DNA of 64,000 nucleotides from an uncultured virus (IMG/VR IMGVR_UViG_3300034012_002207) (lineage: Duplodnaviria; Heunggongvirae; Uroviricota; Caudoviricetes). This document shows, piece by piece, positions 1 to 64,000 of the stretch. The first letter of the stretch is position 1. Every line of letters starts with the position of its first letter. The DNA lies in the IMG/VR virus record IMGVR_UViG_3300034012_002207; one strand, given 5' to 3'. The notes beneath the pieces are model-generated. The model had not been told where the DNA came from. It ran no database searches and worked only from the letters and a program-made list of their open reading frames with translations. The translations under genes and the position numbers were made by a program.

Positions 1-2203
1 CAGTACTATTGCCAAAAGCTACAGTATTGCTAGCATTACTACTTCCTCCAGTAATAACGGCTCCACTACCTGATGTAATAGTTGTGTCTGTTACTACTGG
101 ATTACCTACTGTTAGTGATTGATTTACCAGTACAGTATTGCTACTTAATTTATCGGCTGTAACAGCATTAGCACTAATTTTATCAGCGGTAACAGCATTA
201 GCACTAATTTTATCAGCGGTAACAGCGTTAGCACTAATTTTATCAGCAGTAACAGCATTAGCCTCTATTTTAGCAGCAGTAACAGCATTAGCATTGATTT
301 TATCAGCGGTAACAGCATTAGCATTGATTTTATCAGCGGTAACAGCGTTAGCATTGATTTTATCAGCAGTAACAGCGTTAGCACTAATTTTATCAGCGGT
401 AACAGCGTTAGCATTGATTTTATCAGCAGTAACAGCATTAGCCTCTATTTTAGCAGCAGTAACAGCATTAGCCTCTATTTTAGCAGCAGTAACAGCGTTA
501 GCATTGATTTTATCAGCGGTAACAGCATTAGTAATAATTTTATCAGCAGTAACAGCATCATTGGCTATTTTTACACTAGTAATAGCATCAGTAGCTATTT
601 TTACACTAGTAATAGCATCAGTAGCTATTTTTACACTAGTAATAGCATCAGTAGCTATTTTTACACTAGTAATGGCATCAGAAACTATTTTTTCACTAGT
701 AATGGCATCAGAAACTATTTTTTCACTAGTAATTGCATTTGTTTTAATATTACTTGTACCTACTATATCTCCATTAAGAGCAATAACTCCATCTTTTACT
801 ACAATATTAGCAGTACTATTGCCAAAAGCTACAGTATTGCTAGCATTACTACTTCCTCCAGTAATAACGGCTCCACTACCTGATGTAATAGTTGTGTCTG
901 TTACTACTGGATTACCTACTGTTAGTGATTGATTAACTAATGCTGTAGTAGCGGATAATTTATCAGCTGTAATACTACCAGCGGCTATTTTATCAGCAGT
1001 AACAGCGTTAGCACTAATTTTAGCTGCACCTATAGTTCCACTAACTACTAAATTACCATCTATTACTTGAGTTACTACTGCCCATTCTGAACCATTCCAA
1101 AATCTAGTTTGCGAAAAATTTTGAGTTGGATTAAACTCAGTAAGTGTATCATTTAATATTTTTGTACCATAAGTAGTAGTAAAATAATTATTTGCACTAG
1201 TGTCACTCCATGTAGTACCGGGTGTTATATCTAAATATTTATTTACACTACCTCTAACTCCTTCAGGTCCTTGTGCTCCTTGTGCTCCGGTCTTACTTTT
1301 TGAAATACTATAAACTTTATCAATAGTTACATTATTATATACTGCTCTTAGTGTGGCTGTAGTACTATCTACAGATAATGCACTAATACTATATGCACCA
1401 ATACTATTAATAGCTATAGTAATACCAGTAGGTGTACCTACAACGCTAAATGCAGTACTAGCAGTAGTAACGTCTGTAGTACCATTGTATACTTTAAATG
1501 TACCTTCAGTACCTATAAAGCTAGTTACAGTACCGTCATTAGCTGCTGCTACTACAGCTGCTTCATTAGTTAAGAATCCGGAGATAGAATTAGTACCGGG
1601 TTTAATACCAAACAACGATAGTGTATCTTGTGCTAATACTGTACTATTATTGGTTCCTTCTCGTACTTTAACTACTATTTGTTGAGGCATTGAACCGTAA
1701 TTAGCTTGTGGAGAATATGTATAAGTATTACTAGTAGTATTTTGTACTGTAGTTCCTGCTAGTATAAACTCAAAATATACTGTTCCAGTAGTATTTTGTG
1801 CTGTAGCGGTTATAGTAGCATTAGCTGGTGTAGGAGTAGTTCCATCACTAGCATAAGCAAATGCTTGAGCAGTCGTAGTTAATGCAACTGTAGCTGGACC
1901 TATTGTAGGAGTACCAGTTAACGCATTAGAAATAGCATAGTTATCAGTATCTAAAAAGGATATTAGTGCATATTTTACATAGTATGTAATACTTGGTGTA
2001 AGATCAGGAATAAACACATTAAGACCATCGCCACTATATGCTAAAGTGGCTTGGCCTGGTATAGTTGGATCAAAATTAGCATTTGTTATACTATACCATA
2101 CTTTAATGCCTATTAGGTCGTCGCGTGGACTGCCGTCGCTATCTACAGGAGAGCTTACAACTAGCTGTAGTCCTTTAACTGCTGAAAATAATTGTGCTGA
2201 CAT
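1..2203 (-). CDS. tail fibre protein with 10-aa (ANAVTADKIS-like) repeats, runs off window
   Basis: ATG at 2203 (MSAQLFSAVKGLQ...), short GAQGAQGPEG collagen-like stretch, IDGNLVVSGTI then tandem AxAVTADKI repeats; downstream of tail tip gene; not in ORF track because truncated. Confidence 0.8.
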   Translation of the reverse strand, partial: MSAQLFSAVKGLQLVVSSPVDSDGSPRDDLIGIKVWYSITNANFDPTIPGQATLAYSGDGLNVFIPDLTPSITYYVKYALISFLDTDNYAISNALTGTPTIGPATVALTTTAQAFAYASDGTTPTPANATITATAQNTTGTVYFEFILAGTTVQNTTSNTYTYSPQANYGSMPQQIVVKVREGTNNSTVLAQDTLSLFGIKPGTNSISGFLTNEAAVVAAANDGTVTSFIGTEGTFKVYNGTTDVTTASTAFSVVGTPTGITIAINSIGAYSISALSVDSTTATLRAVYNNVTIDKVYSISKSKTGAQGAQGPEGVRGSVNKYLDITPGTTWSDTSANNYFTTTYGTKILNDTLTEFNPTQNFSQTRFWNGSEWAVVTQVIDGNLVVSGTIGAAKISANAVTADKIAAGSITADKLSATTALVNQSLTVGNPVVTDTTITSGSGAVITGGSSNASNTVAFGNSTANIVVKDGVIALNGDIVGTSNIKTNAITSEKIVSDAITSEKIVSDAITSVKIATDAITSVKIATDAITSVKIATDAITSVKIANDAVTADKIITNAVTADKINANAVTAAKIEANAVTAAKIEANAVTADKINANAVTADKISANAVTADKINANAVTADKINANAVTADKINANAVTAAKIEANAVTADKISANAVTADKISANAVTADKISANAVTADKLSSNTVLVNQSLTVGNPVVTDTTITSGSGAVITGGSSNASNTVAFGNST
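140..740. repeat. 30-bp tandem repeat array (coding) in tail fibre
   Basis: ttatcagcggtaacagcattagcactaatt-type units with 30-nt period. Confidence 0.95.
811..934. repeat. 124-bp exact direct repeat of 1-124
   Basis: cagtactattgccaaaagct...gttagtgattgatt identical at 1 and 811. Confidence 0.95.
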
Positions 2204-2211
2204 GTATACAC

Positions 2212-5200
2212 CTAAGGTGATATTGTTGTTAATGTAATATCAGTTAATGCGCTTACCAAACTTTCATTTCCTGCGGCATCGACCATTCTGCATGCAATTC
2301 TATATTTAATTCCTGAAGCACTAATTCTTGGACTTGCAAAATCCAGTAGATTTACATCAACATAGGTTGCAGAAGTATTTAGAGTTATTATACTAGCATC
2401 CGTAGTAGACCAAAAGTCTCCAGTTCCAGTATTTTTAAATATTTTAATTTTAAAGTATTTAAAATCATTTGGTAAAATTCCTACTACAGTAGTTACTCTA
2501 AGGACTTTGCCCAAGCGTTTTACTGATATACTAGAAACTAAAGCACGGTTTATTGTTAAACCAGCTACTTGATGAGTAGCCCAAGCGGTCCAAGGCCCTA
2601 CTATAGTATCACTAGTTAAATATCTTAATCTATATTTATAACTTTCTCCAGCTATTACATCGCTTATAGTAATAGTTCCAGAAGTAAATTCAGAATTAAT
2701 TACTTTAGTATTACTATTATCTATATCTGCAACTGTTGCGTATTTATATTCACACTGAACAAATTTTGTAGTTACCGGAATATCATCAACTGTTGCATAA
2801 GATATTTTTATATTATACTTATTAACTCCAGGAGATATTATATCTACTGCTCGTTCATCGCTATAAATTTGAGTTACTATAGGAGTTTGATTATTGGTAA
2901 AACTATTTATTAATCTTGCTGGAGGTAAGGTTATTTGAGTTTCAAATATAATACTAGAGGTTAAATTTTTGTAGTCTGTAAAAATATTATAAGAATCTGT
3001 AACTCCGTAGTCCATTAGGGTAAGTTTAGCAGTTTTATTTGTGCTAGGCTCTATACTAATTACAAGTAAATCTTGACTTTCTTTATTTAGTTCACCAAAC
3101 ATAAATAAATTATCGTAGTCTAGCAATGTTGAATTTCTTATGCCAGGCATTCCGGGGGTCTCAGTACTTATAGGATTTAACAAATGTACAAATCTATACA
3201 TTCCGGATTGTAGAGTTATGATTCCTATAGCATTAGTAACTGTTTCATCAATTCCTACATTTGGATAACTAATAGTATTATTTGTTCTATTAATGGTTAC
3301 AGGTATATTAGTAGCTGCAATGGCTGGATAGTTTTGAGAACTAATACTAATAATATTTGTTTCATCAAAAGGTATTGTTCCACCAGTTATAGTAGGGCTT
3401 AAGTTTATAGTTAATACATTATTTTGTCTGGTAAAACCTGTAAATACAAAAGTAGTTTTTACTTGAGATGTTGTACTTTGTCCTGTTTTTCCTCTAAATC
3501 TAATTGTATATATTTTGCCATTACTTATGGGTACGTTTTCTGTTAATTCTACAAGAGTATAACTAGTATTTGTAATATAAAAGTTTTTTACTCTGCCTGA
3601 AGCTAAGCCCCAAGCAGGCACATCATGAGTAACTTTTACTCTATCCCCTCTGTTACATACTAAGTATTCTAAATCTGCATTTAAACTATAAACTTCTCTG
3701 CGTAGTTTAGCTTGTGCAAAGTGCCATTTAGCATGATCTACTACTATGGCTTCATTGGTTATACCAGGTAATGTAATACTTTCAAAAAGTTCTGCATTTT
3801 GTTCGGTTTTGTCGCTATTATAAACAATTGTTTCTACTTGTTGATAATTTTGTTCTTCATCATAAAAACTTACTTTTAATCCATCTGGTTCTTTTGCCAG
3901 CCCACGTACACCTTCGAATCCCCAACTATTATGTGTAGTAAAATGTTGAACAATAGTAGTTTTAGGTTCATCTATTACAACTGTCCACTTACCGTCAATT
4001 AGTGCCGGACTAGCTCTGCCTGCTGCACAAATATCGCGTAAAACGTCTAGTATACTTCGCTGGTTACCTACTACAGCATTATATGTATACTTATAAGTTT
4101 TAGTTACTTGTGTTGAATTTGGTCTAGTATAAGTTATTGTTCGCGAAGTATTACAATAATTATACCAATATTGTAATTGTGGTATATTTATTTTTTCAGC
4201 AATTTCGGTATCTAGTATTCTTTGAGGATTTGCAGGGTGAGTTAATACATGAAAAAATAAACTAGCAGGATTATTGGTTACTTCGGTAAAGGTTGTACCT
4301 GGAGTTGAATTAATTGTTATATTGCCATTACCATCTAATGTACCAAGAGGTTTGCATCTACTAGATACTAGTGCATTTATACCTTCTAATTGATTGCTTA
4401 GCTGTCCTTCCGCTTTTATACTGTATGCACTTTTAGCTAAAGTGCAATCCTTGGGGAGTTTCATTGGAAATCTATTACTAGTATAAGTTGCGCTTAAAAA
4501 TACTACATCATGCATGTAACGATAATTTGGATCGTCATCAACATTATCTCCACTTATTCTACGTACTTGTACTTGAATTAATTGCGATGTAGAAAAAGTT
4601 TTGGTTCTAGTAATTGTATAAGCATCTTTTTTATCACCTGATATTGTAAATTTTTCCCAAGGAATCCATACATTACTGTTTGGATCGTGCTTATACTGTG
4701 TTTCTATATACACTGAATGGCTAGACGTAGTTCCATTAGTGGTTAAAATCTTTCTCATACCTTGTGGCATATGAAAAGCAAGGGTAAGTTCTGTAGCAGT
4801 TTGAGTAGAACTTGCAGAAACCCAAGGACCAGGTGTTCCAAATACTGTAGTAGTTGGGCTTAGTATAGGACGTTCATAGTCATTATAACTCCAAAAATTT
4901 CCAGTTTCTGTATCATAAAAGTCCTGTTGGTGATACCCTATAATTTCACCGCCAGTTACTGTAGGCTCTGCGGGGCCGTCACATACTAATAAAACATTTA
5001 CTGTATCTTGCTCAACATCTCTTGCATAAATACTATTAAATAAAGCTATTCCTGCAAAAGTATCATCATAACCATTTAAAGTGGCTCCTTGTTGTATAAT
5101 ATAATTATTAATATCAACATCGCCAATTTTTTGATTAGTAATTTGAAGTGGACCAAATCCCCACACTACTGCGGTGGTTAAATAAGAATTACGCTCTTCA

Positions 5201-6168
5201 GGATAAGTAATATAATTCTCAGCAGCTAATGGAGGAGTAATTCTTACAGTGCCTAAGACAACGGGTATAGCTTCATATGGTGTTGCTCTATTTGCTACTC
5301 CATTTATCATTAGTTGAGCTTCTGTAGATCCTGGGTCCTGTGGACCAGCGGGTGGTCTTACAGGAAATATAGCATTTACTAATAACATACCTACAGTACT
5401 TACTGCAGCTGTAGCTAAAGCTGCAGTTGCCCCAGTAATTGCTGCACCTGAAGCACCTGCAGCAATACCAATACTACCACCTGCAGCAAAATTTGCTAGG
5501 TATGGTGCTGCTATAACTACGGCAAAAACTAATGCCATACGAACCATACCGTCATCCCCGGCAACTTGTCTATAACTAACTATATCGTTTGGCTGTAATT
5601 TTGTAATTGGCCAATATTCTTTTGGTATTATATGATTATTTAATAATAAAACAACAGAATTGGTATTGGCAATATCAAACTGTTTAGATAAATCGGCATA
5701 TGCTTCATCTAGTGTATTAACACTAACGGTTAATACTTTAGTTTCTAGTACAGGGGGTAGTTCATTTAATTTTTCTGCAATATTTGAATCATATCTAAAG
5801 TACCCTAATACTCTGTGTTGCCAGCGAGTACTATTTAACTCAGCAATAGCTACATCATAGCCATGTCGGCTATGTATAAATCTGCCTTCATCTACTAGTA
5901 TACCTACATGACTAGCACTTCCAAAAATTCTAAATAAGATTAAGTCACCGCATTTTGGTTCCTGTACAGGTACCCAACCTTCTTTGTACTGATTTATTAG
6001 CTCTTCAATTCTGGGTGTATCAGTTATGTAATACTGTTCAGTAAAACTAGGTAGTTCAATACCAAATTCTTCCTTATACACTAGGCGTGCCAGTCCCCAG
6101 CAATCTACGCCGTGCCAGTCTCGCCCATTGCTTTTAAAAGGTATGCCTATGTATTTATTTGCCCACAT
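2212..6168 (-). CDS. tail tip protein: NlpC/P60 + gpI-like + TipJ/central fibre fusion
   Basis: N-terminal GRDWHGVDCWGL...HVGI...FIHS (NlpC/P60); IPVVLG, VQVRR, NPASLF, CAAGRA TipJ-like motifs; FN3-like C-terminus. Confidence 0.8.
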   Translation of the reverse strand: MWANKYIGIPFKSNGRDWHGVDCWGLARLVYKEEFGIELPSFTEQYYITDTPRIEELINQYKEGWVPVQEPKCGDLILFRIFGSASHVGILVDEGRFIHSRHGYDVAIAELNSTRWQHRVLGYFRYDSNIAEKLNELPPVLETKVLTVSVNTLDEAYADLSKQFDIANTNSVVLLLNNHIIPKEYWPITKLQPNDIVSYRQVAGDDGMVRMALVFAVVIAAPYLANFAAGGSIGIAAGASGAAITGATAALATAAVSTVGMLLVNAIFPVRPPAGPQDPGSTEAQLMINGVANRATPYEAIPVVLGTVRITPPLAAENYITYPEERNSYLTTAVVWGFGPLQITNQKIGDVDINNYIIQQGATLNGYDDTFAGIALFNSIYARDVEQDTVNVLLVCDGPAEPTVTGGEIIGYHQQDFYDTETGNFWSYNDYERPILSPTTTVFGTPGPWVSASSTQTATELTLAFHMPQGMRKILTTNGTTSSHSVYIETQYKHDPNSNVWIPWEKFTISGDKKDAYTITRTKTFSTSQLIQVQVRRISGDNVDDDPNYRYMHDVVFLSATYTSNRFPMKLPKDCTLAKSAYSIKAEGQLSNQLEGINALVSSRCKPLGTLDGNGNITINSTPGTTFTEVTNNPASLFFHVLTHPANPQRILDTEIAEKINIPQLQYWYNYCNTSRTITYTRPNSTQVTKTYKYTYNAVVGNQRSILDVLRDICAAGRASPALIDGKWTVVIDEPKTTIVQHFTTHNSWGFEGVRGLAKEPDGLKVSFYDEEQNYQQVETIVYNSDKTEQNAELFESITLPGITNEAIVVDHAKWHFAQAKLRREVYSLNADLEYLVCNRGDRVKVTHDVPAWGLASGRVKNFYITNTSYTLVELTENVPISNGKIYTIRFRGKTGQSTTSQVKTTFVFTGFTRQNNVLTINLSPTITGGTIPFDETNIISISSQNYPAIAATNIPVTINRTNNTISYPNVGIDETVTNAIGIITLQSGMYRFVHLLNPISTETPGMPGIRNSTLLDYDNLFMFGELNKESQDLLVISIEPSTNKTAKLTLMDYGVTDSYNIFTDYKNLTSSIIFETQITLPPARLINSFTNNQTPIVTQIYSDERAVDIISPGVNKYNIKISYATVDDIPVTTKFVQCEYKYATVADIDNSNTKVINSEFTSGTITISDVIAGESYKYRLRYLTSDTIVGPWTAWATHQVAGLTINRALVSSISVKRLGKVLRVTTVVGILPNDFKYFKIKIFKNTGTGDFWSTTDASIITLNTSATYVDVNLLDFASPRISASGIKYRIACRMVDAAGNESLVSALTDITLTTISP

Positions 6169-6689
6169 TAGAATAATCCTGGAAAATATACTGGTGTAAA
6201 TGAGTATTGTGGAAAGGGTTCTAGTTCATAGTTTACCATAGATAAAGTTGCAGTAACTCTATCTGCATTATAAGTAAAACTAGTAATATAAAATCCGGTA
6301 AAACTAGCCTCTACTACGTCAGGGGTAGAAGTTAATACTAGTTCTAATTTAACCTTCGGTCTGCCACTAATACTACGAGCAATTGGCATTACATACTGTG
6401 TTACATCATAAAATGTAATAGAACATTGTGGTGCTGAATTTTCAGCTTCGTCTGGTAGGGTAATATCCACGGGTAAGAACGTATAATTAAACCCCCTACT
6501 AGGAACACCGTAAGTTACTTCATCTGCAGTTTCTGATATGCGTCCTGTAAATCCATCACAAATTCGCAAAACTACTTGTGTTGGATTTAGTGGATCGTAT
6601 ATAGTAACTAACAATATTAAATCATTTTCTGTTTCTTGTGCAAATACTGCTTGTAAAGCACCTGCACTCATTGTTGTTAATCTACTCAT
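6168..6689 (-). CDS. minor tail protein, DUF1833-like
   Basis: LLVTIYDP...YTFLPVDITLPD...EPFP..FTP..FPGLF; position before NlpC/P60 gene. Confidence 0.75.
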   Translation of the reverse strand: MSRLTTMSAGALQAVFAQETENDLILLVTIYDPLNPTQVVLRICDGFTGRISETADEVTYGVPSRGFNYTFLPVDITLPDEAENSAPQCSITFYDVTQYVMPIARSISGRPKVKLELVLTSTPDVVEASFTGFYITSFTYNADRVTATLSMVNYELEPFPQYSFTPVYFPGLF

Positions 6690-7051
6690 GGCAATACTTC
6701 AAAAGTTAGTGCAACTGTCCAGTAGCCTGGAGCAAGATAGGTATAAGTGTATAACTGACCATCTTGAGTAGGTACTATTCGGGCTTCTATAATTTGATTA
6801 GTTCTAGGGTGTAGATATCCAAAACGAGCTGTACCGTTAATAGTATAATCTACAAAACTTTCAAGTTGAGTAGTTTGAGCAGTAGTCATTATAAAAGTAA
6901 GATTTAGTGTACTAGGCCTTTTACCCCTGCGACGCTGTTTAGCAGGACCAGCGTCGGTTGGAGTTCTAATAATATTTACGCCACCAGTTTCGGTAAAGCC
7001 TTTTTGTGGAACTTGCGGTAACCAAGCCGGCCAAGTATAGGTATATGCCAT
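6686..7051 (-). CDS. distal/minor tail protein
   Basis: WP..LP, IRTPTDAGPAKQRRR motif; follows tape measure. Confidence 0.7.
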   Translation of the reverse strand: MAYTYTWPAWLPQVPQKGFTETGGVNIIRTPTDAGPAKQRRRGKRPSTLNLTFIMTTAQTTQLESFVDYTINGTARFGYLHPRTNQIIEARIVPTQDGQLYTYTYLAPGYWTVALTFEVLP

Positions 7052-7053
7052 AT

Positions 7054-10000
7054 TTATCTCCTAATTAGCTGAGGCGCAAGCCCAAAAGTACTTCTCATAG
7101 CTCTTTGTGAAGTGCTGCCGCTTCTTTGAAACTCGCCAGCAGTCATTTCACCAATTACTACTTCTATTTTTCTATTACCACGACTATCTGTGGTTTCTTG
7201 TGTGGTTGCTGGTTGATTGCTATAATTGTTGATAACTACTTCAGTTTTTTGACCACCGCCACTAACTCCTAGATTACCTTGACTATCACGCTTTAGGGGC
7301 ATTATGGCCTCTGGCCCTGCTTCGCCCATTAGGCCTGTTCCACGTGCAAATTTAAATAGTGTAGGTTGATTTACTATTGAGTTAGTAAACATGCCGCCTT
7401 TGGCATACGTTTTAATACCCAAATCAAAAGCTCCACCTTTAGCTTGATTAAGAAAAAATCCTGCTCCTTCAAAATCGGGTGTAGTTGTAGGAACCCCTGG
7501 TTGATTATTAAAACTAGGGGTAAGCAAACTAAGAAGTCCAGGTCTTGCTGCTTTATACACTTCCATCATTTGTAGTTTAAGTTCATAACGAGTTAGGTCA
7601 GCAATCAAACTATTAAATAGCTCTTTACCTGCCAATTTACCGGTTTGCATCCAATTTACCATTGCATCTGCTAAACTATTAAAACTATTTTTAAATATAT
7701 CAGTATAGGCTTTTTGTCGATCAGTTAAATCATATTGTAGAGTTATAAGAAGTCTTTTTGATTCTGCAATTTTTTTATCTGCTAATAGTTCATCATTAGC
7801 TGTTTGTTCAATTACTGATCTTCTTTCTGCCCATAGCGCTAATTGTTCAGGAGTAATTGGGTTTTGTTCCGTGGCTGCTAGTACAGCTTTACTAATTTCA
7901 TCATTTAATTTTGTTTCGGCGTCTACTAATTTATTTTGAACTTGCTCTTGTTGTCGCGTGGTATTTAAATCTAATATTTTTAAGTCAAGTGACTTTTTAG
8001 ATTGTGCATATTGATCTGGAGTTAATCTTCCGCGTTCATTAGCTATATCTAATAATTGTTGTTCTGTTTGTAGTTCATTTTCTACACTTGATAAAACTCT
8101 AGACCTGCTTTCGGCTGCACTTGTTCTACGAAACGTTTCTAAAGCACTTTTTGCGGCAATTTGTTGTTGAGCATCTTGAATAAATAATATATTACGTTCT
8201 ATACCTTGTTGTCTTCCTAGTTCTTTTAGCTGTTCTTTTTTATATTGTATTATTGCTTTAACAATATTTGCTTCTTCTATTAAATTTTTACCTCTTAAAT
8301 TTTCTTCTCTTTTTATATCTTTAGTTATTTCAAAATTTACATCATTAAAAGCTTGTTTTTGAGTTTCAAATTGACGTTGACGTTCAATTTGTTGTTGGGC
8401 TTTAAGCTGCTCTTCTGCAAGTAGGGTAATACTATAATTTTGTAGTCCTATAATTTTTTGAGCATTATCAACTCTTTGTGCTGTTAATCTTTCTGTATCT
8501 TTTTGGACAGCTCTACGTTCATTTTCTAAGGCAACTATTAAATTAAGTCTATCAATTTCTTTTTGTGTTAGTATACCTTGTCTGGCAATATCTTCTCCAG
8601 ACTGTCTAGTAGCTCGTTGTAAAGCAAACTTTCCAGCACCAGGCTCCATAGTTGTCGCTTGTTCGCCAGTGATTCTTCCACCACCAGCAACTATTTGACT
8701 AACTCTGCCCAAATCACTAGCTAATCTTTTAGCTGCTAAATATTCTGAAGCATTTTGACCAGTTACTTCAAAACCAAAATTATTTGCTGTTCTTCCTAAT
8801 TCTTCTGCTTGTCTGGCTGCAGTAGCACGCTCAACTGCTAAGGTATTTAGCAATAGTTGATCTGCTAAATTGCTCATAGTATTAATTTGTTGAAGCTGTA
8901 AGTCAAGTTCTTTTTGTTTTAAACTAGAAGCTACTGCTGCTGAACCTGGTCCGCTAATACCCGAAATAATTGCTTGACCTACTTGGATAACTCCTTGTCG
9001 TTTTGCTATTTCCGTGGCTTTATTTAGTAGATCAAAACCTTTTATTATATTATCAACAAATACTTTTCTAATTGCTTCAAATGCGGTAGCTGTACCCTTA
9101 TCAGCAGCTTCAGAAATTTTAGTATCTAGTTCACGTATACGTTCTTCAATATCTTCACGTTTAAGTATAAGCCTACTTACAGCTTTTATGTTTCTTTGAC
9201 CCGGCAGTAGTTCTGCTTGCTGTAATTGTTGTCTTCCAAAAAATGTTCCGCGAGTAGCCGCTAATCCAGTTGTAATTTGGGGCTGCAATACTGATAAGTC
9301 ATTTTGAAGAGTAGCTCTTTCTCTTTCTGCTTTTAGTAAATTTTCTTGTGCTTTTACAATATCTTGGAACTGTTTTATATCGCCCATTTCAAGCATAGCA
9401 AAAGCTGCAGGTTTAGCTAAAATTTCTTTAAACGCAGCTATGCCACTACGCATATCTTTTAAACTTTCTAGTATATCAAAAGAAGATTTTATTAAAGCAT
9501 CTGCAAATTTGGTTAGGGGACTAGTATCTGCAAAAGTATTTTGTAGTTCTTGACTGGCTTTTGTTAAGTTATTTATAGATTCACGAGTTGCATTTGCTGC
9601 ACCACCTGCACGACGTACTTCAGCGGCTGCAGAGCCTATTTCTCCTTGCCCACTAGTAACTATTTGTGTAGGACTTTTTGAGCCTGCAACTGCTCGTCGA
9701 ATATTTTCACTAGTTAAATCAGTTATATTTAAAATACTTCGTAATTTTTCTTTAACCGCTTCTTTAGCTTCACTTTCTGGAATACTTGCAATTTGTTGAG
9801 TCCAGTTGTTAGCAATCTGCGTAGCAAAATCAGCTTGTACTCCTTCTCCAAAAAACCCTAGAACGCTTTGTTTTAAACTATCCCACCAACCTTGGTTAGT
9901 TAGAGTATCTTGTAATTTTTTAGTTAGTGCATCTACCCCGTCTATTAGTTCTCCTAGAGAAGTACTTACTGCTGATAAACTATCTGTAGTAATACTACCA

Positions 10001-11769
10001 ACATATAGCTTTAGCATTCGTTGAGAATTTTCTACAACTTTAGTATTCTTCTCAATTTCTTCATTGAAAAGTTGAACTTGCTTTGTATTTCTACTCATAT
10101 AGCTGTCAAAAGCTGCAAAAGCTGCTGCTGCTGCTGCTATTACTTGACCAATTGTACCAATTGATCTTAAAAATATGCTAACAGCAGTTATTCCGGCTGT
10201 AAATGTGCCTTGTATACGAGTTCTTAATTTATCCAAACCATTCATGTCTCTGGATTTTTTAATTTCTTCGTTCATTTTTTTAAGCGCTTCGGTAAACCCT
10301 AGCACTTCTACATTTTCACCGATTGCAGCAAGTATACCCAAGCGTTCTGCACGAGCACCTGCCTTTCTAGAAATTTGCTCACGCTGCCATTCTGCAAAAG
10401 TTTTTGGGCCGGCTTCAGCTTGTTTTAGTGCACCTGCTTCTGCTATAGTAAGAGATTTTCTTGCTTGTAATACCTGTAAGATTGCTTGTTTGTATTCTTG
10501 TAAGGCTATTACTTGTAGTTTTGCAGCATCAGTACCTAATTTATTTTGTGCAGTAATTTCTTTTTGTACTTGGCCAGACAATTTGCTTAGGGCAGCATCA
10601 TTCATGGAGCCTAAAGCACCAGGATCACGAGCAGCTTTATATACTGCAGATCTGCGTTTTTCAGCGTAGTCTTTATCTATATTTAATAGCTGTTCGCGGC
10701 TTTTTTGATATTGCTGTTCTACATTAGTTAAATTTTGTTTTAGTTCTGGTACTTTAAAACTAGCATTAATACGATCAACAAATCGTTCTCCAAATGCTTC
10801 ATTAATTTGTTGAGACTTGTCTTTTGCTACCTTTGCACTTTCTAATAATTCACTTCTCCAGCTAGTAAGTGCTGGTATTGCCATTTGCGTAAGTTTTATA
10901 GCAATAGCCCCCAGCGCAACTGTAAGTAGTGTAGAGCTTTTTGCAAATACATCTGCAATAGGTAATAAGAATTTATTTACTAGTTCAAGCCCAGCTTGTG
11001 TTAGATTTCGTATACTAGCTTCTAGTTGTTGATAAGGATTAGCTGGTATATCAATTTCTCCAAACTTTTTATTTCCTTCATCTAGGACTGCAATTGCAAA
11101 GGCTTGGCGACGTTCAAAATCTGTTAAACTAGCTTCTGCTTTACCTATTTTACGAGCATATTCTTCTACAGCAGGACCAATTTTAGTATAAATACCTAAT
11201 TCATCTAGTAATTCAGGCTCTAATTTTGTAATACCACGAGTTAGTCTATTTACCGCATCATTTAAGTCAATACCTAGTGCTTGTGAGGCTTTTTTAGCTA
11301 CATCACCAATTTGTAAAAATTGCCGCGAACTTAGTCCCGCACTAGTAGCTTTTGCTGCAGCTTGTGCAGCTTCACGAAAACTAATAGCTCCATCTGTGGC
11401 TTTAACAAATCCATCTGCTAGTGCTCCTAGAGCAATACCACTAGCTGCTCCTAGTTGATCTAAACCTTGTTTAAGTGTAGTAGTATCAGCAGCTTGTTTT
11501 AGTGCATTAAAAGCACTTATTGCTGCAAAACTATTAGCAGCTACAGTTGCATATATACGAACTAGTCCGCCTAAGCCTTGAGCTTGATTAGCAAAATCAC
11601 GAGCACTAGCTCCAGTGCTTCCCATAGCACCACGAGCACGGCCATACTCAATATTTTGAGATGCCGCTGCAGCTGCCTTTATCTCGTTATGAAACGCTCT
11701 GGCATCCCTAGTTTCATCTTTTATATTAGAGTTTAATTTTAATTGTAAATTAATTGTATTACCAGCCAT
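7054..11769 (-). CDS. tail tape measure protein
   Basis: 1571 aa Ala/Gln-rich helical; LTRGITKLEPELLDELGI as in T5-like TMPs; C-terminal AKGG..GEAGPEAIMPL. Confidence 0.92.
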   Translation of the reverse strand: MAGNTINLQLKLNSNIKDETRDARAFHNEIKAAAAASQNIEYGRARGAMGSTGASARDFANQAQGLGGLVRIYATVAANSFAAISAFNALKQAADTTTLKQGLDQLGAASGIALGALADGFVKATDGAISFREAAQAAAKATSAGLSSRQFLQIGDVAKKASQALGIDLNDAVNRLTRGITKLEPELLDELGIYTKIGPAVEEYARKIGKAEASLTDFERRQAFAIAVLDEGNKKFGEIDIPANPYQQLEASIRNLTQAGLELVNKFLLPIADVFAKSSTLLTVALGAIAIKLTQMAIPALTSWRSELLESAKVAKDKSQQINEAFGERFVDRINASFKVPELKQNLTNVEQQYQKSREQLLNIDKDYAEKRRSAVYKAARDPGALGSMNDAALSKLSGQVQKEITAQNKLGTDAAKLQVIALQEYKQAILQVLQARKSLTIAEAGALKQAEAGPKTFAEWQREQISRKAGARAERLGILAAIGENVEVLGFTEALKKMNEEIKKSRDMNGLDKLRTRIQGTFTAGITAVSIFLRSIGTIGQVIAAAAAAFAAFDSYMSRNTKQVQLFNEEIEKNTKVVENSQRMLKLYVGSITTDSLSAVSTSLGELIDGVDALTKKLQDTLTNQGWWDSLKQSVLGFFGEGVQADFATQIANNWTQQIASIPESEAKEAVKEKLRSILNITDLTSENIRRAVAGSKSPTQIVTSGQGEIGSAAAEVRRAGGAANATRESINNLTKASQELQNTFADTSPLTKFADALIKSSFDILESLKDMRSGIAAFKEILAKPAAFAMLEMGDIKQFQDIVKAQENLLKAERERATLQNDLSVLQPQITTGLAATRGTFFGRQQLQQAELLPGQRNIKAVSRLILKREDIEERIRELDTKISEAADKGTATAFEAIRKVFVDNIIKGFDLLNKATEIAKRQGVIQVGQAIISGISGPGSAAVASSLKQKELDLQLQQINTMSNLADQLLLNTLAVERATAARQAEELGRTANNFGFEVTGQNASEYLAAKRLASDLGRVSQIVAGGGRITGEQATTMEPGAGKFALQRATRQSGEDIARQGILTQKEIDRLNLIVALENERRAVQKDTERLTAQRVDNAQKIIGLQNYSITLLAEEQLKAQQQIERQRQFETQKQAFNDVNFEITKDIKREENLRGKNLIEEANIVKAIIQYKKEQLKELGRQQGIERNILFIQDAQQQIAAKSALETFRRTSAAESRSRVLSSVENELQTEQQLLDIANERGRLTPDQYAQSKKSLDLKILDLNTTRQQEQVQNKLVDAETKLNDEISKAVLAATEQNPITPEQLALWAERRSVIEQTANDELLADKKIAESKRLLITLQYDLTDRQKAYTDIFKNSFNSLADAMVNWMQTGKLAGKELFNSLIADLTRYELKLQMMEVYKAARPGLLSLLTPSFNNQPGVPTTTPDFEGAGFFLNQAKGGAFDLGIKTYAKGGMFTNSIVNQPTLFKFARGTGLMGEAGPEAIMPLKRDSQGNLGVSGGGQKTEVVINNYSNQPATTQETTDSRGNRKIEVVIGEMTAGEFQRSGSTSQRAMRSTFGLAPQLIRR

Positions 11770-11802
11770 GGTAGCTCCAAGCCTTTAATATTTAGTATAC
11801 CC

Positions 11803-11831
11803 ATTTTAACACAAAACCATTGTGGTGTCAA
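11803..11831 (-). promoter_or_regulatory. sigma70-type promoter for tape measure operon
   Basis: TTGACA-17-TAAAAT on minus strand. Confidence 0.7.
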
Positions 11832-11870
11832 CCCAAAAATTTTAGGATGTAAAAAAACCCGCAAAAGTTT

Positions 11871-12182
11871 TTACTTAGCGGGTTTTTCTTTTTTTGCGTT
11901 TGTTTCTTGTATGCGGATTCTATCAATCATTTTGATTAATAGCACCATAATATATCTATATTCAGATTCTGTGCCAGAAATATTAAATATTTCTGTGATG
12001 CCAACTAAATTTTTTCCTAAATATAAACCATTAAAACCATCCCATTCATCTTTTAATAGATTGTATATTTCAAAAGCTTCTTGAACTTCTAAAGAAAAAT
12101 CATCAAAAACTACTGGAATTTCATCAGGATTAGGTTCTGTGCCTAATTGTTCGCACATTTCAAAATACTGATCTTGAGTCAT
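11871..12182 (-). CDS. tail assembly chaperone, frameshift extension (gpT-like)
   Basis: between chaperone and TMP; open in -1 frame from the slippery site. Confidence 0.75.
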   Translation of the reverse strand: MTQDQYFEMCEQLGTEPNPDEIPVVFDDFSLEVQEAFEIYNLLKDEWDGFNGLYLGKNLVGITEIFNISGTESEYRYIMVLLIKMIDRIRIQETNAKKEKPAK

Positions 12183-12232
12183 ACCTACACTAGTATTTTG
12201 AATATAATTTTTTATATCACGTTCAGTTTGAG

Positions 12233-12640
12233 CTAATTGCTCTTGGAAAAGTTTCCCAGGTCGCTTACCTGTTCACTAATAAAGGCATCAAAATTGCTAG
12301 AATTTTTCATTAGGAATAGTGCGTTTTCTTGAGTATACTTCAGCTCGTGTTCTAAATCTTGGCCTGTTAAATCAACAGGGGCAAGTTGTTCTAAGTATTG
12401 TAGCTTAAATCCAGTCCAGCCTTTAATAGCATTTTCTACGTATAGTTGTAGGAAAATATCTTCATTAAATTCTTCGTTGGGCTGACGATTCTTGAATGTA
12501 GTCTTGGTAGACTTTTTACGAATGTTGAGCAGTGTTTCGCGGGATAAGAATGCAATCTGAATTAAAAACCCAGGCATTCCGGGATATTCTACTTCAACTT
12601 GTTTTGAGGGTACTAGTAGGGATTTTAGGGAAAGAGTCAT
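12233..12640 (-). CDS. tail assembly chaperone (gpG-like)
   Basis: follows major tail gene; ends ...DLGNFSKSN over GGGAAAC. Confidence 0.8.
   Translation of the reverse strand: MTLSLKSLLVPSKQVEVEYPGMPGFLIQIAFLSRETLLNIRKKSTKTTFKNRQPNEEFNEDIFLQLYVENAIKGWTGFKLQYLEQLAPVDLTGQDLEHELKYTQENALFLMKNSSNFDAFISEQVSDLGNFSKSN
12251..12257 (-). other. -1 programmed frameshift heptamer G GGA AAC
   Basis: X XXY YYZ pattern; -1 frame reads GKLFQEQLAQTERDIKNYIQNTSVG into MTQDQ without stop. Confidence 0.85.
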
Positions 12641-12699
12641 GTATTACCTTTGGTTTATAAAATACAGGGAGTATGTACTCCCTGTACGTGGACTACTAT

Positions 12700-13806
12700 T
12701 TAAGCATTAGTTGTATAATATCTTACAGTTAATTCGTTTGCACTAGCAATATCAAAGGCACTATTTGCACTGCCTTGAGCTGTAAATGTAATGGCTGTAC
12801 TAACAACCTGTTCCGTATTTACGCTAGGAATACTTAGCACAATAGCTGGCATGTCAAACTCTACACGATCTGCTCCTGTACCGCCTACTTTAATTATAGC
12901 ACGGAAAGCAGGGTCTACGTCAGTAGTACTACTAGTTAAAAGGGCACTCATTAGTCCTGCACTGTTTGTAGCACCTGTACGTAAGTAGCAGTTTAGGGTA
13001 CCAGTAATACCGCGAGTACCAGTAAAGTATGTAGCAGGTTGATTTACTACACCTAAGTTAGCAGGTGTTAAGTAAGTAATGTTATTGGTAATTGTTAAGC
13101 TACCACCTGTAAGTGCTAGTGTATAAGCTGTGCCTCCGCTAAGTTCACTGTCAAGTGTAACCACGCTTAGCTTATTAGCTATGTAAGGAGCAGTTGTAAC
13201 TTTAGTTTTAAAGTCGCCTGCTAAACTACCGCTCCAAGTATCTGCGTCTACAAATGTAGGAGTAGCAATTTGACGAAGAAACTTGCCTTGACCTGCCCAC
13301 TGAATACTTGCAATTGCATCTAAGCCAAAATCTACAGTAGCTGTGTTTACAACGCAATCATCAATTACAAAAGTTGTGGCGTCTAGAACGATAACTAGGC
13401 CAAATTTTTGTAGTTGGTGTACGTTTGAACTGGTAGCTACTACTGTACCAGCAGATGTTGCATCACTCCAAGCTGTACCGTCCGCACTAAACATAGCACC
13501 CCATAGTACGCTTTCTTCTGCAGTAATATTAGCACCAGCATCTTGTGGACGCATATAAGTAGTAAATGAAAAGTCAACTGGATCTAGTGCAGTATTAAAC
13601 TGACGCTGACCACGGCTAGGAGTAGCTCCGGCTTCGTTTAAGGCAACTGTTTCTGTGGTAGTGTTTTGTGAAAAGCTCATGCCATCCAAGACTTGAATTT
13701 CACGAGTATTAGCTGCTGTGAACCCAGTTGCGGCTACTACACCAGTTGTTGTACCAACATTCTTAGTCCAAAACACTCTAGCGTTACGAATTAAATTATA
13801 ACTCAT
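12700..13806 (-). CDS. major tail tube protein (T5 pb6-like)
   Basis: LIRNARVF, EIQVLDG.SFSQ, RG...FNTAL.P.DFSF.TY.RP; synteny. Confidence 0.88.
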   Translation of the reverse strand: MSYNLIRNARVFWTKNVGTTTGVVAATGFTAANTREIQVLDGMSFSQNTTTETVALNEAGATPSRGQRQFNTALDPVDFSFTTYMRPQDAGANITAEESVLWGAMFSADGTAWSDATSAGTVVATSSNVHQLQKFGLVIVLDATTFVIDDCVVNTATVDFGLDAIASIQWAGQGKFLRQIATPTFVDADTWSGSLAGDFKTKVTTAPYIANKLSVVTLDSELSGGTAYTLALTGGSLTITNNITYLTPANLGVVNQPATYFTGTRGITGTLNCYLRTGATNSAGLMSALLTSSTTDVDPAFRAIIKVGGTGADRVEFDMPAIVLSIPSVNTEQVVSTAITFTAQGSANSAFDIASANELTVRYYTTNA

Positions 13807-13883
13807 CTTTTTTCCTTGTTATTGGGTGCAGTACTAGCCGTAGCAAGACATTTATCTGCGTTTAGCTATACTAGCACGGGTTC

Positions 13884-14324
13884 TTACACGATTGGATATC
13901 TAACCTGTAAGTTAATCTCTCCAACTCCATAAGGTACTAATAGTCCTTCATCAGTTGTGATTGATTGTACTAGAATTTCTGTTGTTTCTAGATTTTGTTC
14001 GGTGTCATAAATTAGAACCCTGTTAGAATCTACGCATTGTTCTATATCTTCTAGCAATTGTTCAAGCTGCTCTTGTGTGTTATCTTCACTACGAACATAT
14101 GCTTTAATTGCTATATTTAAGAAACCCCAAGCAAAGTCTCCTGGCATGTACTCACGGGTTTCGCTGCCGGGGGTTGCATATATACTAGGAAAATCTTGTA
14201 TTTCGTCCCAGAACTTTAATTTGGCATATGCGTTGTTATACACATTGGTAGTGTATGGTGCAGTACCGTCTATTAGCTTTAGCTTTTCTACTAGGGCTTT
14301 GGTAATCTGTGTGCGCTTAGTCAT
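13884..14324 (-). CDS. tail terminator protein
   Basis: RTQI..ALVEKL, ITTDEGLLVPYGVGEI as in T5-like terminators. Confidence 0.8.
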   Translation of the reverse strand: MTKRTQITKALVEKLKLIDGTAPYTTNVYNNAYAKLKFWDEIQDFPSIYATPGSETREYMPGDFAWGFLNIAIKAYVRSEDNTQEQLEQLLEDIEQCVDSNRVLIYDTEQNLETTEILVQSITTDEGLLVPYGVGEINLQVRYPIV

Positions 14325-15814
14325 GCTAGTACGGCCCTCATTTTGGTTATCATTTGTTCTTGCATGATTTCACGGATTGACTTAGAGATTAACAGTTTAG
14401 GGTCTCTGGATCTAGGAAACTCCTGTCTGCCGCCTTGACTAAAAGTAGCGTATGGATATCGCATATAATTATAATATGCAGTTATCATGCCTTCACGGCC
14501 TTGAGTAATCCGCTCAACTCTAGCACTTTCTGCAAACCTACCAGTTCTGTAGTTTAAAATATCGGTTCTGCTACCAGTTCCCATATTTTGACGAATTCTA
14601 GCAGTTAATTGTGATGCTAATATATTTTGAAGATCCGTTAGGGATCGCTGAGATACTAAATCTTCTAATATTAAATTTTCTTTTATCTTTTTAGTATCAG
14701 GTTTTGCTGCTTTTAATTTATTTTTTAAATTGGTCAAAGTCTGTATTTTTTGCTTATTAGACTTTGGTTTTGAAATCTTATTTGACTTTTTAGCAACTAA
14801 TACTGGTTGTTGCTTATATACTTTTTTACTAAGAGTTTTGCCAGCAATAGTATCTGCTATATCTTTTGCTATTAAGTCTATAAAACTTGGAGATCCTGGA
14901 GTATTTATTAATGTAATACCCAGAGCAGGAGATTTATTAATTATTGTAGCAAACTCTTGATTTGATAAATTAAATATATTTCTTAATTCATCAATAATAG
15001 GAATACTTGCTCGTCCTGACTGAATATTACCTACTCTATGTTGAAGCTCAACTAGGTATGTATTTGAAGATTTTATATATCCTGCATAAAGTTCTTGATC
15101 TACAGCATTTGGTAAATTTGCTGTAGCTAAGTCATCTTGAACTAATTTATCAATGTAACTATCAAGTACTTCTAATAGAGCATCTCTTTGTGCCTTTGTT
15201 TCAAAATCTACTTTTGCTAATTGATTTCTGAATTGTCGTACTAGATTGGTGGCTACACTAATTACGTGACCTTTATTAAAATAATATCCTAAAGTACCTC
15301 GTTCTTTTGCTTTATCAGCAATTTCTCTTTCTAGCTTTCTTTTTTCTGCTGTGGTACTTGATTTATATTTAGGATTATTTTTTAAGGCTTCTATTTCATT
15401 TTTATAGTATACTTGTTCAGCCTCATAGTATGCGTCTTGTATTTCAGGTATAGCATCTAATATATTAGTAATTTTTGTACTTATAGTGTCAAAACCAATA
15501 TTTTTAAAAAATACTGCTGTTTCACCATTTACATTAATTTGAGTTCCACTAATAGTATCTTTGCTTGTTGCAGTTACTTTTAACAAGTCTGATAAGAATA
15601 TTTGAGCTTCACTGTTATCTATGTCTATATTGGCTATTGTTTTATATAGCTGTTTTACAGTGCTAGTCGTAATATAAAAACTAGTTTTTTGACTAACCTG
15701 CTCTCGGTCTCTAAGAGCCTTTGAGGTGGCTGTTACAATATTTTTATCAAGATTAGATAACCAATTTTTATATACTTGACTTTGTAGTGCTGCTGTAAAA
15801 TTTGCTATACCCAT
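14321..15814 (-). CDS. tail completion/neck protein
   Basis: C-terminal LNYRTGRFAES...YMRYPYATF..G...RDP.LLIS.SIREI; synteny. Confidence 0.7.
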   Translation of the reverse strand: MGIANFTAALQSQVYKNWLSNLDKNIVTATSKALRDREQVSQKTSFYITTSTVKQLYKTIANIDIDNSEAQIFLSDLLKVTATSKDTISGTQINVNGETAVFFKNIGFDTISTKITNILDAIPEIQDAYYEAEQVYYKNEIEALKNNPKYKSSTTAEKRKLEREIADKAKERGTLGYYFNKGHVISVATNLVRQFRNQLAKVDFETKAQRDALLEVLDSYIDKLVQDDLATANLPNAVDQELYAGYIKSSNTYLVELQHRVGNIQSGRASIPIIDELRNIFNLSNQEFATIINKSPALGITLINTPGSPSFIDLIAKDIADTIAGKTLSKKVYKQQPVLVAKKSNKISKPKSNKQKIQTLTNLKNKLKAAKPDTKKIKENLILEDLVSQRSLTDLQNILASQLTARIRQNMGTGSRTDILNYRTGRFAESARVERITQGREGMITAYYNYMRYPYATFSQGGRQEFPRSRDPKLLISKSIREIMQEQMITKMRAVLA

Positions 15815-16383
15815 TACGCATAATCCGCCATGTAGAGATCAAATACTCGTCTAATGTGTGCTGGCAGGCTACTACTTTGTACATATTCAATTTGTGTATT
15901 ATTAGTACCAGCAGCTTTAGTTGACTTTACTGCTGCATCATTGTCTTTGTAGTATGTGAGTAAATCCATACAAGCAGCTTTTAAATCTTCTGGCACAATC
16001 TCGTAACCACCAAAGTAGGCAACCTTATAGCCGCGAATTAACTTCTCAAATATGCCGCTAGGATGTAGGCTTATTATATCGTCGCCATCTACAACCCAAT
16101 CTGTAAATTTTACTAGTGGTGTCCAAGTTTGACCGTAGTCTTTGCTCTGCTGAACACTAGTTACTGTGACCACTGGAGTTTCGCGTAGTAGAATACGATC
16201 AAATCCGCCGGTACTGTACTCGATAAGCGGATCGTTATAGTAATCTATAAATGTGCGTTTGCAGTAAGTTTTTGCAAACTGTGAAACCTTAGGAATTAAG
16301 CTATCAATTTCACCGTCAGAATTTGCGCTATTAATCCCTATGTACGACTTATATTCTTGTCTGGTAAAAAGGCTTAATCCCAT
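15814..16383 (-). CDS. head completion / head-tail adaptor
   Basis: EYK.Y.GI, Y.GGY..VPEDLK.A, LPAHIRRV; follows capsid. Confidence 0.8.
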   Translation of the reverse strand: MGLSLFTRQEYKSYIGINSANSDGEIDSLIPKVSQFAKTYCKRTFIDYYNDPLIEYSTGGFDRILLRETPVVTVTSVQQSKDYGQTWTPLVKFTDWVVDGDDIISLHPSGIFEKLIRGYKVAYFGGYEIVPEDLKAACMDLLTYYKDNDAAVKSTKAAGTNNTQIEYVQSSSLPAHIRRVFDLYMADYA

Positions 16384-16471
16384 GTTATCTCCTGTTGTTT
16401 CCGGGCTAGACTCGTTAGAATCTAGCCAAGAAACAGGGCTTTATAGCCCTGTTAGTTCCCATCCCTGAGAA

Positions 16472-18406
16472 TTAGGCTACGTAACGTAGAGCGCTTACGC
16501 CCTGACCAAGGTTAGTAGTAACTTGGGTCATGCCAGTGCGTAGGCTGGCAACCATTACGCGACGTTGTGTTTCAACTAGGTCATCGGTGTCAACACGTAG
16601 ACCACGCTGATTACCAACTAGGAAGTTACCTGGTGCAAAGCAGATTGCTCCAACAGCAGCAGCGGCTTTATCAGCAAACTCAGCACTTACTAGAACTGGA
16701 GTATTAGCAACGCTACCGATTTGACCTGTTAGTAAAGTAGCTTGTGTGCCAACTTTATCAACAGTTAGGAAGTTATCGTCGTCTAAGAGATCGTAGTAAC
16801 CGTCTGTGCTTACAATATAAACTAGCTCAGCAGGATCTAAGCCCCAAGCACCTAGGTCACGACGCATTGCACGTAGAAGTGCAACTGTTAGCTTAGCGTT
16901 ATCGCTAATGTCTAGATTAACTGCGCTTGTTTCGTCGTATGTGGCAAGACCTTTAACAGGATCTGCACCAGCACCGGCACCACGTAGCATTGCGCGATCA
17001 ACAGCACGAGCAACACGGCGAACCATTGCGTCACGGATAACAGGCATAATTGCTATTAGAGCATCTTCTTCTTCTTCGAAGGCTACATACTCGTTGGTAG
17101 CAACTTTGTATGCGTTAAGAGTGATCTCTTTAAGAGCGTGAACAGCAGTATTACCAGCTGAAGCTGAGGCACCAAACTGGCTATTCTGAACCCAACTTGC
17201 AACACCTGCTTCGGGGTTAACAGGAATAGTCATTACGTTAGTTTGCATTGCAATACTACGTAGGGTAGGAGCAACAACTAGGCGACGGCGAACTTCGTTT
17301 TCCATTGCTAGGCTAACTTCTAGTTCCCAAGTTGCGCTTGGCTGGTGAGGGCTTTGACCTGTACCACCGTACTTTTGAACTAGTTCACGACCTAGACGTG
17401 TCTGGTCGATTGCTTTGCCGCTCATCTTGGCTAAGAGAACTGCTTTCTCTTTGTCGGCATAGCTCATTTCGCCTTGTTTGCCATCAACGAATTGCATCTT
17501 GCTTTTCTGAATAGCTTCTAGCTCTTGTGCTTTTTCTTTTAGGGCAGCTTCTAGGCCAGTGATAACACTCTTGGTGCTTTCTGCTTGTTCTTGGAAGCGC
17601 TTCTCTACTTCGGCTAGTAGCTTTTCTGCACCAGTTTCAGTAGGAGTTACAGCAGCAACAGCTGCTTTGATACGTGCTTGTAGCTCAGCTTCTGCTTGTT
17701 CACGAGCAGCTTTCTCAGCTTCTACACGAGCTTGTTCTTCTTTGATAGCCTTAGCAGCTTGCTGTGCAGCGTCTTGAGCTGTTTGGGCTAGTAATTGCTT
17801 TAATTCTTCTGGAGTCATGTCCAATTCCTCTTTGGTTGTGCTCTTTGCTTGCCTAGTGGTGTCTAGCCCTTTAGCTGACTCGCTTTGGGGTGCAAATTGC
17901 GCGATAAATTCACGATACTCCGTAACGGAGTTAAACGATTTTGAAAGATTAAAAAGTGTGTTTTGATTTGCTGGTACCGAAACTACCGAAATTTCATGTA
18001 ATTCTAAGTCTTTGACTAGGAAAACTTCTGCGGCTGTATTATATTCCGCATCTTTAATTCTAAATCCAACTGAAAATGCTGTTAAAACTTCGTCTTTGAT
18101 AAGCTGGTATACTTTTTCAGCAGCTTTTGAGATCCTAGCTTTAATCCATAATCCTTTTGCATCTACTTTGTGCTCAGTCATACGACCAACTGGTTGAGTA
18201 TGGTCATGAAATGCTAGGATAACAGGATTTTTTATGTAGTTCTCTAAGCCTCTTTCCCAAACTGAGGTGGGGATTACATCGCCGTGTCTGTCAACATCCA
18301 CAGTTGATGCATATCCACTAATCTCAATTACGTCTGGTTCTGCTGGTAGCGGCTCAGCTTTAGTAAAGACACTGTTAAAGTACAGGATCTTATTTTTGTC
18401 TACCAT
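16472..18406 (-). CDS. HK97-type prohead protease fused in frame to major capsid protein
   Basis: ISGYAST..DRHGD, LAFHDH..PVG, FSVGF, LHEISVVSVPAN, then coiled-coil delta domain and HK97-fold capsid. Confidence 0.9.
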   Translation of the reverse strand: MVDKNKILYFNSVFTKAEPLPAEPDVIEISGYASTVDVDRHGDVIPTSVWERGLENYIKNPVILAFHDHTQPVGRMTEHKVDAKGLWIKARISKAAEKVYQLIKDEVLTAFSVGFRIKDAEYNTAAEVFLVKDLELHEISVVSVPANQNTLFNLSKSFNSVTEYREFIAQFAPQSESAKGLDTTRQAKSTTKEELDMTPEELKQLLAQTAQDAAQQAAKAIKEEQARVEAEKAAREQAEAELQARIKAAVAAVTPTETGAEKLLAEVEKRFQEQAESTKSVITGLEAALKEKAQELEAIQKSKMQFVDGKQGEMSYADKEKAVLLAKMSGKAIDQTRLGRELVQKYGGTGQSPHQPSATWELEVSLAMENEVRRRLVVAPTLRSIAMQTNVMTIPVNPEAGVASWVQNSQFGASASAGNTAVHALKEITLNAYKVATNEYVAFEEEEDALIAIMPVIRDAMVRRVARAVDRAMLRGAGAGADPVKGLATYDETSAVNLDISDNAKLTVALLRAMRRDLGAWGLDPAELVYIVSTDGYYDLLDDDNFLTVDKVGTQATLLTGQIGSVANTPVLVSAEFADKAAAAVGAICFAPGNFLVGNQRGLRVDTDDLVETQRRVMVASLRTGMTQVTTNLGQGVSALRYVA

Positions 18407-18414
18407 AATTTCCT

Positions 18415-19596
18415 CTATTCATTTCCACCCTGGGGCCTACCCCCTTGGGATGGATTTGCTGCACTACCAGCAATGTTAGCTGGAATTCTTATCTCGTCGG
18501 CTCCGTCTATGCGATCATAGCGGAGTTCCTGACGAGCTTCGTTAGGTGTTATAATACCGCCGTTGACCAGTGTACTATGGTAGCTGGCAATATCTTTAAT
18601 GTCTGGTTGTAGGGCCGATACCGTTTGTGTGATTGCTTCCACGTCATATCCAAAGTACCGTTCTACTGCACTTACCCAGGACTTGGCAATAGGCATCACA
18701 GTTTCTAGGTAAAATAAGCGCAAGTTAGGAGCAATGTTGGCATTGTTGCCACCCATGAGCAAGATAGGCGGAACGCCTAAGGCTTGCAGGATCTTTTCTT
18801 GATGAGTCTTGATCGATTGATCAAAGTCCATTTCTTTAAAACTGGTGTCTGTGATCTTTTGTGGCTTTAAACCACTGTCCAAGATAACCGGACGACGACC
18901 ACCCACTTTAGGGTTGTACTTTTGCTGCCAGTACTGTATAGTACGCTCTTTGGCAATAGTGCTCAAAGTATTCTCGGTTGTAAGCACCATGCCAAACACA
19001 GCACCGTTTTCAAAGAACGCATCCTGAAACTGTTCCATGTTGTACAAGGTCCGAATCGAACGCTGCGCACTTTCCAACCTGCTAGATCCCCGGTAAATAC
19101 TATCACTACTCAGGTCTTTGAGTGAAAATACCTCCCCTTCCCGAAAGTCTACCAATCCGTTGTAACGGTAGCCTTTGATAAATGTCTTTTCATCGGTGAG
19201 TATTTCTACACGCGAAGCGGGCAGGTGGTAGAGAAACGTACCGTCGTAGTGTACAAACACATTGCCTTCTAGTAAATAGTCGGTAAATATGTTTTTACGA
19301 AAATCTTGTGCCGATTGGTAGGGGTTAGGTCTGTAGTTTAGCATGGTAGCTAGGGACTTTTGACGAGTACCTACAACCACACCCTCGTACAACTTATCCT
19401 TGACGTCATAGTCTAAACCCGCACAAGCACTTACAATTAAGTTAACGCCGCGGTTAACCATTTCAACACGCTTAAACGCTTGCTGATAGGTAAGGGGCGC
19501 AGTGGTACCAATCATGGTACCCTCTTCTTGTGCTATTCTAACCTGCGCAGGATTGAGTTTCCAGCGCAAGTCACTAAAAAATTGTTTTATTCCCAC
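18415..19596 (-). CDS. portal protein
   Basis: HK97 portal motifs (PNPYQS, FFENGA, LGVPPILL, GIITPNEAR); likely GTG start at 19596 with GGAGA RBS. Confidence 0.92.
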   Translation of the reverse strand: MGIKQFFSDLRWKLNPAQVRIAQEEGTMIGTTAPLTYQQAFKRVEMVNRGVNLIVSACAGLDYDVKDKLYEGVVVGTRQKSLATMLNYRPNPYQSAQDFRKNIFTDYLLEGNVFVHYDGTFLYHLPASRVEILTDEKTFIKGYRYNGLVDFREGEVFSLKDLSSDSIYRGSSRLESAQRSIRTLYNMEQFQDAFFENGAVFGMVLTTENTLSTIAKERTIQYWQQKYNPKVGGRRPVILDSGLKPQKITDTSFKEMDFDQSIKTHQEKILQALGVPPILLMGGNNANIAPNLRLFYLETVMPIAKSWVSAVERYFGYDVEAITQTVSALQPDIKDIASYHSTLVNGGIITPNEARQELRYDRIDGADEIRIPANIAGSAANPSQGGRPQGGNE

Positions 19597-20032
19597 GGCT
19601 ATCTCCACTGGTAAACTCACTAAACGGAGATCCCCACGTAGGCTGCTGGAAAACTTCACCACTCTGTTTCTGACGCTGCAGTTCCAACCAATGCTGCTGT
19701 TTTTGAGCAGTACCCAGACCAGGCGCTTTGCCAAATATCTGGTGTAAGCGAACGTGGTGTGGATTACATAGTGTGTACACTAGTTCGTACAGCTCACGGT
19801 GATGCTCACTAATGAACTGATCCCGTACCCTAAGTACCTCATCATCCGTATCCAGCTCGATGCCCAGTTGTTGGCACCAGCGTTCAAGGAGTAGGGTAAT
19901 ACTGTGGGTATGGTGTAGTTCAAGGTCTTGGTTGGTTCCACAAACCCAGCAAGTGGATTGCTTTTGGTAAGCACCCTTGGCACGGTCTCGGATCCATTTT
20001 ACAGGTATACGTTTTTGAGTATTTTTTGCCAT
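19574..20032 (-). CDS. HNH nicking endonuclease (T5-like)
   Basis: CWVCG...LELHH...TLC..HH..LH; T5-like position upstream of portal. Confidence 0.8.
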   Translation of the reverse strand: MAKNTQKRIPVKWIRDRAKGAYQKQSTCWVCGTNQDLELHHTHSITLLLERWCQQLGIELDTDDEVLRVRDQFISEHHRELYELVYTLCNPHHVRLHQIFGKAPGLGTAQKQQHWLELQRQKQSGEVFQQPTWGSPFSEFTSGDSRGNKTIF

Positions 20033-20041
20033 AATGTTAGT

Positions 20042-20070
20042 ATTATACCACCGGGGCAGCTATAAGTCAA
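20042..20070 (-). promoter_or_regulatory. sigma70-type promoter for head operon
   Basis: TTGACT-17-TATAAT on minus strand. Confidence 0.7.
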
Positions 20071-20378
20071 TGCACATTTTCAGTCTTGGGGGTAGTGTAC
20101 GTTTCACTTACAGTACCTACTCCTAGTAAACATGCTGTACTTTTATGTACTATAACTAGCGTCCAAGCATCAGTTTTAGGGTTTTTAAATATAAGATAAC
20201 TAGAGTTGGCCTCCAAATTTTGCCCACGCCACCATGGTTGCTCAGCAATATCTTTGTCACCTACTACCTCTAAGAACCGACTAAAAGGGCCACATAGTAC
20301 AGGAGTTTGTACATACCCAAAATCTTGGGCCACTGCCGCGCTGGAAACCAATCCCGCAACAAGAATAAATTTTTTCAC
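20067..20378 (-). CDS. hypothetical exported protein
   Basis: GTG start with AGGA RBS; signal-peptide-like KKFILVAGLVSSAAVA. Confidence 0.6.
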   Translation of the reverse strand: MKKFILVAGLVSSAAVAQDFGYVQTPVLCGPFSRFLEVVGDKDIAEQPWWRGQNLEANSSYLIFKNPKTDAWTLVIVHKSTACLLGVGTVSETYTTPKTENVH

Positions 20379-20409
20379 TTGTGTAATCCTTCTAGTTATG
20401 TTATAATTA

Positions 20410-21723
20410 TTATCTAGTAAACGAGTATAAGCAGTAGCGGAGCGCATCCATAAGGTGAGAGTACCGATCATGCTTAGGCTTCTCACGTGTAAGCCCCTCG
20501 CGATCATCCCACTTGTACTGGTTGAGTGCCTCTACGGTCTTGGTACAGCCCGGATCTACCCATAGCTTACCCTGTGCGACTAGGGTTTGCACGTACGCGA
20601 TGCCGGGAAGTACATCTTTACGAGCACGCACAGTCGGAATATCATACTGGTAGGCAAGGTCTTGAGCAAACTGTGCTGCCGCACTATCTATAAAGATTAG
20701 TTCAATCTGGAACTCGTCTGCCATGTTTTTAATCTGTTGGGCATGATACTGGGTAGTCTGCTCGGCCTCCTCGTACTCACGTATAACCCAGAACCTATCC
20801 TCGCCTGCATCACGTGGATCCGGCAGGTAGGCTACTACTAGGAAGGCTGTGGGGTCTCGGTATCCCGGGTCGCAGCCCGCAATAAACTGAGTACTCTGAT
20901 CCAGCTGCAGTTTGGGGTCCCAAGGCACGATGTTATCATCCCGTAACTCATAAATCTGACCCTCAAATGTAGTGAATGACGCAAGGTATTCCTGCTCAAA
21001 CTCCTGCTTGCTCATAGACCTGCGGGCTTCTTCAATATCTTTAGGGCTCATCCTGGGATTTTCTTCATAATCTGCCCAGAGTGAACACCACTCCGGAAAT
21101 TCTGCCGAGAACCCACGATCCCAGAATCGGGAGAACCAGTTTTGCTTGCCACGAGGTGTGGAGATAAATATAGCTTTAGCATCTACCCGGTCTAGGGTCG
21201 GACGCAGCTGGATATTAAATGCCTCCTCACCGCCGTCGCCTAAGGCAGCCTCGTCAAAGAGTATAAGCTGGTACGATCTACCAACTGTGCTATCTACTGT
21301 GGACAGCGAACCCATCCTGACTGTAGACCCGTTGCTCAGCTCAATTACCCGGTCCTTTAGGTTATCCCGCTCCACCTCCAACTCAAAGTGTTTGATAAAC
21401 CTGCGTTGCAGTTCAAAACTAATGCTGGACAGATTATAGTTGGGACTGATCACTAGGACATTGCAGTTTGGCACTAGGCTTACTAGTTGCGCAATGATAT
21501 TTGCAATATAGGTTTTGCCTAGACGGCGTGCTAGTGCGGCTACAACAAAACGGTATTGTGGATTGTTGACCGCATTGATTAGTGCCAGCTGCGCGCGGTT
21601 TAGCTGATCCCAAGCTCCGATGAGCTTAAGATAGTTTTCGATTGGTAGTTTAATAAAACGGGTATGTGGGTCGAATTCTTGAATGCCGTCCCACTCTACA
21701 TCGGGTCTCGACACCTTAAGCAA
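20410..21723 (-). CDS. terL: terminase large subunit
   Basis: ARRLGKT Walker A, LILFDEAA Walker B, ISTPRG, nuclease GCDPG, HLMDALRY. Confidence 0.95.
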   Translation of the reverse strand: MLKVSRPDVEWDGIQEFDPHTRFIKLPIENYLKLIGAWDQLNRAQLALINAVNNPQYRFVVAALARRLGKTYIANIIAQLVSLVPNCNVLVISPNYNLSSISFELQRRFIKHFELEVERDNLKDRVIELSNGSTVRMGSLSTVDSTVGRSYQLILFDEAALGDGGEEAFNIQLRPTLDRVDAKAIFISTPRGKQNWFSRFWDRGFSAEFPEWCSLWADYEENPRMSPKDIEEARRSMSKQEFEQEYLASFTTFEGQIYELRDDNIVPWDPKLQLDQSTQFIAGCDPGYRDPTAFLVVAYLPDPRDAGEDRFWVIREYEEAEQTTQYHAQQIKNMADEFQIELIFIDSAAAQFAQDLAYQYDIPTVRARKDVLPGIAYVQTLVAQGKLWVDPGCTKTVEALNQYKWDDREGLTREKPKHDRYSHLMDALRYCLYSFTR

Positions 21724-22183
21724 GTTTGTCTCCCAGCAATTTCTGGATTAGCTGGCCATATCGTGTACCGTCACCGCCCTCGTTGATCTGCACATTAACC
21801 TGATTTTTAGGCCCACCTTGCCGTAATTTCTCCAGCTGAATCTCACGGTCTAGCAATTCCATGCTCATTTTGTGTGAGAGTGCAAGTAGTTCCGATATGT
21901 CTTTGGTGCTGCCCGTTTGCGACTCCTCCAGCTCCTGAAACTTTTGACTAATAAGTGCGTCCATGGCACGGCGCATACGAAACCGGTTGTTGAAGCCTAA
22001 GTCGAAGAATACCTGGTTAATGTAGGATTTCACATCTGGACGCTTTAGGATCTGGGCAACGTCGTGGGGTTCTAGCTGGAGGACAGTGGCTACCTCCTGG
22101 GTGTTTTGGTGTTCTAGGTAGAGATTAGCCACCTCCAATAATTCGGGGCTTATGTTGATGGTGTCGGTGGGTAGTTGGTTCAT
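21716..22183 (-). CDS. terS: terminase small subunit (T5-like)
   Basis: ISPE.LEVAN.YL HTH, GFNNRF; immediately upstream of terL. Confidence 0.8.
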   Translation of the reverse strand: MNQLPTDTINISPELLEVANLYLEHQNTQEVATVLQLEPHDVAQILKRPDVKSYINQVFFDLGFNNRFRMRRAMDALISQKFQELEESQTGSTKDISELLALSHKMSMELLDREIQLEKLRQGGPKNQVNVQINEGGDGTRYGQLIQKLLGDKLA

Positions 22184-22368
22184 GGTGATCCTGTAGTTTT
22201 TTAAAGTGTAACACGTTTAGCGGTTTAGGGTCAATGGGTAAATTTTCCTTGGTGTTACACGCGTGGGTGGGCGCTCAGATTTTTTGGTTTGTCAAGTCAA
22301 AAAACCGCCCCTGTTACGTTATAACATCACAAGGCCTGGCGCTGTTACAAATTGTTACAATTCAATGC

Positions 22369-22396
22369 TTGCACAAAATTTTCAACCCTGTATAAT
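22369..22396 (+). promoter_or_regulatory. pre-early promoter
   Basis: TTGCAC...TG TATAAT. Confidence 0.65.
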
Positions 22397-22430
22397 TAAA
22401 CACATCGAAGCACACAACCCTGGAAGCACA

Positions 22431-22583
22431 ATGCGGAACACCTATACAATCAGTTACTACTTGCAAGGCAAGCAAGGTTCTGTTACACTACAGGCTCAAA
22501 GCGAGCAAGATGCTTGCGGGCTTGTCAAGGCAATGCACAAGGGTTGCCGTATCTTCCACGTTATGAATTACAATCTTTATTGA
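22431..22583 (+). CDS. hypothetical protein
   Basis: first ATG after promoter. Confidence 0.5.
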   Translation: MRNTYTISYYLQGKQGSVTLQAQSEQDACGLVKAMHKGCRIFHVMNYNLY

Positions 22584-22590
22584 GGCTAAT

Positions 22591-22776
22591 ATGAAAAGCG
22601 CGTTAGGTTTTGGGCTTGTGTTTTTTGGGATTGTGTTGCTTGCCGGCGTAGCCGGCGGGCTTGACCAGATACCCGCGACTGGTTCTGTGGTATACTGGCT
22701 TACCAGCGTAATGCTGGCACTTGCTGGCTTTGCTGCTGGCTTGCTTGGAATTTCATTTATTGACAAAGGGGAATAA
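22591..22776 (+). CDS. small membrane protein
   Basis: GAGG RBS; two hydrophobic helices. Confidence 0.65.
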   Translation: MKSALGFGLVFFGIVLLAGVAGGLDQIPATGSVVYWLTSVMLALAGFAAGLLGISFIDKGE

Positions 22777-22779
22777 ATC

Positions 22780-23100
22780 ATGGCTGAAAAGACTGCGAAC
22801 TACACTTCGGAACAAACCCTTAAACTTGTGGCCGATTACAAGGCTGGGGTACAGGTTGAGGATATTGCCAAGGCAATGGGCAAATCGGTTCGGTCGATTG
22901 TTGCTAAACTGTCCCGCGAGGGTGTATACCAGAAAAAGGAATACACAACCAAAACGGGCGAGGCTCCCGTCAAAAAGGATGAGCACGCTGATATGATCGG
23001 CAAGGCACTGAACCTTTCAGAAGGGGATACCGATTCACTTGCCAAAGCAAACAAGCGCGCGCTTGCTGCGATTGCGGAGTTTATCCGCAGCAAGGCGTAG
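22780..23100 (+). CDS. T5 A2-like DNA-binding protein (copy 1)
   Basis: NYT.EQT..LV..Y..G..VE.IA..MGKSVRSIVAKLSREGVYQK; L.KANK.AL. Confidence 0.75.
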   Translation: MAEKTANYTSEQTLKLVADYKAGVQVEDIAKAMGKSVRSIVAKLSREGVYQKKEYTTKTGEAPVKKDEHADMIGKALNLSEGDTDSLAKANKRALAAIAEFIRSKA

Positions 23101-23330
23101 CACACTACGGCTCGGGGCGCAAGCCCCGAGGCCTGGGAGCGTGTTGTATTTTTACAACACGCTGGCGCCAAAATTATATCATATAATTTTGGCCCGTGTC
23201 AAGCATTTAATTGTAACAATTTGTAACAGCGTGGTTTTTTGGTCATTAGGGTTTTCCTTATATGCCCTGGGTTGCACAATCCCCAAAAACCTGTATAATT
23301 CTCTACATGGACAAAACACAAGGCAACAAA

Positions 23331-23561
23331 ATGATGAACGATCCTCAAATGATAGTTGACCATGCCATGCAATGTGGCGCGATTTGGGCTGGCATCGATA
23401 ACCTTGCACTTCACAAGGATCGCAAGGCTGTTGCGGTATCGTTCTCAAGCACGCACGATGCTCAGGAATTTGTGTACTATATACACGATTGGCTCGATGA
23501 GCATAACTTTCCTGATTTGCCTGTATCTTACGACGAAGAATTTGTTTTGGTCTGGCTCTGA
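23331..23561 (+). CDS. hypothetical protein
   Basis: ATG downstream of promoter at about 23272-23299. Confidence 0.5.
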   Translation: MMNDPQMIVDHAMQCGAIWAGIDNLALHKDRKAVAVSFSSTHDAQEFVYYIHDWLDEHNFPDLPVSYDEEFVLVWL

Positions 23562-23585
23562 AACTTAACCTTGAAAGGGTTTATC

Positions 23586-23915
23586 ATGAAAAAATGGGAT
23601 CAAGTTTTACGGCGTAATCTTCTGTCCGACCTTGAGGGAGAAGGTGGCTCGCTGGTTTATGATGTTGAGGACGGAATTACCGTCGCGGTTCGTCCCAGTG
23701 TGCCTGAATCATGGAGCCGGAATTCCGTGAACTGGGTTAAAATCGCAGTTGCCTATTGTGCAGACTTCGATGCCTATGACCCGATCAAGGGTGAGATTCT
23801 GGCAATGGAACGGGCTTTTCAGGGTGAAACGGTTTCGTTTCCCCGTATGCCCGGAGAGACTACGCTGGAAGTTGCTCTGAACTTTTTGCGATTTGTCAAG
23901 GGTGACGTAAACTAG
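23586..23915 (+). CDS. hypothetical protein
   Basis: AAGGG RBS, ATG 23586. Confidence 0.6.
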   Translation: MKKWDQVLRRNLLSDLEGEGGSLVYDVEDGITVAVRPSVPESWSRNSVNWVKIAVAYCADFDAYDPIKGEILAMERAFQGETVSFPRMPGETTLEVALNFLRFVKGDVN

Positions 23916-24089
23916 GGTAAACCCAGGTGTTGCGGAAACGCAACACCTGGGCGCCAATTTTATCATATAAAATTGGCGGGTGTCAAGGGTTTTTGCAAAA
24001 AAATTTTTCTATGGGCGTGAGCGTGTCGATAGAAAAATACAATGGCACCTGGCTTGCACTAGGCGCGATTTTCCTGTACTATCTTACTC

Positions 24090-24431
24090 ATGAACTCAAA
24101 CCCGCTCTTAAAACCTTGGCAAGATGCTTGCCGGATTTGGCCGGAACTGGAATTGCACAACCCGCCAACCTTCAAAATCTCGGAACGGCTAACCCGTACC
24201 GCTGGCTTGTGCATTGTGGAGACTGGCGAGATTACCCTCAGCGGCCCATACTTGCGCGAATACCGGCGTGAAATGATGGGGCAAATTCTCACCCATGAGA
24301 CTGCACATTATATCGACTACTGCCTGAACGGATGGCGAAAATATAAGCGGCATCACGGCAAACCATGGCAGGAAATCATGTATACTCTAGGGTATGAACC
24401 GAAACCCTTTCACACAATGGAATTAAAATAA
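24090..24431 (+). CDS. SprT-like zinc metalloprotease
   Basis: RLTRTAG, LTHETAH, HGKPW. Confidence 0.85.
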   Translation: MNSNPLLKPWQDACRIWPELELHNPPTFKISERLTRTAGLCIVETGEITLSGPYLREYRREMMGQILTHETAHYIDYCLNGWRKYKRHHGKPWQEIMYTLGYEPKPFHTMELK

Positions 24432-24904
24432 TGGCAATCAAGCGCGTTAGAATTTACGACATGGACGGAACCATTGTATGCTCGCTGCATCGTTACCGGA
24501 CCGTCATCGATGAGCGTGGCGAGCGTATCGACCTAGACTACTGGCGCGAGAATGAATACCGCGCGCTTGACGATTCACTCTTACCGCTGGTCGAAGAATA
24601 CTGGCAAGACCTTGACGATCCTGAAACGTATACCATAATTGCGACTGCGCGCGTACTAGGCGAACCGGATCGAGAATTTATCCGCGACACTCTAGGCGAA
24701 CCCGATTATATCGTTTCGCGTAAACAGGGCGATACGCAATCAGGTCGAACCCTCAAAATCGGTGGACTAGCAAAGTTTTTCAACCTTGTCAACTTCCAGA
24801 CTGACGATGTTGTTTTTTATGAGGATAATGTGGACTACCTTAAAGCAGTCTGCGACCGTTTCGGTATCCGTGGAGTTTACATTCCAAGCAAGCAGGGACA
24901 CTAA
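24431..24904 (+). CDS. HAD-family phosphatase
   Basis: IYDMDGT, IATAR, K, FYEDN motifs. Confidence 0.8.
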   Translation: MAIKRVRIYDMDGTIVCSLHRYRTVIDERGERIDLDYWRENEYRALDDSLLPLVEEYWQDLDDPETYTIIATARVLGEPDREFIRDTLGEPDYIVSRKQGDTQSGRTLKIGGLAKFFNLVNFQTDDVVFYEDNVDYLKAVCDRFGIRGVYIPSKQGH

Positions 24905-25315
24905 TGAAAACTGCCTTTTGCTTCCTACTGGTCGGTCATCTGGTAACAACCTCTCGATACAGGGCGCGCGAATACCTTGAGGAGGAACCCGTAATGTGGC
25001 AATGGGTTGAAGGACGATAGGGGCATACGCCCCTATTATTTTGCCCAGGCCATGTGATGTTATAACATAACATTGTTTCACATGAAACAATGTTATGTTA
25101 TAACATCACACCATGCTGGCGCCAATTTTACTATTAAAATTGGGCCGGTGTCAAGGACCAAATTGTAAATAATTGTAACAAAACCTGGCCCGTGTCGTAT
25201 TTTGTACACAAGGGTTTGCCCCACTAGAATTTTTTGCATGGGGCTGGATTCTGTGCTAGAATCTGGGTGTGGCAATTGCCGCGCGCGATTTCCGGCGCTT
25301 TCCGGTAAAGGGTAG

Positions 25316-26017
25316 ATGATGGCTCGCAAGCAGTTTTTTTGTATCGTTGACACTGAGACAACGATTAATGATACCGTGGCCGATTTTGGCGCGGTAATTG
25401 TTGATCGTGAGGGTAAGATTTTCACACAATGTGCTGTTCTGGTTCGCGGTGAATATGGGGATAAGACTCTATTCCACGACAAAAACAAATCAGATATTTG
25501 GGGTTTTGCGGGTTTGCGTAAACGTGAAGCACAATATGTCGCCATGCTAGATTCTGGCGCGCGTATGCTTGCATCAGTTGCGGCAATTAATCGCTGGCTT
25601 GCGCTTGCGGTAGGCAAATATAATCCTATTCTCACGGCATATAATCTAAACTTTGATGAGGGTAAATGTCGCAATACTGCGATTGATCTTGACCTATTCA
25701 CGGATCGGTTTTGCCTGTGGCAAGCGGCAATCGGTAATATTTGCGGAACTCGCAAATATCGTCAATTCTGTTTAGAGAATCACTTATTTAATCCGCCGAC
25801 TGATAAGGGTAATATGTCTTTTAAGACTACCGCTGAGGCAGTATGCGGATTTATTCAGGGTGAATTTAAGATTGAACCCCATACCGCTATCGAGGATGCG
25901 CGCGATTTTGAATTGCCCATCCTGACCAGTATTATCAAGCGCAAACAATGGCGCGATAATCTTAAAGCGCATACATGGTACGATTTTCAGGTCAAAAATC
26001 ACTTTAAGGCAATTTAA
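25316..26017 (+). CDS. DEDDh 3'-5' exonuclease
   Basis: IVDTETT, AYNLNFD, HTAIEDA. Confidence 0.85.
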   Translation: MMARKQFFCIVDTETTINDTVADFGAVIVDREGKIFTQCAVLVRGEYGDKTLFHDKNKSDIWGFAGLRKREAQYVAMLDSGARMLASVAAINRWLALAVGKYNPILTAYNLNFDEGKCRNTAIDLDLFTDRFCLWQAAIGNICGTRKYRQFCLENHLFNPPTDKGNMSFKTTAEAVCGFIQGEFKIEPHTAIEDARDFELPILTSIIKRKQWRDNLKAHTWYDFQVKNHFKAI

Positions 26018-26019
26018 TT

Positions 26020-26274
26020 ATGTCGGATGCAATCGGTATTATCGGATCGGTTGCATTTGCAACCTGTGCAATTCCACAGGTTGTCGAATGCTACCGTAAA
26101 CGATCCGCTGAGGGTTTGTCGTGGATGTTTTTAATCCTTTGGGCAATTGGCGAGATATTCACCATTATTTATATTTGGCCTAAACAAGACTGGATTTTGC
26201 TGGGCAATTATCTATTTAATTCGCTTTGCCTTGCGGTAATGATTTTTTTCAAAATTGAGGATACCAGAAAATGA
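26020..26274 (+). CDS. PQ-loop / SemiSWEET-like membrane protein
   Basis: AIPQV...RKRSAEGLS, three TM helices. Confidence 0.85.
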   Translation: MSDAIGIIGSVAFATCAIPQVVECYRKRSAEGLSWMFLILWAIGEIFTIIYIWPKQDWILLGNYLFNSLCLAVMIFFKIEDTRK

Positions 26275-26615
26275 AGTTTCACAAATCAGACATTGAACTA
26301 TTCCAGCGAATTGCGGAAACCGAAATTCAAATCCGCAAACCCGTAGTTTTACAGGTTTGCAAGACTATAAATCTCGGCGGTGTTTATTGTGTAGGATTAT
26401 GGGAAGATGAATTCGATTATCACCTAATCCAAGTTTCACGCGCTGAAATCTGGAATCCCATGGAATTATTTGCAACCATTGTGCATGAATATATTCACGC
26501 TTGGCAATCTGAAAATAATCTTCCAGTAAATCATTCTCCATCAGGTTATTTTGATCGGTGGCGAAAATATTTCCGGCGACATTATCAGGTTAATATTGCA
26601 GGATTCAATAAATAA
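26271..26615 (+). CDS. HEXXH zinc metallopeptidase-like protein
   Basis: TIVHEYIHAWQ...H. Confidence 0.7.
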   Translation: MKFHKSDIELFQRIAETEIQIRKPVVLQVCKTINLGGVYCVGLWEDEFDYHLIQVSRAEIWNPMELFATIVHEYIHAWQSENNLPVNHSPSGYFDRWRKYFRRHYQVNIAGFNK

Positions 26616-26890
26616 ATAAAACCCCGAAAGGGGTTTTACTTTGCCAGGCCTATGTGATGTTATAACATCACACCCGTGTGATGTTATAACATCACACCTT
26701 GCTGGCGCCAAATTTTATCATATAAAATTTGCCCGTGTCAAGGGTTTTCTACAAAATATTTTTCTATCGGGGTCGCCTAGTCGATTAAAAAATACAATCG
26801 CTTGCCCAGGGCGCAGGGCTAGATTTTCGTGTAGAATCTTTTCTGTGGCGGGTGCATGGGGCGCTTGCCAAAACTGTGAAGGGTAGCAAA

Positions 26891-27217
26891 ATGGCAGAAA
26901 AAGCCGTGAACTACACTCCCGAGCAAACCGCGCAGGTTGTCGCGGATTATCTCGCGGGTGTTACCGTGGAAAGCATTGCCGAAAATCTCGGCAAATCGGT
27001 TCGTTCGATTGTGGCAAAATTGTCGCGCGAGGGTGTTTACCAGAAAAAGGTTTATACCACGAAAACCGGCGAACCCGTTCAGAAAAAGGATATGACTGCG
27101 GATGCTATCGGTCGAATTCTGAACCTGAGCGAAGCTGATACCGACTCGCTTACCAAAGCGAACAAGCGCGCGCTGAAGGCGATTTTTGATGCGCTTGCCA
27201 ATTCCAAGCCTATCTAA
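26891..27217 (+). CDS. T5 A2-like DNA-binding protein (copy 2)
   Basis: close paralog of 22780-23100. Confidence 0.75.
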   Translation: MAEKAVNYTPEQTAQVVADYLAGVTVESIAENLGKSVRSIVAKLSREGVYQKKVYTTKTGEPVQKKDMTADAIGRILNLSEADTDSLTKANKRALKAIFDALANSKPI

Positions 27218-27233
27218 CTAGGCAAGGATTGTG

Positions 27234-27263
27234 CCAGCCCCGACTCCGGTCGGGGCTTTTTTT
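27234..27263 (+). terminator. intrinsic terminator
   Basis: agccccgac-tccg-gtcggggct followed by T-run. Confidence 0.85.
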
Positions 27264-27278
27264 CGGCCCGGCCCAGCC

Positions 27279-27690
27279 TGGCACAGTTCTTGCTAAGGCA
27301 AAAACTGTGCCAGGCGCTGGCGCCGATTTTATCATATAAAATCGGCCCGTGTCAAGCGCAGAATTGTAACAATTTGTAACCGTGGCTTTTTTACCACAAA
27401 GCAAAATTCGTGCCAGGCCTAGATGAGAATGATTCTCATTCGCACCAAGCAAAATTCGTGCCACTAGCAAGATTCGTGCCAGCCTAGCGAAGTGAGCACT
27501 TACTAACCGGACCAAGTTAGTGAGCACTTACTAACCGGACCAAGTTAGTGAGCACTTACTAACCTCCAGGGCAGGTTGCGCCAGTGCAAAACCTTGGCAA
27601 GTGCAAAATCTTGCGCGTGCGCCAGTGCAAAACCTTGGCAAGTGCAAAAACTTGGTCTTCCTGCGCCAGTGCTAAAGTGGCAAATCGAAA
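27279..27690. repeat. repeat/palindrome cluster, injection-stop-signal-like
   Basis: 5 TGGCAC-N5-TTGC units, 3 x 28-bp tandem repeat, 2-3 x ~31-bp repeat with 41-bp period. Confidence 0.85.
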
Positions 27691-27887
27691 AATCTAGTCT
27701 TGCCCGCGACCGCTAAGCCATGTATAATATTTATATTGAGTCAGCGATTAAAGGAACAACATGAACAAATTTGTGCCACCGGATACCGTAGGCGATTTAC
27801 CTGACTGGTTGAAGCCTAAAAAATCTTGACTTGATTCCCAAGCCTAATCCCTGTATAATATTTATATTGATTGATTGGAGAACCCAA

Positions 27888-28196
27888 ATGACTGACAAAG
27901 TAATGAACTATACCCCTGAACAAGTTCAGGAACTGGTCCAGAAGTATCAGCAAGGTGTAAGTGTTGAGCAACTGGCTGAGCAGGTTGGTAAAAGTGTGCG
28001 TAGTGTGGTTGCTAAACTTTCGCGCGAGGGTGTGTACGTAGCGAAGACCCGGACTACACAGGCGGCCCGGGTTACCAAAGCTGAGCTGGTCGAGCGCATT
28101 GCTAAGGTGTGTGATCGGAATAGTGAACAGTTTGAATCGCTGGAAAAAGCAAATCAGGATGTTTTGACCCGCCTGGTCGAAGTGCTCAAAGCCTGA
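27888..28196 (+). CDS. T5 A2-like DNA-binding protein (copy 3)
   Basis: NYTPEQ...GKSVRSVVAKLSREGVY; GGAG RBS. Confidence 0.75.
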   Translation: MTDKVMNYTPEQVQELVQKYQQGVSVEQLAEQVGKSVRSVVAKLSREGVYVAKTRTTQAARVTKAELVERIAKVCDRNSEQFESLEKANQDVLTRLVEVLKA

Positions 28197-28258
28197 TCAA
28201 CCGGGGGCTGCAAAAATTTACTCTTGCAGCCCCCACTCAAACAGTGTATAATATTATT

Positions 28259-28636
28259 ATAGTTTGGGAAGGGCGATAACGCGCACAAACAGAGTCCACT
28301 TAGCCAACTACAAGTGTCGATAACCTAAGTACGAGACTCAAGTTTGATTCCCAAACTATCCCTTCAGAAAGGCAGCAGTTAGTTACTGCTAGCAGATGGT
28401 AATATTGGTCTGTAGTTTTATGATGTCTGGCTCTGATCGGTCCCTAATGTCTCAGTACCTGGAAGCAGTAAATTCTGGGGAACGCACTCACGGAAATCAA
28501 CCAGACCCTAAACCGCGGCAATCTCAACCATCGTTGCTGCTTTTCCCCCTATTCCTCTGATGAGCTCACCAAGAGCGAAACCCAAACCCGAAAACTGGTG
28601 CCCCATGCCCAGCAGACTACGGTTTAGGGTCAGGAA
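28259..28636 (+). ncRNA. putative structured ncRNA ending in hammerhead ribozyme
   Basis: promoter at about 28224-28252, long closing stems, no credible ORF, terminator at 28639-28670. Confidence 0.65.
28552..28636 (+). ncRNA. type I hammerhead ribozyme
   Basis: ttcct-CTGATGA-gctc/gagc-GAAA-ccc.aaacc/ggttt.ggg-TC-aggaa; GUC cleavage after 28631. Confidence 0.88.
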
Positions 28637-28638
28637 CC

Positions 28639-28670
28639 GAGCCCACCAGTGCAAACTGGTGGGCTTTTTT
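28639..28670 (+). terminator. intrinsic terminator
   Basis: agcccaccagt-gcaa-actggtgggct followed by T-run. Confidence 0.9.
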
Positions 28671-28836
28671 ATTTGCGGTAGGGCGCCAATATTATACAGT
28701 GCTAAAGCTATATGTGTCAAGAGCAGATTTGTTGGGGTTCTGACCCTAAGCCGCGGCAAGTCGGTACAAGTTGTGCTCACAAAACAAAAACCCCCAAGGC
28801 TTCCACAGCTTTGGGGGTTTTTTCACTTTATACGGT

Positions 28837-29148
28837 TTAGGGTCGGTTATTCCTACTTAATTCCCGTTCTATGACCTCAAGCACACCTTTATTGACCTTT
28901 TCCAGACTTTCGAGCAGTTCAAGGTTCATGTTGAGCAGTAGGGCGATTCGTTCGATGTATTCTGACTTCTTAACCGGGACCTCACCGCGTTTGTTTAGGT
29001 ACTGTTTTTTCTGGTACACCTCGAGGGAGCTGAGCTTGGCAATTATGCTACGAGTTGGCACCTGGAGCTCTTGGGCAAGCTCCTCTACTGGGACACCTTC
29101 TCGGTATCTTTGCACTAGACGGTCAGTGATTTCTTTAGTATATTTCAT
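28837..29148 (-). CDS. T5 A2-like DNA-binding protein (copy 4, convergent)
   Basis: MKYT.E....LV..Y..G..VEELA..L...RSIIAKLS...VYQKK; LESLEKVNK. Confidence 0.7.
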   Translation of the reverse strand: MKYTKEITDRLVQRYREGVPVEELAQELQVPTRSIIAKLSSLEVYQKKQYLNKRGEVPVKKSEYIERIALLLNMNLELLESLEKVNKGVLEVIERELSRNNRP

Positions 29149-29152
29149 GTTG

Positions 29153-29935
29153 TTAGTCGTCCCATGGCATATCTGCGACTTTAACGTGTTTTGGACCCTC
29201 AGTCGCCACAACCGAAAAAATCTCGTCGGGTAGGAGCGGCGGTGGCATACGATCCCACTGCCAGGGGTCTAGGATTAAGTATTGTGTTCGTAGCTGTGGA
29301 TGGCAAACCCAGATTTGTGTCAACATTGTAATCGCCAGACGAGGAATCTCACGCCATGGAGTGGGTAGTCCAGTAAGCTGCCAAGTTGTAAGCGCACTTT
29401 TATACTGACCTTGTTTTTGTCCAGTTTTGTACAGCAACCCCTGCTGGCGAATTTCGATGAGCTCTTGTGACCCTAAATCGCGGAAGTGTGGGTTATGGCT
29501 AGCCCACAGCAAACATTCGTAAAGTTCTTTACTAATCACACGATCCAAGCCTTCCAGCGGCCAGCTCTGGTATGGAACTCCCCGATCTCGACGTTGTGCT
29601 AGTAGGATAGTAGGAGCTAGACTACTCCAGTTGACAGAGCTGGGATGGCTTTGACGTTTGATCAGGTGGCTGCGATTTACTCGATTAACTAGCCTCCACA
29701 AGCCCAGCTCCCAATCGCTGCAAATGTTGATACGGAGTGTTTTAGGAATGTCTACCCTACCTTGAGGGTCTAGGATAAGATTCCAGCGATTGTAGTGTGC
29801 TAGAATCTGAGGCCACAACCACTCCTCTTTGGTCTGGAGTTGTTGTTCGGCCACCCAAACCTCCAGCAGTTTAGGGTCGACCTGGTTGGCAATTTCATGG
29901 AGTGGAATTGCTTCCAGTTTATTTAGTTTTTGCAT
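29153..29935 (-). CDS. hypothetical protein (Trp-rich)
   Basis: 260-aa ORF, operonic with the A2-like gene. Confidence 0.75.
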   Translation of the reverse strand: MQKLNKLEAIPLHEIANQVDPKLLEVWVAEQQLQTKEEWLWPQILAHYNRWNLILDPQGRVDIPKTLRINICSDWELGLWRLVNRVNRSHLIKRQSHPSSVNWSSLAPTILLAQRRDRGVPYQSWPLEGLDRVISKELYECLLWASHNPHFRDLGSQELIEIRQQGLLYKTGQKQGQYKSALTTWQLTGLPTPWREIPRLAITMLTQIWVCHPQLRTQYLILDPWQWDRMPPPLLPDEIFSVVATEGPKHVKVADMPWDD

Positions 29936-30412
29936 CGAGTTTTAGCGTAAAAATTGGGGTATAAAAATTTATTATAATTTGTATAAAAGAAAACAATTCT
30001 CCAACTTATAAAGTTGGTAGTGATTAACACCTCTAGTTCTTACAACAACTGCACTAGGCTTGCTGGTACTCAGGGGCCCTCGCGAAACGTCGCCTGGTCC
30101 TGCACAGCTTGGTGCAGTTGTTTTAAACTAGGGTTTAATCACCAATTGTTTAATCTCTTTAGATATAACAATATTATATCATACTTTTTTGTGTTTTGCA
30201 AGCGTATTTTTAGTTGAGGTGGTAGTTATCAGTCGTGTTCCACCCTGACATAGCAATCTGTGTATAGTGGAGTGCTGGTAAATACGTAGACTTCTTTGCC
30301 GGGGAATAGCTGGTTAAAATAAAGCCTAACCTGTTCGGTGTTGACAGGTTCGTGGTCCAGGTTCTTGACCCACCACGTATTGTGGTTAAGGACTTCGATA
30401 AGTTGTGGGTGG

Positions 30413-30595
30413 TTATTCATTGGGTTGGTCCTCGAAGTTAAACCATGCATCCAATTCTGCCCAGACGGCTTGGTAGATCTGGGTGTGGATCTCGTCTTGG
30501 CTGGGGTTGCTTGTATGCTTATGTGCACGTTGCCAGCCCAGCTGAATGCCGGTTTCAATGCACTGGTCTAGTACGGGGACAATTTTAGGAGTCAT
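30413..30595 (-). CDS. hypothetical protein
   Basis: part of overlapping minus-strand ORF chain. Confidence 0.6.
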   Translation of the reverse strand: MTPKIVPVLDQCIETGIQLGWQRAHKHTSNPSQDEIHTQIYQAVWAELDAWFNFEDQPNE

Positions 30596-30789
30596 GGTGC
30601 GCTCACATTAAAGTTAGGGGGATATACAATCTGGTACAGTTGGTCATAGGCTTTACCAATCTGGCCGGACTCTAGTAGTTGGAGAACTTGCTCCAGCTCG
30701 TGTAGTTGAATGGTGTAAATAGTTTCGGTGATTTGGGTTCGCCATAGGTTATTATCGAAATCAGGTTTTTTATAGTTATCATCCCACAT
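30592..30789 (-). CDS. hypothetical protein
   Basis: ATGA overlap, GAGG RBS. Confidence 0.6.
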   Translation of the reverse strand: MWDDNYKKPDFDNNLWRTQITETIYTIQLHELEQVLQLLESGQIGKAYDQLYQIVYPPNFNVSAP

Positions 30790-31093
30790 AGTGATACCTC
30801 TCTAGGATAGTACGGATACAATCGCTGATAGCATTTAGTTCTACAGTAGCTTGTGGTTCTTCTAGGTGTTGCATAGGTAGCATGGCCAGTTGGGTAGCAC
30901 AGTCACGAGCTGTGAGTTGTACTAGGTGTTTAACACACTCCTGCTGGTAGGGGTCCAGCTCATCCCAGCCACCTTGGGCGATGAGGCCACTACTATATAA
31001 CAGATCTTCAAATGGATGGTGTGGAAAGTCGATAGGATTTGTGGTGTTTGTCTGGTGCATCATTTGCCTCGTCGTCTGGAAGTTGTTCGCCAT
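30779..31093 (-). CDS. hypothetical protein
   Basis: ORF chain; start uncertain. Confidence 0.55.
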   Translation of the reverse strand: MANNFQTTRQMMHQTNTTNPIDFPHHPFEDLLYSSGLIAQGGWDELDPYQQECVKHLVQLTARDCATQLAMLPMQHLEEPQATVELNAISDCIRTILERYHYVG

Positions 31094-31218
31094 AGGGGTC
31101 TATAATATCAAATCGCCTACCACACCTTTGACACCACCACCAAGACCAGCCTAAGCCGTTGTAGTGAAAAAGCTTTTGGCCAGTGTGGTTGTTGGGCGAA
31201 CAAGGGTTAATTATGGTT

Positions 31219-31440
31219 TTAGTCACCAAAGTATGCCTCAAATTGGTGTTTGTGGATTAGACATTTAAACCACACAGTATGTTCGTAGACGTTGGTCCAC
31301 TCACGAATGTGCCACTGGTGTTGTGGAACATTGGCCCGTAGCCAATGTTTTACTTGCCACAGTAAATCGCTGTGAAATGGAGCTTGATACGCTTGGGGAA
31401 TCCACCTCTGCTTATAACTCCACTGTTCTTGCGGCGTCAT
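31219..31440 (-). CDS. hypothetical protein
   Basis: AAGGA RBS before ATG, downstream of a minus-strand promoter. Confidence 0.6.
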   Translation of the reverse strand: MTPQEQWSYKQRWIPQAYQAPFHSDLLWQVKHWLRANVPQHQWHIREWTNVYEHTVWFKCLIHKHQFEAYFGD

Positions 31441-31533
31441 GGTTTGTCCTTTTCTCAAATTATATAATATTATAGCACAAACAAAAAGGGCATTCAACAC
31501 AAAAATAATTGTGGTGAATGCCCCGGTGGTGTT

Positions 31534-31869
31534 TTACAGCTGAATCCAGCTAATGTCGTCTTTGTAGACTACACACTCTAGGCCATCATACTCTTGTACA
31601 AAGAACTTACGACGCCGGTCGGTCCAGCAGACTTCGAGTTGTTGCATGTCGGCTACTGTAGTTGTATCTAGGAATACGGTGCCTTCATTTTCAGCAATAT
31701 CCTTGGCTAGTTGTAGCGCAAGTTCCCAGTCCTCTTCATCAACAGCTCTACACAACTCGGCATCCACACATAGTCGCCAGATCCAGTGGTAGGTAAACCA
31801 ACCACTACCGTACCGGTGTGTGACTAGTACCCCAACCTGCCCATGTTCGTTTATGTAGTAATTACCCAC
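31534..31869 (-). CDS. hypothetical protein
   Basis: GVLV...YGSGW.T; EYDGLE. Confidence 0.65.
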   Translation of the reverse strand: MGNYYINEHGQVGVLVTHRYGSGWFTYHWIWRLCVDAELCRAVDEEDWELALQLAKDIAENEGTVFLDTTTVADMQQLEVCWTDRRRKFFVQEYDGLECVVYKDDISWIQL

Positions 31870-32101
31870 GATATGCCCACTCCTTTACCCTCAACCGGGC
31901 TAGCTCAATAGCCTCGGCACATTGTGGAAGCGGTCCACCATAGCTGTTGGCAAGAATTTGGTCAACCTGTTCTACTAGTTGTGTAACAAACCATTCTACT
32001 GGACTGGTATTAATTGGGGCCGCTAGTTGAGATTTAACCCACAGGTCCCAAACCCCTTCACTTATATGCTGAACTTGATTGTTCACTGCAGTGCCATCCA
32101 T
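31862..32101 (-). CDS. hypothetical protein
   Basis: ORF chain. Confidence 0.5.
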   Translation of the reverse strand: MDGTAVNNQVQHISEGVWDLWVKSQLAAPINTSPVEWFVTQLVEQVDQILANSYGGPLPQCAEAIELARLRVKEWAYRG

Positions 32102-32252
32102 GTTGAGTTTTGATTACTACACCGCCGCGGGTAAAGCAGTCTTGGTGTGGGTCTAGGTGGTATTTGATGGTGTTTGCTACATAGGCTAGTGTGACCAGCA
32201 CAAACATACCTACTACTGTCCAGTGTACCAGGGTTTTATTTTCTTCGTTCAT
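32058..32252 (-). CDS. small membrane protein
   Basis: one TM helix, C...GG...C. Confidence 0.55.
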   Translation of the reverse strand: MNEENKTLVHWTVVGMFVLVTLAYVANTIKYHLDPHQDCFTRGGVVIKTQHGWHCSEQSSSAYK

Positions 32253-32467
32253 ACCGTTTCCATGTTGTGATACTTGCCAAGACCCTTGAGCAGTTCGGGA
32301 TTAATAATAGGCTGATAAGCACCTTTAGCGAGCGGAACTACGCAGTGTGTTTGTTGGCGTGCTCGTTTTTCACCACACACCATGCACAGTTTACTAATGT
32401 GGAGATACCGCTCACGGGGCACATCATCTTGACACTGTGGATTAACGCAGAAAAACATTGTAGTCAT
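32249..32467 (-). CDS. small Zn-finger protein
   Basis: C...C, CxxC motifs; start approximate. Confidence 0.55.
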   Translation of the reverse strand: MTTMFFCVNPQCQDDVPRERYLHISKLCMVCGEKRARQQTHCVVPLAKGAYQPIINPELLKGLGKYHNMETV

Positions 32468-32519
32468 TGCCTTTTTTAATTTTGCAAAGAATATATTATA
32501 CACAGTTAGTCGCACACAA

Positions 32520-32726
32520 TCAAGTGCGAATTCCTAAGGTTTGTTCTACTAGGAGTTTGCCTTCATCCGGGTTTAGGAATCGGCCTAGGCTACGACCCTC
32601 AGCCATAGCAATCCAGTCCCTACTATGCACACCAGGTCGCATTACCTGTGCTTGAATACGGTTCATGGTATCTACCAGAATCCAAGTGTTGCCAAGTAGG
32701 ATCTTCCAAGTAAGTTTTTCAGTCAT
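32520..32726 (-). CDS. hypothetical protein
   Basis: ORF chain. Confidence 0.5.
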   Translation of the reverse strand: MTEKLTWKILLGNTWILVDTMNRIQAQVMRPGVHSRDWIAMAEGRSLGRFLNPDEGKLLVEQTLGIRT

Positions 32727-33090
32727 TGCGATTCATTGCCTTTTTAAGCATATAAACAAGGTTATTAATAGTTTGCTTGTAGTTGTTGATACTAGCACGT
32801 TGTCCTGGCAGCCAGTCGGGTCTAAGGGTAAGTGCTAGCTCGTCGTCTTGGGTAACAATAATAGGTTTTTGAGAGCCGTCACTCCAGCGCAGCCTGTAGC
32901 ACTCTAGGACCACAGTTTTTGGCTGGTGGGGGGTGCTGGAGTCTGCATCTGTCATCCACTGGGTAGTGGCCGGCTCTTGTACCGCTACCCGTACTCGGCC
33001 CTGTTTTTCCATTTGTTCGATTAACCAAGTGGGCAGGTCAAGGATTGTGATAGGCTCAAAGTCTCGGGTATATAGTACTATGTTCACCAC
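32719..33090 (-). CDS. hypothetical protein
   Basis: AGGAG RBS, GTG start. Confidence 0.65.
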   Translation of the reverse strand: MVNIVLYTRDFEPITILDLPTWLIEQMEKQGRVRVAVQEPATTQWMTDADSSTPHQPKTVVLECYRLRWSDGSQKPIIVTQDDELALTLRPDWLPGQRASINNYKQTINNLVYMLKKAMNRND

Positions 33091-33863
33091 AGTCTCCTGT
33101 AAATATCAACTACACGATGAAGCTGCTGCTTATCTTCGGCTAGATAGGCCATCTCTAGCCTGTTAAGCTCGTCTAGCATTTGTTCAACTTGAGCCTTGGT
33201 ATCAGGATCAAACTCACGACTAGTAAAGCCTAGCCCCTTTTGACTTGCCGACCATTTGTTCCAGCCGGTGACCTCGTAGGGATCAGGCCGGTTGGGTCGC
33301 GCCTGAGTCCACCAAAGGTAGAGTTCTTTAAGCTCTTGTGCAGCGTGAGCTTGATCTGGACTCTCCGAACCCAGTTGGATCTCCCAGTCTAGGTAGTCAA
33401 GACCTGCTTTGGGACACCGCCAGCCACGAGGGTATGGCCACTTGAACAACCACCACGGTGCCTGATACCGTTTACCGGCCTCCCGATCCCAGCGAACTTG
33501 ATCCAGTGCTTTATCAATCTCTACAAAGTCGACCAGCTCACTCATTACACAGGGTAGGAGACGATCACAGAAGTCCCAGCCTGTTCCGGGCCGGATGTGT
33601 TCCTTGTGTGATCTGAGCACGTGTGTTGGTCTCTGCCAGCGAGTGTACACCCAGTATACTAGGCTATCAATCCGATCCGGAACCCAGTGGATGGTGGCTT
33701 GTACCTTATCTAGAAGTGTTTCGGCAATCCAGTAGCGTAGGGGATGTTTTTGCTTAGCTTCTACCTTCCAGCCTTCCCACTCGTCCCAGCCCAAGGCTGT
33801 GGGCTTAAGTGTACCACGAATCCTGTCCGCTAGTGGTGTACACGACCAATAGTGGGTTCTCAT
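33084..33863 (-). CDS. hypothetical protein (Trp-rich)
   Basis: 259-aa ORF, GGAG RBS. Confidence 0.75.
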   Translation of the reverse strand: MRTHYWSCTPLADRIRGTLKPTALGWDEWEGWKVEAKQKHPLRYWIAETLLDKVQATIHWVPDRIDSLVYWVYTRWQRPTHVLRSHKEHIRPGTGWDFCDRLLPCVMSELVDFVEIDKALDQVRWDREAGKRYQAPWWLFKWPYPRGWRCPKAGLDYLDWEIQLGSESPDQAHAAQELKELYLWWTQARPNRPDPYEVTGWNKWSASQKGLGFTSREFDPDTKAQVEQMLDELNRLEMAYLAEDKQQLHRVVDIYRRLW

Positions 33864-34056
33864 TATGCCTTACTCCAGGTATGTGCAATTTTAACAAAAA
33901 CACCAGCAATGCTAAGCAACCAAGCACCCGTAAACTTTTGAGAATCCCATTCCACAATAAATGTAGTGTCCAGCATAATTAGTGCCCACAAATCAACCAC
34001 GCCTACTAGTAGTGGTAGAAAAAGTAATAGGGCTAATAAATTAAATCCAATATTTT

Positions 34057-34956
34057 TTACCACTTTGCTTCTCCTGGAATAAGTTTGCGGTATTGAACCC
34101 AACCGCAGAAGTTGCCCGACCATAGCTGACCATATCGATCCTGATGCGATACACCAATACGCTCTAGGGTATCCCACTGCGTAATAGGAGTAGCCTGATG
34201 TTCAACTGGACTAGCGTGTGCGGGTTTAGATTCTACTAATTGATCATAGATACGAATAGCTTTGTCTAGTGAGGTATCCTGCTTGCGATAGCTTACCTGT
34301 GCACAACAACTAGCACTAATCTTGATAGCGTCGGCCAGCTTGATTTCTAGGCCTGTTTGTTCATCAATAAACATCTGCGTATGATTAGCAGCACGAGTTG
34401 TACGAACATAGGGTAGGTGCCATTCGTCCGGTTGTAGTGCTTGAGGTTGTGATGCGCGGTACAGTTCATGCATTTGATGGGCAAGTTCCTTAAACTCAGG
34501 CTGTGCCATCTCATGGTCTCGTAGCCAGAAGAAGTTTTCCCACTCCGTCGCAGTTACTACAGTTTTAACAATTTGAAATGGCTCTGTGAGCCGGTTAGTA
34601 ATCTGCTTGTGTACATCAAAATCTGCTAGTAACCTGCTGTAGCGAATAGCACTATCTCGAGCTTCCATCCAAGTTAGCCTAGCATAGTTTTGCATATCTG
34701 GCAGTATTTCTTCATCTGCTTGCATGCCTGCTTTATTTTGACCCCAAACCACAGGAACCGCAGTGTTATCACGAATGTGTTCGTGCATTTTTTGTACAGG
34801 AATTGCACGCGAACTAGCTGTATTGCGCGATAGCATACGGTGAGTATTAAACTCAGCTAGGATAAAGCGTGGGTACTCAATTTCAAATGTAGTAATTCTG
34901 GACTTAGTGGGAGTATATACACTGTCCCTGATAATAGTAGCTTTTATATTGCTCAT
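34057..34956 (-). CDS. thyX: flavin-dependent thymidylate synthase (ThyX/Thy1-like)
   Basis: YPRFILAEFNTHRMLSRNTASSRAIP, HKQ..NR..EPF, NFF.LR....AQPE. Confidence 0.85.
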   Translation of the reverse strand: MSNIKATIIRDSVYTPTKSRITTFEIEYPRFILAEFNTHRMLSRNTASSRAIPVQKMHEHIRDNTAVPVVWGQNKAGMQADEEILPDMQNYARLTWMEARDSAIRYSRLLADFDVHKQITNRLTEPFQIVKTVVTATEWENFFWLRDHEMAQPEFKELAHQMHELYRASQPQALQPDEWHLPYVRTTRAANHTQMFIDEQTGLEIKLADAIKISASCCAQVSYRKQDTSLDKAIRIYDQLVESKPAHASPVEHQATPITQWDTLERIGVSHQDRYGQLWSGNFCGWVQYRKLIPGEAKW

Positions 34957-34957
34957 T

Positions 34958-35383
34958 TTAGTGGTAAAATGTGTGCCGACCTATAGTAGCCAGCTTGCGG
35001 TGTTGCCAACGTGGACGAACTGTGTGATTGTGAAAGTATAGTGCAGGAAAGTGTTTTGCATACTCATGTGCAAACTCTTGTGCAATAAGTGCTACTAGGA
35101 TGCTATCATTCCAAGCCGGTATATCAGTTATCCTAAGATGTTTGTTTCTAGTCCAGTGAAACTGTCCGGGTTGATAAACTACTTTACAAATAGTTTTAGG
35201 AAACTGCCAGTGATTAGTACGATTTATGGTAGTTATAGCCACTGCCATCTTACCCTGCCAAGATTCACCACGAGCTTCGTGGTAAACATTACGGGCCAAG
35301 CACTGTGTTTCTGGATCCGTGGGCTTTGCCCCAGCAGCAGAAATTAGCACTGCGCCACACAACACAACAAAAAACTTTTTCAT
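34958..35383 (-). CDS. SleB-like cell wall hydrolase (Hydrolase_2)
   Basis: CLARNVYHEARGE, VVYQPGQF.W, IGRHTFY; N-terminal signal peptide. Confidence 0.9.
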   Translation of the reverse strand: MKKFFVVLCGAVLISAAGAKPTDPETQCLARNVYHEARGESWQGKMAVAITTINRTNHWQFPKTICKVVYQPGQFHWTRNKHLRITDIPAWNDSILVALIAQEFAHEYAKHFPALYFHNHTVRPRWQHRKLATIGRHTFYH

Positions 35384-35762
35384 TTGAGCCTCCTTGGTGG
35401 ATTGCTCAAATCACACACTAGTTTAGTCTACAATTTGCCATACTTGCCAGTTCTTTCGTTGGATTCGGTTAAGATCAATTTGATTTTTGTAACAATGAAG
35501 CCATGCGTCTAGATAGAATAGGAATTCGTTAGCTAGAAGCGGCACTTTATCCATTTTTACGATTTGCATTTTTGGTGTGATTTGGTAAAGGTTATTAATG
35601 GGTTCTAGCCTAAAAAGTAATGACTAGATTATATATTATACTCTATCAACAAAAATAAATCAAGTCCGAAATATAACCAGGTCTTTGATGGGCAATAAAA
35701 ATTTTGTGTTGCACAAGGTTCTGCTAGAGTGCTATAATTATAAAAATTGTGGAGGATTTACT

Positions 35763-35945
35763 ATGCAAACAGATTACACTAAAAACCTAGAACAGGTTAT
35801 TAGACAAGAATTGCTTCCTACGTATTTAAAGTATAATAGAGAACACACCATAGAAACTAGTCCTAAAGTAAATGAACTTATAGAAACACTTGCGGTTCGT
35901 CGTGAACAGCAGGTTCCCGCACTATTTAAACCACCAAAAAAGTAG
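35763..35945 (+). CDS. hypothetical protein
   Basis: GGAGG RBS after promoter. Confidence 0.6.
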   Translation: MQTDYTKNLEQVIRQELLPTYLKYNREHTIETSPKVNELIETLAVRREQQVPALFKPPKK

Positions 35946-36183
35946 CGTTGACATAATCTTCCACAAATGCTATAATATTACTTTGCGTGGTGTTCAAGGA
36001 TTTGACCACGAACTGCTAGTTGCAAGAAACAACTCAAATGCCTTAATCCACTATATAATCTGGGCCGTACACGGCTTGGAGGTACAAGTTGGATGCTACA
36101 CTATAAGTCCTGTGTACAGGTAAGTGTGTTCCCGCGGCCAAGTTCTCCTACGAGACTTGGCCGCCTTTGTCTATACTACAACC

Positions 36184-36639
36184 ATGACAACTATAAATTT
36201 TACACAAACACCACTATACTCGCAAGAAGAAGTAGACAAAATGAAGCAGGCTATAGAAACAAATCAGTTTTTTGGGCCTGGCTGGAGTAAGCCTGCTTGG
36301 CAAGAGGCTACACCAAAACCGCAAGGTACTGCACTAAAGTACGATAGTTATAAGGCTCCTATGAGCCTACTCAGCAGTGAAGCACTACATCAAACTGCTA
36401 TGGTACTAGCCTTTGGCAAAGAGAAGTACGCTGCACATAATTGGCGTGGCGGATTTGAGTGGTCTCGTCCACTTAGTGCAGCACTACGTCACATCCTAGC
36501 TTTTCAAGACGGCGAAGATCGTGACCCTGAATCGGGACTAAGCCACCTAGCTCATGCTATGTGTTGCATTATGTTCCTCCTAGAATTTGAAAAAACACAC
36601 CGTGAACTCGATGACCGCTGGAAGCCTGAAACTAAGTGA
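36184..36639 (+). CDS. dATP/dGTP diphosphohydrolase domain protein (DUF5664-like)
   Basis: KYD..K, VLAFG..KYAAHNWR, RH, DPESGLSHLAHA. Confidence 0.85.
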   Translation: MTTINFTQTPLYSQEEVDKMKQAIETNQFFGPGWSKPAWQEATPKPQGTALKYDSYKAPMSLLSSEALHQTAMVLAFGKEKYAAHNWRGGFEWSRPLSAALRHILAFQDGEDRDPESGLSHLAHAMCCIMFLLEFEKTHRELDDRWKPETK

Positions 36640-36838
36640 GCTGGTTAAACGCCTAGAGCGTACCCGTGTGCCGCTTAAAAAAGTATGCAATGAACTTGAC
36701 CTAGACTACGAAAGTATACTAGAAATGGACATTGGCATAGAGCAGTGTACACACTGTAACATCTGGTCTAAGCGACTAATCCTAGACCTAGATCAAAATC
36801 CCATTTGTAGTGTATGCAGGGATATAGCTGGTATGTAA
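36611..36838 (+). CDS. small Zn-finger protein
   Basis: CTHC...CSVC. Confidence 0.55.
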   Translation: MTAGSLKLSELVKRLERTRVPLKKVCNELDLDYESILEMDIGIEQCTHCNIWSKRLILDLDQNPICSVCRDIAGM

Positions 36839-36842
36839 AACA

Positions 36843-36917
36843 CTGGCCGTCGTTCAACGGATAGGACAGCATTCTTCTAAAGTGCGAATGGGGGTTCGAT
36901 TCCCTCCGGCCGGGCCA
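36843..36917 (+). tRNA. tRNA-Arg(TCT)
   Basis: cloverleaf, GGTTCGATTCC, CCA end. Confidence 0.9.
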
Positions 36918-36988
36918 AAGATTTCTATCTTGACCCTAAATCTCAAAAATTATATAATATTTTATAAATAATTCACACAGAGAACATC

Positions 36989-37846
36989 ATGCGAGTGCAT
37001 ATCGCTAGCGACCTACACATTAACTTTGATACCGGACACGACACACTAGTCCTGCCGGGTGGTGATCTCCTGCTCCTATGCGGTGACCTCTTAGAGGCAG
37101 GACATATCCGACTAGCACACAATGTGGGTCGTGGTATGAGTACTCTAGATGCGTACCACAAGTTTTGTGATACCCAACTGCCTAAGTATGCACAGGTCCT
37201 ATACGTGTTTGGCAATCACGAGTACTACCAGCATGATTTCTCAACTGCGCGTAAGCGTATTGAACCCCTTCTACCCCCTAACGTAACTATTCTACAAAAC
37301 AGTTATGTTAAGATTGAAGATTACCTGATCTGGGGCGCTACCATGTGGACGGATAATGATCGTGGCAATCCCACAGTTGCCCATGCTATTGGTGGACTCA
37401 TGAGTGATTACCAAGTAATCAAACACGAGCCTGCTAGGTTTGTAGAGGGAGCTGGTGGTGGCTACTGGACTAACAAGTTCACCCCTAGTGATAGTGAGCA
37501 AGAGCACCGGTATAGCCGTGCTCGACTAGAAGAATTTCTACTAGCCTACCCCAACCACAAAACTATTGTGATGACTCACCATGCTCCTAGCTACGAGTCA
37601 ATTGCTAGTGAGTACCGTGAGCACGTACATGGTTATATCAACCATGCATACTACAGTGATCTTACTAACATCATCCTAGACAATCCGCAGGTTAAGCTAT
37701 GGGCACATGGTCATGTGCATTCGATGAATGACTACCAGATCGGTAGTTGCCGTGTGGTAAGTAATCCTCGTGGATATGCTGGTTACGAGCGACAGGCTGA
37801 GCGTTTTGAACAGGCTAGCAGTAAAGTCTGGATTGACTTGGAGTAG
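36989..37846 (+). CDS. calcineurin-like metallophosphoesterase
   Basis: SDLH, CGD, GNHE, THHAP, HGHVH, NPRGY. Confidence 0.9.
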   Translation: MRVHIASDLHINFDTGHDTLVLPGGDLLLLCGDLLEAGHIRLAHNVGRGMSTLDAYHKFCDTQLPKYAQVLYVFGNHEYYQHDFSTARKRIEPLLPPNVTILQNSYVKIEDYLIWGATMWTDNDRGNPTVAHAIGGLMSDYQVIKHEPARFVEGAGGGYWTNKFTPSDSEQEHRYSRARLEEFLLAYPNHKTIVMTHHAPSYESIASEYREHVHGYINHAYYSDLTNIILDNPQVKLWAHGHVHSMNDYQIGSCRVVSNPRGYAGYERQAERFEQASSKVWIDLE

Positions 37847-38001
37847 GCTATGAATATCCGATTACACAACTTTATACATTGTGGAAGTTTTACCGTAGTA
37901 GAGCGACTAATTATTGTTGTGGGGTGTGTAGTTGGGTTATTTTTAATCTTGACTTAGTGGATACGGTGTGCTATAATATCTTTTCATTTGGAGAAGAAAA
38001 C

Positions 38002-38190
38002 ATGGCAGGCTATACCCGTGAATTTTTGTTGGAATGTTTTGCGAGCAGATATGAGCCACTGGGACTTGAAACCACCGAAAAGCAGTACAAACTGGCTAGC
38101 GACCTCTACGACCAAGTCGGCAAAGACAAATTCAGAGTCTATGCTAGCTTGGACGCCGAAGCAGTCCGTAACTATAAAAACACACGATAA
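38002..38190 (+). CDS. hypothetical protein
   Basis: GGAG RBS after promoter. Confidence 0.6.
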   Translation: MAGYTREFLLECFASRYEPLGLETTEKQYKLASDLYDQVGKDKFRVYASLDAEAVRNYKNTR

Positions 38191-39191
38191 TGTTCAAACA
38201 ACACCCCAGAGTTGGTTTTGCTTGCAAGATTCAAGAAAGCCATGACAAAGCAGCTCCAGGCCTAAACACCGGCACTACCACAATTACTTGGCTAAATAAT
38301 CAGACCCGAGATGTAGCTGTAGCCAAGCTATGGGGTATTCTGGACAAGAATACTAACGCCATAATCAGGCAACTAGAGTGGGTAGCTAAAAAGCCAGCAC
38401 AAGAGCGTATGTTCCGCCTAAGCAGCGACTTGCTTCCAGCATATACCCACGACGACTGGTCGTGGTGGTACTGGGAGCCAGACGTAGTTCGCGAGCTAGA
38501 GGCTAGATTTGATATGATTGGCAACCTAGCTAGACAACACGATATTCGACTTAGTTTTCATCCCGGTCAGTTTTGTGTACTAGCTAGTGAAAACCCAAAT
38601 GTTGTTGAAAACTCTATTCAAGAGTTTGAGTATCATGTAGACCTTATTCGCTACATGGGTTATGGTCGTGAATTTCAAGACTTTAAGTGCAACGTACATA
38701 TTGGTGGCAAACAAGGTCCAGAAGGTATCAAACAAGCACTTAAGCGTCTTAGTCGTGAAGCTCGCAATGTGCTTACCATTGAGAACGCTGAGTTTAGCTG
38801 GGGTATTAATGCTAGTCTAGAGCTAGTAGATCACTGTGCACTAGTCCTAGACATTCACCATCACTGGATTATGAGTGGGGAATACATTGAGCCAACCGAT
38901 CCTCGTGTACAGCGGTTATGGGAATCTTGGCGAGGTGTTAGGCCAGTAATCCACTACAGCTTGAGTCGTGAAGATGTTGTAGTCGAACATGATCGCAATG
39001 CCCGACCCAACCTGCAGGAATTGTTAACACAAGGATTCACGCGAGCTAAATTGCGTGCACATAGTGACTACTACTGGAACCTAGCTTGTAACGAGTGGGC
39101 CGGTAGTTTTCTAGAGTATAGCGACATTATGCTAGAGTCCAAAGAGAAAAACCTTGCTCAGGCTGCTTTTGTCAAGCAAATGAAAATTTAG
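38190..39191 (+). CDS. uvsE: UV damage endonuclease
   Basis: GFACK, FRLSSD, RLSFHPGQF, NVHIG, LTIEN, VLDIHHH, HYS, AHSDY, MLESK. Confidence 0.92.
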   Translation: MFKQHPRVGFACKIQESHDKAAPGLNTGTTTITWLNNQTRDVAVAKLWGILDKNTNAIIRQLEWVAKKPAQERMFRLSSDLLPAYTHDDWSWWYWEPDVVRELEARFDMIGNLARQHDIRLSFHPGQFCVLASENPNVVENSIQEFEYHVDLIRYMGYGREFQDFKCNVHIGGKQGPEGIKQALKRLSREARNVLTIENAEFSWGINASLELVDHCALVLDIHHHWIMSGEYIEPTDPRVQRLWESWRGVRPVIHYSLSREDVVVEHDRNARPNLQELLTQGFTRAKLRAHSDYYWNLACNEWAGSFLEYSDIMLESKEKNLAQAAFVKQMKI

Positions 39192-39406
39192 ACTTGCACT
39201 AGACCAGTAAACGTGATATAATATGTGTATAGTGTGAATTAAGAAAGAAATAGCAATACAACTATTACCGTTTAATTTCTTGTCTTGATTCACGCTAACT
39301 AATACTGTATAATATTATATATGGGGCGGCACAAACCGCAAAAGCTCAACAAGCGTCAGCTTGGGGTGCATGAGCCACAACGATTAAAACCTTAGATCGT
39401 TACCAT

Positions 39407-39489
39407 GCCCAGGTGGTGGAATTGGTAGACACGCTGGTCTTAGAAGCCAGTGCGCGAGCGTGACGGTTCGAGTCCGTCCCAGGGCACCA
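39407..39489 (+). tRNA. tRNA-Leu(TAG)
   Basis: class II cloverleaf, CCA. Confidence 0.93.
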
Positions 39490-39672
39490 TAGTTAAGTAT
39501 TTTGTTCGTCCTAGGTGAAATAAACAGGACATTGCAGCCCAGAGAAATAAGGGTACCCGGCCGGTATATCCCTAAAGCGGGCTGAAGTTAATCGTAGCCG
39601 ATCCTTAGCGGGATCATATGGCAGGAAGATTAACTCATGCGCGAGCAGGCAGTAAGCAAAATACTTTACTAT

Positions 39673-39759
39673 GGATGCGTAGCCAAATGGTTGACGGCAG
39701 CGGGCTGTAAACTCGTGACACTAGAAACGCTGGTGGTTCGAATCCATCCGCATCCACCA
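39673..39759 (+). tRNA. tRNA-Tyr(GTA)
   Basis: class II cloverleaf, CCA. Confidence 0.9.
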
Positions 39760-40268
39760 TATTGAAGCACATTAAAATCCCTAAAAAGATCAGGGCTGGT
39801 ACACCACATACCTCTCAAGGAAAGTATGTATAGACCACAGTGTGTTTCAATATGGTTGTTGACTAGCCCGATAAGGCACTCTAAAGCCTGAACTGGGAAA
39901 ACTTATTTCTAGTCAACATCCGTAATTGCGCTGCTCACGCTGAACCTATAAACTCTAGGCTGGTGACTAGGCTGGGGTCGTACCCCGTAAAGATATTCGA
40001 CTGTACAACGTGAACAGTGAAGTCTAGAGCAAGCAGGAATGAGCACCTGCATATAATAGTTCCCGCCACGCTTACATAGTCGTATCCCTAGACTATACCG
40101 CGCAACAGGGCGATAAAAGTTACTAGTGATGGTGGACTACGTAACTGGACATTCTAGACCTGCGGGCCGTCGCCCAATAGTAACAAGACACTATGAAGCC
40201 ACTTTAGGGAGTGGGGCCATAGTTCAACTCATACTCGTGATTTGAACTATGGTTTTTTGGAGATAATA

Positions 40269-40586
40269 ATGAGTCGTACTCTAAAAGATAAACCGCACAC
40301 TGTAGCGTATCCAGAAGATCACTACTTATACGATGCTATTCGTGTAGATACTAGTAGCTTTGGTTTTCGTTACATACAAGTTGCGGGCAAGAAAACTAAA
40401 AAGCGTAGAAACTACTGTCATTTTCGCTGGTATAGCACAACACCTAGCTGGTGGACTCGTATTACTATGAATCGTCCACAGCGTCGTCGTGGCCGTGTAT
40501 GGGAGCACGCAGTGCTCAAGACCACAGACCTAGAGCTAGTAGATCCGCCCGCAGTAGGACGTAAACCACACGTATATTATTATTAA
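40269..40586 (+). CDS. hypothetical basic protein
   Basis: GGAG RBS; MSRTLKDKP...TPSWW..MNRPQR. Confidence 0.7.
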   Translation: MSRTLKDKPHTVAYPEDHYLYDAIRVDTSSFGFRYIQVAGKKTKKRRNYCHFRWYSTTPSWWTRITMNRPQRRRGRVWEHAVLKTTDLELVDPPAVGRKPHVYYY

Positions 40587-40661
40587 GGGCTGCTAGTGAT
40601 AATGGGAGCACGGTGCCTTTGCACGGCATAGGTCGGAGTTCGATCCTCCGGCGGTCCACCA
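40587..40661 (+). tRNA. tRNA-Ala(TGC)
   Basis: cloverleaf, G3-U70, CCA. Confidence 0.9.
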
Positions 40662-40719
40662 TAAAAGATTTGGGAACCAACCCAAACAGCCCCCGTAAGG
40701 GGAATTTAAACACACGGAG

Positions 40720-40923
40720 ATGTGTATGATGGCATATAACGGATTAGACATTATTTCAGTCGATGTTCCGCTAATGCTTAGATTGATGGAATTTGCGCGC
40801 GAAGATGCTAAACACGATAAAGATTTGCACTTTGTAGCAGAACACCTAATCAGGCTAATGCAAACAAATACTCTCCTCACTATGAAACACTATGACACAA
40901 TAGTTGATAGAGGGGGTTTTTAA
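40720..40923 (+). CDS. hypothetical protein (paralog of next)
   Basis: DVPLMLRLMEFAREDA...LTM..Y..IV. Confidence 0.7.
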   Translation: MCMMAYNGLDIISVDVPLMLRLMEFAREDAKHDKDLHFVAEHLIRLMQTNTLLTMKHYDTIVDRGGF

Positions 40924-41126
40924 TGGGCGATAAATATTACAAGTTCGTAGAGATTGAGGTTAGCCCTAAACTCATGAAAAAGCTCTTAGAACATATCAAA
41001 GACCCTAAGGTAACGCAAGATCATATAAACTATATGATGGAAAACTTGATGTGGTTAAGTAAACACGACGAGTGCCTTACCCTAGATGAGTACGAAGTAA
41101 TCACAGAGAAACCCATAGTTAGTTAA
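40923..41126 (+). CDS. hypothetical protein
   Basis: same pattern: PKLM..LLE...LTL..Y..I. Confidence 0.65.
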   Translation: MGDKYYKFVEIEVSPKLMKKLLEHIKDPKVTQDHINYMMENLMWLSKHDECLTLDEYEVITEKPIVS

Positions 41127-41201
41127 TTATGGTCGGCAGCTAGGCTTGCCGGCCTAGTAGCCGTTTAACTCCACAAACAATAATAAAAAACGGAGAACAA
41201 A

Positions 41202-41963
41202 ATGGCAGAATCAATCACACCTGCAGGCATGATGATGAGTGGCGGCGGCGACGGTCTTTTCGGAGGCGGCGGTCTTATTGGCGGTCTTATCCTAGGCTCG
41301 CTCCTACGCAACAATGGTAATCTCTTTGGAGGAGATGGCGCAGCTGCTGGAGCAACTCTACGTAGTCCGCCTGAGCAAGTTCAAGCCAACATGAGCCTAA
41401 TGCAGAGCATTGGTCAAGTAGACAAGGCAGTAGCTGTTAGTACAGCAGCCATGGAAGCGTCACAAGCCAATCAAACCATTGCTTTTACAAACCAGCTCAA
41501 TGCACAAACAGGCTCATTGGCAACTCGTGTTGACGGTACCAAAGAAGCAGTTAATGCGACCGCTATGCTGCTTTCACAGCAACTTAATGGCGTACAACAA
41601 CAAGTAATGGAAAACCGTTACCAGTTGGCACAAGACATTAACAATGATGGTGACAAGACTCGTGCCTTAATCACTAGTCAATACGAAGCCACTCTAAACC
41701 GTCAACTCAGCGATGCTAATGCAAACATTATTGCACTGCAATCTCGTTTTGATACCGCAGAGCGTACACGTGGTGTAGAGGTCAATACAACAACCACTGT
41801 TAACCAGATGCAACAGCAAGCTCAACAGCAACAACAATACGGTCAGCTTTACAATGCTCTCTGGGCCCTTGCTCAAAACATTCAGAATACTAACTCAGCA
41901 ATCAATGTTGGTAGTGGAACACAAACCGCTAATCCAGCAAACACAAATACAAATATTAGATAA
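41202..41963 (+). CDS. Gly-rich/hydrophobic N-terminus, coiled-coil, Q/N-rich protein
   Basis: GGAG RBS; GGLIGGLILGSLL; DGDKTRALI; poly-Q. Confidence 0.85.
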   Translation: MAESITPAGMMMSGGGDGLFGGGGLIGGLILGSLLRNNGNLFGGDGAAAGATLRSPPEQVQANMSLMQSIGQVDKAVAVSTAAMEASQANQTIAFTNQLNAQTGSLATRVDGTKEAVNATAMLLSQQLNGVQQQVMENRYQLAQDINNDGDKTRALITSQYEATLNRQLSDANANIIALQSRFDTAERTRGVEVNTTTTVNQMQQQAQQQQQYGQLYNALWALAQNIQNTNSAINVGSGTQTANPANTNTNIR

Positions 41964-42028
41964 TCTCTAATTAACGGTTGGCCCCCCACGTTCAAAAGAC
42001 CTGGGGGCGCTTTTTATAGGAGATTATT

Positions 42029-42520
42029 GTGCAAAGACAAAAACAACACTTATTGCCACCATTTATGTGGCAAAAGCAAGGGTTTGCTCTTGTTCCTGCT
42101 CCGCCCCTGCCGCCTCCAATCATGGAAGATAATGACTTATTTATCAACTATGGCATAGGCACGCCCGGACCACCCGGTCCACCAGGACCACCTGGTCCTC
42201 AGGGTCCGGAAGGACCACAAGGACCACCAGGCTCACTAGCAGATGTGCCTGTGCAACTCATAGATACGCCAACCTATAGTGCTACCACAGATGAGTACTT
42301 TTTAGGCGTAATTTATAATGGTGCAGTAACGGTTACACTTCCTAGTGGAACCCTTGGCAAAGTGTTTATTATCAAAGATAGTGCGGGGGATGCTAATACA
42401 AATCCAATTACTGTGACTACTACAGGCAGTAGTATTGATGGCGAATTAACTTATGTTTTAGACACAGACTGGGGCAGTATTGGTTTGGTCTATAATGGCA
42501 TAGAATGGAATGTAGTATGA
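42029..42520 (+). CDS. collagen-like protein with C-terminal beta domain
   Basis: (GPP/GPQ) repeats, then TVTLP..GKVFIIKD.G.A.TNPIT..IDG...YNG.EW. Confidence 0.85.
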   Translation: MQRQKQHLLPPFMWQKQGFALVPAPPLPPPIMEDNDLFINYGIGTPGPPGPPGPPGPQGPEGPQGPPGSLADVPVQLIDTPTYSATTDEYFLGVIYNGAVTVTLPSGTLGKVFIIKDSAGDANTNPITVTTTGSSIDGELTYVLDTDWGSIGLVYNGIEWNVV

Positions 42521-43077
42521 GCTATAATCAAGCACTAGCAAGTACCACAGACTATGGCGTAATCAAAGTAGGAAGTGGATTAAGTGTAACAAATGGTATT
42601 GTTACTGCAACTAGCAGCAGTTTTGGCGAATATGGATTTGTTAATAGTAGTACCCCACAAACTAATCCAGTTGCTAATCAGGTTAATGTTATTACATTTG
42701 ATACATTAGGCCCAGCTAATGGAGTAAGCATAGGCGGCGGCGGTAACAATATCACTGTTGCAAATGCAGGTATATATACTCAAATATTTACACTTATAAC
42801 CACAAAAACCAGCGGTGGCACAGCCACACTAAGTATATGGTTACGAAAAAACGGTGTAGATATAACAGGCTCAGCACAAGAGTTACAACTAACAAACGTA
42901 TTATCTATAGTATTCTTAAGCGGTAATTATACACTGAGTTTAGCAGCAGGAGATAACATACAAACCTGTTGGAGTAGTCCAGATATAACTACTGGTTTTA
43001 GCCCACTAGCTGCTCAAGTAAATCCTGTTAGACCAACAGGTTATGCAGTCAAGGTTACACTAACAAGGATAGGATAA
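42517..43077 (+). CDS. BclA C-terminal / C1q-like domain protein
   Basis: ITVANAGIY, IWLRKNG.DI.GS, LSLAAGDNI. Confidence 0.7.
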   Translation: MSYNQALASTTDYGVIKVGSGLSVTNGIVTATSSSFGEYGFVNSSTPQTNPVANQVNVITFDTLGPANGVSIGGGGNNITVANAGIYTQIFTLITTKTSGGTATLSIWLRKNGVDITGSAQELQLTNVLSIVFLSGNYTLSLAAGDNIQTCWSSPDITTGFSPLAAQVNPVRPTGYAVKVTLTRIG

Positions 43078-43078
43078 T

Positions 43079-43384
43079 ATGAGTATAACTTATGATACTA
43101 GAACTATTACAACAACACCCGCCACAATTGATAAAGACGATGAGGTTATATTTAGTAATGTAACAACTGCGTCATCACTGGTACTACCAAACCTATCTGG
43201 AAGTAATACTGGTAAAACTTATTATATCAAAGATTTTTCAGGTAATTCAAAAATAAATCCTATAACTATTACTGCACCCAGTGGAAAAACCATTGATGGT
43301 GCAAGTTTTGCAATATTAAATACTCCATATAGCCGCGTACTACTTACTTACGACGGCACTAACTGGAAGAGTATAGCAGGGTAA
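43079..43384 (+). CDS. small beta-domain protein (paralog of 42029 C-terminus)
   Basis: LVLP...GKTYYIKD.SG...NPITI...TIDG...YDGTNW. Confidence 0.75.
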   Translation: MSITYDTRTITTTPATIDKDDEVIFSNVTTASSLVLPNLSGSNTGKTYYIKDFSGNSKINPITITAPSGKTIDGASFAILNTPYSRVLLTYDGTNWKSIAG

Positions 43385-43422
43385 TTTTCAGTGCCAACAA
43401 TAACAATAACAGGAGAAAATCC

Positions 43423-43827
43423 ATGGCATATAATTCACCATTAACCTCAACCACCAACTACGGTGTAGTAAAGGTTGGATCAAATATTACAGTTACTAAC
43501 GGCGTTATTTCTGTTGTAGGAAATGAAACTGTTAATACACAGCTAGTCAACAACGCAGCAAGTCCCTATACCCTAGACAGTGCAGGTACTACTCCAAATT
43601 ACTACTTAGGCGTAGTAGGCACTGGAGCTGCGATTGCTATTAACCTAACTGCCGGTGTAGACGGTAGAACAGTAGTTATCAAAAGCGAAGCTGGACAAAC
43701 CAGCGATATTACCGTTACGCCCAATGGTGCAGAAACCATTGAAAATGCAGCAAGCTACACAATATTAGCCGCCACAGATGGAGCAATTACACTAGTGTTC
43801 CGCGGAACAAATTGGAACGTAATATAA
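43423..43827 (+). CDS. small beta-domain protein (paralog)
   Basis: STTNYGVVKVG leader; GRTVVIK...TIE...FRGTNWNV. Confidence 0.75.
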   Translation: MAYNSPLTSTTNYGVVKVGSNITVTNGVISVVGNETVNTQLVNNAASPYTLDSAGTTPNYYLGVVGTGAAIAINLTAGVDGRTVVIKSEAGQTSDITVTPNGAETIENAASYTILAATDGAITLVFRGTNWNVI

Positions 43828-43933
43828 GGAGGACGGTATCGATAACACTACTATAGATGAGGCGGCTGCACTATAGTAGATTACATGCGGGTGTGACTGC
43901 TCTCAAATTACAGTTAAATAAAAAGTAGTAAAA

Positions 43934-44149
43934 ATGTCAGCTTTAAAAATTCATAAATACTGGTGCCCAAAACAAGAACAAGATTACAAAACCATAATGC
44001 AAGCTGTAGATGACTTGGGTGCAGCTAGTCTTGCTCTAGCAACTAACGGTGCTCAAGCCTATACACAGTTCCTACAAGCCCGCGATCAATTTCAAGAATG
44101 TTTTACAGAGATAACTAAACACTATCGTTATGTAGAACAAGACAGTTAA
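43934..44149 (+). CDS. hypothetical protein
   Basis: 71-aa helical ORF at end of cassette. Confidence 0.6.
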   Translation: MSALKIHKYWCPKQEQDYKTIMQAVDDLGAASLALATNGAQAYTQFLQARDQFQECFTEITKHYRYVEQDS

Positions 44150-44244
44150 AATTTTAATATTGAACTATGCAATCTAGTTTGCTATAATATTACTTTGGCG
44201 TTGATTAAAACTGCAAAGTAATTTATATTTAATTTAGGTATATC

Positions 44245-44361
44245 ATGAAACTAAAACCTCGTAATCCGTATGTGGCACTAGCCCGCAAACGTAGGGCGGG
44301 TTCACATACCAAAACCCATAAACAAGTTCGTGGTCAACTAAATCGCAAACTAGATGCATAA
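44245..44361 (+). CDS. small basic protein
   Basis: AGGT RBS; MKLKPRNPYVALARKRRAGSHTK. Confidence 0.6.
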   Translation: MKLKPRNPYVALARKRRAGSHTKTHKQVRGQLNRKLDA

Positions 44362-44367
44362 GTTAAT

Positions 44368-44468
44368 GGAAGGGTTGCTAATATTGGCCTTAGGGCGAGC
44401 CTTATAAACTCGTAAGCACTGTCCAGATAAGGCAGTTAATGTGGGTTCGATTCCCACCCCTTCTACCA
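44368..44468 (+). tRNA. atypical tRNA, anticodon probably TAT, long variable arm
   Basis: 7-bp acceptor, T-arm GTGGG-TTCGATT-CCCAC, CCA; C31/A39 mismatch. Confidence 0.7.
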
Positions 44469-44474
44469 TAACCT

Positions 44475-44567
44475 AGTGAGTTGGCTGAGTGGCTTAAGGC
44501 AGCGGTTTGCTAAACCGTCGATTCGGGTCAACCGGGTCCGTGGGTTCGAATCCCACACTCACTGCCA
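44475..44567 (+). tRNA. tRNA-Ser(GCT)
   Basis: class II cloverleaf, G73, CCA. Confidence 0.93.
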
Positions 44568-44578
44568 CGGAGAATACT

Positions 44579-44884
44579 ATGAACTACTCTACAGAAACGC
44601 TTATAGCAGCCTTAGATGCTATAATTACTAAAGCAAAAAATGTTAAAAGGGGCGATAGCGTTAGTTGGAATTCAAGCGGCGGTACTGCTCGTGGCAAAGT
44701 TACCAAAGTAATTACTAATGGCGAGGAACAAATCCCCGGTAGTAGTTTTAAAATTACAGGAACGCCAGATGACCCAGGTGCTTTAATCAGAGTGTACAGG
44801 GAACAAGATGGCGAGTACAAGCCTACAGATACTATTGTAGGGCATAAAACAAAAACTCTAACAAAAATTCCTGCACTGGATTAA
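44579..44884 (+). CDS. DUF2945/Hva1 Tudor-like protein
   Basis: GD.VSWNSSGG.ARGKV, P..LIR, VGHK..TL. Confidence 0.7.
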   Translation: MNYSTETLIAALDAIITKAKNVKRGDSVSWNSSGGTARGKVTKVITNGEEQIPGSSFKITGTPDDPGALIRVYREQDGEYKPTDTIVGHKTKTLTKIPALD

Positions 44885-44886
44885 CC

Positions 44887-45045
44887 ATGCCTTGCTATAA
44901 ATGCGCAAACGGTAAGTACAAATATGGTCAACGTGGCAACTGCCAGTTTGACACACTAGAGTCATGTAAAGCTGCTGAAGCAGCTATTCATGCTCGTGAA
45001 GGTGACAAGGGCAAGAAACCTTACCCTAAACCGCCGAAAAAATAA
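44887..45045 (+). CDS. small Cys-containing protein
   Basis: MPCYKCANGKYKYG..G.C. Confidence 0.6.
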   Translation: MPCYKCANGKYKYGQRGNCQFDTLESCKAAEAAIHAREGDKGKKPYPKPPKK

Positions 45046-45122
45046 GCACCTATCGTCTAGCGGCCTAGGACAACTCCCTTTCACGGAGTAGATCAGGGGT
45101 TCGAATCCCCTTAGGTGTGCCA
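45046..45122 (+). tRNA. tRNA-Glu(TTC)
   Basis: cloverleaf, CCA. Confidence 0.92.
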
Positions 45123-45124
45123 TA

Positions 45125-45203
45125 CTCGGTGTAGCTTAGTCCGGCTTAAAGCGCCTGCTTTGGGAGCAGGAGATCGTGAGTTCGAATCCCACCCCCGAGA
45201 CCA
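45125..45203 (+). tRNA. tRNA-Pro(TGG)
   Basis: cloverleaf, CCA. Confidence 0.88.
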
Positions 45204-45346
45204 ATCCTGGTTAGCTATAGAACCTAAACCGCTATAGCCGTTACTAGCCGCGGCAGTGCTAGCGTCATCCATAACAGACGATACGGGTTATGCCGGACAG
45301 GTAACCGGCTTTTTTCTTTTACACACACAACACACAAGGAAGTATC

Positions 45347-45586
45347 ATGACAACTAAAAATCCGTACGAAATTCGCACTGAGCTGCTACAACTTGCTCAG
45401 GGCTATCTTCAACAACAGTTTGAAGCTAATAAACAATTTGCAGAGCAAACATTTCACCAGATGGTAGAGCTTGGCAAGGTTCAGCCCGAAGATTGGGCTA
45501 CGCATATGCCCAAGTTTTATGATTTTAAAGATATTCTAGAGAAAGCCAAAGAGCTATACGGCTTTGTAAATAATGAAAGTCGCTGA
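45347..45586 (+). CDS. hypothetical protein
   Basis: KNPYEIR.ELL..A...IL.KA.ELYGFV. Confidence 0.75.
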   Translation: MTTKNPYEIRTELLQLAQGYLQQQFEANKQFAEQTFHQMVELGKVQPEDWATHMPKFYDFKDILEKAKELYGFVNNESR

Positions 45587-45731
45587 TATGTGGCAGCGCG
45601 TCCTGGAATTTGTTCGTCCGTACACATTCGAGGATTATGTCAAAGAATACGGCCCTAAAGACCACAAAGAACTAGAAGATCTAGAAAAGCGCTGGCTTAC
45701 TACTAGTAACTGGTTCAATCGCTCACAATAA
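45573..45731 (+). CDS. hypothetical protein
   Basis: 52-aa ORF overlapping previous gene. Confidence 0.5.
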   Translation: MKVADMWQRVLEFVRPYTFEDYVKEYGPKDHKELEDLEKRWLTTSNWFNRSQ

Positions 45732-45739
45732 CTAATTTT

Positions 45740-45813
45740 CGCGGGATAGAGTAAAGGTAATTCAGGAGTCTCATAAGCTCCAGATGGGGGTTCGATTCCC
45801 TCTCCCGCAACCA
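45740..45813 (+). tRNA. tRNA-Met(CAT), initiator-like (C1:A72)
   Basis: cloverleaf, C1/A72 mismatch, CCA. Confidence 0.85.
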
Positions 45814-45818
45814 CTAAC

Positions 45819-45892
45819 CTCCTCATGGTGTAATGGCAGCATCACAGTCTCCAAAACTGTTGGTTGCGGTTCGAGTCCGTATGGGGAGGCCA
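45819..45892 (+). tRNA. tRNA-Trp(CCA)
   Basis: cloverleaf, CCA. Confidence 0.9.
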
Positions 45893-45964
45893 AGAAAATT
45901 TTTGTCTTGACCCTAAATCGCAGATTTGCTATAATATTATTTCTGTGACAATTTAGGAATCTAA

Positions 45965-46180
45965 ATGGAAGCGTTGAACCAAGTTACTAGTCCCATGTTC
46001 TTGCTGCCTGCCTATGGTCGCCAGTATAAGACTCGTGAGCAAGCGCTCCGCGACTGGCAGGGTGGCAAAGACTTTCAAATTGAAGGCGGACCCTACTGCT
46101 CGATCCGCGACCTTGACCTAATGCACCAGCAGTTCCAAAATATCTATATCCTCTACGACAGGGGAACTGTACTAGTCTGA
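45965..46180 (+). CDS. hypothetical protein
   Basis: PAYGR.YK......DW..GKDF; own promoter. Confidence 0.7.
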   Translation: MEALNQVTSPMFLLPAYGRQYKTREQALRDWQGGKDFQIEGGPYCSIRDLDLMHQQFQNIYILYDRGTVLV

Positions 46181-46185
46181 TCTAA

Positions 46186-46271
46186 GCCCTGATGGTGAAA
46201 TAGGTAGACACAAGGGACTTAAAATCCCTCGCTGAAAATGCGTGCCGGTTCGAGTCCGGCTCGGGGCACCA
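46186..46271 (+). tRNA. tRNA-Leu(TAA)
   Basis: class II cloverleaf, CCA. Confidence 0.93.
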
Positions 46272-46288
46272 TACACTTAGGAATCTGA

Positions 46289-46486
46289 ATGAAGTATCCA
46301 TACGCTACACTTAATATGTGCCTAAAGAGTATGCTAGGTTCACAAGAGCTAGTAGACAAGTGGTACGAATCACCTAATCGTGCATTTGGTATGCAAACTC
46401 CACTCCAAATGTTGGAGTCAGGGGATGAACCTCGTAGAACAGTATACCGGTACATTCTAGCACAGCTTAATTATATTCCACAGTAG
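46289..46486 (+). CDS. small protein, MbcA/ParS antitoxin C-terminal-like
   Basis: KW..SPNRAFG..TP..M. Confidence 0.55.
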   Translation: MKYPYATLNMCLKSMLGSQELVDKWYESPNRAFGMQTPLQMLESGDEPRRTVYRYILAQLNYIPQ

Positions 46487-46551
46487 CTCAGCGGTAGAGC
46501 AGTTGACTGTTAATCAATTGGTCGTTGGTTCGATCCCAGCCTGTGGAGCCA
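46477..46551 (+). tRNA. tRNA-Asn(GTT)
   Basis: cloverleaf, CCA. Confidence 0.93.
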
Positions 46552-46553
46552 AG

Positions 46554-46627
46554 TGGGGTATAGTGAAACGGTATCACACAGGATTTTGATTCCCATATTC
46601 TTGGTTCGACTCCAAGTACCCCTGCCA
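46554..46627 (+). tRNA. tRNA-Gln(TTG)
   Basis: cloverleaf, CCA. Confidence 0.85.
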
Positions 46628-46633
46628 CAAATC

Positions 46634-47104
46634 ATGAAACAATTCGACCTAGACGAAATTAAACAGTTTATTAGTGCTCAAAGCGCAGATACTCGAATAT
46701 ACTTGGGCGCAGATAGTGAGCGTGTAAGTGGTGGTGATTGCTGGATGGCTGAATACTACCTAGCGGTTGTAGTTCACATTGAAGGCAAACACGGCTGTAA
46801 GATATTTGGTCATATTACTCGTGAGCGAGACTATGATCAACGCCGAGATAAGCCTGCGCTACGACTCATGGGTGAAGTGTATAAGGTCGCACAGCTATTT
46901 AATGAGCTAAGCGATGTACTCCAAGACCGACACGTAGAAGTGCATCTAGATATTAATCCAGATGATCGCTATGCTAGTTCACAAGTAATTTCTCAAGCTA
47001 TTGGATATATTCGTGGCACCTGTAATATAGAAGCACAAGTTAAACCTCAAGCATTTGCAGCAAGTTACGCAGCAGACCGACTAAAATTTATTCTTTCAAA
47101 CTAA
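46634..47104 (+). CDS. RNase H-like YkuK (DUF458) family protein
   Basis: IYLGADS, RLM.EV, EVHLDIN, KP.AFAAS.AAD. Confidence 0.85.
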   Translation: MKQFDLDEIKQFISAQSADTRIYLGADSERVSGGDCWMAEYYLAVVVHIEGKHGCKIFGHITRERDYDQRRDKPALRLMGEVYKVAQLFNELSDVLQDRHVEVHLDINPDDRYASSQVISQAIGYIRGTCNIEAQVKPQAFAASYAADRLKFILSN

Positions 47105-47105
47105 A

Positions 47106-47327
47106 ATGACTAAAGACCGCTTTGATCTTGAACAAGAAATCCTAGATTGCTGGCATATTACCGATGATCTGCAGACTATTATGGAAACTGATAGTCTTGA
47201 ACTTAGTGACGATGTGCATAATCTCTTACTTGGACTTAAGACTCTTTATCACCTTAAGTTTGAGCGCACCTTTGCAACATTTGAGCAGCTGGTTACCCAA
47301 CGTAAGCTAGATCCCCGAATTATGTAG
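47106..47327 (+). CDS. hypothetical protein
   Basis: DRFDLEQ.I..CW...DD. Confidence 0.7.
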   Translation: MTKDRFDLEQEILDCWHITDDLQTIMETDSLELSDDVHNLLLGLKTLYHLKFERTFATFEQLVTQRKLDPRIM

Positions 47328-47399
47328 ATGTGACCCGAAAGGCTAGGGACTGGATTGCAAATCCAGTATATGCAGGTTCGAGTCCTGTCATCTACTCCA
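47324..47399 (+). tRNA. tRNA-Cys(GCA)
   Basis: cloverleaf, U73, CCA. Confidence 0.9.
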
Positions 47400-47403
47400 C
47401 ACC

Positions 47404-47478
<75 letters not shown>

Positions 47479-47490
47479 CTAAGTATAATC

Positions 47491-47880
47491 ATGAACGAAG
47501 AACTTAAAGATTCACTAAGTGAAATTGGCGAAGCTTGGAATAAAGCTATGCTAAATATTGAGCAGGCTAGTGAGGAGTACTGGAATAGTTTAACCAAAGA
47601 GCAACAGCTTGATGCATTCTGTGCAGTGTGTCGTCGCATCTACAAAGGTGATATTGAGGACAAGGGCACTTACAGGTATGTTCTCTACAATGTGTTTGAG
47701 TTCGGGCCAGAAGCCTATGCTCCTGCACAGATGGCAGGATACCTGACTATACATAATAGCATTTTTGATGCTGAACATGATGACAACTTGCTAACTAAAT
47801 TTGCTGAGTTTTGTGGTCTTGACCAAGCAAAAGTTAGTGAGTTCTGGAATCAGCATTCTTGGGCACAAGATATAGGATAA
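47491..47880 (+). CDS. hypothetical protein
   Basis: 129-aa ORF. Confidence 0.7.
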   Translation: MNEELKDSLSEIGEAWNKAMLNIEQASEEYWNSLTKEQQLDAFCAVCRRIYKGDIEDKGTYRYVLYNVFEFGPEAYAPAQMAGYLTIHNSIFDAEHDDNLLTKFAEFCGLDQAKVSEFWNQHSWAQDIG

Positions 47881-48064
47881 ATACTATGGCTTGGGTATGG
47901 ATTATACTATTTTCTGTGTTAGGCACTGGCGGCGAGCACGGAACTAGAGGTGCATACTCTAGCAGAGCTGAGTGCGAACAAGCACTAGCCAAACTTAAAC
48001 TAGACTACGAAACTAAAGGTAAAACCCTAGTTGGTAGTTGTAGTGTTACGCAAAAGAAGATATA

Positions 48065-48372
48065 GTTGTATGAAGTTAACCCAAAGGTGCTTTGGACGCG
48101 GGTTCGACTCCCGCCTGGTCCACCAGAAACATTTTTGTCCATGTATTTGGGAACGGAAAGATAAACCGTGAGAATGTTTCTGATGGGCTAGTCATGGTTT
48201 CGACAGGGTGCAGAGTAGGAAGATGGACAACTCGGCAATGCAGAAGCCGTAGGGCTGGGACTACCCGGCTAGAGAAGCAAACAAACTAAACGCAAACGAT
48301 GAAACGTTCGCATTAGCCGCCTAAACTCGGCTTAGGGTTCCAGGTTATCCTCGTAACAGAAAACCTGGACTT
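48065..48372 (+). ncRNA. ssrA: circularly permuted (two-piece) tmRNA
   Basis: T-arm and CTGGTCC-ACCA (ends 48125) precede 5' strand GGGCTAG (48185); G3-U70; tag ANDETFALAA* at 48292-48324; outer ends approximate. Confidence 0.9.
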
Positions 48373-48426
48373 AAATGGCCATTTGGCATTTTTATTAACA
48401 ATTCTTGCTCAACCGAGGAGAATGAG

Positions 48427-48867
48427 ATGACACTAAAAGATATTAATAAATACTTTCTAGGCTTTGATGAAGCCCAAGATCGCATTAACAAATTGCATAC
48501 GCAAATGATTGCTAAAGCAAATGTTAATTATCCACCATACAATGTTCGCAAAGCAGAAGATCACAAGTATCTCCTAGAACTAGCTGTTGCTGGTTTTAAG
48601 GAATCAGAGATTAGTCTGGAAGTATCAAAAGGCGAACTTGTAATTACTGCTCAAAAGTCTGAGCAGGAAGAAGATAAAGATTATACAGCTTGGATTCATC
48701 AAGGTATTGCCTACAGAGGCTTTACTCGTAGCTTTTTCCTAGACAATCAGTATGAAGTCCTACATGCCGAGCTTAAAGACGGCTTGTTAAAGGTTTACCT
48801 AGGCTTGCAAGAAACCCTGAAGCCTAAGCGTATTCCTATTGGTGGACAACAACAGCTTGATCTTTAG
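48427..48867 (+). CDS. small heat shock protein Hsp20 (IbpA-like)
   Basis: YPPYNV, LAVAGF, HQGIA.R.F.RSF, A.LKDGLL. Confidence 0.92.
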   Translation: MTLKDINKYFLGFDEAQDRINKLHTQMIAKANVNYPPYNVRKAEDHKYLLELAVAGFKESEISLEVSKGELVITAQKSEQEEDKDYTAWIHQGIAYRGFTRSFFLDNQYEVLHAELKDGLLKVYLGLQETLKPKRIPIGGQQQLDL

Positions 48868-48955
48868 AAGCGTGGTCGAGGGGTTTAAGGCACCGGTCTT
48901 GAAAACCGACGATTCCGTAAGGGGTCCGTGAGTTCGAATCTCACCGCTTCTGCCA
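48866..48955 (+). tRNA. tRNA-Ser(TGA)
   Basis: class II cloverleaf, CCA. Confidence 0.9.
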
Positions 48956-49123
48956 ACATAGAGGGTGCCCAGCACCCTCTACTTTTTAGATTTGCGCCAA
49001 TGAACCAAACAAAAATTCCACCCAGTGCTGGCTACCTTATTCCCCTACCAACTAAAATGTTCCTAAATTGGACTGTGGACGAGTGGGGATTCTGGGATGT
49101 AGAAGTGCTAGTCTTAGACTAAT

Positions 49124-49303
49124 ATGATTACCCCTTGTATTAAAGTGTGTAGGCTAGACCCTAAACTAGAGCTATGTATAGACTGCTGGAGAACTAGGGA
49201 AGAAATCCAAGACTGGACAGCATACACAGACAAACAACGAGAACAAGTAGTTAATAAACTATTCTATAGACAAGTTAGGTATACTAGCGGGTATAGTGTT
49301 TAA
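49124..49303 (+). CDS. DUF1289-like Cys-rich protein
   Basis: TPCIKVC.LD....C.DC.RT.EEI.DW. Confidence 0.75.
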   Translation: MITPCIKVCRLDPKLELCIDCWRTREEIQDWTAYTDKQREQVVNKLFYRQVRYTSGYSV

Positions 49304-49364
49304 CGGTTAGCACGCCAGTCTTCCAAACTCGAAGTGAGGAGTTCGAATCTCCCTACCCGCTCCA
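49287..49364 (+). tRNA. tRNA-Gly(TCC)
   Basis: cloverleaf, U73, CCA. Confidence 0.88.
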
Positions 49365-49933
49365 TGAAAAAAATTATACTTTCCCTGTTCGATTATAGTG
49401 GCAATTGGCCTAAATACTACCGCGACAGCGGATTATATGACGTATATCAAGTAGACGTTAAACTTGGTCTTGATATACTTGATATAACTCCCGGCGACTT
49501 ACCACAACCCATACACGGCATCCTAGCTGCTCCACCTTGCACAGACTTTGCTAGTAGTGGTGCTCAGTACTGGGGGCAAAAAGATAGGGATGGGCGTACC
49601 CAGCAGAGCCTACAGCTAGTAGATAAAACCCTAGAAATCATAAGCTATCATGAACCCAAATGGTGGGTGATTGAAAATCCTGTGGGTAGACTAGCAAAAC
49701 TTAGGCCAGAACTAGGCACACCTTGGTACTTTCAGCCGTGGTGGTTTGGTGACGCCTACACCAAGAAAACAGGATTGTGGGGCACATTTAATCGTGACCT
49801 GCCTCAATCACCAGTTGATCCCGACCCTAAATCGCCAATAATGCAATTAGGTGGTAAATCAGAACGAACTAAAGAATTGCGTAGTATGACTCCACTAGGC
49901 TTTGCCCTAGCTTTTTACCTAGCAAATCCCTAG
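49364..49933 (+). CDS. short C5 cytosine DNA methyltransferase
   Basis: ILSLFD, AAPPCT.F, IENP motifs. Confidence 0.8.
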   Translation: MKKIILSLFDYSGNWPKYYRDSGLYDVYQVDVKLGLDILDITPGDLPQPIHGILAAPPCTDFASSGAQYWGQKDRDGRTQQSLQLVDKTLEIISYHEPKWWVIENPVGRLAKLRPELGTPWYFQPWWFGDAYTKKTGLWGTFNRDLPQSPVDPDPKSPIMQLGGKSERTKELRSMTPLGFALAFYLANP

Positions 49934-50006
49934 TACCTTAGCTCAGTGGTAGAGCATCTCGTTTACACCGAGAGGGTCGTGGGTTCGAAACCCTCAGGTA
50001 CTACCA
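49932..50006 (+). tRNA. tRNA-Val(TAC)
   Basis: cloverleaf, CCA. Confidence 0.9.
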
Positions 50007-50089
50007 AAACTTAAACTTGCACAGGCCCAGTCAGTGTGATATAATATAAAAATGTCACACAGGCTGGGCATTATTTTTAAGGTTTAAAA

Positions 50090-50626
50090 ATGAGCAATGT
50101 ATTTTTTGCTAGTGACCATCACTTTCATCACGAGAACATCTTAAAGTTTCTTAGAAGTGACGGCACACAACTACGTAGTTTTAATGGCATTAACCATATG
50201 CACGAGCACATTATTGCTCAACACAACAGTGTGGTCAAACCTGATGACAAAGTATACTTCCTAGGCGATGTTTGCATGACTAAGAATGCAACAGGACTAG
50301 AAATTCTAGGTCGTCTTAACGGTATAAAAATATTGATCCGTGGTAATCACGACGAGTGTAAGCTAGCACAGTATGCACAATACTTTGATGATGTTCGTGG
50401 AGTATGCCATAGGTACGGTGTAGTAATGACTCATGTGCCTATACATCCAGAGAGTTTGGATCGCTGGGGCACTAACTTACACGGACACCTGCACTACAAA
50501 CGAGTGCTCTTACCAAACGGCCACCCAGACCCACGTTACATAAATGTTAGCATGGAGTGCCTTGACAACTATACTCCGGTCAGCCTAGCAGATATAAATA
50601 AAAGGATTGCAAAAAGTGCAAAATAA
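50090..50626 (+). CDS. metallophosphoesterase
   Basis: SDHHF.H, LGD, GNHD, HGHLH. Confidence 0.9.
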   Translation: MSNVFFASDHHFHHENILKFLRSDGTQLRSFNGINHMHEHIIAQHNSVVKPDDKVYFLGDVCMTKNATGLEILGRLNGIKILIRGNHDECKLAQYAQYFDDVRGVCHRYGVVMTHVPIHPESLDRWGTNLHGHLHYKRVLLPNGHPDPRYINVSMECLDNYTPVSLADINKRIAKSAK

Positions 50627-50817
50627 AAGTTGGCCGTGGCCACGTAGCTCAGAAACCCTAACTAATACTAACACACAAAATACTGTAGAATATGCAGGGG
50701 TTCCTGTCAGCAAACAAACCGTACTTACACTCAAAGATCCAGGTTGGATTGTTGCTGTGTTTTTTGGTGTTCTACTTTTCATGCCGCTGCTGTGGGCAGC
50801 ATTTATGTAACCTATAC

Positions 50818-50895
50818 GGGCCTCTAGCTCACGGTGGTTAGAGCATCCGACTCATAATCGGCAGGTACTGGGTTCGACTCCCAGGGGGCCCACCA
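50818..50895 (+). tRNA. tRNA(CAT), probably Ile2 (lysidine)
   Basis: cloverleaf resembling ileX; CCA. Confidence 0.85.
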
Positions 50896-50900
50896 ATACT

Positions 50901-51146
50901 ATGAATAATATTCCACAATTAGCACAAATTATTGAACTAGCACAAGAGGAAGAAGTTAACGATCCTATTGACTGGGGTATGCTAAGCGTAGATGAAAACA
51001 GTGCTTATTTGCTAATCGCAAACGGACTAGTAGACCTGTTTGGCTATCCTGAAACTGAACGAGAAATGCTAATCTTAGCTACTCTAGTCAGAACAACAGT
51101 AGAAAACTTTACCCTAAATCTTAAACTACTAGGAGATCCAAGTTGA
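50901..51146 (+). CDS. hypothetical protein
   Basis: DPIDWG.L, L.VENF.LNLKL. Confidence 0.65.
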   Translation: MNNIPQLAQIIELAQEEEVNDPIDWGMLSVDENSAYLLIANGLVDLFGYPETEREMLILATLVRTTVENFTLNLKLLGDPS

Positions 51147-51347
51147 GCAAATATATTGTAGCTAGCTACATGAATCATACCGGAACTGTAGATCAAAAAA
51201 TCATACACGCGGATACAGATTTTGATGCTGTAGTTAACTACTTAGGCGCAAAACCGCCCGGTATTGCTACCCTAGACAAACTCTTAGAGTGGTGTACAGA
51301 TCAAGATATTGCAATTAACTTTATTGAAATTAACTAAGGAAACACAA

Positions 51348-51659
51348 ATGAAAATCTTTTTTGGCGCAGTAGACTACGATCCCAGCGAGCTTGATGCAGA
51401 TGAGCTGTTTACTACTGATGAAGCACCTACTAAATACTTTTATTACGAGCTTGAGTGGGGCACTAATAACGGTGGTATGGAAGACGTAATGTTGCGTGAT
51501 ACCTGTGATCGAGAAGTTCCAGTTAGCATTGACCATATTAATGAACTTATTGATGCACTAGTTCGTGTACGGGATATGAACGATGATATTAAGCGCGGCA
51601 AAGAGCTTGAAGAAAAGGTAGAGGGAGATAGCGAAGAAGTAATTGGCGATTGCTGGTAA
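51348..51659 (+). CDS. hypothetical acidic protein
   Basis: AAGGA RBS. Confidence 0.65.
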   Translation: MKIFFGAVDYDPSELDADELFTTDEAPTKYFYYELEWGTNNGGMEDVMLRDTCDREVPVSIDHINELIDALVRVRDMNDDIKRGKELEEKVEGDSEEVIGDCW

Positions 51660-51662
51660 TCT

Positions 51663-51923
51663 ATGCATGAAATTATTATAGTATATTTTTCAATTGCACT
51701 AGCTACTAGCATTGTTAGTTGGTGGTTTATGTTTAGACCCTTAGTTAGAGAGGCTATTCAGGCAGGAGTAATTAACGATATTACTCGTAGTCCCAAGTTA
51801 AGCTCTGTAGTGTTTATTTTGCTAAACACACTAATGGCTCCTATCGTACTTCCAATAGTATTTATTCCATCAATGTTTGAATCGGCTAGAGCAGGAATGC
51901 GGCGAGCAATTAACGAAGATTAA
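51663..51923 (+). CDS. membrane protein
   Basis: two hydrophobic helices. Confidence 0.65.
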   Translation: MHEIIIVYFSIALATSIVSWWFMFRPLVREAIQAGVINDITRSPKLSSVVFILLNTLMAPIVLPIVFIPSMFESARAGMRRAINED

Positions 51924-51992
51924 AAAATTTAATCTTGAATCGTGTGCCATATATTGCTATAATATTATTTCTTCATTAGGAAAACACAGACT

Positions 51993-52265
51993 ATGAAACT
52001 TGTAGAATTCAATTACACAAAACAAGATGGTTCCCAATCACAACGTGCTGTTATGGTACTGCAAGAACCTCAGCGTAATTACGCTGGTATTGATCTCACT
52101 CAACTTGATGAGTCTAGCTTTGCACTTTTCTTGGACGAGTATCGTCAAGTAAAGAATCGTCAACATGAAGAAATTATGCAGCTAATGGCTCGCCATGATC
52201 TTAAACACAATTATCGGCAGTTTGTTCCTGATCGGATGCAAATTACCGAAACTACTTTAGTATGA
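51993..52265 (+). CDS. hypothetical protein
   Basis: F.YTK.DG..S.R; own promoter. Confidence 0.7.
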   Translation: MKLVEFNYTKQDGSQSQRAVMVLQEPQRNYAGIDLTQLDESSFALFLDEYRQVKNRQHEEIMQLMARHDLKHNYRQFVPDRMQITETTLV

Positions 52266-52519
52266 CAGATAAACCATTCAGAATATGGGATGCCATAACA
52301 CTTCAAGAAGCAGCTAAAATCGCCATTCAATTAGGCGCAATTATTGACGAAACTTGCCGACAAAATAAAACTATTCCAGCTATGTTACCACCTAGCTTAA
52401 TACCTACAGAAAAACTTTACATTTTAGCCGCAAGTTTTGATGCAGCATATAACAAACTAATTGAATACGAACTTACAAAAACCGGAAACTTACGCTCTGA
52501 CAAAGACAATATACACTAA
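52262..52519 (+). CDS. hypothetical protein
   Basis: overlapping ORF chain. Confidence 0.55.
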   Translation: MTDKPFRIWDAITLQEAAKIAIQLGAIIDETCRQNKTIPAMLPPSLIPTEKLYILAASFDAAYNKLIEYELTKTGNLRSDKDNIH

Positions 52520-52528
52520 GGATTAAAA

Positions 52529-52894
52529 ATGACTCAATGGACTCCTGAACTTAAAGAACAAGTTGTTAAAATGTATCAAGATGCTGATCCTACCCCTGAG
52601 AGCAGCACTGAGATTATCAAAGACATTGCTGACGAGATCGAAGCCTCACCTAACGGTGTTCGCATGGTTCTTGTTCAAGCGGGTGTCTATGTTAAGAAAG
52701 AAGCCTCCGCCAGCACTAGCAAGGGCGGCAGTACCGCCAAAACCGGCGAAGGCACTAAGCGTGTAAGCAAAGAAGCAGCTATTGCTGAGCTTACCAAAGC
52801 TATCGAAGCCAAGGGTGCTCCTATCGACGAGGATATTCTTGGCAAACTGACTGGTAAAGCTGCTGTTTACCTGTTGAGTGTTATCAAGGCTTAA
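52529..52894 (+). CDS. T5 D3-like DNA-binding protein
   Basis: WT.E, S.EI...IA....SPNG.RM.L..AG.Y.KK, KLTGKAA. Confidence 0.75.
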   Translation: MTQWTPELKEQVVKMYQDADPTPESSTEIIKDIADEIEASPNGVRMVLVQAGVYVKKEASASTSKGGSTAKTGEGTKRVSKEAAIAELTKAIEAKGAPIDEDILGKLTGKAAVYLLSVIKA

Positions 52895-52940
52895 TATTCC
52901 GGGCAGCCATTGCTGCCCTTATTTTTCGAGGTTATAGGCT

Positions 52941-53564
52941 ATGGCAAAGAAACGATCAGCTCTTGAACAAGAGCGTATGACAGACACTAATCTACAAAAG
53001 GTTATTGGTCTACTTGAGCCTAAAGATGCCAACACTAAGCCTATAACCAAAAAAGAAGCTTGCGCGATTCTAGGCATGAACTATAACACTTCACGCCTAG
53101 AAACACTTCTTGAACAGTTCAAAGAGCGTCAACGTCGAGATGGTGAGCGTCGGGCAGCACTACGTGGAAAACCTGCAACCCAACAAGAAACCGGATTTAT
53201 TATTCGTGAATATCTTGAGGGTAATACCATTGAGGGTATTTCTAGGTCCACGTATCGTGGTGGGGAATTCATTAAACGAATTCTAGAAGAAAACCACGTT
53301 CCAAAACGAAATAGTTCTCACGACTATTTTCATCCCCAACTTATTCCTGAAGGCGCAATGCAGGATAAGTTTGAAGTAGGAGAAACTGTATATAGCAGCA
53401 GATATGATTCTACTGCAAAAATTATTACAGAACTGCCTGATCCTACTTATGGCTGGGTTTACCGTGTATGGCTAACTAATGAAAAGTGGCTACAGTATGC
53501 CTACCAACCAGCCTGTGAATTAGCCTCTCTTAAGCACTTAAAAGAAGTTGGAGTTCAATTCTAA
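52941..53564 (+). CDS. T5 D2-like protein
   Basis: TKK.AC..LG, EYL.G, FEVGE.V, YRVWL, ELAS.KHL. Confidence 0.75.
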   Translation: MAKKRSALEQERMTDTNLQKVIGLLEPKDANTKPITKKEACAILGMNYNTSRLETLLEQFKERQRRDGERRAALRGKPATQQETGFIIREYLEGNTIEGISRSTYRGGEFIKRILEENHVPKRNSSHDYFHPQLIPEGAMQDKFEVGETVYSSRYDSTAKIITELPDPTYGWVYRVWLTNEKWLQYAYQPACELASLKHLKEVGVQF

Positions 53565-53845
53565 TGGATAATAACATTATCTATGAAAAACTTATAGAAG
53601 AAAACTTGGAAAAAGGCTTTCAGATCAAACTGGTGGTCAATGACTTCAGGGAAACAATCTATATTCAACTCCGAAAATACTTTTTAAGCTATGAAGGCGA
53701 GTGGGTTGCCAGCCGAGAAGGTGTAAGTTTCCCAGCTAGTATGGAGAATATTTACAACCTTCTTGACGGCATGATGGAAATCTGCGCTGAAGCAGAGGGT
53801 GAGGAAATCATTGAGCACTACCATAACCAGCTCAAGAAATCCTAA
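53564..53845 (+). CDS. PC4/p15-like ssDNA-binding protein
   Basis: LVVNDFR...YIQLRKY....EGEW....GVS. Confidence 0.75.
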   Translation: MDNNIIYEKLIEENLEKGFQIKLVVNDFRETIYIQLRKYFLSYEGEWVASREGVSFPASMENIYNLLDGMMEICAEAEGEEIIEHYHNQLKKS

Positions 53846-53899
53846 CTTGACCACACGACCCTAAACTGTTATAATATTAAACTCTTGTGAAAGTTTAAC

Positions 53900-54856
53900 A
53901 TGACAAACAAACTCAAAGAATTTCTTGACACAGCAAGCAAGCACTATTACGACGGCTGGCCTATTATTAGTGATAAGCAGTTTGATAGTCTTGCTGAGTT
54001 GATTGGCTACGGCGAGGTAGGTAGTGCTCCGCAGACCAATAAGGCTAAACACTTTAGGCAAATGTATAGTCTGCAGAAATTCTATGATGATGAGGGTCAG
54101 CGTAATCCACTAGAAGGCGTTCGGGAAGTTAGTGTTACTCCCAAACTTGATGGCGCAGCCATCTCACTGCTTTACATCAACGGCGAGTTAGTTCAAGCAC
54201 TTACTCGGGGCGATGGAGTAGAGGGTCAACTGATTACTGACAAGCTGTTGTCAACTAACCTAGTACCGCATAAAATTTCCTATACGCCTATTCTCCAAAT
54301 TACCGGAGAAATTGTTGCTCCAAGCCATATTGAAAATAGCCGAAACTATGCCGCTGGCTCCCTTAATCTAAAGGATCTAGATGAATTTAGAACGCGAGCC
54401 ATTAGTTTCTTTGCCTATGGCTTATTCCCGCACTGGTCAGACTCATATTCGCAAGATATGAAATGGCTGCGTAAGCAGGGTTTTCAAACTGTCTTGGAAG
54501 CAGACTTAGATAAAATTTATCCTTGTGATGGTGTAGTATTTCGTTGTGACTCAAACCAAGAGTTTGAAGCCTTGGGCTATACTAGCAAGCATCCCCGTGG
54601 TGCATACGCTAGAAAAGAACGAGCTGAACACGTAGAAACTACACTCTTAGGCGTAGAATGGCAAGTAGGTAAAACTGGCAAGGTTACCCCTGTGGCTATT
54701 CTAGAACCTGTTATGATTGGCGATGCACAAGTGAGCCGAGCTACCCTAAACAATCCAGGCTTTATCGAAGCACTGGGCCTTGAAATTGGCGACAGGGTAG
54801 CTGTAATCAGGGCTGGAGAAATCATTCCCTGTGTGCTGCACAAAGTAGATGCCTAA
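53900..54856 (+). CDS. ligA: NAD-dependent DNA ligase, catalytic subunit A
   Basis: YY.G.PIISD..FD, KLDG, ALTRGDG, DGVV, WQVG.TG.VTP, RATL.N, RAGEIIP. Confidence 0.93.
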   Translation: MTNKLKEFLDTASKHYYDGWPIISDKQFDSLAELIGYGEVGSAPQTNKAKHFRQMYSLQKFYDDEGQRNPLEGVREVSVTPKLDGAAISLLYINGELVQALTRGDGVEGQLITDKLLSTNLVPHKISYTPILQITGEIVAPSHIENSRNYAAGSLNLKDLDEFRTRAISFFAYGLFPHWSDSYSQDMKWLRKQGFQTVLEADLDKIYPCDGVVFRCDSNQEFEALGYTSKHPRGAYARKERAEHVETTLLGVEWQVGKTGKVTPVAILEPVMIGDAQVSRATLNNPGFIEALGLEIGDRVAVIRAGEIIPCVLHKVDA

Positions 54857-54943
54857 ATTTATCAGGCTCGGGCAAGTAAAATTTAGACTTGCTAAGCCTA
54901 TACAATTAGTGTATAATATTTATATTCTGTTGGATAAAACCCC

Positions 54944-55705
54944 ATGAAAATCACGATTCCCACAAATTGTCCGTGTTGTGAATACCCACTTGAGTGGGTT
55001 AATGACCAGCTGTTTTGCCGGAATCAGGCTTGTAGTGCTCAGCTTGATAAAAAGTTAGAACACTTCTGCAAAACCCTTGGTATCAAGGGCATGGGTTCTA
55101 AGACTATAGAAAAACTAGAACTGGCAGATATTACTGAACTCTACTACCTAGAGGAAAGTGAGATTGCTGAGTGCTTGGGCAGTGAGCGTATGGCTGAGAA
55201 ACTGATTGATGAAATCAATCGCAGCCGTAGTGCAAGTCTAGCCGAAGTCCTAGCAAGTTTTAGTATTCCCTTAATTGGTAACACCGCATCACAGAAAGTT
55301 TCTAAAGTAATCAGTCATATTGACGAACTTACCACAGAAAAATGCCGTGAAGCTGGTTTAGGGGAAAAAGCCACCGAAAATCTTATGAATTGGATTCAAA
55401 CAGATTTTCAAGAAATGAGAGAATTTCTGCCGTTCTCATTTCACTCTAACCATGTAGTAGATGCCCTAGAAGATAGAAAAACTATTTGTATTACTGGTAA
55501 ACTAAAAAGTTTCAAAACAAAACAAGAAGCATACGATCAACTTGAACAGCTTGGATTTAAAATTTCCGAAACTGTAACCAAATCCCTAGACTTTCTAGTT
55601 GACGAATCTGACAAATCTAGTTCTAAGCGTAAACGTGCCGAAGAACTAAATATTAAAATTATCACAGACCTACAACAATTTTTGAAAGAAAATAAAGATG
55701 ACTGA
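54944..55705 (+). CDS. NAD-dependent DNA ligase subunit B (Zn finger-HhH-BRCT)
   Basis: PTNCPCC, C.N..C, IKG.G, CITG, SSK..RA. Confidence 0.9.
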   Translation: MKITIPTNCPCCEYPLEWVNDQLFCRNQACSAQLDKKLEHFCKTLGIKGMGSKTIEKLELADITELYYLEESEIAECLGSERMAEKLIDEINRSRSASLAEVLASFSIPLIGNTASQKVSKVISHIDELTTEKCREAGLGEKATENLMNWIQTDFQEMREFLPFSFHSNHVVDALEDRKTICITGKLKSFKTKQEAYDQLEQLGFKISETVTKSLDFLVDESDKSSSKRKRAEELNIKIITDLQQFLKENKDD

Positions 55706-56444
55706 AAAAGCTAAAAAATGGAATGACGAGGTTGTTGACCAACTGCTTCAAATCGTTGGTAGCCAAAGCCCCGTTAGCGTAGCTAAAGTTGAAGAAGCCG
55801 CCGAAACCCTTGGATTCACTACTCGTAGTATTGCTGCTAAACTCCGCCAGCTAGACCGTGATGTTGCTAGCATGGCCAAAGAAAAGACCACTGCCTTCAC
55901 CGAAGACGAGACTGATGATCTTGCCAACTTTGTTGAGGATAATGTTGGTCGTTATACCTACAAAGAAATTGCAGAAAACTTTGCTGATGGCAAGTTTACT
56001 GCTAAACAGATTCAGGGTAAACTTCTTGCCCTAGAACTTACCGGCGCTGTAAAGCCTGCCGAGAAAGTTGAAGTTGCTCGTACTTACACAGAAGCTGAAG
56101 AAGCAAAATTTGTTCAAATGGCTGAGCGCGGTGCCTTTATCGAGGATATTGCTGCTGCCCTTAACAAGACTGTTGCAAGTGTACGTGGCAAGGCTCTTAG
56201 CCTTACTCGTAAAGGTCAAATTGCTAAGATTCCCGCACAGCGCGAGTCCCATGCTAAAGATCAGGTTGATCCTATCGTTGCTCTTGGTAGTCGTATTGCT
56301 ACTATGACTGTAGCAGAGATTGCCAAAGAAGTTGATAAGACTGAGCGTGGTCTTCGTACCCTTCTTACCCGCCGCGGAATTAATGTTGCCGATTACAAAG
56401 GCGCAGACAAGAAAGCCAAGGCCGAGGCTAAAGCTGCTGCCTAA
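55698..56444 (+). CDS. T5 D5-like DNA-binding protein
   Basis: repeated HTH units (RSIAAKLR, SVRGKALSL, RGLRTLLTRRG); synteny. Confidence 0.8.
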   Translation: MTEKAKKWNDEVVDQLLQIVGSQSPVSVAKVEEAAETLGFTTRSIAAKLRQLDRDVASMAKEKTTAFTEDETDDLANFVEDNVGRYTYKEIAENFADGKFTAKQIQGKLLALELTGAVKPAEKVEVARTYTEAEEAKFVQMAERGAFIEDIAAALNKTVASVRGKALSLTRKGQIAKIPAQRESHAKDQVDPIVALGSRIATMTVAEIAKEVDKTERGLRTLLTRRGINVADYKGADKKAKAEAKAAA

Positions 56445-56513
56445 TCTAGATTAGGCATAACACTAGGCCGGGAGTCTAATCAACTCCCGGCCTTTTTACT
56501 TTGGATACTGTAA

Positions 56514-56813
56514 ATGAAAGTTACAATCACATATCACGATACAGAATCGTTTACTGTAGAAGAAGTAGTAAAGCAAGCAGTACATAACTATGGTCGCCAA
56601 GCTCAAGTAGAAGTCATGCCAGAATCTACAATGGCATACGACCATATATATTTTGGCTTACAACAGCTCGTAACACATGAACAGCTAAGTCTACTATTTG
56701 ACAAAGGTAGTAGTTATCAGCAAGATATTAAAAAGTTACGAGAAAATATTGTTTATAAAGTTACAGAAATTATAGACCAAGTTATAGTAGACAATGAATC
56801 TAAGGTAGGTTAA
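56514..56813 (+). CDS. hypothetical protein
   Basis: 99-aa ORF. Confidence 0.65.
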   Translation: MKVTITYHDTESFTVEEVVKQAVHNYGRQAQVEVMPESTMAYDHIYFGLQQLVTHEQLSLLFDKGSSYQQDIKKLRENIVYKVTEIIDQVIVDNESKVG

Positions 56814-56814
56814 T

Positions 56815-58191
56815 GTGGATGTATCCGCCGTAGTCTTAAATAAATTGCTATCTGAGCAGAGCCTAGATATATGGGCAAAGCTTAAGCTGGTGTTTTTAGA
56901 CCCGGCATACTCCTCTTTGTATAGTGTCATCAATAAGCACTATGAACGGTATAATAAACTACCTAACTTTGATGACTTAGAACTTACTATTAGAGAAGGT
57001 CCGGCAGCTAAAACTCTAGCTACACTAAAGCTAACTGAGTTACCCGATGTTAGTGCTGAAGTAGCCCTTGATGCTCTTATAGATCAGTATACTCAGAACG
57101 AAACTGTAAAATTATTAGATAAATTTGTAGACAAACTGCCACTTTACGACTCCAACGAAATAAAAGAAAACTTATCAACAATAGCCCTAACCATAGAAGA
57201 AAAGACTCATACTAGTGAAAAAGTATACACAATGAGCGATATTCTTCTATTCCGCAATCCTCAAGAGTTAGAAAAAGAACGTGTTTATCTTGGACTTAAC
57301 AATACTTTTGATGCTGTGCTTGGCGGCGTGGCTAGACAGGAACTCATACTCATCGGTGGTAAACGAGGTAGCGGTAAGAGTATTACTAGTAGTAATATTT
57401 TTATTAATCAGTATGAGAGTGGTAATAGTTGCCTTTACTTTAGCATAGAGATGACAGCTATAGAAGTAATGGAGCGAAACCTAGCTATTCTAGCTAATGT
57501 TAATCATCAAAGCCTAAAACAAAATAAATTAACTGATGAAGAAGTGCTTAAAGTAGTAAAAGCCAGAGCCGAGATGTTTGAAGATGCGGATCAAACCGTT
57601 CTAGAGTTTATGCGTCACAGAGATAGATTTAAATTTGAAGAAACACTAGTCAGAAACTATCGTCTAAAACAAACCAATCAAATGGTTATTGTTGATGATA
57701 GAGACTTGAGCATAGGTGCTATTGACTTGCACATTGGTAAAATGAAGGCTAGATTTGGCGATAAACTAGCTGTTGTAGTAGTAGACTACTTAAATCAAAT
57801 TGTTGCCGATGGTATAGACCAGTATGACTGGAAACCACAAATTGAGGTATCCAAAAAATTAAAGAATCTGGCTCGTAAGTATGAAATAGTACTAGTAAGT
57901 CCGTATCAAATTGATGCCAGTGGTGAGGCAAGATTTTCAAAAGGTATTCTTGATGCTGCCGATATTGCATTAGTAATGGAAGCACACGATAAAGAAAAGC
58001 AAGCAATTACCTTTGAAACTACTAAAATACGTGGCGGTAAAGAAATGCAGTTTACCTGTCCTATTGATTGGGATACACTACGTATTAGTCCTCAAACTAT
58101 AGAAAAACCAGAGCACGAAGAAAAAGTAAAACGCGCAGGAAAAACTAAGAAAACACAAGAACCAGTAGACGATCTACCTTGGAACACATAA
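56815..58191 (+). CDS. replicative DnaB-like helicase (D6)
   Basis: GGKRGSGKS, FSIEM, VVVDYLN, SPYQ, RFSKGILD. Confidence 0.9.
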   Translation: MDVSAVVLNKLLSEQSLDIWAKLKLVFLDPAYSSLYSVINKHYERYNKLPNFDDLELTIREGPAAKTLATLKLTELPDVSAEVALDALIDQYTQNETVKLLDKFVDKLPLYDSNEIKENLSTIALTIEEKTHTSEKVYTMSDILLFRNPQELEKERVYLGLNNTFDAVLGGVARQELILIGGKRGSGKSITSSNIFINQYESGNSCLYFSIEMTAIEVMERNLAILANVNHQSLKQNKLTDEEVLKVVKARAEMFEDADQTVLEFMRHRDRFKFEETLVRNYRLKQTNQMVIVDDRDLSIGAIDLHIGKMKARFGDKLAVVVVDYLNQIVADGIDQYDWKPQIEVSKKLKNLARKYEIVLVSPYQIDASGEARFSKGILDAADIALVMEAHDKEKQAITFETTKIRGGKEMQFTCPIDWDTLRISPQTIEKPEHEEKVKRAGKTKKTQEPVDDLPWNT

Positions 58192-59052
58192 ATGAGCGAT
58201 CCAGTACTAGAACTATTGCAAAAACAAGGATTAAGTTATACCGTAAGCGGCAGAGATTATCTTGTAAAATGTATTAATCCAGAGCATGACGATTCAAATC
58301 CTAGTTTTAGAATAGATCGAGTAACTGGAGTCGCCCACTGCTTTAGCTGCGGATTTAAAACAAATGTATTTAAACATTTTAATGTTTTTACAAATCCAGT
58401 ACCAATTAAAATAGCTAAATTAAAGAAAAAATTACGTGATCTTATGGTTACAAATACTGGACTAGATATGCCTCTAGGAGCTACTCCTTACACAAAGCAA
58501 TTTAGAGGTATTAGTCCAAAAACTTTAAAGAAATTTGAAGCATTTTATACAAATCAAGTAGAAAAACTTCAGGATAGAATAGTGTTTCCTATTTGGGACA
58601 TTACTAATAAAATCCAAGTATTTGTAGCCCGGCATACTATGAGCAATGGCAATCCTAGATATGTAAATTATCCTAGTGGTGTGCAGATTCCCTTATTCCC
58701 ACCACATATGCCGTACGAATCAACTAGCCTAGTGATGGTTGAAGGCATATTTGATTTACTAAATGTCTACGATAAAGGACTACACCCAGTAGTATGCACA
58801 TTTGGTACAAATACACTTCAAAACGATACACAGCTTAAACTATTACCATACAGAGCCCAAGGTATAACAAAAATCTACTTGATGTTTGATGGCGACGAAG
58901 CAGGTCAAAATGCTATGCAAACACTAAAACCACTAATTGAAGATTGTGGATTTCTAGTAGAAATTATAAATCTACCTGAAGATACAGACCCTGGCGAACT
59001 AGATCAAGAAACAGTAGACAGCATAAAAAATTATATTGGATATAACACATGA
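58192..59052 (+). CDS. DNA primase
   Basis: C..PEH.D..PS, CFSCG Zn finger; TOPRIM VEG.FD, FDGD.AG. Confidence 0.92.
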   Translation: MSDPVLELLQKQGLSYTVSGRDYLVKCINPEHDDSNPSFRIDRVTGVAHCFSCGFKTNVFKHFNVFTNPVPIKIAKLKKKLRDLMVTNTGLDMPLGATPYTKQFRGISPKTLKKFEAFYTNQVEKLQDRIVFPIWDITNKIQVFVARHTMSNGNPRYVNYPSGVQIPLFPPHMPYESTSLVMVEGIFDLLNVYDKGLHPVVCTFGTNTLQNDTQLKLLPYRAQGITKIYLMFDGDEAGQNAMQTLKPLIEDCGFLVEIINLPEDTDPGELDQETVDSIKNYIGYNT

Positions 59053-61331
59053 AGCGCGTAGCCTTAATTGACAAAGCACCAAATAGAACTAGATATTCTG
59101 ACTACTTTCTTTTTGAGTTTGAACACTTTCATATGAGTAGTGTTCCTATTACTAAGTTGCTCAAAAAAGATGTTGATTTAGATTTTGATCATGAACTGTA
59201 TGATCTAGTTATTCTAGTGGGCGCAGAAGCTGCTAAAGAATATGCTAAAGTTACCAGCGTTACTAACATGGCTGGGCAGCTAGTAGACGATAAGTTTGTG
59301 TGTATTACTAACCCGGCAATGCTTGCGTTCAAGCCAGAGGGTAAACCTGACTTTGAGCGTGCACTAGACAAAATCATCAAAATTTATAATGGTGAAGTTA
59401 AGCCACTACAGGCTGGCGACTATAAGGGTATTGATGATACTGTAGAGGCTAAAGAATTCTTTAGGGAGGTTTTGGCTGGTGCCCAGGGCGTGGTGTGTAT
59501 GGATACAGAAACTACCGCACTATATCCTCGAGATGGCTATGTGCTTGGCCTTAGTGTAACCTACAGGTCAAAACATGGCAGATACATTCTTACAGATTGT
59601 CTAGATGAAGAATGTATTCAGCTTATTCAAGAAATTGCTGATACTTTTGACATTGTATTTCATAATCTAAAGTTTGACTTTAAGATGATTCGCTATCATC
59701 TTGGAATTGACTTTAGACCAGACCATGTTCATGACACTATGGTTATGCACTATGTGCTTGATGAAACTGATAGTCATGGCTTAAAAGAACTAGCCCTAAA
59801 GTACACAGATTTTGGTGATTATGATTCTGCTCTAGACACTTTCAAAAAAGAATACTGTAGATCAAAAGGTATTCTAGAAGAGCAGTTTACCTATGATTTG
59901 ATTCCTTTTGATATTATCTCAGAATATGCAAGTATTGATACTGCTGTAACCTATGAGCTATATCAAAAGTTCTGGCCTATTATTCAAAAGAATGATAAGT
60001 TTTTGTGGGTATATAAAAATCTGTTAATCGATGGTACTGTGTTTCTCATGAATATGGAAGAAGTAGGTATTCCTATTAGTGTAAAAAGAATGCAGGCAGC
60101 AAAACTTTATCTAGACGATCAGATTGAAGAAGCAAAACAGGCTATATTTACCTACAAGGAGGTACAAGAATTTGAAAAAGATTCTGGTAAAATCTTTAAC
60201 GCTAATTCTGTGTTTCATCTACGTGAGGTACTATTCGACTATGTTGGACTACAGCCTACAGGTAAAAAAACTAGTACCGGAGCGGTTTCTACAGACGCCG
60301 AAGTCCTAGAAAAACTTAGTGAAGAACACCCTCTGCCAGGTGCTATCCTAAAGGTTAGGCAATTAGGTAAAATTCAAAATACTTATATCAATAAAATCCT
60401 GCCGGAGCTAGACAAAGATGGTAGAATTAGGACTAATTTTAATCTTATTTTCACAACAAGTGGCCGACTTAGTTCTAGCGGTAAATTTAATGCACAACAA
60501 ATACCACGAGATGATCCAATTATTAAAGGATGTATCCGAGCTCCCTTGGGCTACAAAATAATCTCGCAAGACTTGACTACTGCAGAGATGTATTATGCGG
60601 CTGTATTAAGTGCAGATAAAAACCTGCAACAAGTGTTTAGCAGCGGCGGAGACTTTCACAGTACGATTGCTAAAATGGTGTTTAATCTGCCTTGTGAAGT
60701 AGATCAGGTTAAGAAACTATACCCAGAAATGCGGCAAAGTGCTAAGGCTATTAGCTTTGGTATCCTATATGGATCTGGTGCTCAAAAAGTGTCTGTAACT
60801 GTTACAAAAGCTACTGGAAAGCCTTATCCAGTTAGACAGGCACAAGATGACATTGACGCATATTTTAACAAGTTTAATAAACTAAAAAAGTGGCTGGACG
60901 GTCGCAAACGGTTTATTGAAGAAAATGGGTTTACTTATAGCTTTTTTGGCAGAAAGCGTAGGTTGCCCAATGTGTTTTCTAGTGATAAAGGTATTGCAGC
61001 GCACGAGGTACGCAGCGGTATTAACAGCGAAGTACAATCTCTAGCCAGCGATATGAACTTGCTGGCTGCAATGGAAACTCAACAAGAAGTCAATAAACTT
61101 GGTTTGGATGCTAAAATATTCATGTTAGTACATGACTCTATTGTTGCGCTAGTTAATGAAAAAGATGTTGATACTTATTGCAAAATCCTAAAAACTAGAA
61201 CTCAAACTGATCGTGGGTGCAGTATTTCTGGCTCACCTATTGGAGTAGACCAAGATATTGGTGATGACTACAGTTTTGGATCTTTTGAGGAAACTTATGA
61301 ATTTAGGGGAGATCGTCTGGCCCGTATTTAG
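59049..61331 (+). CDS. family A DNA polymerase
   Basis: DTETT exonuclease, TSGRLSS, DL..AE, R..AK...FG.LYG, VHDS. Confidence 0.96.
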   Translation: MKRVALIDKAPNRTRYSDYFLFEFEHFHMSSVPITKLLKKDVDLDFDHELYDLVILVGAEAAKEYAKVTSVTNMAGQLVDDKFVCITNPAMLAFKPEGKPDFERALDKIIKIYNGEVKPLQAGDYKGIDDTVEAKEFFREVLAGAQGVVCMDTETTALYPRDGYVLGLSVTYRSKHGRYILTDCLDEECIQLIQEIADTFDIVFHNLKFDFKMIRYHLGIDFRPDHVHDTMVMHYVLDETDSHGLKELALKYTDFGDYDSALDTFKKEYCRSKGILEEQFTYDLIPFDIISEYASIDTAVTYELYQKFWPIIQKNDKFLWVYKNLLIDGTVFLMNMEEVGIPISVKRMQAAKLYLDDQIEEAKQAIFTYKEVQEFEKDSGKIFNANSVFHLREVLFDYVGLQPTGKKTSTGAVSTDAEVLEKLSEEHPLPGAILKVRQLGKIQNTYINKILPELDKDGRIRTNFNLIFTTSGRLSSSGKFNAQQIPRDDPIIKGCIRAPLGYKIISQDLTTAEMYYAAVLSADKNLQQVFSSGGDFHSTIAKMVFNLPCEVDQVKKLYPEMRQSAKAISFGILYGSGAQKVSVTVTKATGKPYPVRQAQDDIDAYFNKFNKLKKWLDGRKRFIEENGFTYSFFGRKRRLPNVFSSDKGIAAHEVRSGINSEVQSLASDMNLLAAMETQQEVNKLGLDAKIFMLVHDSIVALVNEKDVDTYCKILKTRTQTDRGCSISGSPIGVDQDIGDDYSFGSFEETYEFRGDRLARI

Positions 61332-61836
61332 ACTAGGAGAGCACAAGCCTACTGTTGAGGATGGGGTTGTGTTCTACTCTAAAGAGTACGTAGATAAAGA
61401 TTCTACAAATAGTTTTATAGGTTTTCGTCTTGTAGACGATAGAACTGTAGATGCACCGACCCTAGGGCTGAGACGATTGCACTTAAAATATCAGCTTGAC
61501 CAATCAAAACTGTTTCCTATTACTCGCGCAATATACTTCTTGGTGGATTTAATAAAATTAGCAAAGCCTACTACATGGTTTATAGACAACCATGGAAACT
61601 TATTTCAGTACAAAAAATCCACACGCGCCAAGCTGGTTTGCCGGAAGATTAAAAGGGTGTTACCTGCGACCAATCTAGGGTGTATTCTAGAAATTGAGGG
61701 TCTAGATCAGAGATTTAAGTCTCTCAGACATCCACAAAATGGTGAACGCTATGCTGGTATACTACAGTGGGGTTTAGGTTATATGTTATACGGCTTATAC
61801 TTGGATCAATTTAAAACTACCTACAGGCTAATCTAG
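61297..61836 (+). CDS. hypothetical protein (position between pol and D10 as in T5-like phages)
   Basis: GAGG RBS; WPVF.L, DD......LG.RRL. Confidence 0.75.
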   Translation: MNLGEIVWPVFRLGEHKPTVEDGVVFYSKEYVDKDSTNSFIGFRLVDDRTVDAPTLGLRRLHLKYQLDQSKLFPITRAIYFLVDLIKLAKPTTWFIDNHGNLFQYKKSTRAKLVCRKIKRVLPATNLGCILEIEGLDQRFKSLRHPQNGERYAGILQWGLGYMLYGLYLDQFKTTYRLI

Positions 61837-61839
61837 CAA

Positions 61840-63132
61840 ATGAAAGCAGTCATAAGTAATAAAATATACTTAAATGATCCAGGTGCAGAACTATCTAAAA
61901 AAATTATTGATACTCTTACCTATAAGTTTAAAAAAGATACTGGTAGTAAACATTTTAGTAGTATAGAAACTATTAGAAACTATAAAATAATTGGTAATGG
62001 TATTATTAGTGTTCCACAAGGCCGTAAAGATTTAATTCCTCAAGGCTGGGAAGTAGTAGATAAACGAGTACTTGTTCCTGCTCCGTTTCCAGACCCTAAG
62101 TTTGAGCTACGCCCAGAACAACAGGCCGTATGTGACGAGATTACAGATACCTGCTTTATTAATGCACTAGTAGGCTGGGGTAAAACATTTACCGCACTAC
62201 ATCTTGCTAGAAAGCTGGGTCAAAAAACACTAGTAATTACTCACACTACAGCGCTTAGAGATCAATGGTGTGAAGAAGTAGAAAACCTATTTGGTATTAG
62301 AGCTGGAATTATAGGTAGTGGTAAGTTAGATTGGGAAGATCATGCTATTACTGTGGCTAATGTGCAAACGCTTGTAAAGCACTGTAATACACTAAGCAAA
62401 GAATTTGGAACAATTATTCTAGATGAAGCACACCACTGTCCAGCAACAACATTTACACAAATTATTGACACTTTTCACAGTAGATTTCGCATTGCTCTGT
62501 CGGGAACAATGCAACGTAAAGATGGAAAACACGTCTTATTTCAAGATTATTTTGGAAATCATGTTATCAAGCCCCCACAAAGTAACACACTGGCCCCAAC
62601 GGTCAGGACAGTTAACACTGGAATCACACTTAAACATGGCGCTACATGGGTTGAAAAAGTAAATACACTAGCAAACGATACCAGTTATCAAGAGTTTATT
62701 GCTGGCATTGCTAAACAAGAAATAGAAACAGGGCATCAAGTACTTATAATTGCAGATAGGGTGGAGTTTTTACGAAATGTCAAAGAATACATCGGAGAAA
62801 ATTGTGTGTTGGTTACTGGCGAAACCGGGTTTGATGAGCGTCAGACGATTAAACAACAGCTCCTTAACCGTGAAAAAATGTCGATTGCTGGTAGCAGACA
62901 AATCTTCTCAGAAGGAATCTCAATCAACTCACTCTCCTGTGTTATCCTAGCAATACCAATGAACAACGATAGCTTGTTAGAGCAAGTTATTGGTAGAATA
63001 CAACGACAACATCCTGGTAAATTAGATCCACTAGTAGTAGATCTACAGTTTGCTGGTTGGGCTGATAAAAAGCAAAACAGAAACCGCCTAGGCTTGTACC
63101 TTAGAAAGGGCTGGCACATTGAAACGGTTTAA
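61840..63132 (+). CDS. SF2 helicase (T5 D10/UvsW-like)
   Basis: GWGKT, DEAHH, LSGT, EG.S, Q.IGRI.R. Confidence 0.92.
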   Translation: MKAVISNKIYLNDPGAELSKKIIDTLTYKFKKDTGSKHFSSIETIRNYKIIGNGIISVPQGRKDLIPQGWEVVDKRVLVPAPFPDPKFELRPEQQAVCDEITDTCFINALVGWGKTFTALHLARKLGQKTLVITHTTALRDQWCEEVENLFGIRAGIIGSGKLDWEDHAITVANVQTLVKHCNTLSKEFGTIILDEAHHCPATTFTQIIDTFHSRFRIALSGTMQRKDGKHVLFQDYFGNHVIKPPQSNTLAPTVRTVNTGITLKHGATWVEKVNTLANDTSYQEFIAGIAKQEIETGHQVLIIADRVEFLRNVKEYIGENCVLVTGETGFDERQTIKQQLLNREKMSIAGSRQIFSEGISINSLSCVILAIPMNNDSLLEQVIGRIQRQHPGKLDPLVVDLQFAGWADKKQNRNRLGLYLRKGWHIETV

Positions 63133-63190
63133 AAAATTTTGACTTGCAAAATGTTCTACAAAGTGATATAATATTATTTTACTTCAAAGA

Positions 63191-63592
63191 ATGATCTTCT
63201 TTTTTAACCTAAACAAATTAGAGTTTGCTACAAACAACGACCCTGAATATTTAGTTGCAGCTCTACATAAGTGTTTTCTTGGTATTCGGATACCTAAAAA
63301 TGCACGAGAAAAGTACAAACCTATTTTGGGGCTAGAAGCAGGCAGTAGTTATTTGTTAAATCCAAAAGCACTATTTGAAGATAAAATAACAGATGCAATA
63401 TTTAAGGCACAGTATATTAGGCTAGCTGGACGCAGAGATTATCTTTCCTATAAAACCATAAAACAAAAACATCTTGACTTAACCTTATACCCAGACTTAA
63501 ATATAGCTACAATTAAACACAATCCGCTATTAATAATTAAACACGCACATATAAAATTTATATACGAGGAAACAAATGGCACTCTCATTTAA
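63191..63592 (+). CDS. hypothetical protein
   Basis: own promoter at about 63144-63172; G.SYLLNP..L. Confidence 0.7.
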   Translation: MIFFFNLNKLEFATNNDPEYLVAALHKCFLGIRIPKNAREKYKPILGLEAGSSYLLNPKALFEDKITDAIFKAQYIRLAGRRDYLSYKTIKQKHLDLTLYPDLNIATIKHNPLLIIKHAHIKFIYEETNGTLI

Positions 63593-64000
63593 ACAAACCA
63601 AAGGCAAAGCACAAACATCTAAAGTTGAATCTTACGAGTACAAAGACGGAGAAAACTCTGTTAGGCTTATTGGTGGGGTTCTTCCACGCTATGTATACTG
63701 GGTAAAAGGTACTAATAACAAAGATATTCCTATTGAATGTCTAGCTTTTAGTCGTGAAAAAGAAAAATTTGATAATCTAGAAAAAGATTGGGTACAAGAT
63801 TCGTATCCTGACTTGAAGTGCTCCTGGAGCTATGCAGTTAACTGTATTGATCCTAAGGATGGAAAAGTTAAAGTACTAAATCTTAAAAAGAAACTGTTTG
63901 AGCAAATCCTAACTGCTGCAGAAGATCTGGGCGACCCTACTGACTACGATACTGGTTGGGATGTAGTGTTTAAGCGTAATAAAACTGGCCCACTAGCTTT
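63576..64000 (+). CDS. T5 D11-like ssDNA-binding protein (partial)
   Basis: MALSFKQTKGKA...GENSVRL.GGVLPRYVYW...LNLKKKLFEQI...LGDPTD; GAGG RBS. Confidence 0.8.
   Translation, partial: MALSFKQTKGKAQTSKVESYEYKDGENSVRLIGGVLPRYVYWVKGTNNKDIPIECLAFSREKEKFDNLEKDWVQDSYPDLKCSWSYAVNCIDPKDGKVKVLNLKKKLFEQILTAAEDLGDPTDYDTGWDVVFKRNKTGPLA

Follow-up and report, generated by a model that had tools for sequence, protein, structure and literature searches.

Two phage systems described so far come closest to the repeats analyzed here. In T4-type phages, promoter-early stem-loops (PeSLs) are described as cassettes of a sigma-70 promoter and a stem-loop that drive modular shuffling (PMC2839356), and for the T5 stop region a tether to a host protein, by way of DnaA, has already been proposed (10.1101/866236). 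A link between RpoN and T5-like phages has also been reported: a Salmonella rpoN mutant resists such a phage, an effect presented in that report as indirect, given that rpoS deletion or glutamine restored susceptibility (PMC8744999).

The window, a stretch of 64,000 nucleotides, comes from an uncultured lake-water phage whose genome was examined over 97,811 bp (93% complete). The gene complement is T5-like, and TerL identities of 46.5-49.9% to Demerecviridae make the phage a distant T5 relative. The first-pass annotation had placed the repeats in a pre-early region, an assignment that both position and content support. TerS adjoins the cassette-bearing gene block, as it does the pre-early genes of Vibrio phage PG07, and the block encodes a Dmp homolog and A2-like proteins:

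22205-22234, minus strand: promoter-like site 5' of TerS, TTGACC-18-TACACT with TG (predicted)
22780-23100, plus strand: A2-like/GcrA-like DNA-binding paralog 1
24431-24904, plus strand: homolog of Dmp, the T5 pre-early deoxynucleoside-5'-monophosphatase (38% identity, E 5e-15; also found by tblastn)
26891-27217, plus strand: A2-like paralog 2
27888-28196, plus strand: A2-like paralog 3, with a GcrA Pfam match (29.4 bits, cut-off 26.9)
28837-29148, minus strand: A2-like paralog 4

The four paralogs share 43-70% pairwise identity. Their best BLASTP support for homology to A2 is weak (E 7e-4); comparison with A2 of phiR2-01 aligned 100 columns (hhalign E 2.4e-4, probability 44%), and a PDB search with a fold model of a paralog gave no match at E <= 0.001. 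Relative to four relatives, all 12 ORFs considered have an excess of third-codon-position substitutions, which puts the genes on the plus strand (one ORF was framed one base off, and its excess shows in the second codon column). The sole RNA run yielded small, low-depth contigs over 22819-23020 and 27834-28451.

The spacers of this block had been described as built of palindromes and direct repeats, and their repeat density is indeed far above chance. Perfect inverted repeats (arms of at least 9, loop of at most 6) number 29 in the genome, and 16 of them lie within 22184-28830, a region of 6.6 kb or 6.8% of the genome; in 20 shuffles the genome-wide number was 1-7 and the number in the region 0-2. 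The repeat listing for 22000-28500 contains 34 families of direct repeats and 27 pairs of inverted ones. Every sequence that the first-pass annotation reported was present where it had been placed; the feature, given there as 22312-27690, runs on past that end to about 28721, through a sixth cassette.

Rather than a loose collection of sites, the spacers between gene units repeat one cassette six times. In the direction of the window, each cassette comprises the terminator of the upstream plus-strand unit, a slot occupied by a perfect palindrome (20-58 bp) that is interchangeable, GGCGCC, a sigma-70 promoter close to consensus and predicted to be aimed against the genes and straight into the slot palindrome, short direct or inverted repeats, and a forward sigma-70 promoter predicted to serve the following unit. 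The bulk of the repeat mass is this promoter/terminator/palindrome cassette and not a free-standing panel. Its parts, with promoters predicted from sequence, are as follows:

22312-22331, no strand: type B palindrome copy (2 mismatches) in the spacer beside TerS
22344-22362, plus strand: GTTACA direct repeats directly 5' of the -35 of forward promoter 0; inverted copy of 23200-23231, 97% complementary
22369-22396, plus strand: forward promoter 0, TTGCAC-16-TATAAT, preceded by TG
23138-23163, no strand: slot palindrome of cassette 1, type A (TGTTG..CAACA core)
23164-23203, minus strand: backward promoter 1, TTGACA-18-TGnTATAAT-TTT-GGCGCC, its core within a 27-bp perfect palindrome
23209-23227, no strand: AATTGTAAC direct repeats between divergent promoters
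23272-23299, plus strand: forward promoter 1
23922-23951, no strand: slot palindrome of cassette 2, type A
23950-23987, minus strand: backward promoter 2
24004-24043, no strand: inverted repeat TTTTTCTAT..ATAGAAAAATACAAT between divergent promoters, previously called an OxyR/LysR-like site
24043-24057, plus strand: sigma-54-like box, its TTGC doubling as the -35 of forward promoter 2
24054-24082, plus strand: forward promoter 2, its -35 sharing TTGC with the sigma-54-like box
25053-25110, no strand: slot of cassette 3, a 58-bp perfect palindrome with type B arms flanking a parS-like center (25074-25089)
25118-25155, minus strand: backward promoter 3
26653-26696, no strand: slot of cassette 4, two type B palindromes, preceded by a two-way terminator (26614-26641)
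26704-26742, minus strand: backward promoter 4
27276-27315, no strand: slot palindrome of cassette 5, sigma-54-like boxes as an inverted pair, a design shared with Vibrio phage PG07
27319-27356, minus strand: backward promoter 5
28682-28721, minus strand: backward promoter 6, core not palindromic, same TTGACA-18-TATAAT-N3-GGCGCC

Over 21500-29500, the top six sigma-70 matches all fall on the minus strand, with 11-12 of 12 positions matched, and GGCGCC, which occurs six times in the 97.8-kb genome, stands each time at a backward promoter and at the same place in the module. Among relatives, the backward-promoter module is found in 47 of 80 TerS-anchored loci, with all 157 copies on the TerS strand. 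These copies represent 102 distinct sequences, of which 87 retain TTGACA and 88 a perfect palindromic core. The arms of the core covary, being complementary at 8.0 of 8 positions within a module and at 4.5 of 8 between modules; such covariation may also stem from template-switch mutation, not selection. A palindrome opens nearly all of the 128 distinct contexts downstream of the module. The anatomy, orientation and conservation of the cassettes, like the slot swapping and motif statistics given below, are read directly from the DNA.

At the right end the block closes with a stretch free of genes:

27219-27690, no strand: gene-free repeat array with sigma-54-like boxes, cassette 5, a Fur-like palindrome, type C repeats and AGTGCAAAA repeats
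27222, 27279, 27298, 27401, 27449 and 27467: sigma-54-like boxes
27491-27564: type C repeats, 3 x 28 bp
27577-27676: AGTGCAAAA repeats

Three motif families are common to this array and the untranslated DNA beside A2 in PG07. We read the array as the likely counterpart of the T5 untranslated injection-stop repeat region. This equivalence draws on position and the three shared motifs, because a search of the block found no A1 homolog and none of the window's five DnaA boxes lies in the region.

The explanation that we favor, with moderate confidence and as a single package, is that six control cassettes punctuate a T5-pre-early-type gene block of an uncultured lake-water T5 relative, with a stop-region counterpart at its right end and a minority of host-like sites. 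Promoter activity, RNAs and binding proteins are what we infer. Host RNA polymerase would sit on both promoters of a cassette, and the backward promoter, together with a protein or hairpin on the slot palindrome, would seal each unit against read-through. The backward promoter may also yield a short, hairpin-capped antisense RNA; such an RNA would not be general, because among the six backward promoters just that of cassette 4 has a clear same-strand terminator in its path. Operator function would fall to the palindromes of the slots and to the upstream repeats, and the four DNA-binding A2-like paralogs of the phage would probably read most of them.

The first-pass annotation had instead proposed a panel of host-regulator sites that soaks up host proteins, anchors the partly entered genome or forms the injection stop. 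We consider a panel of this kind unlikely, yet part of it is supported. The motif TGGCAC-N5-TTGC compares with the -24/-12 promoter consensus of bacterial sigma-54 (RpoN). Six copies had been counted; there are seven exact ones, against 0.15 expected, and none of 100 shuffles reaches that number. All seven in the genome fall in the region. Distant lake relatives retain this box, with its middle five bases varying, as do three of three Vibrio T5-like phages (three sites each), those of PG07 all lying within spacers or gaps of its pre-early region. Three enterobacterial phages have none, and a reversed-pattern control gave zero in all six phages.

The parS-like site at 25074-25089 likewise withstood scrutiny. 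The chromosomal ParB-parS consensus is TGTTNCACGTGAAACA, and the 16-mer matches it at 15 of 16 positions (one mismatch), the sole site in the genome within three mismatches. In 750 kb of relatives' loci there are 21 sites with at most one mismatch, 11 of them matching 16 of 16; 18 of the 21 sit 25-60 bp downstream of the module's GGCGCC, and the exact 16-mer is kept across lineages whose TerS proteins are 63-100% identical. Neither a ParB gene nor an enhancer-binding protein was found in the 93%-complete genome, in keeping with host proteins as the readers, and the DnaA tether proposed for T5 (10.1101/866236) offers a precedent. Our literature search turned up no publication dealing with sites for host ParB in lytic phages.

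Other identities in the panel go unsupported. The Fur 7-1-7 site (27424-27438) has two mismatches, and 8 of 100 shuffles contain as many matches. A Fur 19-mer was also tried and rejected: the single match reaches 15 of 19, and the genome has 68 matches at 13 or more of 19, against a shuffle mean of 54. The SlmA-like site occurs as three identical copies with two mismatches each, and four equally good matches lie elsewhere in the window. The palindrome called Zur-type does exist in five copies, but its half-site spacing differs from that of the Zur consensus; across 596 Gb of bacterial genomes, the 18-mer core of this type B palindrome turns up only nine times, each time as a single copy in its genome. 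The OmpR-like GTTACA and OxyR/LysR-like repeats stand in fixed register beside promoters, which counts against them as host sites. The sites had been thought not to be placed like operators; the fixed register with promoters contradicts this and weighs against the panel. Against it, too, no LexA boxes were found in the spacers and no DnaA boxes in the region, and parS is absent from the five cultured relatives tested. The indirect nature of the rpoN-mutant resistance (PMC8744999) likewise counts against the panel. Moreover, slot palindromes are swapped between phages about 80-90% identical: spacers 3 and 4 carry TGTGATGTTATAACATCACA in the window and AAGTTAGTAAGCACTTACTAACTT at the same place in relatives L025 and L032. 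At least ten palindrome types occupy the slot, one or two dominating within a single genome, a pattern that host regulators explain no better than do structural hairpins or recognition by phage-encoded proteins. Of the decoy panel, then, the sigma-54 and parS sites stand as conserved and beyond chance, and the Zur, SlmA, OmpR, OxyR/LysR and single Fur sites do not.

That the cassettes are purely structural, with palindromes acting as hairpins (terminators or RNA caps), spread by recombination and resembling host sites by coincidence, seems to us quite improbable. Covarying arms in variable sequence and the many palindrome types in one slot agree with it, as do the PeSL units (PMC2839356) and contigs from wastewater runs in which relatives join cassette to cassette (22331 to 25090, 25073 to 26703, and 27444 to 23165), although the short sides of these joints measure 20-38 bases and the contigs derive from other strains. 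The retention of an exact parS 16-mer across lineages speaks against it. So does the sigma-54 core, kept in lake and Vibrio phages around five variable bases, a pattern that would not be expected from a hairpin-only role; type C repeats and sigma-54 boxes, moreover, also form tandem direct repeats, which are not hairpins.

The six GGCGCC sites are packed into 5.5 kb, whereas the major nicks of T5 are spread along the genome. We give very little credence to the backward promoters as nick or packaging landmarks, with GGCGCC recognized by a nicking or terminase system like that of T5, despite the rarity of GGCGCC, its constant place, the adjoining TerS and the GCGC within the T5 major-nick consensus R/GCGCRGG (PMC3517423), since its flanks misfit that consensus and the -35, 18-bp spacer and TGn -10 are conserved in the manner of a promoter.

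Under the favored explanation of control cassettes, the sigma-54 boxes and parS, as judged from their sequences, are copies of host sites and a minority of the motifs. Rather than acting as a bulk sponge, they probably recruit host sigma-54 polymerase and ParB as cis-acting control or entry parts. That parS and the sigma-54 boxes match exactly favors host recruitment over a purely phage-internal circuit.

Compared with chromosomal parS, the site is a perfect palindrome matching 15 of 16 positions here and 16 of 16 in relatives; unlike it, it resides in a virulent-type phage with no ParB gene found, is missing from the cultured relatives tested (5/5), and keeps to one position, 25-60 bp downstream of a backward promoter. 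As in RpoN promoters, TGGCAC-N5-TTGC is exact, a G frequently follows TGGCAC and the middle bases vary, but six of the seven boxes have no gene to drive, they form inverted pairs and tandem arrays, and no enhancer-binding protein gene was found in the phage. The block resembles the T5 terminal repeat, as far as described (10.1101/866236), in being a pre-early-type block that adjoins the terminase end and encodes A2-like proteins and a Dmp homolog. Its far end resembles the T5 untranslated regions of the same account, being gene-free, full of direct and inverted repeats and palindromes, and bearing motifs similar to host protein sites; three of its motif families recur in the corresponding region of a cultured Demerecviridae phage. 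Unlike T5, the locus has no A1 homolog that we could find and no DnaA boxes in the region, its A2-like genes are expanded to four copies, backward-promoter cassettes separate its gene units, and it has parS-like sites; unlike in phiR2-01 and PG07, the genes are inverted relative to TerS. The cassettes are likened by design to PeSLs as described (PMC2839356): small repeated units of a strong sigma-70-like promoter and a stem-loop, located among the small accessory genes of a variable region, with cassette-to-cassette joints in relatives hinting at shuffling. In contrast to PeSLs, the conserved promoter here aims against the flanking genes, its core is itself palindromic and ends in GGCGCC, and the stem-loop is an interchangeable, sequence-conserved palindrome.

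The window corresponds to the reverse strand of bases 33681-97680 in a single 97,811-bp virus record, which is estimated to be 93% complete and is classed as linear without end repeats. Both contig ends, which lie outside the window, fall inside a highly repetitive fibre-like gene with ~30-bp periodic repeats; therefore, we consider the assembly break to be a repeat artefact and not a genome end. PHROG matches identify a T5-like gene set. TerL shares 46.5-49.9% identity with Demerecviridae, Vibrio phages being nearest, and megablast against phage records returned no near-identical phage DNA. Lake-water metagenomes contain DNA of this phage. At window 36843-50895, 18 tRNA genes are clustered with a permuted tmRNA of betaproteobacterial type (tag ANDETFALAA), a finding that hints at a betaproteobacterial host. 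G+C content changes from ~0.32-0.37 in the tail genes (window 1-16000) to ~0.42-0.49 across 16000-50000, which spans the head genes, the pre-early block and the tRNA cluster.

TerS occupies 21716-22183, and the pre-early-like block begins at 22184, adjoining the terminase end of the collapsed map. This position fits a pre-early block because in the cultured Vibrio phage PG07, where the gene order is A2-A1-dmp-TerS, the pre-early genes directly adjoin TerS; unlike in PG07, the genes here are inverted relative to TerS. The main landmarks are the following.

Up to 22183, minus strand: tail genes, protease-capsid fusion, portal, TerL and TerS (PHROG matches)
22780-23100, 26891-27217, 27888-28196 and 28837-29148 (the last on the minus strand): four small A2-like paralogs, mutual identity 43-70%
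24431-24904, plus strand: homolog of Dmp, a pre-early enzyme of T5 (38% identity, E 5e-15 to Dmp of phage phiR2-01; tblastn E 5e-12)
Right of the block: split NAD ligase, D5-like regulator, helicase, primase and polymerase (PHROG matches)

The fusion is a single ORF at window 16472-18406 that matches both head maturation protease and major head protein. Within the block, the ORFs between the spacers lie on the plus strand, and all of them (12/12) show an excess of third-codon-position substitutions relative to four relatives. Minus-strand ORFs below the backward promoters (described below) were ruled out because the substitutions follow the plus-strand codon phase. Two further products of the block are a SprT-like protein of zinc-protease type (window 24090-24431; Pfam E 1e-16) and a small membrane protein of PQ-loop type (window 26020-26274; E 3e-13). 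No A1 homolog was detected by tblastn with phiR2-01 A1 at E <= 1 across the whole 97.8-kb genome (93% complete by estimate).

The A2-like paralogs match phage "DNA binding / D5-like" families, and they match Pfam GcrA with one above the cut-off and three below. Their match to A2 of phiR2-01 is weak (66 residues at E 7e-4 in BLASTP; 100 columns at E 2.4e-4 and 44% probability in hhalign). A structure model predicts two three-helix halves (pLDDT 82.5). No PDB match reached E <= 0.001 and the best was only E 0.15; therefore, we assigned no fold. GcrA-like paralogs as readers of GANTC were rejected, as the region contains 22 such sites versus 25 expected and is not enriched; in the window, GANTC lies inside only one of the seven sigma-54-like boxes discussed below.

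Five small, low-depth contigs from one freshwater RNA run correspond to 19088-19257, 22819-23020 and three stretches between 27834 and 28451. In window 28224-28666, a forward promoter (28224-28252) precedes ~380 bp in which no ORF is convincing, and a strong terminator follows (28639-28666); small contigs from the RNA run cover 28003-28451. This stretch could represent a non-coding RNA; none of the Rfam families reached threshold there.

The first-pass annotation described the spacers of this block as built from palindromes and direct repeats and proposed that they form a decoy array of binding sites for unrelated host regulators. The structural part of this description holds: of 29 perfect inverted repeats in the genome (arms >=9, loop <=6), 16 fall within 22184-28830, where shuffled sequences (n=20) put 0-2, and the repeat search yielded 34 families of direct repeats and 27 inverted pairs. 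Every sequence that the annotation listed is present at its position. Among the host sites assigned to these sequences, sigma-54 and parS stood, while Zur, SlmA and the single Fur match did not.

The spacers are built from six copies of one cassette, which consists of a terminator, a "slot" palindrome, GGCGCC, a backward sigma-70 promoter, short repeats and a forward promoter. A promoter scan found 34 sites versus 12.4 expected, and the six strongest, scoring 11-12 of 12, all lie on the minus strand. These backward promoters share one layout, namely TTGACA, an 18-bp spacer, TGn-TAWAAT (one copy deviates), 1-3 bases and GGCGCC. The hexamer GGCGCC occurs six times in the whole genome, every time at a backward promoter. 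A terminator on the backward-promoter strand is clear at cassette 4 only.

We then searched both strands of 80 TerS-anchored loci from IMG/VR for the module formed by the backward promoter and GGCGCC. It was found in 47 of the 80 loci in 157 copies, all 157 of them on the TerS strand and thus antisense to the small genes. The cassette is therefore a widespread design, for which we found no published description. The other 33 loci are without the module, for which a short upstream flank or a greater distance is possible. The copies represent 102 distinct sequences, 87 of which have TTGACA, and in 88 of the 102 the spacer and -10 element lie inside a perfect palindrome. The arms of this palindromic core are complementary at 8.0 of 8 positions within a module versus 4.5 of 8 between modules.

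The slot between the upstream terminator and GGCGCC is filled by a perfect palindrome whose type differs among cassettes.

Cassettes 1 and 2: TGTTG..CAACA type
Cassettes 3 and 4: TGTGATGTTATAACATCACA
Cassette 5: inverted pair of sigma-54-like boxes

In the relatives, 128 distinct slot contexts fall into at least ten types, and usually one or two types dominate per genome. Two relatives ~80-90% identical to the window (L025 and L032) have AAGTTAGTAAGCACTTACTAACTT in place of the window's 20-mer. The far side of the backward promoter carries either direct repeats of AATTGTAAC or the inverted repeat TTTTTCTAT..ATAGAAAAATACAAT, and the forward promoter comes next. Because these repeats stand between the backward and forward promoters, in fixed register, the motifs previously read as OmpR-family and OxyR/LysR-like host sites are instead promoter-proximal elements.

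Several other host identities failed controls. The half-site spacing of the Zur-type boxes departs from what we take to be the Zur consensus, and their core, ATGTTA|TAACAT, is without a central spacer. As a host operator this palindrome was also rejected, its 18-mer occurring at chance level (nine times, once per genome, in unrelated bacterial taxa). The SlmA assignment fared no better: compared with the 12-bp palindrome GTGAGTACTCAC, the sites have two mismatches that break the symmetry, and four equal matches occur elsewhere in the window. In the relatives, the core of this SlmA-like palindrome varies and the outer AAGTTAG..CTAACTT is kept. The proposed Fur site is a single match (15 of 19), tied for the best in the genome, and the number of hits resembles that in shuffles. 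The family of this Fur-like palindrome fills the slot in the relative L092, forms arrays in PG07 and phiR2-01, and is present in several copies in relatives. LexA boxes were also considered and rejected, since the two in the window are expected by chance and the one within the region sits in coding sequence.

The parS-like match at 25074 held up. This 16-bp palindrome matches the chromosomal consensus, which we take to be a universal host site, at 15 of 16 positions and is the only site in the genome within three mismatches. The 80 loci, which total 750 kb and include some copies of one phage, have 21 sites within one mismatch, and 11 of the 21, in L086 and L090-L093, are exact. Eighteen of the 21 are placed 25-60 bp downstream of a module's GGCGCC. 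We detected no ParB_N or HTH_ParB domain in the genome, nor in the fragments of five relatives, which are only 6-40% complete. The site is absent from all five cultured relatives examined, and we found no description in the literature of host ParB sites in lytic phages.

The sigma-54 -24/-12 sites likewise withstood scrutiny. TGGCAC-N5-TTGC occurs seven times exactly (six had been counted before) versus 0.15 expected, and all seven genome copies are in the region. Distant lake relatives keep TGGCACGATTCTTGC. Each of the three Vibrio Pogseptimavirus records has three exact sites within 2.3-3.2 kb; those of PG07 fall in pre-early spacers or gaps, and those of the other two lie 5-8 kb from TerL. 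None of three enterobacterial T5-like phages has such sites, and the reversed pattern is absent from every phage. Six of the seven boxes face no ORF, and the phage's proteins include no match to a sigma-54 activator (PF00158). The repeat arrays of L092 (~1935-1968, two copies, near a sigma-54-like box) and L039 (631-717, three copies) contain NtrC-type palindromes (TGCACC-N5-GGTGCA, 0-1 mismatch). As a general feature such enhancers were rejected, being confined to these two relatives and missing from the window. In the available part of one study, loss of rpoN in Salmonella gave only indirect protection against a T5-like phage (PMC8744999); the T5-like phage group of that study is without sigma-54-like boxes. 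We found no description of sigma-54 sites in T5-like phages in the literature. Even allowing for the many motifs available for such matching, a conserved 16-mer identical to parS and a 10-position sigma-54 core kept in phages of different host classes can hardly be ascribed to chance.

Six of the sigma-54-like boxes are in the gene-free right end of the block (27219-27690), together with cassette 5, a single GAGAATGATTCTC palindrome, three repeats of 28 bp that carry a further palindrome (type C) and five AGTGCAAAA repeats. The element order is kept in L025, L032, L070, L074, L080, L083 and L092, including distant lake relatives. The close relatives L025 (reverse complement, ~6330-6380) and, similarly, L032 have one more forward promoter (TTGACA..TATACT) that fires into this array and that the window has lost by deletion. 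Three motif families of 27219-27690 recur next to A2 in the untranslated DNA of PG07, which has DnaA boxes in addition: sigma-54-like boxes as an inverted pair, GAGAAT..ATTCTC-type palindromes in arrays, and direct repeats of the GAGTGCAAAA type. Because both motif families and element order are kept, we read 27219-27690 as a putative counterpart of T5 Repeat Region 3.

How might these elements work? Host sigma-70 polymerase would occupy both the backward and the forward promoters. The backward promoter, together with whatever occupies the slot palindrome, would form a read-through barrier between units and would yield a hairpin-capped antisense RNA. The cassette may reveal how phages insulate small early gene units. 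The A2-like paralogs are obvious candidates for reading most of the palindromes, and the parS and sigma-54 boxes would probably act in cis by drawing in host ParB and sigma-54 polymerase. The decoy proposal is partly supported: the sigma-54 and parS identities speak in favor and the loss of Zur, SlmA and the single Fur match against. The layout can be explained without a bulk "sponge".

A broader reading, which we consider rather unlikely, is that the first-entering DNA of this T5-like clade provides landing pads for the chromosome and transcription machineries of the host, with ParB on exact parS, sigma-54 polymerase waiting in closed complexes and possibly Fur. The slot by the backward promoter would take whichever abundant host DNA-binding protein suits the host, and these proteins, once bound, would brake, anchor or insulate the genome as it enters. 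If true, this would be T5's unexplained injection stop in a form that relies on host proteins; to our knowledge, how T5 halts after 8% of its DNA is injected has been unsolved for decades. The sigma-54 boxes and parS offer concrete injection-stop candidates, open to tests in Vibrio phages such as PG07 or VspSw_1.

The T5 repeat regions, the host-DnaA tether model and T4-type promoter and stem-loop cassettes are already in print. None of the literature searched describes the backward orientation, the GGCGCC-ended palindromic core, the interchangeable slot, the parS sites or the sigma-54 arrays. According to the available part of one report, T5 Repeat Region 3 is the proposed injection stop signal, and the published host-factor model is a host-DnaA tether built on DnaA boxes (10.1101/866236). 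The region studied here resembles that of T5 in its nested repeats and palindromes, its lack of genes, its place at the inner end of the block and its conservation among relatives. The T5 region differs in having ordered DnaA boxes in inverted repeats, whereas none of the window's five matches to TTWTNCACA falls in the region here. The clade appears to have lost DnaA boxes and A1, kept the sigma-54-box array (common to cultured Vibrio T5-like phages) and added exact parS. A T5 nick consensus at GGCGCC was rejected, as nothing beyond the GCGC core is in common. The cassettes themselves recall the promoter and stem-loop (PeSL) cassettes of T4-type phages, for which the accessible part of one paper describes shuffling (PMC2839356). 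Here too, a strong sigma-70 promoter and a stem-loop are repeated between small genes, and contigs of relatives link one cassette to another across joints with short sides, which hints at PeSL-like shuffling. The difference lies in orientation: the PeSL promoter drives the adjacent downstream genes, whereas all modules here are antisense to the flanking ORFs.

Follow-up and report, generated by a model that had tools for sequence, protein, structure and literature searches.

A gene island of the T5 pre-early type and its repeated elements

The window, by which we mean the whole 64,000-nucleotide stretch of the viral record IMGVR_UViG_3300034012_002207 analyzed here, carries a gene island of the T5 pre-early type, assigned from Pfam and PHROG matches. 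It encodes a dmp homologue, three HTH paralogues of the A2 family (70% and 45% identical), a SprT-like gene, a 233-aa protein and a PQ-loop protein. The three paralogues match phrog_1725, the family that includes T5 A2, and they uphold the T5/A2 context proposed in the initial annotation. No A1 homologue was found in this genome at E ≤ 0.01. The island genes are probably those that this T5-like lake phage expresses first.

A motif of the form GGCGCC-N15-40-GTGTCAAG was matched six times in the window (23164, 23950, 25118, 26704, 27319 and 28682), always on the plus strand, compared to a mean of 0.00 in 100 dinucleotide-preserving shuffles. The complete 97,811-bp record holds the same six matches, on a single strand throughout, and the pattern read backwards gave none in that record. 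Neither GGCGCC nor GTGTCAAG occurs outside the six copies in the 97.8-kb genome. The element is thereby confirmed as real, and it recurs in related phages. By synteny with T5, the copies would sit in the DNA that enters the cell first. They are spaced by 0.6-1.6 kb in the window; the sixth lies just outside the island, immediately past a plus-strand terminator (28639-28666). The features are as follows.

22263..28196, plus strand: gene island of T5 pre-early type, holding copies 1-5
22780-23100, 26891-27217 and 27888-28196, plus strand: the three A2-family HTH paralogues
24431-24904, plus strand: dmp homologue, in the island
23164..23203, minus strand: copy 1; -35 TTGACA 23197-23202, -10 TATAAT 23173-23178, TGn; palindrome arms 23167-23179 and 23181-23193
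23950..23987, minus strand: copy 2; -35 23981-23986, -10 TAAAAT 23957-23962, TGn; arms 23952-23963 and 23967-23978
25118..25155, minus strand: copy 3; -35 25149-25154, -10 TAAAAT 25125-25130, without TGn; arms 25122-25130 and 25135-25143
26704..26742, minus strand: copy 4; -35 26736-26741, -10 TAAAAT 26712-26717, TGn; arms 26709-26718 and 26722-26731
27319..27356, minus strand: copy 5; -35 27350-27355, -10 TAAAAT 27326-27331, TGn; arms 27322-27332 and 27336-27346
28682..28721, minus strand: copy 6; -35 28715-28720, -10 TATAAT 28691-28696; non-palindromic
23272..23299, plus strand: gene promoter near copy 1, TTGCAC-16-TATAAT, weaker
25233..25262, plus strand: promoter for the gene module behind copy 3; TTTGCA-18-TAGAAT and TG

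Anatomy and orientation of the predicted backward promoters

Read on the minus strand, all six window copies have the form TTGACA-18 bp-TATAAT or TAAAAT, with match scores of 12/12 in two and 11/12 in four and with TG ahead of the -10 in four. They are the six top scorers among 34 promoter-like sites in a scan of 21500-30000. That each element would be a complete, near-consensus promoter of the sigma-70 type on the minus strand, as the initial annotation had predicted, is well supported by these matches and by comparison with relatives, with the promoter consensus of the host assumed. Directly ahead of the -35, AT content is only slightly elevated (0.64 versus 0.61), hence there is no clear UP element.

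A scan of related IMG/VR viral contigs that required a -35 and a -10 separated by 18 bp, with GGCGC within 0-4 nt after the -10, returned at least 211 loci, with at least 230 copies and at least 164 distinct cores. A looser search gave 31 copies on nine contigs. Of these, 29 have TTGACA as their -35, all 31 combine an 18-bp spacer with a -10 of TATAAT or TAAAAT, TGn is present in 22 (and in 115 of the 164 distinct cores among the matches listed), and GGCGC follows the -10 by 0-4 nt in 30. The invariance of GGCGC is partly built in, as it was part of every motif search pattern. When it was not required, it still followed all TTGACAC-18-TAWAAT sites in the islands but one; and 13 sites in the phage's own genome fit TTGAC-N18-20-TAWAAT, of which only the six motif copies have GGCGC behind them. 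A plain promoter accounts neither for the conserved GGCGC nor for the strict spacing of 18 bp. The 0-4 nt of variation also moves the predicted start relative to GGCGC, and the shared 5′ end once envisaged for the transcripts does not hold up.

The copies oppose the island genes, each pointing through a different palindrome with no ORF behind it; in this respect the original description of the locus was accurate. The -35 of the gene promoter at 23272..23299 lies 70 bp from that of copy 1, and the two promoters stand back to back. The scan missed this gene promoter because its first hexamer matches the consensus at only three of six positions. Four relatives (G001-G004) show the same layout, with a plus-strand island between terS and minus-strand genes and all copies leftward, and a fifth (G005) has a single copy at the contig end. 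Every copy examined lies within (or, for copy 6, just beyond) a plus-strand island of the T5 pre-early type that adjoins the terminase genes, and opposes the genes of that island. Assembled contigs from the one clear RNA run cover 22819-23020 and 27834-28451, without strand information.

The arrangement can be set against the first-step-transfer region of T5 (NC_005859; Davison 2020, 10.1101/866236), as far as the record and the sections of the report drawn on here describe it. Both regions border the terminase genes when assemblies are collapsed, contain a dmp homologue and A2-family genes, have strong leftward host promoters (here predicted), and end in an untranslated, repeat-rich stretch with boxes of the GCAC type. 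The leftward promoters of T5, and likewise those of Vibrio phage PG07, serve dmp, A1 and A2, which themselves run leftward. In contrast, the genes here run rightward, the leftward promoters serve none of them, and no counterpart of A1 was found at E ≤ 0.01. The strongest promoter-like sites of the T5 repeat also differ in having spacers of 16-17 bp rather than 18 bp.

Two palindromes, one within the promoter and one beyond it

In roughly three-quarters of cores, a perfect AT-rich palindrome with a G/C clamp spans the spacer, the -10 and the bases that follow. The arms in the five palindromic window copies measure 13, 12, 9, 10 and 11 nt, each 100% complementary, and as single-stranded DNA these copies fold with -8.6 to -11.3 kcal/mol (z of -3.6 to -7.0). 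Copy 6, treated the same way, gave no fold (0 kcal/mol); its spacer has a GCAC box in place of the palindrome, a subtype that recurs in relatives, where copies that lack the palindrome retain the promoter. A perfect stem of at least 8 pairs is present in 126 of the 164 distinct cores among the matches listed, and the mean stem of the listed cores is 10.2 pairs, versus 6.6 in 5000 left/right chimeras made between copies. The arms vary yet remain complementary, as had been noted from the window alone. Among the matches listed, TAAAAT cores mirror the -10 as ATTTTA (28 of 35) and TATAAT cores as ATTATA (76 of 129), and none of the 164 listed cores mirrors the hexamer of the other type. At one position of the listed cores of the 39-nt class (n = 68), 50 pair as A-T and 13 as T-A, while 5 are unpaired. 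Compensation of this kind, in a palindrome that includes the -10, indicates, at the level of sequence comparison, selection on DNA (or nucleic-acid) structure within the promoter.

Two other identities for this palindrome do not match its features. Intrinsic terminators have a G/C-rich stem and a T-run; in the window copies no T-run follows on either strand, and the only hits of the terminator scan at these palindromes were 5-pair artefacts (27309-27321 and 27345-27357). Symmetry-derived bidirectional promoters (PMC12825309, citing Warman et al. 2021) likewise have the TATAAT/TAAAAT hexamer on both strands, and in the parts of that account considered here they share one -10 or overlap at it, are active in both directions and have starts separated by 18, 10 or 23 bp. 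The hexamers of the present element are separate (loops of 0-5 nt); being 0-5 bp apart, they would place the starts some 26-30 bp from each other. The plus strand, moreover, lacks both TGn and a -35; the hexamer at the expected distance is, for instance, ACGCTG or ACCTGG.

Binding of a protein offers a further explanation for the symmetry. Either a host factor or the HTH proteins of the A2 family encoded in the island might bind the palindrome in the spacer, or the one just past the start, and so switch the promoters, with the GCAC box taking this role in the non-palindromic copies. A2 is a dimeric DNA binder, and three A2-family paralogues are encoded within the island itself. The center of the palindrome lies 1-3.5 nt upstream of the -10, which is the classic position for an operator, and the non-palindromic subtype has its conserved box at the same place. 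Tandem repeats at 27577-27701 consist of similar GCAC boxes and resemble the injection-stop repeats of T5. A single protein, however, would preserve half-sites rather than complementarity, and among the matches listed the left arm takes 58 different forms, its changes compensated in the other arm, with stem lengths of 8-14 pairs and a varying distance from center to clamp. Neither a conserved half-site nor a fixed distance from the center, as the operator of a dimeric repressor would have, was found among the copies; the center shifts by up to 2.5 nt between them. We regard a role as operators as unlikely.

In roughly two-thirds of copies a second palindrome, perfect and unrelated in sequence to that of the core, lies on the transcribed side. 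In the window these flanks are the following, with no strand assigned.

23138..23163: second palindrome of copy 1, abutting the transcribed side; arms 23138-23148 and 23153-23163
23922..23951: second palindrome of copy 2, overlapping the first two bases of GGCGCC; arms 23922-23934 and 23939-23951
25053..25110: second palindrome of copy 3, abutting, with perfect 28-nt arms
26614..26696: flank of copy 4, with two tandem 20-bp palindromes (26653-26696) and then a two-way terminator (26614-26641)
27277..27314: second palindrome of copy 5, abutting, with one imperfect pair (C-A on the plus strand, G-T on the minus strand)

A perfect stem of at least 7 pairs starting within 20 nt of GGCGC was found in 136 of the 201 copies among the matches listed, compared to 3 of 201 after shuffling. 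In 108 of these 136 listed copies the palindrome starts 0-5 nt after GGCGC, so a leftward transcript would begin with a 5′ hairpin. The product itself might then matter, each unit making a short, stable hairpin RNA that serves, for example, as a decoy or a primer, or that regulates the upstream mRNA in antisense. The transcript of the 26704 copy is predicted to end at the two-way terminator after about 95 nt, and in some relatives the hairpin is followed by a T-rich tail. Yet this copy is the only one of the six in the window with a leftward terminator within about 100 nt, and only 26 of the 136 hairpin-bearing copies listed have at least 6 T in the next 10 nt on the leftward strand; the defined hairpin RNA of 60-110 nt suggested by the initial annotation is not borne out. 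RNA stems normally tolerate G-U. The 118 distinct hairpins among the matches listed contain 13 mismatches in total, with G-T once on the leftward strand and five times on the gene strand, which argues against selection on a leftward RNA. RNA of the gene strand in fact folds slightly better among the matches listed (113 versus 86, p = 0.004), and the 31-copy set shows no difference between the strands (p = 0.69). The hairpin sequences are mutually unrelated, and no Rfam family was matched at the gathering threshold. The second palindromes are near-perfect palindromes at the level of DNA, without bias to the leftward strand, and a functional hairpin RNA is as improbable, in our judgment, as the operators. 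A role in stopping read-through would be redundant, since an ordinary terminator already lies ahead of the element at four of the six window boundaries.

Backward promoters as proposed cassette boundaries

The suggestion that the element is a modular unit is supported. The flanks are mosaic on both sides of the core. Among the matches listed, 307 pairs of copies share the flank on the side of the gene promoter, and only 40 of them have the other flank in common as well; the flanks on that other side fall into 139 clusters among 201 listed copies. Relatives assembled from two wastewater runs have contigs in which non-adjacent modules meet at the motif, with joints such as 23202 to 27014, 25073 to 26703 and 27444 to 23165.

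The closest known kind is the PeSL (promoter-early stem-loop) cassette of T4-type phages (PMC2839356, PMC4122927). In the portions of these reports that bear on the comparison, both systems have a repeated intergenic consensus sigma-70 promoter with a stem-loop, which in PeSL may overlie the -35 and -10 boxes or sit between them; both cluster among small accessory genes in a plastic region, and both are points of exchange between unrelated flanks. By the same descriptions, a PeSL promoter drives the ORF immediately downstream and its G/C-rich stem-loop terminates upstream transcription. Here, in G001-G004 as in the window, the promoter faces away from the gene that follows it, each gene has a promoter of its own, the stem is AT-rich with covarying arms and has no T-run, separate ordinary terminators lie ahead of four of the six window copies, GGCGC and a second palindrome come after the -10, and the phage is T5-like rather than T4-like. 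What is new is a promoter reversed relative to PeSL, with flanks shuffled on both sides of its core.

We propose, with a probability of about 50%, that a backward promoter of the sigma-70 type marks the boundary of each cassette, that the act of transcribing is what is selected, that the palindromes modulate this act and that the core provides homology for exchange. The element would consist of CTTGACAC, 17 nt, TAWAAT (an 18-bp spacer, usually with TGn) and GGCGC within 0-4 nt, and would form the left boundary of each cassette in the pre-early island. Standing back to back with the weaker promoter of its own cassette, it would fire away from it, toward the end of the preceding cassette. The main RNA polymerase of the host would bind and start there, giving a non-coding antisense transcript of no conserved sequence and mostly of no defined end. 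The selected trait would be binding and the act of transcription, and not the RNA; its effect may be promoter occupancy, collision with read-through, or topological coupling to the divergent gene promoter. Both DNA-level palindromes may modulate the act as cruciforms or as protein sites, and the invariant core of about 38 bp could double as homology for cassette exchange, as in the PeSL cassettes of T4-type phages. The anatomy, conservation, orientation, covariation and mosaic flanks of the element are observed; transcription at the elements, and its effect, we infer.

A further and rather improbable reading holds that these are natural promoters gated by cruciforms, the backward promoter sensing the torsional state of newly injected DNA. 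Horwitz and Loeb reportedly showed in 1988 that a synthetic promoter could be switched off by supercoil-driven cruciform extrusion. That promoter was engineered, whereas the present elements are natural; in both, the core promoter is overlaid by a palindrome whose extrusion would hide the -10. We know of no natural family of cruciform-switched promoters. With the injected DNA linear and held at one end, the backward promoter would fire first and feed negative supercoils to the weaker divergent gene promoter, and extrusion of the clamped, AT-rich palindrome across spacer, -10 and discriminator would then silence the backward promoter; the 18-bp spacer and GGCGC might contribute.

The element could instead be a selfish or neutral repeat, spread by recombination between cassettes and kept as a promoter-like patch of homology with no function of its own. 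Mosaic flanks, modules joined at the core in relatives and two copies in G001 only 123 bp apart with no gene between them would all fit. Across all genomes examined, however, its orientation and place are strictly kept, the arms vary freely around invariant promoter positions, and the changes in the arms are compensatory, all of which points to selection and makes neutrality quite unlikely. We give marginally less weight still to GGCGC being a strand-specific nick or DNA-processing site of the T5 type, with the likeness to a promoter secondary. The T5 record gives 5′-N-Pu^GCGC-N-3′ on the minus strand as the consensus of its single-strand interruptions, and this core is present on the minus strand of the copies, even where the plus strand has no Pu-GCGC, although GGCGC was partly built into the searches. 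GGCGCC occurs at only these six places in 97.8 kb, terL is on the minus strand in both phages, and the T5 nick at 9748 likewise abuts a palindrome. But a four-base match is weak, the wider flanks shared by the four annotated T5 nicks, with GTAA some 27 nt upstream and GCGC-A/G-GG downstream, were not found here, T5 has one major nick per terminal repeat rather than a cluster of five or six, and the invariant -35, spacer, -10 and palindrome would all go unexplained. Least probable of all is that polymerase at these strong predicted sites, 0.6-1.6 kb apart in DNA that would enter first and in a phage with no detected A1, serves as a ratchet or motor for entry: if the left end leads as in T5, the promoters face DNA already inside and cannot pull, one fixed orientation is more than a ratchet would require, and both the leading end and the island as a terminal repeat are assumed.

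To our knowledge, cassettes of promoter and stem-loop are the only mechanism described so far for the shuffling of accessory genes in large virulent phages. The boundary promoters described here would extend such cassettes from T4-like phages to a T5-like freshwater lineage, with a geometry that the known PeSL model does not explain, as the strongest predicted promoters of the region aim at no gene. We also know of no natural case in which DNA (or nucleic-acid) structure within a promoter is under selection. Being short and self-contained, the element can be tested in vitro with E. coli polymerase and no phage culture. As the elements would lie in first-entering DNA by synteny with T5, they bear on the staging of the first minutes of infection; cruciform gating, if true, would time early gene expression without a dedicated regulator.

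The island and its T5-like setting

The virus comes from lake water. The large terminases of T5-like phages share 47-50% identity with its own. The motif-bearing block is a run of plus-strand genes (~22263-28196, the island) flanked by minus-strand genes, the small terminase gene to its left and others to its right. Its products include a protein homologous to T5 Dmp (37% identity across 86 residues; E 6e-16) and three paralogous HTH proteins that match phrog_1725, the family in which T5 A2 is also found (E 4e-52). The pre-early first-step-transfer region of T5 and of Vibrio phage PG07 likewise adjoins the terminase genes. Because position and gene content agree, the island is, judged by synteny and content, the putative counterpart of that region, and we infer that it forms a terminal repeat. 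The orientation differs, as dmp, A1 and A2 run leftward in T5 and PG07, whereas every island gene here runs rightward. No T5 A1 homologue was found in the whole record at E<=0.01, which is a weak sign of absence. Megablast of 22000-30000 against a phage collection returned no close cultured relative, and PF00940 (phage RNA polymerase) matched neither this genome nor the control genomes.

Features in and around the island
About 23164, 23950, 25118, 26704, 27319 and 28682, minus strand: predicted promoters of the six motif copies
22224-22240: promoter of a second class with an extended -35, TTGACCCTAAA, seen at several sites of the whole genome, before terS and other genes
22270-22334, left island edge: decayed motif copy (GGCGC-N17-GTCAAG, -10 absent) and what is left of the TGTGATGTTATAACATCACA palindrome; in a contig from a relative, 22331 is joined to 25090
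24075-24092: -10-like TACTAT with the ATG (24090) of an SprT-like gene only ~10 nt past it; the transcript may have no leader, unless translation truly begins further downstream
27380-27701: untranslated, repeat-rich stretch with three GCAAAATTCGTGCCA-like units, a 28-bp unit in 2.6 copies (27491-27564) and 41-bp units with GCGCC and GTGCAAAA boxes (27577-27701), the boxes resembling, by eye, the GTGCAAATCCGACA repeats with which the T5 injection-stop region ends
28225-28670: promoter-like TTGCAG-17-TATAAT, then ~400 nt without a convincing ORF, ending in a strong plus-strand terminator (28639-28666); it may be a non-coding RNA, is overlapped by contigs of the RNA run X24 covering 28003-28451, and keeps its position before the last motif copy in the related contigs G003 and G004
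28796-28821: terminator flanked by inverted GACCCTAA repeats
28837-29211, minus strand: fourth, weaker A2-like member (phrog_1725, E 8.6e-4; phrog_323, E 4e-5), just outside the island and on the opposite strand
36843-50895: cluster of 18 tRNA genes and a permuted tmRNA gene (ARAGORN), whose tag, ANDETFALAA, we take to resemble beta-proteobacterial tmRNA tags

Several palindromic hexamers are depleted in the genome (CGATCG, 0 against 7.0 expected; GATATC, 6 against 22.2), which may reflect restriction avoidance.

A predicted minus-strand promoter

The motif, GGCGCC-N-GTGTCAAG, matched six times in the window, at each position that the initial annotation had listed, and not once in 100 shuffles. 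The whole 97,811-bp record holds the same six copies, all on one strand, and outside them both GGCGCC and GTGTCAAG are absent. The reading of these copies as minus-strand promoters, also proposed in that annotation, was borne out at the level of prediction: in a scan of 21500-30000 they ranked best among 34 promoter-like sites, with a match of 12/12 in two copies and 11/12 in four, an 18-bp spacer in 6/6 and a TG before the -10 in 4/6. Thirteen sites in the genome fit TTGAC-N18-20-TAWAAT, and GGCGC follows at the six motif copies only; it is thus a mark of this class of promoter alone. Each module also carries a weaker plus-strand promoter of its own, 50-110 bp from the motif and divergent to it. 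A Chi-like site was rejected: GCTGGCGC precedes 4/6 window copies, but its GCTG is not conserved in relatives, and GGCGC shows no enrichment on the minus strand (21 occurrences, vs 48 on the plus strand). We also set aside an rRNA-promoter-like UP element (AT content of 0.64 before the -35 vs 0.61 further out) and homology to the pre-early promoters of T5, whose spacers are 16-17 bp.

Five related IMG/VR contigs carry one to six copies each, the true copies of a contig sharing one strand and a stretch of a few kilobases. In the four with enough sequence (G001-G004), a plus-strand island lies between terS and minus-strand genes and every copy points leftward. In a set of 31 copies, 29 have TTGACA as the -35 and 22 have TGn; all 31 combine an 18-bp spacer with a TATAAT or TAAAAT -10, and in 30 of them GGCGC lies 0-4 nt after the -10. 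A scan whose pattern required both promoter and GGCGC gave at least 211 loci, with at least 230 copies and at least 164 distinct cores (promoter plus GGCGC stretch). The motif scan of genome contigs yielded 78 loci, mostly single matches in unrelated MAGs, and indicated no host; a few short contigs with several copies resemble misbinned phage.

Two palindromes and a modular boundary

Perfect inverted repeats of 9-13 nt lie within five of the six window copies, whose folding energies as DNA are -8.6 to -11.3 kcal/mol; the sixth remains unfolded. Among the matches listed, 126 of the 164 cores form a stem with 8 or more perfect pairs, built from 58 different left arms. Fixed-register covariation counts are blurred by the movement of the palindrome centre between copies, and we therefore used chimeras in which the left half of one copy meets the right half of another. 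The mean stem was 10.2 pairs in the cores (among matches listed) vs 6.6 in the chimeras. The -10 variant and its mirror were of the same type in 28 and 76 cores and of the other type in none (among matches listed), and one stem pair was A-T in 50 and T-A in 13 of 68 cores, again among matches listed. The arm covariation described initially is thus upheld. As both stem length and centre vary from copy to copy, the pattern would fit selection for pairing better than selection for the half-sites of one protein, a point that bears on the rival reading of the elements as operators for A2-family proteins such as those encoded in the island. A minority of cores, window copy 6 included, lack the palindrome and have a GCAC box in the spacer. 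That these cores still keep all promoter elements is the strongest argument for the promoter as the putative invariant core.

Beyond GGCGC, on the transcribed side, lies a second palindrome. In 136 of 201 copies (among matches listed), a perfect stem with 7 or more pairs starts within 20 nt of GGCGC, compared with 3/201 in shuffled sequences, and 108 of those 136 begin 0-5 nt after it; their sequences are mutually unrelated. The 118 distinct hairpins among matches listed hold 13 mismatches in total, with one G-T on the leftward strand and five on the gene strand. Folding slightly favoured the gene strand among matches listed (113 vs 86, p=0.004), and the two strands were alike in the 31-copy set (p=0.69). 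A T-rich tail follows 26 of the 136 (among matches listed), and in the window a leftward terminator is reached from the 26704 copy only. On the G-T counts, the lack of a leftward folding preference and the scarcity of T-rich tails and terminators, the family of defined leftward hairpin RNAs predicted at the outset is not supported, which weighs against the rival that a functional RNA is the product; the second palindromes are instead palindromes of the DNA. An Rfam search turned up nothing but microRNA-like matches to the long palindromes, all below threshold, and a single terminator-like match. The sole clear RNA run, X24, has contigs at 22819-23020, 27834-27982, 28003-28294 and 28284-28451, which are strandless and so silent on leftward transcripts, and none at the motif; runs X22 and X23, labelled RNA-Seq, were rated as probably DNA.

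The proposal of a modular unit fared better. The left and right flanks of a core assort freely: among matches listed, 307 copy pairs are alike on one side and 40 of these also on the other. In relatives, some contigs bring distant modules together at the motif.

Proposed backward firing at cassette boundaries

A literature search found nothing like these backward palindromic promoter elements. The likest known system is that of the PeSL (promoter-early stem-loop) cassettes of T4-type phages, whose stem-loops, according to a passage of PMC2839356, may lie within the promoter. The elements described here differ in orientation, in their AT-rich, covarying stems and in the additional GGCGC and second palindrome. 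Further rivals take them for T5-type nick sites, for which the T5 record gives the consensus N-Pu^GCGC-N, for selfish repeats, or for a ratchet acting during entry. We favour their reading as putative host promoters that sit at the boundaries of cassettes and fire backwards. What selection maintains would be the act itself, with host polymerase binding and transcribing backwards there; the palindromes, at the DNA level, would modulate both steps, and the core would supply the homology through which cassettes are exchanged. We give this account a probability of about 0.5.

Follow-up and report, generated by a model that had tools for sequence, protein, structure and literature searches.

The stretch analysed here (64,000 nucleotides, hereafter the window) belongs to an uncultured virus record of 97,811 bp (IMGVR_UViG_3300034012_002207) that is 93% complete. 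PHROG matches identify a T5-type replication set (D5-like regulator, split NAD ligase, DnaB, primase, PolA and helicase) together with siphovirus structural genes ending in terS and terL (20410-22183, minus strand), and the large terminase is 47-50% identical to Vibrio and enterobacterial Demerecviridae terminases; judged from its genes, this phage is a distant T5 relative. Directly after the terminase lies a block of small plus-strand genes (~22.3-28.8 kb), marked as pre-early-like by a homologue of the T5 pre-early gene dmp (Table 1). The block also holds a SprT-like gene, and three small phrog_1725 paralogues are found at 22780-23100, 26891-27217 and 28837-29211, the last one on the minus strand; phrog_1725 is the family to which T5 A2 belongs (E 4.3e-52), as do the A2 proteins from three Vibrio phages. 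Gene B (27888-28196), the fourth paralogue, has the D5-like phrog_323 and GcrA as its sole matches. The same layout is seen in Vibrio phage PG07, in which the terminase is followed by dmp, A1, A2 and small genes. A search of the virus record for an A1 homologue found none, and neither a Sigma54_activat (PF00158) nor a Sigma54_DBD domain was found in this 93% complete record.

Two of the A2-like genes, gene A and gene B, enclose a 670-bp untranslated repeat region in which an array of sigma-54-like sites is embedded (Table 1). From left to right, the gap contains site S1, a terminator, a face-to-face pair of sites (S2 and S3), a GGCGCC/hairpin/GTGTCAAG module, site S4, a 17-bp palindrome and sites S5 and S6; it continues with 2.6 copies of a 28-nt unit, five TGCGCCAGTGCAAAA-type repeats and two sigma70-type promoters flanking a 22-codon micro-ORF. 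The module occurs in six copies in the block, all in a single orientation, and is present in the distant relatives that were read. Its minus strand carries a near-consensus leftward sigma70-type promoter (27355 to 27326, 11/12 hexamer matches), and the face-to-face pair lies ~7 bp downstream of the estimated start. The palindrome ATGAGAATGATTCTCAT may resemble a Fur box. Other known elements were searched for: LexA-type CTGT-N8-ACAG occurs twice in the window vs 1.28 expected and is absent from the array region, the five window copies of the DnaA box TTWTNCACA all fall outside 22-29 kb, and Rfam returned only tRNAs and a tmRNA on 22-52 kb, with no match in the repeat region. At the nucleotide level the array region had no match among 50,697 phage records, and tblastn of gene A and of a 233-aa ORF gave no match.

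Table 1. Coordinates of the dmp homologue and of the features in and around the gap between genes A and B, counted from the first letter of the window.
Feature	Position	Strand	Remarks
dmp homologue (HAD phosphatase; T5 pre-early gene)	24431..24904	+	BLASTP vs T5 dmp 37% over 86 aa, E 6e-16; vs PG07 dmp E 8e-11
Gene A, small A2/D5/GcrA-like DNA-binding protein, 108 aa	26891..27217	+	phrog_1725 E 8.6e-07, phrog_323; weak GcrA and HTH matches; left flank
Site S1, TGGCACAATCCTTGCC	27222..27237	-	5 nt past the gene A stop codon
Intrinsic-terminator-like hairpin with T run	27236..27264	+	ends gene A
Face-to-face pair, S2 (+, 27279-27294) and S3 (-, 27297-27312)	27279..27312	.	TGGCAC-N5-TTGC, 4 nt, GCAA-N5-GTGCCA
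Conserved module GCTGGCGCC / AT-rich hairpin / CGTGTCAAG	27316..27356	+	minus strand reads TTGACA-18-TAAAAT with TG
Site S4, TGGCACGAATTTTGCT	27400..27415	-	other sequence instead in L013 and L014
Palindrome ATGAGAATGATTCTCAT, 17 bp	27423..27439	.	single copy in the window
Sites S5 (27448-27463) and S6 (27466-27481)	27448..27481	-	tandem, 18 bp apart
28-nt unit, 2.6 tandem copies	27491..27574	+	with palindromic 20-mer GTTAGTGAGCACTTACTAAC
Five copies of TGCGCCAGTGCAAAA / TTGGCAAGTGCAAAA	27577..27676	+	kept in distant relatives
Two sigma70-type promoters (27700-27728, 27831-27859) with conserved 22-codon micro-ORF (27761-27829) between	27700..27887	+	leading into gene B
Gene B, GcrA-like / D5-like small DNA-binding paralogue	27888..28196	+	PF07750 30.1 bits (cut-off 26.9); phrog_323; right flank

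Five consensus sigma-54 sites had been listed at this locus in an earlier note on the same DNA, and reading 27279-27481 together with a pattern search returned all five at the same places and on the same strands. A further site, S1, was missing from that list, so that the cluster comprises six sites, one on the plus strand (S2) and five on the minus strand. The pattern TGGCACNNNNNTTGCW has five matches in the 64-kb window vs 0.13 expected, and none of 100 shuffles reaches five; the 15-base core TGGCACNNNNNTTGC (TGGCAC-N5-TTGC, that is, TGGCACNNNNNTTGCW minus its last letter) has seven matches vs 0.15 expected, a number again reached in none of 100 shuffles, and 6/7 core matches fall within 260 bp (27222-27481). 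Throughout the 97,811-bp record there is no copy of TGGCACNNNNNTTGCW beyond these places, and the reversed-pattern control has no match. These searches used the consensus pattern with 0-1 mismatch rather than a PWM from published E. coli sites. All six array sites match exactly, with one exact helical turn between the GG and GC elements. The extended sigma-54 consensus has a pyrimidine before TGGCAC, G or A after it, and A or T after TTGC; in the array, C precedes TGGCAC in 5/6 sites, G follows it in three and A in the other three, and T follows TTGC in 4/6.

The seventh core match (TGGCACCTGGCTTGCA, 24043-24058, plus strand), also listed in the earlier note, is where it had been placed. It is of a different kind, and its sequence context suggests that it is probably outside the system: it overlaps a sigma70-like promoter, TTGCAC-17 nt-TG-n-TACTAT, just 5' of the ATG at 24090 (read by eye; the promoter scan did not list it), and it may be a chance match since it reads TGGGAC in the relatives L012 and L013. 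As for the array itself, the suggestion that no gene lies downstream holds for the five minus-strand sites, which face no credible ORF; apart from an ORF at 27210-27527, which is built of the repeats, and one of 42 aa, the minus strand has no ORF there. Downstream of the plus-strand site, the first genes on its strand follow at distances of 455 and 580 bp. No RNA run is listed among the runs that contain the stretch.

Relatives of gene A were found at 63 viral loci, 14 of them with exact sites and 49 with none. Site clusters occupy the same slot at 12 of the 63: nine close loci with gene A identity of at least 89% (L006-L014) and three distant ones with 71-73% (L034, L051 and L053). The conserved GG-GC spacing, which the earlier note had set as a check, is kept in every copy across these 12 loci. 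Orientation is not: the sites of L034, L051 and L053 point rightward, toward the micro-ORF and gene B, whereas 5/6 sites point leftward in the clade of the window. The flanking repeat families nevertheless come in the same order in both orientation groups, and the GTTAGTGAGCACTTACTAAC motif class also follows the sigma-54-like sites in L034 and L051. When the seven closest distinct sequences are aligned, 2/60 core columns are variable vs 10/30 spacer columns (Fisher p 2e-4) and 83/574 in the rest of the gap; with the more divergent L013 and L014 added, in which one site is replaced, the counts become 13/60 for the core vs 15/30 for the spacer. Site S1 carries a single mismatch in L012-L014, which falls on the first T of its TTGC. 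The number of copies differs in steps of 18 bp, with one extra unit in L006, and the 34-bp pair segment is flipped between near-identical relatives. By these comparisons, the view is supported that the motif behaves like a selected protein-binding site with sigma-54 geometry, its core kept and its spacers free. In the other relatives read, the flanking modules are kept and different repeats fill the slot.

Similar sites occur in cultured phages. Nine Demerecviridae records were scanned (PG07, X1, D17, Javier, My1, T5, DU_PP_V, VAC35 and Kamaji), and exact sites are present in five, amounting to 12 unique sites vs none in any of the nine records for the reversed pattern: Vibrio phages PG07 and X1 have three each, Vibrio phage D17 four, and Vibrio phage Javier and Pectobacterium phage My1 one per terminal repeat. 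T5, DU_PP_V, VAC35 and Kamaji have no exact site, and the first 11 kb of T5 contain no sigma-54-like site even with one mismatch. All 12 sites have a G directly after TGGCAC (position 7), and by the annotation of the records all are confined to the pre-early DNA or the terminal repeats, close to A2, A1 and dmp: six within gaps of 0.9-1.5 kb that hold no gene, another in an intergenic gap of 145 bp, and five amid annotated very small ORFs. PG07 and D17 also have a face-to-face pair, with a 3-nt gap and one mismatch in the second arm (TGGCAT). Near the cultured-phage sites are DnaA boxes, CTGTATATTTATACAG palindromes, which may be LexA-like, GAGAAT-n-ATTCTC palindromes, which may be Fur-like, and CTGCGCC..AGTGCAAAA-type repeats; the last two classes are both found in the PG07 pre-early gaps and in the gap of the window. 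The array has in common with PG07, X1, D17, Javier and My1 the core motif and the kind of place, which in those phages is a gap of 0.9-1.5 kb next to A2, A1 and dmp; it differs from them in that these phages have DnaA boxes and LexA-like CTGTATATTTATACAG next to their sites, carry A1, and spread their one to four sites over several kb instead of six within 260 bp. Given that the sites are missing from 49/63 related loci and from 4/9 cultured T5-like phages, T5 included, they must be dispensable for the family.

The face-to-face pair extends well beyond this family. A 20-base-specified pair pattern with a 4-nt gap occurs in 75 IMG/VR contigs, where the expectation, as a rough estimate rather than a computed control, is far below one. 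The pairs comprise 59 different sequences, of which 53 come from contigs outside this clade, and in 47 of these no more than two of the five spacer positions agree between the arms (mean over the 53, 1.5 vs 1.25 by chance). Because the spacers are not complementary outside the clade, what is conserved is two protein-type sites in a fixed geometry and no stem. At 53 of the 75 loci, tblastn (E 1e-5) detects no protein shared with this phage up to 5 kb from the pair; there, 12/55 pairs are inside ORFs of at least 100 aa and 43/55 outside, though such ORFs cover 63% of the DNA, and 31/53 loci carry further single sites. By crude ATG-ORF calls, the neighbour genes of the pairs outside ORFs in these unrelated phages are both outward in 14 cases, mixed in 20 and both inward in three. 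For a binder with sites in so many unrelated phages, whose hosts differ, the simplest candidate is a conserved host protein, so that the distribution of the pairs and their non-complementary spacers point to such a protein and disfavour a hairpin or a phage-specific binder. Sigma-54 is the only conserved host protein known to us with this specificity.

Tentatively, and with considerable doubt, we propose that selection maintains the six sites as docking places for the host sigma-54 (RpoN) RNA polymerase, and that they work by binding. Sigma-54 binding, occupation instead of transcription as the function, and any link to DNA entry are all three what we infer from the data above. Since the phage lacks both a sigma-54 and an activator ATPase, holoenzyme already in the cell would bind and stay as a closed, silent complex; the sites would act by being occupied, not by mRNA synthesis. 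Once occupied, the sites would put a large and persistent protein obstacle on the control region of the early DNA, occluding the neighbouring leftward sigma70-type promoter and marking or retaining this part of the genome. In this view sigma-54 would be one of several interchangeable host-protein landing pads, the role being filled by DnaA boxes and LexA-like or Fur-like sites in relatives. Sigma-54 holoenzyme is inactive when it binds DNA, and the majority of its 135 mapped sites in E. coli are silent (PMC4591121). The array resembles those E. coli sites in its exact TGGCAC-N5-TTGC with fixed GG-to-GC spacing and in the conservation of the core while low-information positions drift; many genuine E. 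coli sites likewise drive no gene, and the holoenzyme can sit there inactive (PMC4591121). It is unlike bacterial sigma-54 promoters in having six sites in 260 bp of phage DNA, an 18-bp tandem, an overlapping face-to-face pair and no activator gene. Counting against a docking block, silent intragenic sigma-54 sites in E. coli did not measurably act as roadblocks for the genes that they overlap (PMC4591121).

The sites could instead be working enhancer-dependent sigma-54 promoters fired by a host activator; this is the main alternative, and it carries real weight, though we hold it somewhat less probable than docking. The pair would then be a compact bidirectional unit with two starts, each inside the partner site and running outward, and what they transcribe would be leader RNAs, antisense RNAs or the A2/GcrA-like operon further downstream. 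All six sites do match the -24/-12 core exactly, L034, L051 and L053 aim two or three sites at the micro-ORF and gene B, 330-400 bp downstream, and one PG07 site is 81 bp upstream of a CDS. In unrelated phages, moreover, 38/43 pairs outside ORFs have at least one outward neighbour and only three are between inward-facing genes, and the palindromic tandem repeats at 27491-27574 might serve as activator sites. What speaks against promoters is that 5/6 window sites aim away from any credible gene, that site orientation is not conserved between clades, that copy number varies by 18-bp units, that sigma70-type promoters are already directly 5' of the genes, and that the phage has no activator gene, although a host activator is possible. 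Binding is indifferent to orientation and a promoter is not; the orientation reversal between clades therefore fits occupation better, as do the lack of a gene behind 5/6 sites, the 18-bp tandem, the self-overlapping pair and the position of this pair ~7 bp past the leftward sigma70 start.

It is also conceivable, if quite improbable, that the array is an operator or iteron of another protein, either the flanking A2/GcrA-like paralogues or another host factor, and that the likeness to sigma-54 sites arose by chance. The array lies among four paralogous genes for small DNA-binding proteins, a weak dyad (GCA-N7-TGC) can be read within the motif, and motif-free relatives carry other lineage-specific repeats in the slot, as co-evolving protein-site pairs would. 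Yet the conserved bases are asymmetric (TGGCAC vs TTGC) and coincide with the sigma-54 core, the paired motif occurs at the 53 loci without a common protein, and it is also found in Vibrio phages with only distantly related A2 proteins. Least probable of all the readings, to our mind, is that the array is structural DNA, for example a hairpin or cruciform, a recombination or packaging signal or a replication origin, to which the sigma-54 likeness is incidental. The pair does form a 17-bp stem in this clade and folds with the next hairpin, that of the 27316-27356 module, at -32 kcal/mol (z -7.6); unrelated palindromes occupy its slot in the other module copies of the block, the flip between near-identical relatives would suit such an element, and 16/67 pairs outside the clade are within 1 kb of a contig end vs 7.2 expected. 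Against this, the pair spacers are non-complementary outside the clade, 4/6 sites are single and have no partner, and conservation falls on the core bases, not on pairing.

In the docking reading, the gap would be the counterpart of the repeat regions in the T5 terminal repeat, which act as an injection stop signal. Host DnaA has been proposed to stop DNA entry at these regions (Davison, bioRxiv 10.1101/866236). The likeness to Repeat Region 3 of the T5 left terminal repeat, the injection stop signal, is fourfold: (i), a gene-free stretch of ~0.7-1.2 kb in pre-early or, here, pre-early-like DNA; (ii), a dense set of direct repeats, inverted repeats and palindromes, more constant in order between relatives than the genes are; (iii), consensus sites for a host DNA-binding protein present before infection; and (iv), A2-type flanking genes with dmp nearby (10.1101/866236). 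There are also differences: where T5 has paired DnaA boxes, the array consists of sigma-54-like sites with no DnaA boxes in the block, and, unlike in T5, no A1 gene was found and the block genes are all on one strand. With neither an A1 homologue found nor DnaA boxes in the block, a T5-type two-step injection is at most a possibility for this phage.

These considerations bear on the interpretation put forward in the earlier note, that of a trap for sigma-54 RNA polymerase or a protein roadblock on the entering DNA. That interpretation is partly supported. It gains from a motif with sigma-54 geometry that behaves as if under selection, from the lack of a tie to a gene at the five minus-strand sites, from the pre-early-like block, which is similar to the DNA that enters first in T5-like phages, and from the terminal-repeat sites of cultured relatives. 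The idea of a pure trap fares worse: with the 18-bp spacing and the overlapping pair, only about three or four holoenzymes could bind at once, so that a trap at entry would be small. A bolder version, which we regard as very doubtful, is that sigma-54 polymerase acts as an activator-gated lock on the first-entering DNA in T5-like and many unrelated phages. A closed complex would need no new protein synthesis to hold or silence the control region, and it would be released only by an ATP-driven host activator, for example one answering membrane or nutrient stress; the phage could thereby sense the state of the cell before committing the remaining genome, and the DnaA, LexA-like and Fur-like sites of relatives would be alternative locks of the same kind. 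If true, this would provide a general explanation for the 50-year-old T5 injection pause.

To our knowledge, sigma-54 has hardly been considered in phage biology, and we know of no established cause for the stop of T5 DNA after its first 8%. A conserved, gene-less cluster of sigma-54-like sites in T5-type pre-early DNA would be a concrete host-factor candidate for the injection stop, and the same sites in cultured Vibrio phages make its role open to laboratory testing. The paired motif in dozens of unrelated uncultured phages suggests a widespread way to dock, or borrow, a host transcription complex. In the main texts of the published literature that we searched, we came across no account of sigma-54 sites in the pre-early DNA of T5-type phages, those of the cultured Vibrio phages and My1 included, and the words sigma, RNA polymerase, LexA and Vibrio are absent from the Davison preprint (10.1101/866236). 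A Salmonella rpoN mutant resists the T5-like phage Aji_GE, and glutamine or rpoS deletion restores infectivity (PMC8744999); the effect is indirect and lends no support to docking.

The phage DNA is present in 22 lake-water runs. Its permuted tmRNA matches Rfam beta_tmRNA with 111 bits (gathering score 84). Among 151 sampled genomes of one class, no beta_tmRNA scored above the gathering score. The tmRNA tag did not discriminate between hosts, since a degenerate ANDETFALAA pattern matched at least 120 stretches, from Burkholderiaceae, Neisseriaceae and Colwelliaceae among others, and tmRNA BLAST gave only short tag and T-arm matches, in standard and not permuted order. A Sigma54_DBD domain is present in the three Burkholderiaceae genomes tried (3/3), which are samples and not identified hosts.

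Finally, the genome ends were considered. The two ends of the record match each other with 96% identity over ~740 bases, within a long repeat-bearing ORF that runs off the record end downstream of the tail genes, and matching ends mean that the assembly closes on itself. Logan contigs of four runs contain no visible molecule ends, and they break at 27520 and 27620 inside the tandem repeats. Contig depths, which are flat per-contig means from samples in which related strains are present and strain mixtures could give the same pattern, are about twofold higher between ~21.79 and 29.0-29.24 kb in 3/4 runs. In run X18 the depth is 11.1-11.9 inside this interval, 6.4 to its left and 3.6-6.2 to its right; in run X15 it is 13.3-14.1 inside and 6.3-6.4 to the right; in run X7 two long contigs have 25 vs 17.1, close to what would be expected from a twofold block of that extent; and the depth of run X1 fits models with and without a repeat. 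This is a weak hint of a terminal repeat of ~7.3 kb in this phage; if there is such a repeat, the array would be 1.3-2 kb from its right boundary.

Six copies of a single module recur in the window, each built from GGCGCC, an AT-rich hairpin with covarying arms and then GTGTCAAG, and each preceded by a variable palindrome. Within the 64-kb window, no GGCGCC was found outside these six modules, and the module was also present in those distant relatives that were inspected. Because the minus strand of each copy reads TTGACA-18-TA(T/A)AAT, with 11-12 of 12 hexamer positions matching, the six copies are predicted to be near-consensus sigma70 promoters directed against the genes.

The palindromes vary in kind from module to module. 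Two perfect palindromes made of TGTGATGTTATAACATCACA, and a longer one built from the same word, sit in the slot that in the next module is taken by the face-to-face pair of predicted sigma-54 sites. Comparison with the near-identical relatives L011, L006 and L012 shows that in some of them this 34-bp pair is exactly reverse-complemented between unchanged flanks; the palindrome centre of the pair flips in nature. Sigma-54-like sites of the cultured T5-like Vibrio phages Javier and D17 have both a CTGTATATTTATACA(G/T) palindrome and a DnaA box within ~10-30 bp.

Coordinates of the features discussed (window positions unless a phage is named)
Feature	Position	Remark
GGCGCC/hairpin module, six copies	23160-23203, 23944-23987, 25112-25155, 26701-26742, 27316-27356, 28680-28721	single orientation throughout
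Face-to-face pair	27279-27312	
Two perfect TGTGATGTTATAACATCACA palindromes	26653-26698	side by side
58-bp palindrome, same word	25053-25110	
A2/D5/GcrA-like DNA-binding genes, four paralogs	22780-23100, 26891-27217, 27888-28196, 28837-29211(-)	small; one early block
Micro-ORF, 22 codons	27761-27829	flanked by two promoters
CTGTATATTTATACA(G/T) palindrome and DnaA box	Javier (L200) ~490-520; D17 (L199) ~4800-4860	beside sigma-54-like sites
Head-gene ORF, 644 aa	16472-18406	
Permuted tmRNA	48005-48394	two-piece type

The early block carries paralogous small genes of the A2/D5/GcrA-like type, of which related phages have 4-5 each. The micro-ORF is kept in most close relatives, and a different small ORF occupies its position in distant ones.

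As for the virus record itself, its two ends, one at window 1-610 and the other at the opposite end of the contig, match at 96% over ~740 bp, and the match falls inside a gene rich in internal repeats; the 'linear' contig is thus a closed assembly whose break lies in a repeat. Elsewhere in the window, a single ORF matches head maturation protease families as well as those of the major head protein, and so looks like a fusion, and a phage-borne tmRNA encoding the tag ANDETFALAA sits within a cluster of ~19 tRNA genes.

Follow-up and report, generated by a model that had tools for sequence, protein, structure and literature searches.

Hammerhead ribozymes are already well known in phages. Those found in phages and prophages have been proposed to cut up long phage transcripts (Perreault et al. 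2011, PMC3088659), and the same paper raises the idea that phage hammerheads might be regulated. The locus described here has an intergenic phage setting in common with them, and the transcript-cutting role that we favor agrees with the proposal made there. However, the text of PMC3088659 describes prophage and integrase contexts and hammerheads that flank genes, whereas ours lies in a non-coding hub of lytic-type, T5-like phages, at one copy per genome. The conserved words of our family had no match in 11 supplement files of PMC3088659 (a string search, and a weak one, as gaps may break alignments), and a full-text literature search outside subscription journals returned no description of this family.

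Two further systems offer useful parallels. In the antigenomic ribozyme of hepatitis delta virus (HDV), competing pairings with the poly(A)-site sequence upstream of it set the cleaved fraction (Brown et al. 2008, PMC2396440); that ribozyme is of another class, belongs to a eukaryotic virus, and had its competition demonstrated by mutation and native gels, whereas ours is predicted. The discontinuous mouse hammerhead has a very large inserted loop, discussed as a possible control handle in PMC3088659, and the window family resembles it in carrying an unusually long insertion in one helix.

Within Rfam, the closest relatives are the type I hammerheads (clan CL00010: Hammerhead_1, HH9, HH10), which share with our locus the 11-nt core, the G10.1–C11.1 and A15.1–U16.1 pairs and C17, as well as an open stem I and closed stems II and III. 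Unlike them, the phage family scores far below all gathering thresholds, has a structured insert of 47–75 nt in stem III, and has a stem I of 3–5 bp.

Parts and fold of the hammerhead

The window (the whole stretch of 64,000 nucleotides analyzed here) is part of a genome consisting of a single 97.8-kb virus record. An initial annotation, made from the letters alone, had placed a complete hammerhead core with three stems at 28552–28636, a strong terminator just past 28631, and a perfect complement of 28620–28631 at 28504–28515. On reading the sequence, we found every element of the ribozyme in its place; the terminator (a 12-bp hairpin at 28639–28666 followed by a T-run) and the complementarity were equally confirmed. 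The ribozyme comprises the following parts:

28552..28636, + strand: type I hammerhead ribozyme (sequence, fold and covariance model)
28552–28556 TTCCT / 28632–28636 AGGAA, + strand: stem I (sequence)
28557–28563, + strand: core CTGATGA (CUGAUGA) (sequence)
28564–28567 GCTC / 28573–28576 GAGC, + strand: stem II, with loop ACCAA (sequence)
28577–28579, + strand: GAA (sequence)
28580–28588 / 28621–28630, + strand: stem III (A28580–T28630, CCC/GGG, bulged A28626, AAACC/GGTTT)
28595–28598 / 28609–28612, + strand: inner helix within stem III (4 bp, fold)

All core positions, the G10.1–C11.1 and A15.1–U16.1 pairs, and C17 could be read on the + strand of 28552–28636. C17 corresponds to 28631, so that the predicted cut falls between C28631 and A28632. 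The 5′ and 3′ ends exit via stem I, and stems II and III are capped, which is the type I topology. Stem III encloses 32 nt, within which a further 4-bp helix is predicted; the mouse hammerhead differs in that its insertion lies between an enzyme part and a substrate part within a 3′ UTR. When the 85-mer was folded in isolation, its minimum free energy (MFE) structure was the hammerhead fold (−22.9 kcal/mol, in silico).

Fast natural hammerheads rely on a tertiary contact between stem I and loop II and cleave at physiological Mg2+. Loop II has 5 nt in the window as opposed to 7 nt in most relatives, and no consistent pairing between loop II and the stem I flank was apparent in the window or its relatives, as judged by eye on alignments with such short stems I.

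The motif might be a chance look-alike, devoid of ribozyme function in the window and everywhere else. Using a stem-aware descriptor (the core plus minimum lengths of 4, 3 and 4 bp for stems I, II and III, with G–U permitted), we obtained one match in the window against a mean of 0.05 in 100 dinucleotide shuffles, four of which scored at least one. A looser regular expression was uninformative (1 observed, 0.98 expected). In a scan of many windows, the hammerhead motif by itself is therefore only suggestive.

Rfam scores, too, could be read in favor of a chance match. The Infernal search recommended by the initial annotation returned none of the Rfam hammerhead families (RF00163, RF00008, RF02275-7) at its gathering threshold in the window; under permissive settings (501 bases), HH9 was the only hammerhead match, with 17.2 bits against a gathering score of 52 (E 0.19), its weak alignment spanning the core and the first pairs of each stem. 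In the related loci described below, the best Rfam scores were for Hammerhead_3: 31.9 in L053, 29.9 in L021 and 17.0 in L044, against a gathering score of 48.5. These weak matches take as substrate a GUC in the loop of an upstream hairpin, which would make the ribozyme type III. In a 26-sequence alignment that GUC is not conserved, being replaced by GCG, GAC or CGC, and we rejected the type III alternative.

A ribozyme family in related loci

What decides against a chance match is the comparison with related loci. As a synteny anchor we used the gene for a GcrA-like helix–turn–helix (HTH) protein at 27888–28196, and we analyzed 80 loci out of more than 700 related candidates. At the corresponding position, the descriptor picked up a hammerhead in 8 near-identical and 15 divergent loci, and none was seen off-site. 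RNAalifold, applied to 15 sequences, recovered all three stems, and from these 15 a covariance model (R1) was built. R1 scored the window at 63.8 bits (E 1.2e-13) and gave exactly one match per locus in 56 of the 80 loci as well as in the window, always on the strand of the HTH gene and 597–1279 nt past the gene start. There was no further match at E ≤ 1 in 509,746 bases, and the whole 97.8-kb genome holds one ribozyme copy by R1.

The remaining 24 loci had no R1 match. Five of them extend less than 600 nt past the gene start and one 849 nt, but 18 span at least 2,900 nt, and in these the ribozyme appears to be absent, implying that it is not universal beside this HTH gene family.

Among 42 distinct sequences, 96.1% of the cells pair, compared with 22–45% when the partners are slid by 1–3 columns, and 8 of 13 pairs show compensatory (both-side) changes; the alignment (A2) was fitted to the model, so these pair counts are biased towards the structure. 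The hammerhead consensus lets only N7 and H17 (not G) vary. In the same 42 sequences the core was invariant except for precisely these positions, N7 being U or C and H17 being C, or A in L033 and L061. Wherever the letters were available, G10.1–C11.1 was GC (40/40 distinct sequences) and A15.1–U16.1 was AU (40/40). The outermost pair of stem I was open in 19 of 40. Stem III contains U–G pairs (14 and 3 cells), which on the opposite strand would be A–C mismatches; this fits the + strand only, meaning that the + strand is the RNA. Even within the close clade, both strands of the inner stem III helix have changed in L008 (CUGG/CCAG to CUAG/CUAG).

The two strands around the cleavage site also drift together. 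The substrate strand has become CCUGGAGGUC in L053/54 and CCUGAGGGUC in L063, and the enzyme strand has changed alongside it, to ACUUCCAGG and ACCCUCGGG, respectively.

Given the syntenic conservation, the invariant core and the compensatory changes in all three stems, 28552–28636 is, on comparative grounds, a real hammerhead of type I topology in a conserved family, as the initial annotation had recognized. The window copy is very probably functional, to judge from the same comparison, and a chance look-alike is extremely unlikely.

Some loci depart from the common form. In L049 (3828–3946) and in L061 and L062 (3737–3861) the ribozyme is a variant with an enlarged stem II, which contains a copy of the 12-mer motif discussed below; such variants score low with R1 (24.6 and 17.9 bits). 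L106 and L119 are one IMG/VR contig of 100,412 nt with the ribozyme pattern at both ends (379–776 and 99811–100205), so that the locus lies there in a terminal repeat or an assembly overlap.

The phage and its non-coding locus

The genome has several traits of T5-like siphophages: a split NAD-dependent ligase, a D5-like regulator, a tRNA cluster, a tape-measure protein and a fused protease/capsid gene. The capsid/protease, about 39% identical to that of T5-like Vibrio phages, was the sole link to these phages, and no cultured phage matched 27500–29500 by blastn or the HTH protein by tblastn. The ligase is encoded by two adjacent ORFs (53900–54853 and 54944–55702), as it is in phage T5; the D5-like regulator lies at 55698–56441 and a further HTH relative at 52529–52891. 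The tRNA cluster (36.8–50.9 kb) comprises 18 tRNA genes according to ARAGORN and 19 tRNA matches according to Rfam, and includes a permuted (two-piece) tmRNA gene at 48005–48415 with the tag peptide ANDETFALAA. A 157-aa protein with a DMDGT motif (24431–24904, + strand; PHROG 'polynucleotide kinase', E 8e-8) is presumably a HAD-type phosphatase that stands alone, like those that heal the 3′ ends of RNA. Near 16 kb, within the block of structural genes, the G+C content goes up from about 0.35 to about 0.45; it drops again past about 58 kb.

The ribozyme sits in an ORF-poor hub between convergent gene sets, in which the following features could be recognized:

27888..28196, + strand: GcrA-like HTH gene (Pfam GcrA E 7e-7; PHROG 323/1725)
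26891–27217, + strand, and 28837–29148, − strand: GcrA-like HTH paralogues, which together with 27888–28196 flank the non-coding hub
28224..28252, + strand: candidate promoter P1, TTGCAG-17-TATAAT (by eye)
28419–28424, + strand: candidate −10 box TATGAT (by eye)
28515..28540, + strand: 8-bp hairpin directly 5′ of stem I (fold)
28639..28672, + strand: intrinsic terminator T1 (12-bp hairpin 28639–28666, GCAA loop, then a T-run)
28691..28720, − strand: consensus sigma-70 promoter TTGACA-18-TATAAT (12/12 matches), antisense, facing T1 and the ribozyme

Two ORFs that overlap the ribozyme were rejected as genes: the 54-aa ORF at 28396–28560, whose end falls in the core, is shortened to 21 aa in L001 and to 24 aa in L008, and the 90-aa minus-strand ORF at 28508–28780 is broken in L008.

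T1 has 12 pairs, 7 of them GC, and the tail TTTTATTTGC, hence the GC-rich hairpin and U-run of an intrinsic terminator; its hairpin starts seven bases beyond C17. In L008 the T1 stem has another sequence with 12 bp still paired (by eye). Upstream of the ribozyme, the relatives have a hairpin of 7 pairs, 6 of which show compensatory changes (columns 158–164/181–187), and by position and by eye the window hairpin at 28515–28540 is its counterpart. Of the 56 loci with a ribozyme, 38 have the exact antisense promoter downstream of it, as does the window.

The geometry downstream of the ribozyme differs between the window clade and the rest of the family. The antisense promoter follows the ribozyme at 53 nt in the window clade (L005: 125 nt) and at 157–771 nt elsewhere, and the terminator region of most relatives comes only hundreds of bases after the ribozyme. 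In L044, where the antisense promoter is at 4462–4491 (− strand), about 590 nt of conserved sequence separate ribozyme and terminator, and the only ORF of at least 50 aa in that interval encodes 63 aa. A search of L044 3300–4650 against Rfam gave only terminator-like noise at E ≤ 5. Promoter-like sites scoring 10/12 are found in L044 at offsets like those of the window.

Viewed as a whole, the conserved non-coding region measures about 1.3 kb (L044 3306–4630, with equivalents in L009, L012, L013, L020, L021, L031, L035, L050 and L059) and contains two promoter-like sites, the covarying hairpin before the ribozyme and conserved blocks after it. It may be a large structured phage RNA. The window clade is without the ~600-nt 3′ part of this region. 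In three loci a tRNA-Glu(UUC) abuts the ribozyme (L018, 2449–2523; L022, 4206–4280; L066, 3896–3971), and in L070 the same tRNA (3612–3686) ends 77 nt before it.

Sixteen runs recorded as RNA carry small shares of a 1.5-kb stretch, and contigs 90–99% alike from four RNA runs (X1, X6, X8, X9) cover parts of 27834–28627. One of them, from X6 (730 nt, depth 4.7), joins the HTH gene and the ribozyme core and ends at 28627, 4 nt before the cut site, although as one strandless contig from one study, with DNA carry-over possible, it carries no verdict on transcription, strand, ends or cleavage. The others stop at 28229–28451, and RNA-run contig coverage at 28628–29300 was nil.

Hammerhead cleavage yields 2′,3′-cyclic phosphate and 5′-OH ends. 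Given the chemistry of the class, the RNA transcribed from this locus, which has candidate promoters downstream of the GcrA-like HTH gene, would fold into a three-helix junction and cut itself after C28631. The upstream product would carry the long stem III hairpin and a 2′,3′-cyclic phosphate at its end, and a 37–41-nt piece carrying T1, with a 5′-OH, would be released. In most relatives the ribozyme would instead divide a ~1-kb non-coding transcript, and in three loci it would act directly after a tRNA-Glu. Since the ribozyme is distant from the terminator in most relatives and follows tRNA-Glu in three, its general job would be transcript processing and not terminator removal; the family role is best read as the cutting of a non-coding or tRNA-bearing transcript.

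The initial annotation had inferred a switchable self-cleavage that removes the terminator and leaves a 2′,3′-cyclic phosphate on the upstream RNA. A cut after C28631 would indeed detach the T1 hairpin, but the adjacency of ribozyme and terminator is specific to the window clade, which appears to have lost the 3′ domain, so that a cut there would remove only the terminator hairpin. Terminator removal is a matter of the geometry of this clade, not the function of the family.

The upstream 12-mer: predicted competing helix and dispersed motif

The complementarity upstream of the ribozyme involves copies of one 12-mer, and a second inverted pair lies further downstream:

28504..28515, + strand: upstream 12-mer copy GACCCTAAACCG, the 'anti-ribozyme' of the initial annotation, exact complement of 28620–28631
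28620..28631, − strand: inverted 12-mer copy, which on the + strand provides the 3′ strand of stem III, U16.1 and C17
28742–28753, + strand, and 28833–28844, − strand: second inverted 12-mer pair, flanking a bidirectional terminator at 28796–28821

Because 28504–28515 is the exact reverse complement of 28620–28631, the helix that the two could form covers the cleavage site. When folding was started at 28500, this 12-bp helix was part of the MFE structure, with −43.2 kcal/mol versus −32.8 kcal/mol for the enforced ribozyme fold (in silico). The mean pair probability of the helix was 0.92 for 5′ ends at 28429–28500 and fell to 0.03–0.14 for a 5′ end at 28260. With that start, RNA further upstream is predicted to pre-pair the 12-mer: during synthesis of the ribozyme, the 12-mer was predicted to be 0.74–0.80 free in transcripts starting around 28431 (that is, mostly free) versus 0.30 free (mostly pre-paired) in those starting around 28260.

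The helix was not the only upstream influence. Even without the 12-mer, 12 added upstream bases already cut the stem III probability to about 0.12. With 60–180 nt of upstream context, that probability was 0.00–0.28 for the window and L008, compared with 0.47–0.98 for 8 divergent relatives. The ribozyme fold of the window clade is thus disfavored in silico once 12–60 nt of upstream sequence are included, suggesting that the window copy could be poorly active, with the proviso that tertiary structure and kinetics lie outside the folding energies. On these models, a competitor helix is physically plausible and clade-specific, and it probably lowers the cleaved fraction in the window clade to an extent that depends on the 5′ end of the transcript.

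The initial annotation had gone further and described a built-in switch. According to this explanation, the 12-mer was placed there to hold the ribozyme off, and its release (by the choice of 5′ end, an antisense RNA or a protein) would allow the terminator to be cut off and the fate of the upstream RNA to be altered. The energies given above, the dependence on the transcript start and the precedent of the HDV antigenomic ribozyme, modulated by competing upstream structures (PMC2396440), are all in keeping with it. Moreover, the upstream 12-mer is retained at −46/−47 in 8/8 close relatives, with a complementarity to the cleavage site of 10–15 bp (12 bp in the window, 15 in L001, 10 in L005, 11 in L008). 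However, these 8 relatives are too alike for retention to prove selection, and within the close clade the CCG at the 3′ end of the 12-mer is replaced by CTA or CCA, a change for which the ribozyme does not compensate.

A complement of at least 7 nt to the cleavage region was found within 260 nt upstream in 0 of 11 divergent ribozyme loci; in L051 a lone upstream 7-mer pairs with a different part of the tail. An energetically competitive alternative fold, as expected of a regulated ribozyme, is predicted in the window clade only, and an alternative pairing that is conserved or covaries with the ribozyme was not seen in these 11 loci. No trigger was found, the in silico results hinting only that the 5′ end matters, and the energy model is blind to hammerhead tertiary structure and to folding kinetics. 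Of the built-in switch, then, the competitive helix stands as a prediction, and the conservation of its upstream arm does not: the switch is unproven, clade-specific at best, and on balance unlikely as a purpose-built device.

A different account of the same folding data would be that the family is real but that the copy of the window clade is a relic that lost the 3′ domain and, with the 12-bp helix locking it, no longer cleaves to any use. Its stem III probability of about 0 in upstream context would agree with this, as would the short spacing to the antisense promoter and the loop II of 5 nt. On the other hand, the core is intact in 8/8 members of the clade, the stem III change of L008 is compensatory, and the isolated 85-mer folds correctly; we consider a relic very unlikely.

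The origin of the upstream 12-mer became clearer when its copies were counted, since it proved to be a generic dispersed motif. Allowing one mismatch at most, the window contains 14 copies versus 0.12 expected (at 14393, 21188, 22221, 28504, 28620, 28742, 28833, 29469, 29867, 45022, 45220, 45909, 49823 and 53857), and three additional copies outside the window bring the 97.8-kb genome to 17. Six of them fall within 28.5–29.9 kb. Of the 13 copies beyond the 28.5–28.9-kb hub, 12 point the same way as the local ORFs, four sit 32–69 nt before an ORF start, and those at 22221, 45909 and 53857 overlap sigma-70-like promoters (promoters by eye). All five divergent full-length relatives have 5–11 copies each, compared with 0–1 for a reversed control, and there, too, the copies cluster in the same non-coding hub. 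Across 260 unique contexts, cTGACCCTAAACYG-yaGCAA emerges as the extended motif of about 20 nt.

In most relatives the ribozyme substrate strand is itself an inverted copy of this motif, and 16 unique motif contexts lie within ribozymes of the related loci. We considered whether the 3′ tail of the ribozyme might act as an antisense seed for the dispersed motif, and rejected the idea: L054 has the drifted substrate strand and yet 5 canonical motif copies in its record, so that the motif copies do not track the ribozyme. The fact that the ribozyme strands drift together while the genome retains the canonical motif implies that the ribozyme is selected for pairing and the motif for something else. 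The role of the motif is probably that of a regulatory site in DNA or of a signal in RNA.

The explanation that we prefer, and regard as probable, is that a genuine type I hammerhead family occupies one syntenic site in a large clade of uncultured T5-like phages of about 100 kb, and that the upstream helix is a by-product of motif placement and not a conserved switch. The upstream 12-mer would be a copy of a dispersed, orientation-biased phage motif with a function of its own, and the 12-bp helix is possible because the substrate strand carries that motif in inverted form.

A more elaborate reading, which we deem quite improbable, gives the same 12–17 nt three roles, as dispersed phage signal, as cleavage site and as arm of the ribozyme-blocking helix, so that cutting of the RNA would depend on the occupant of the upstream copy. 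This occupant may be upstream RNA confined to transcripts from the distal promoter, the antisense RNA of the conserved perfect promoter or a motif-binding protein (e.g., one of the neighboring HTH paralogues), and the extra inverted motif copies in the ~1-kb RNA of the relatives could act as long-range substrates or competitors. If the three roles were real, this would be a natural hammerhead that reports the state of a phage regulatory circuit.

Under our preferred explanation, the locus adds to the known phage hammerheads a family defined by a covariance model and about 40 distinct sequences, which lies below every curated Rfam threshold and belongs to uncultured T5-like freshwater phages. 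With one clade predicted to have a strong competitor helix and others without, it offers a natural pair of ribozyme states for studying control by flanking sequence. It also marks an unannotated non-coding hub of 0.4–1.3 kb, with covarying hairpins, a conserved antisense promoter and sometimes a tRNA-Glu, and it brings to light a dispersed ~20-nt motif in these phages, for which an operator, a promoter element and an RNA signal are all candidate identities.
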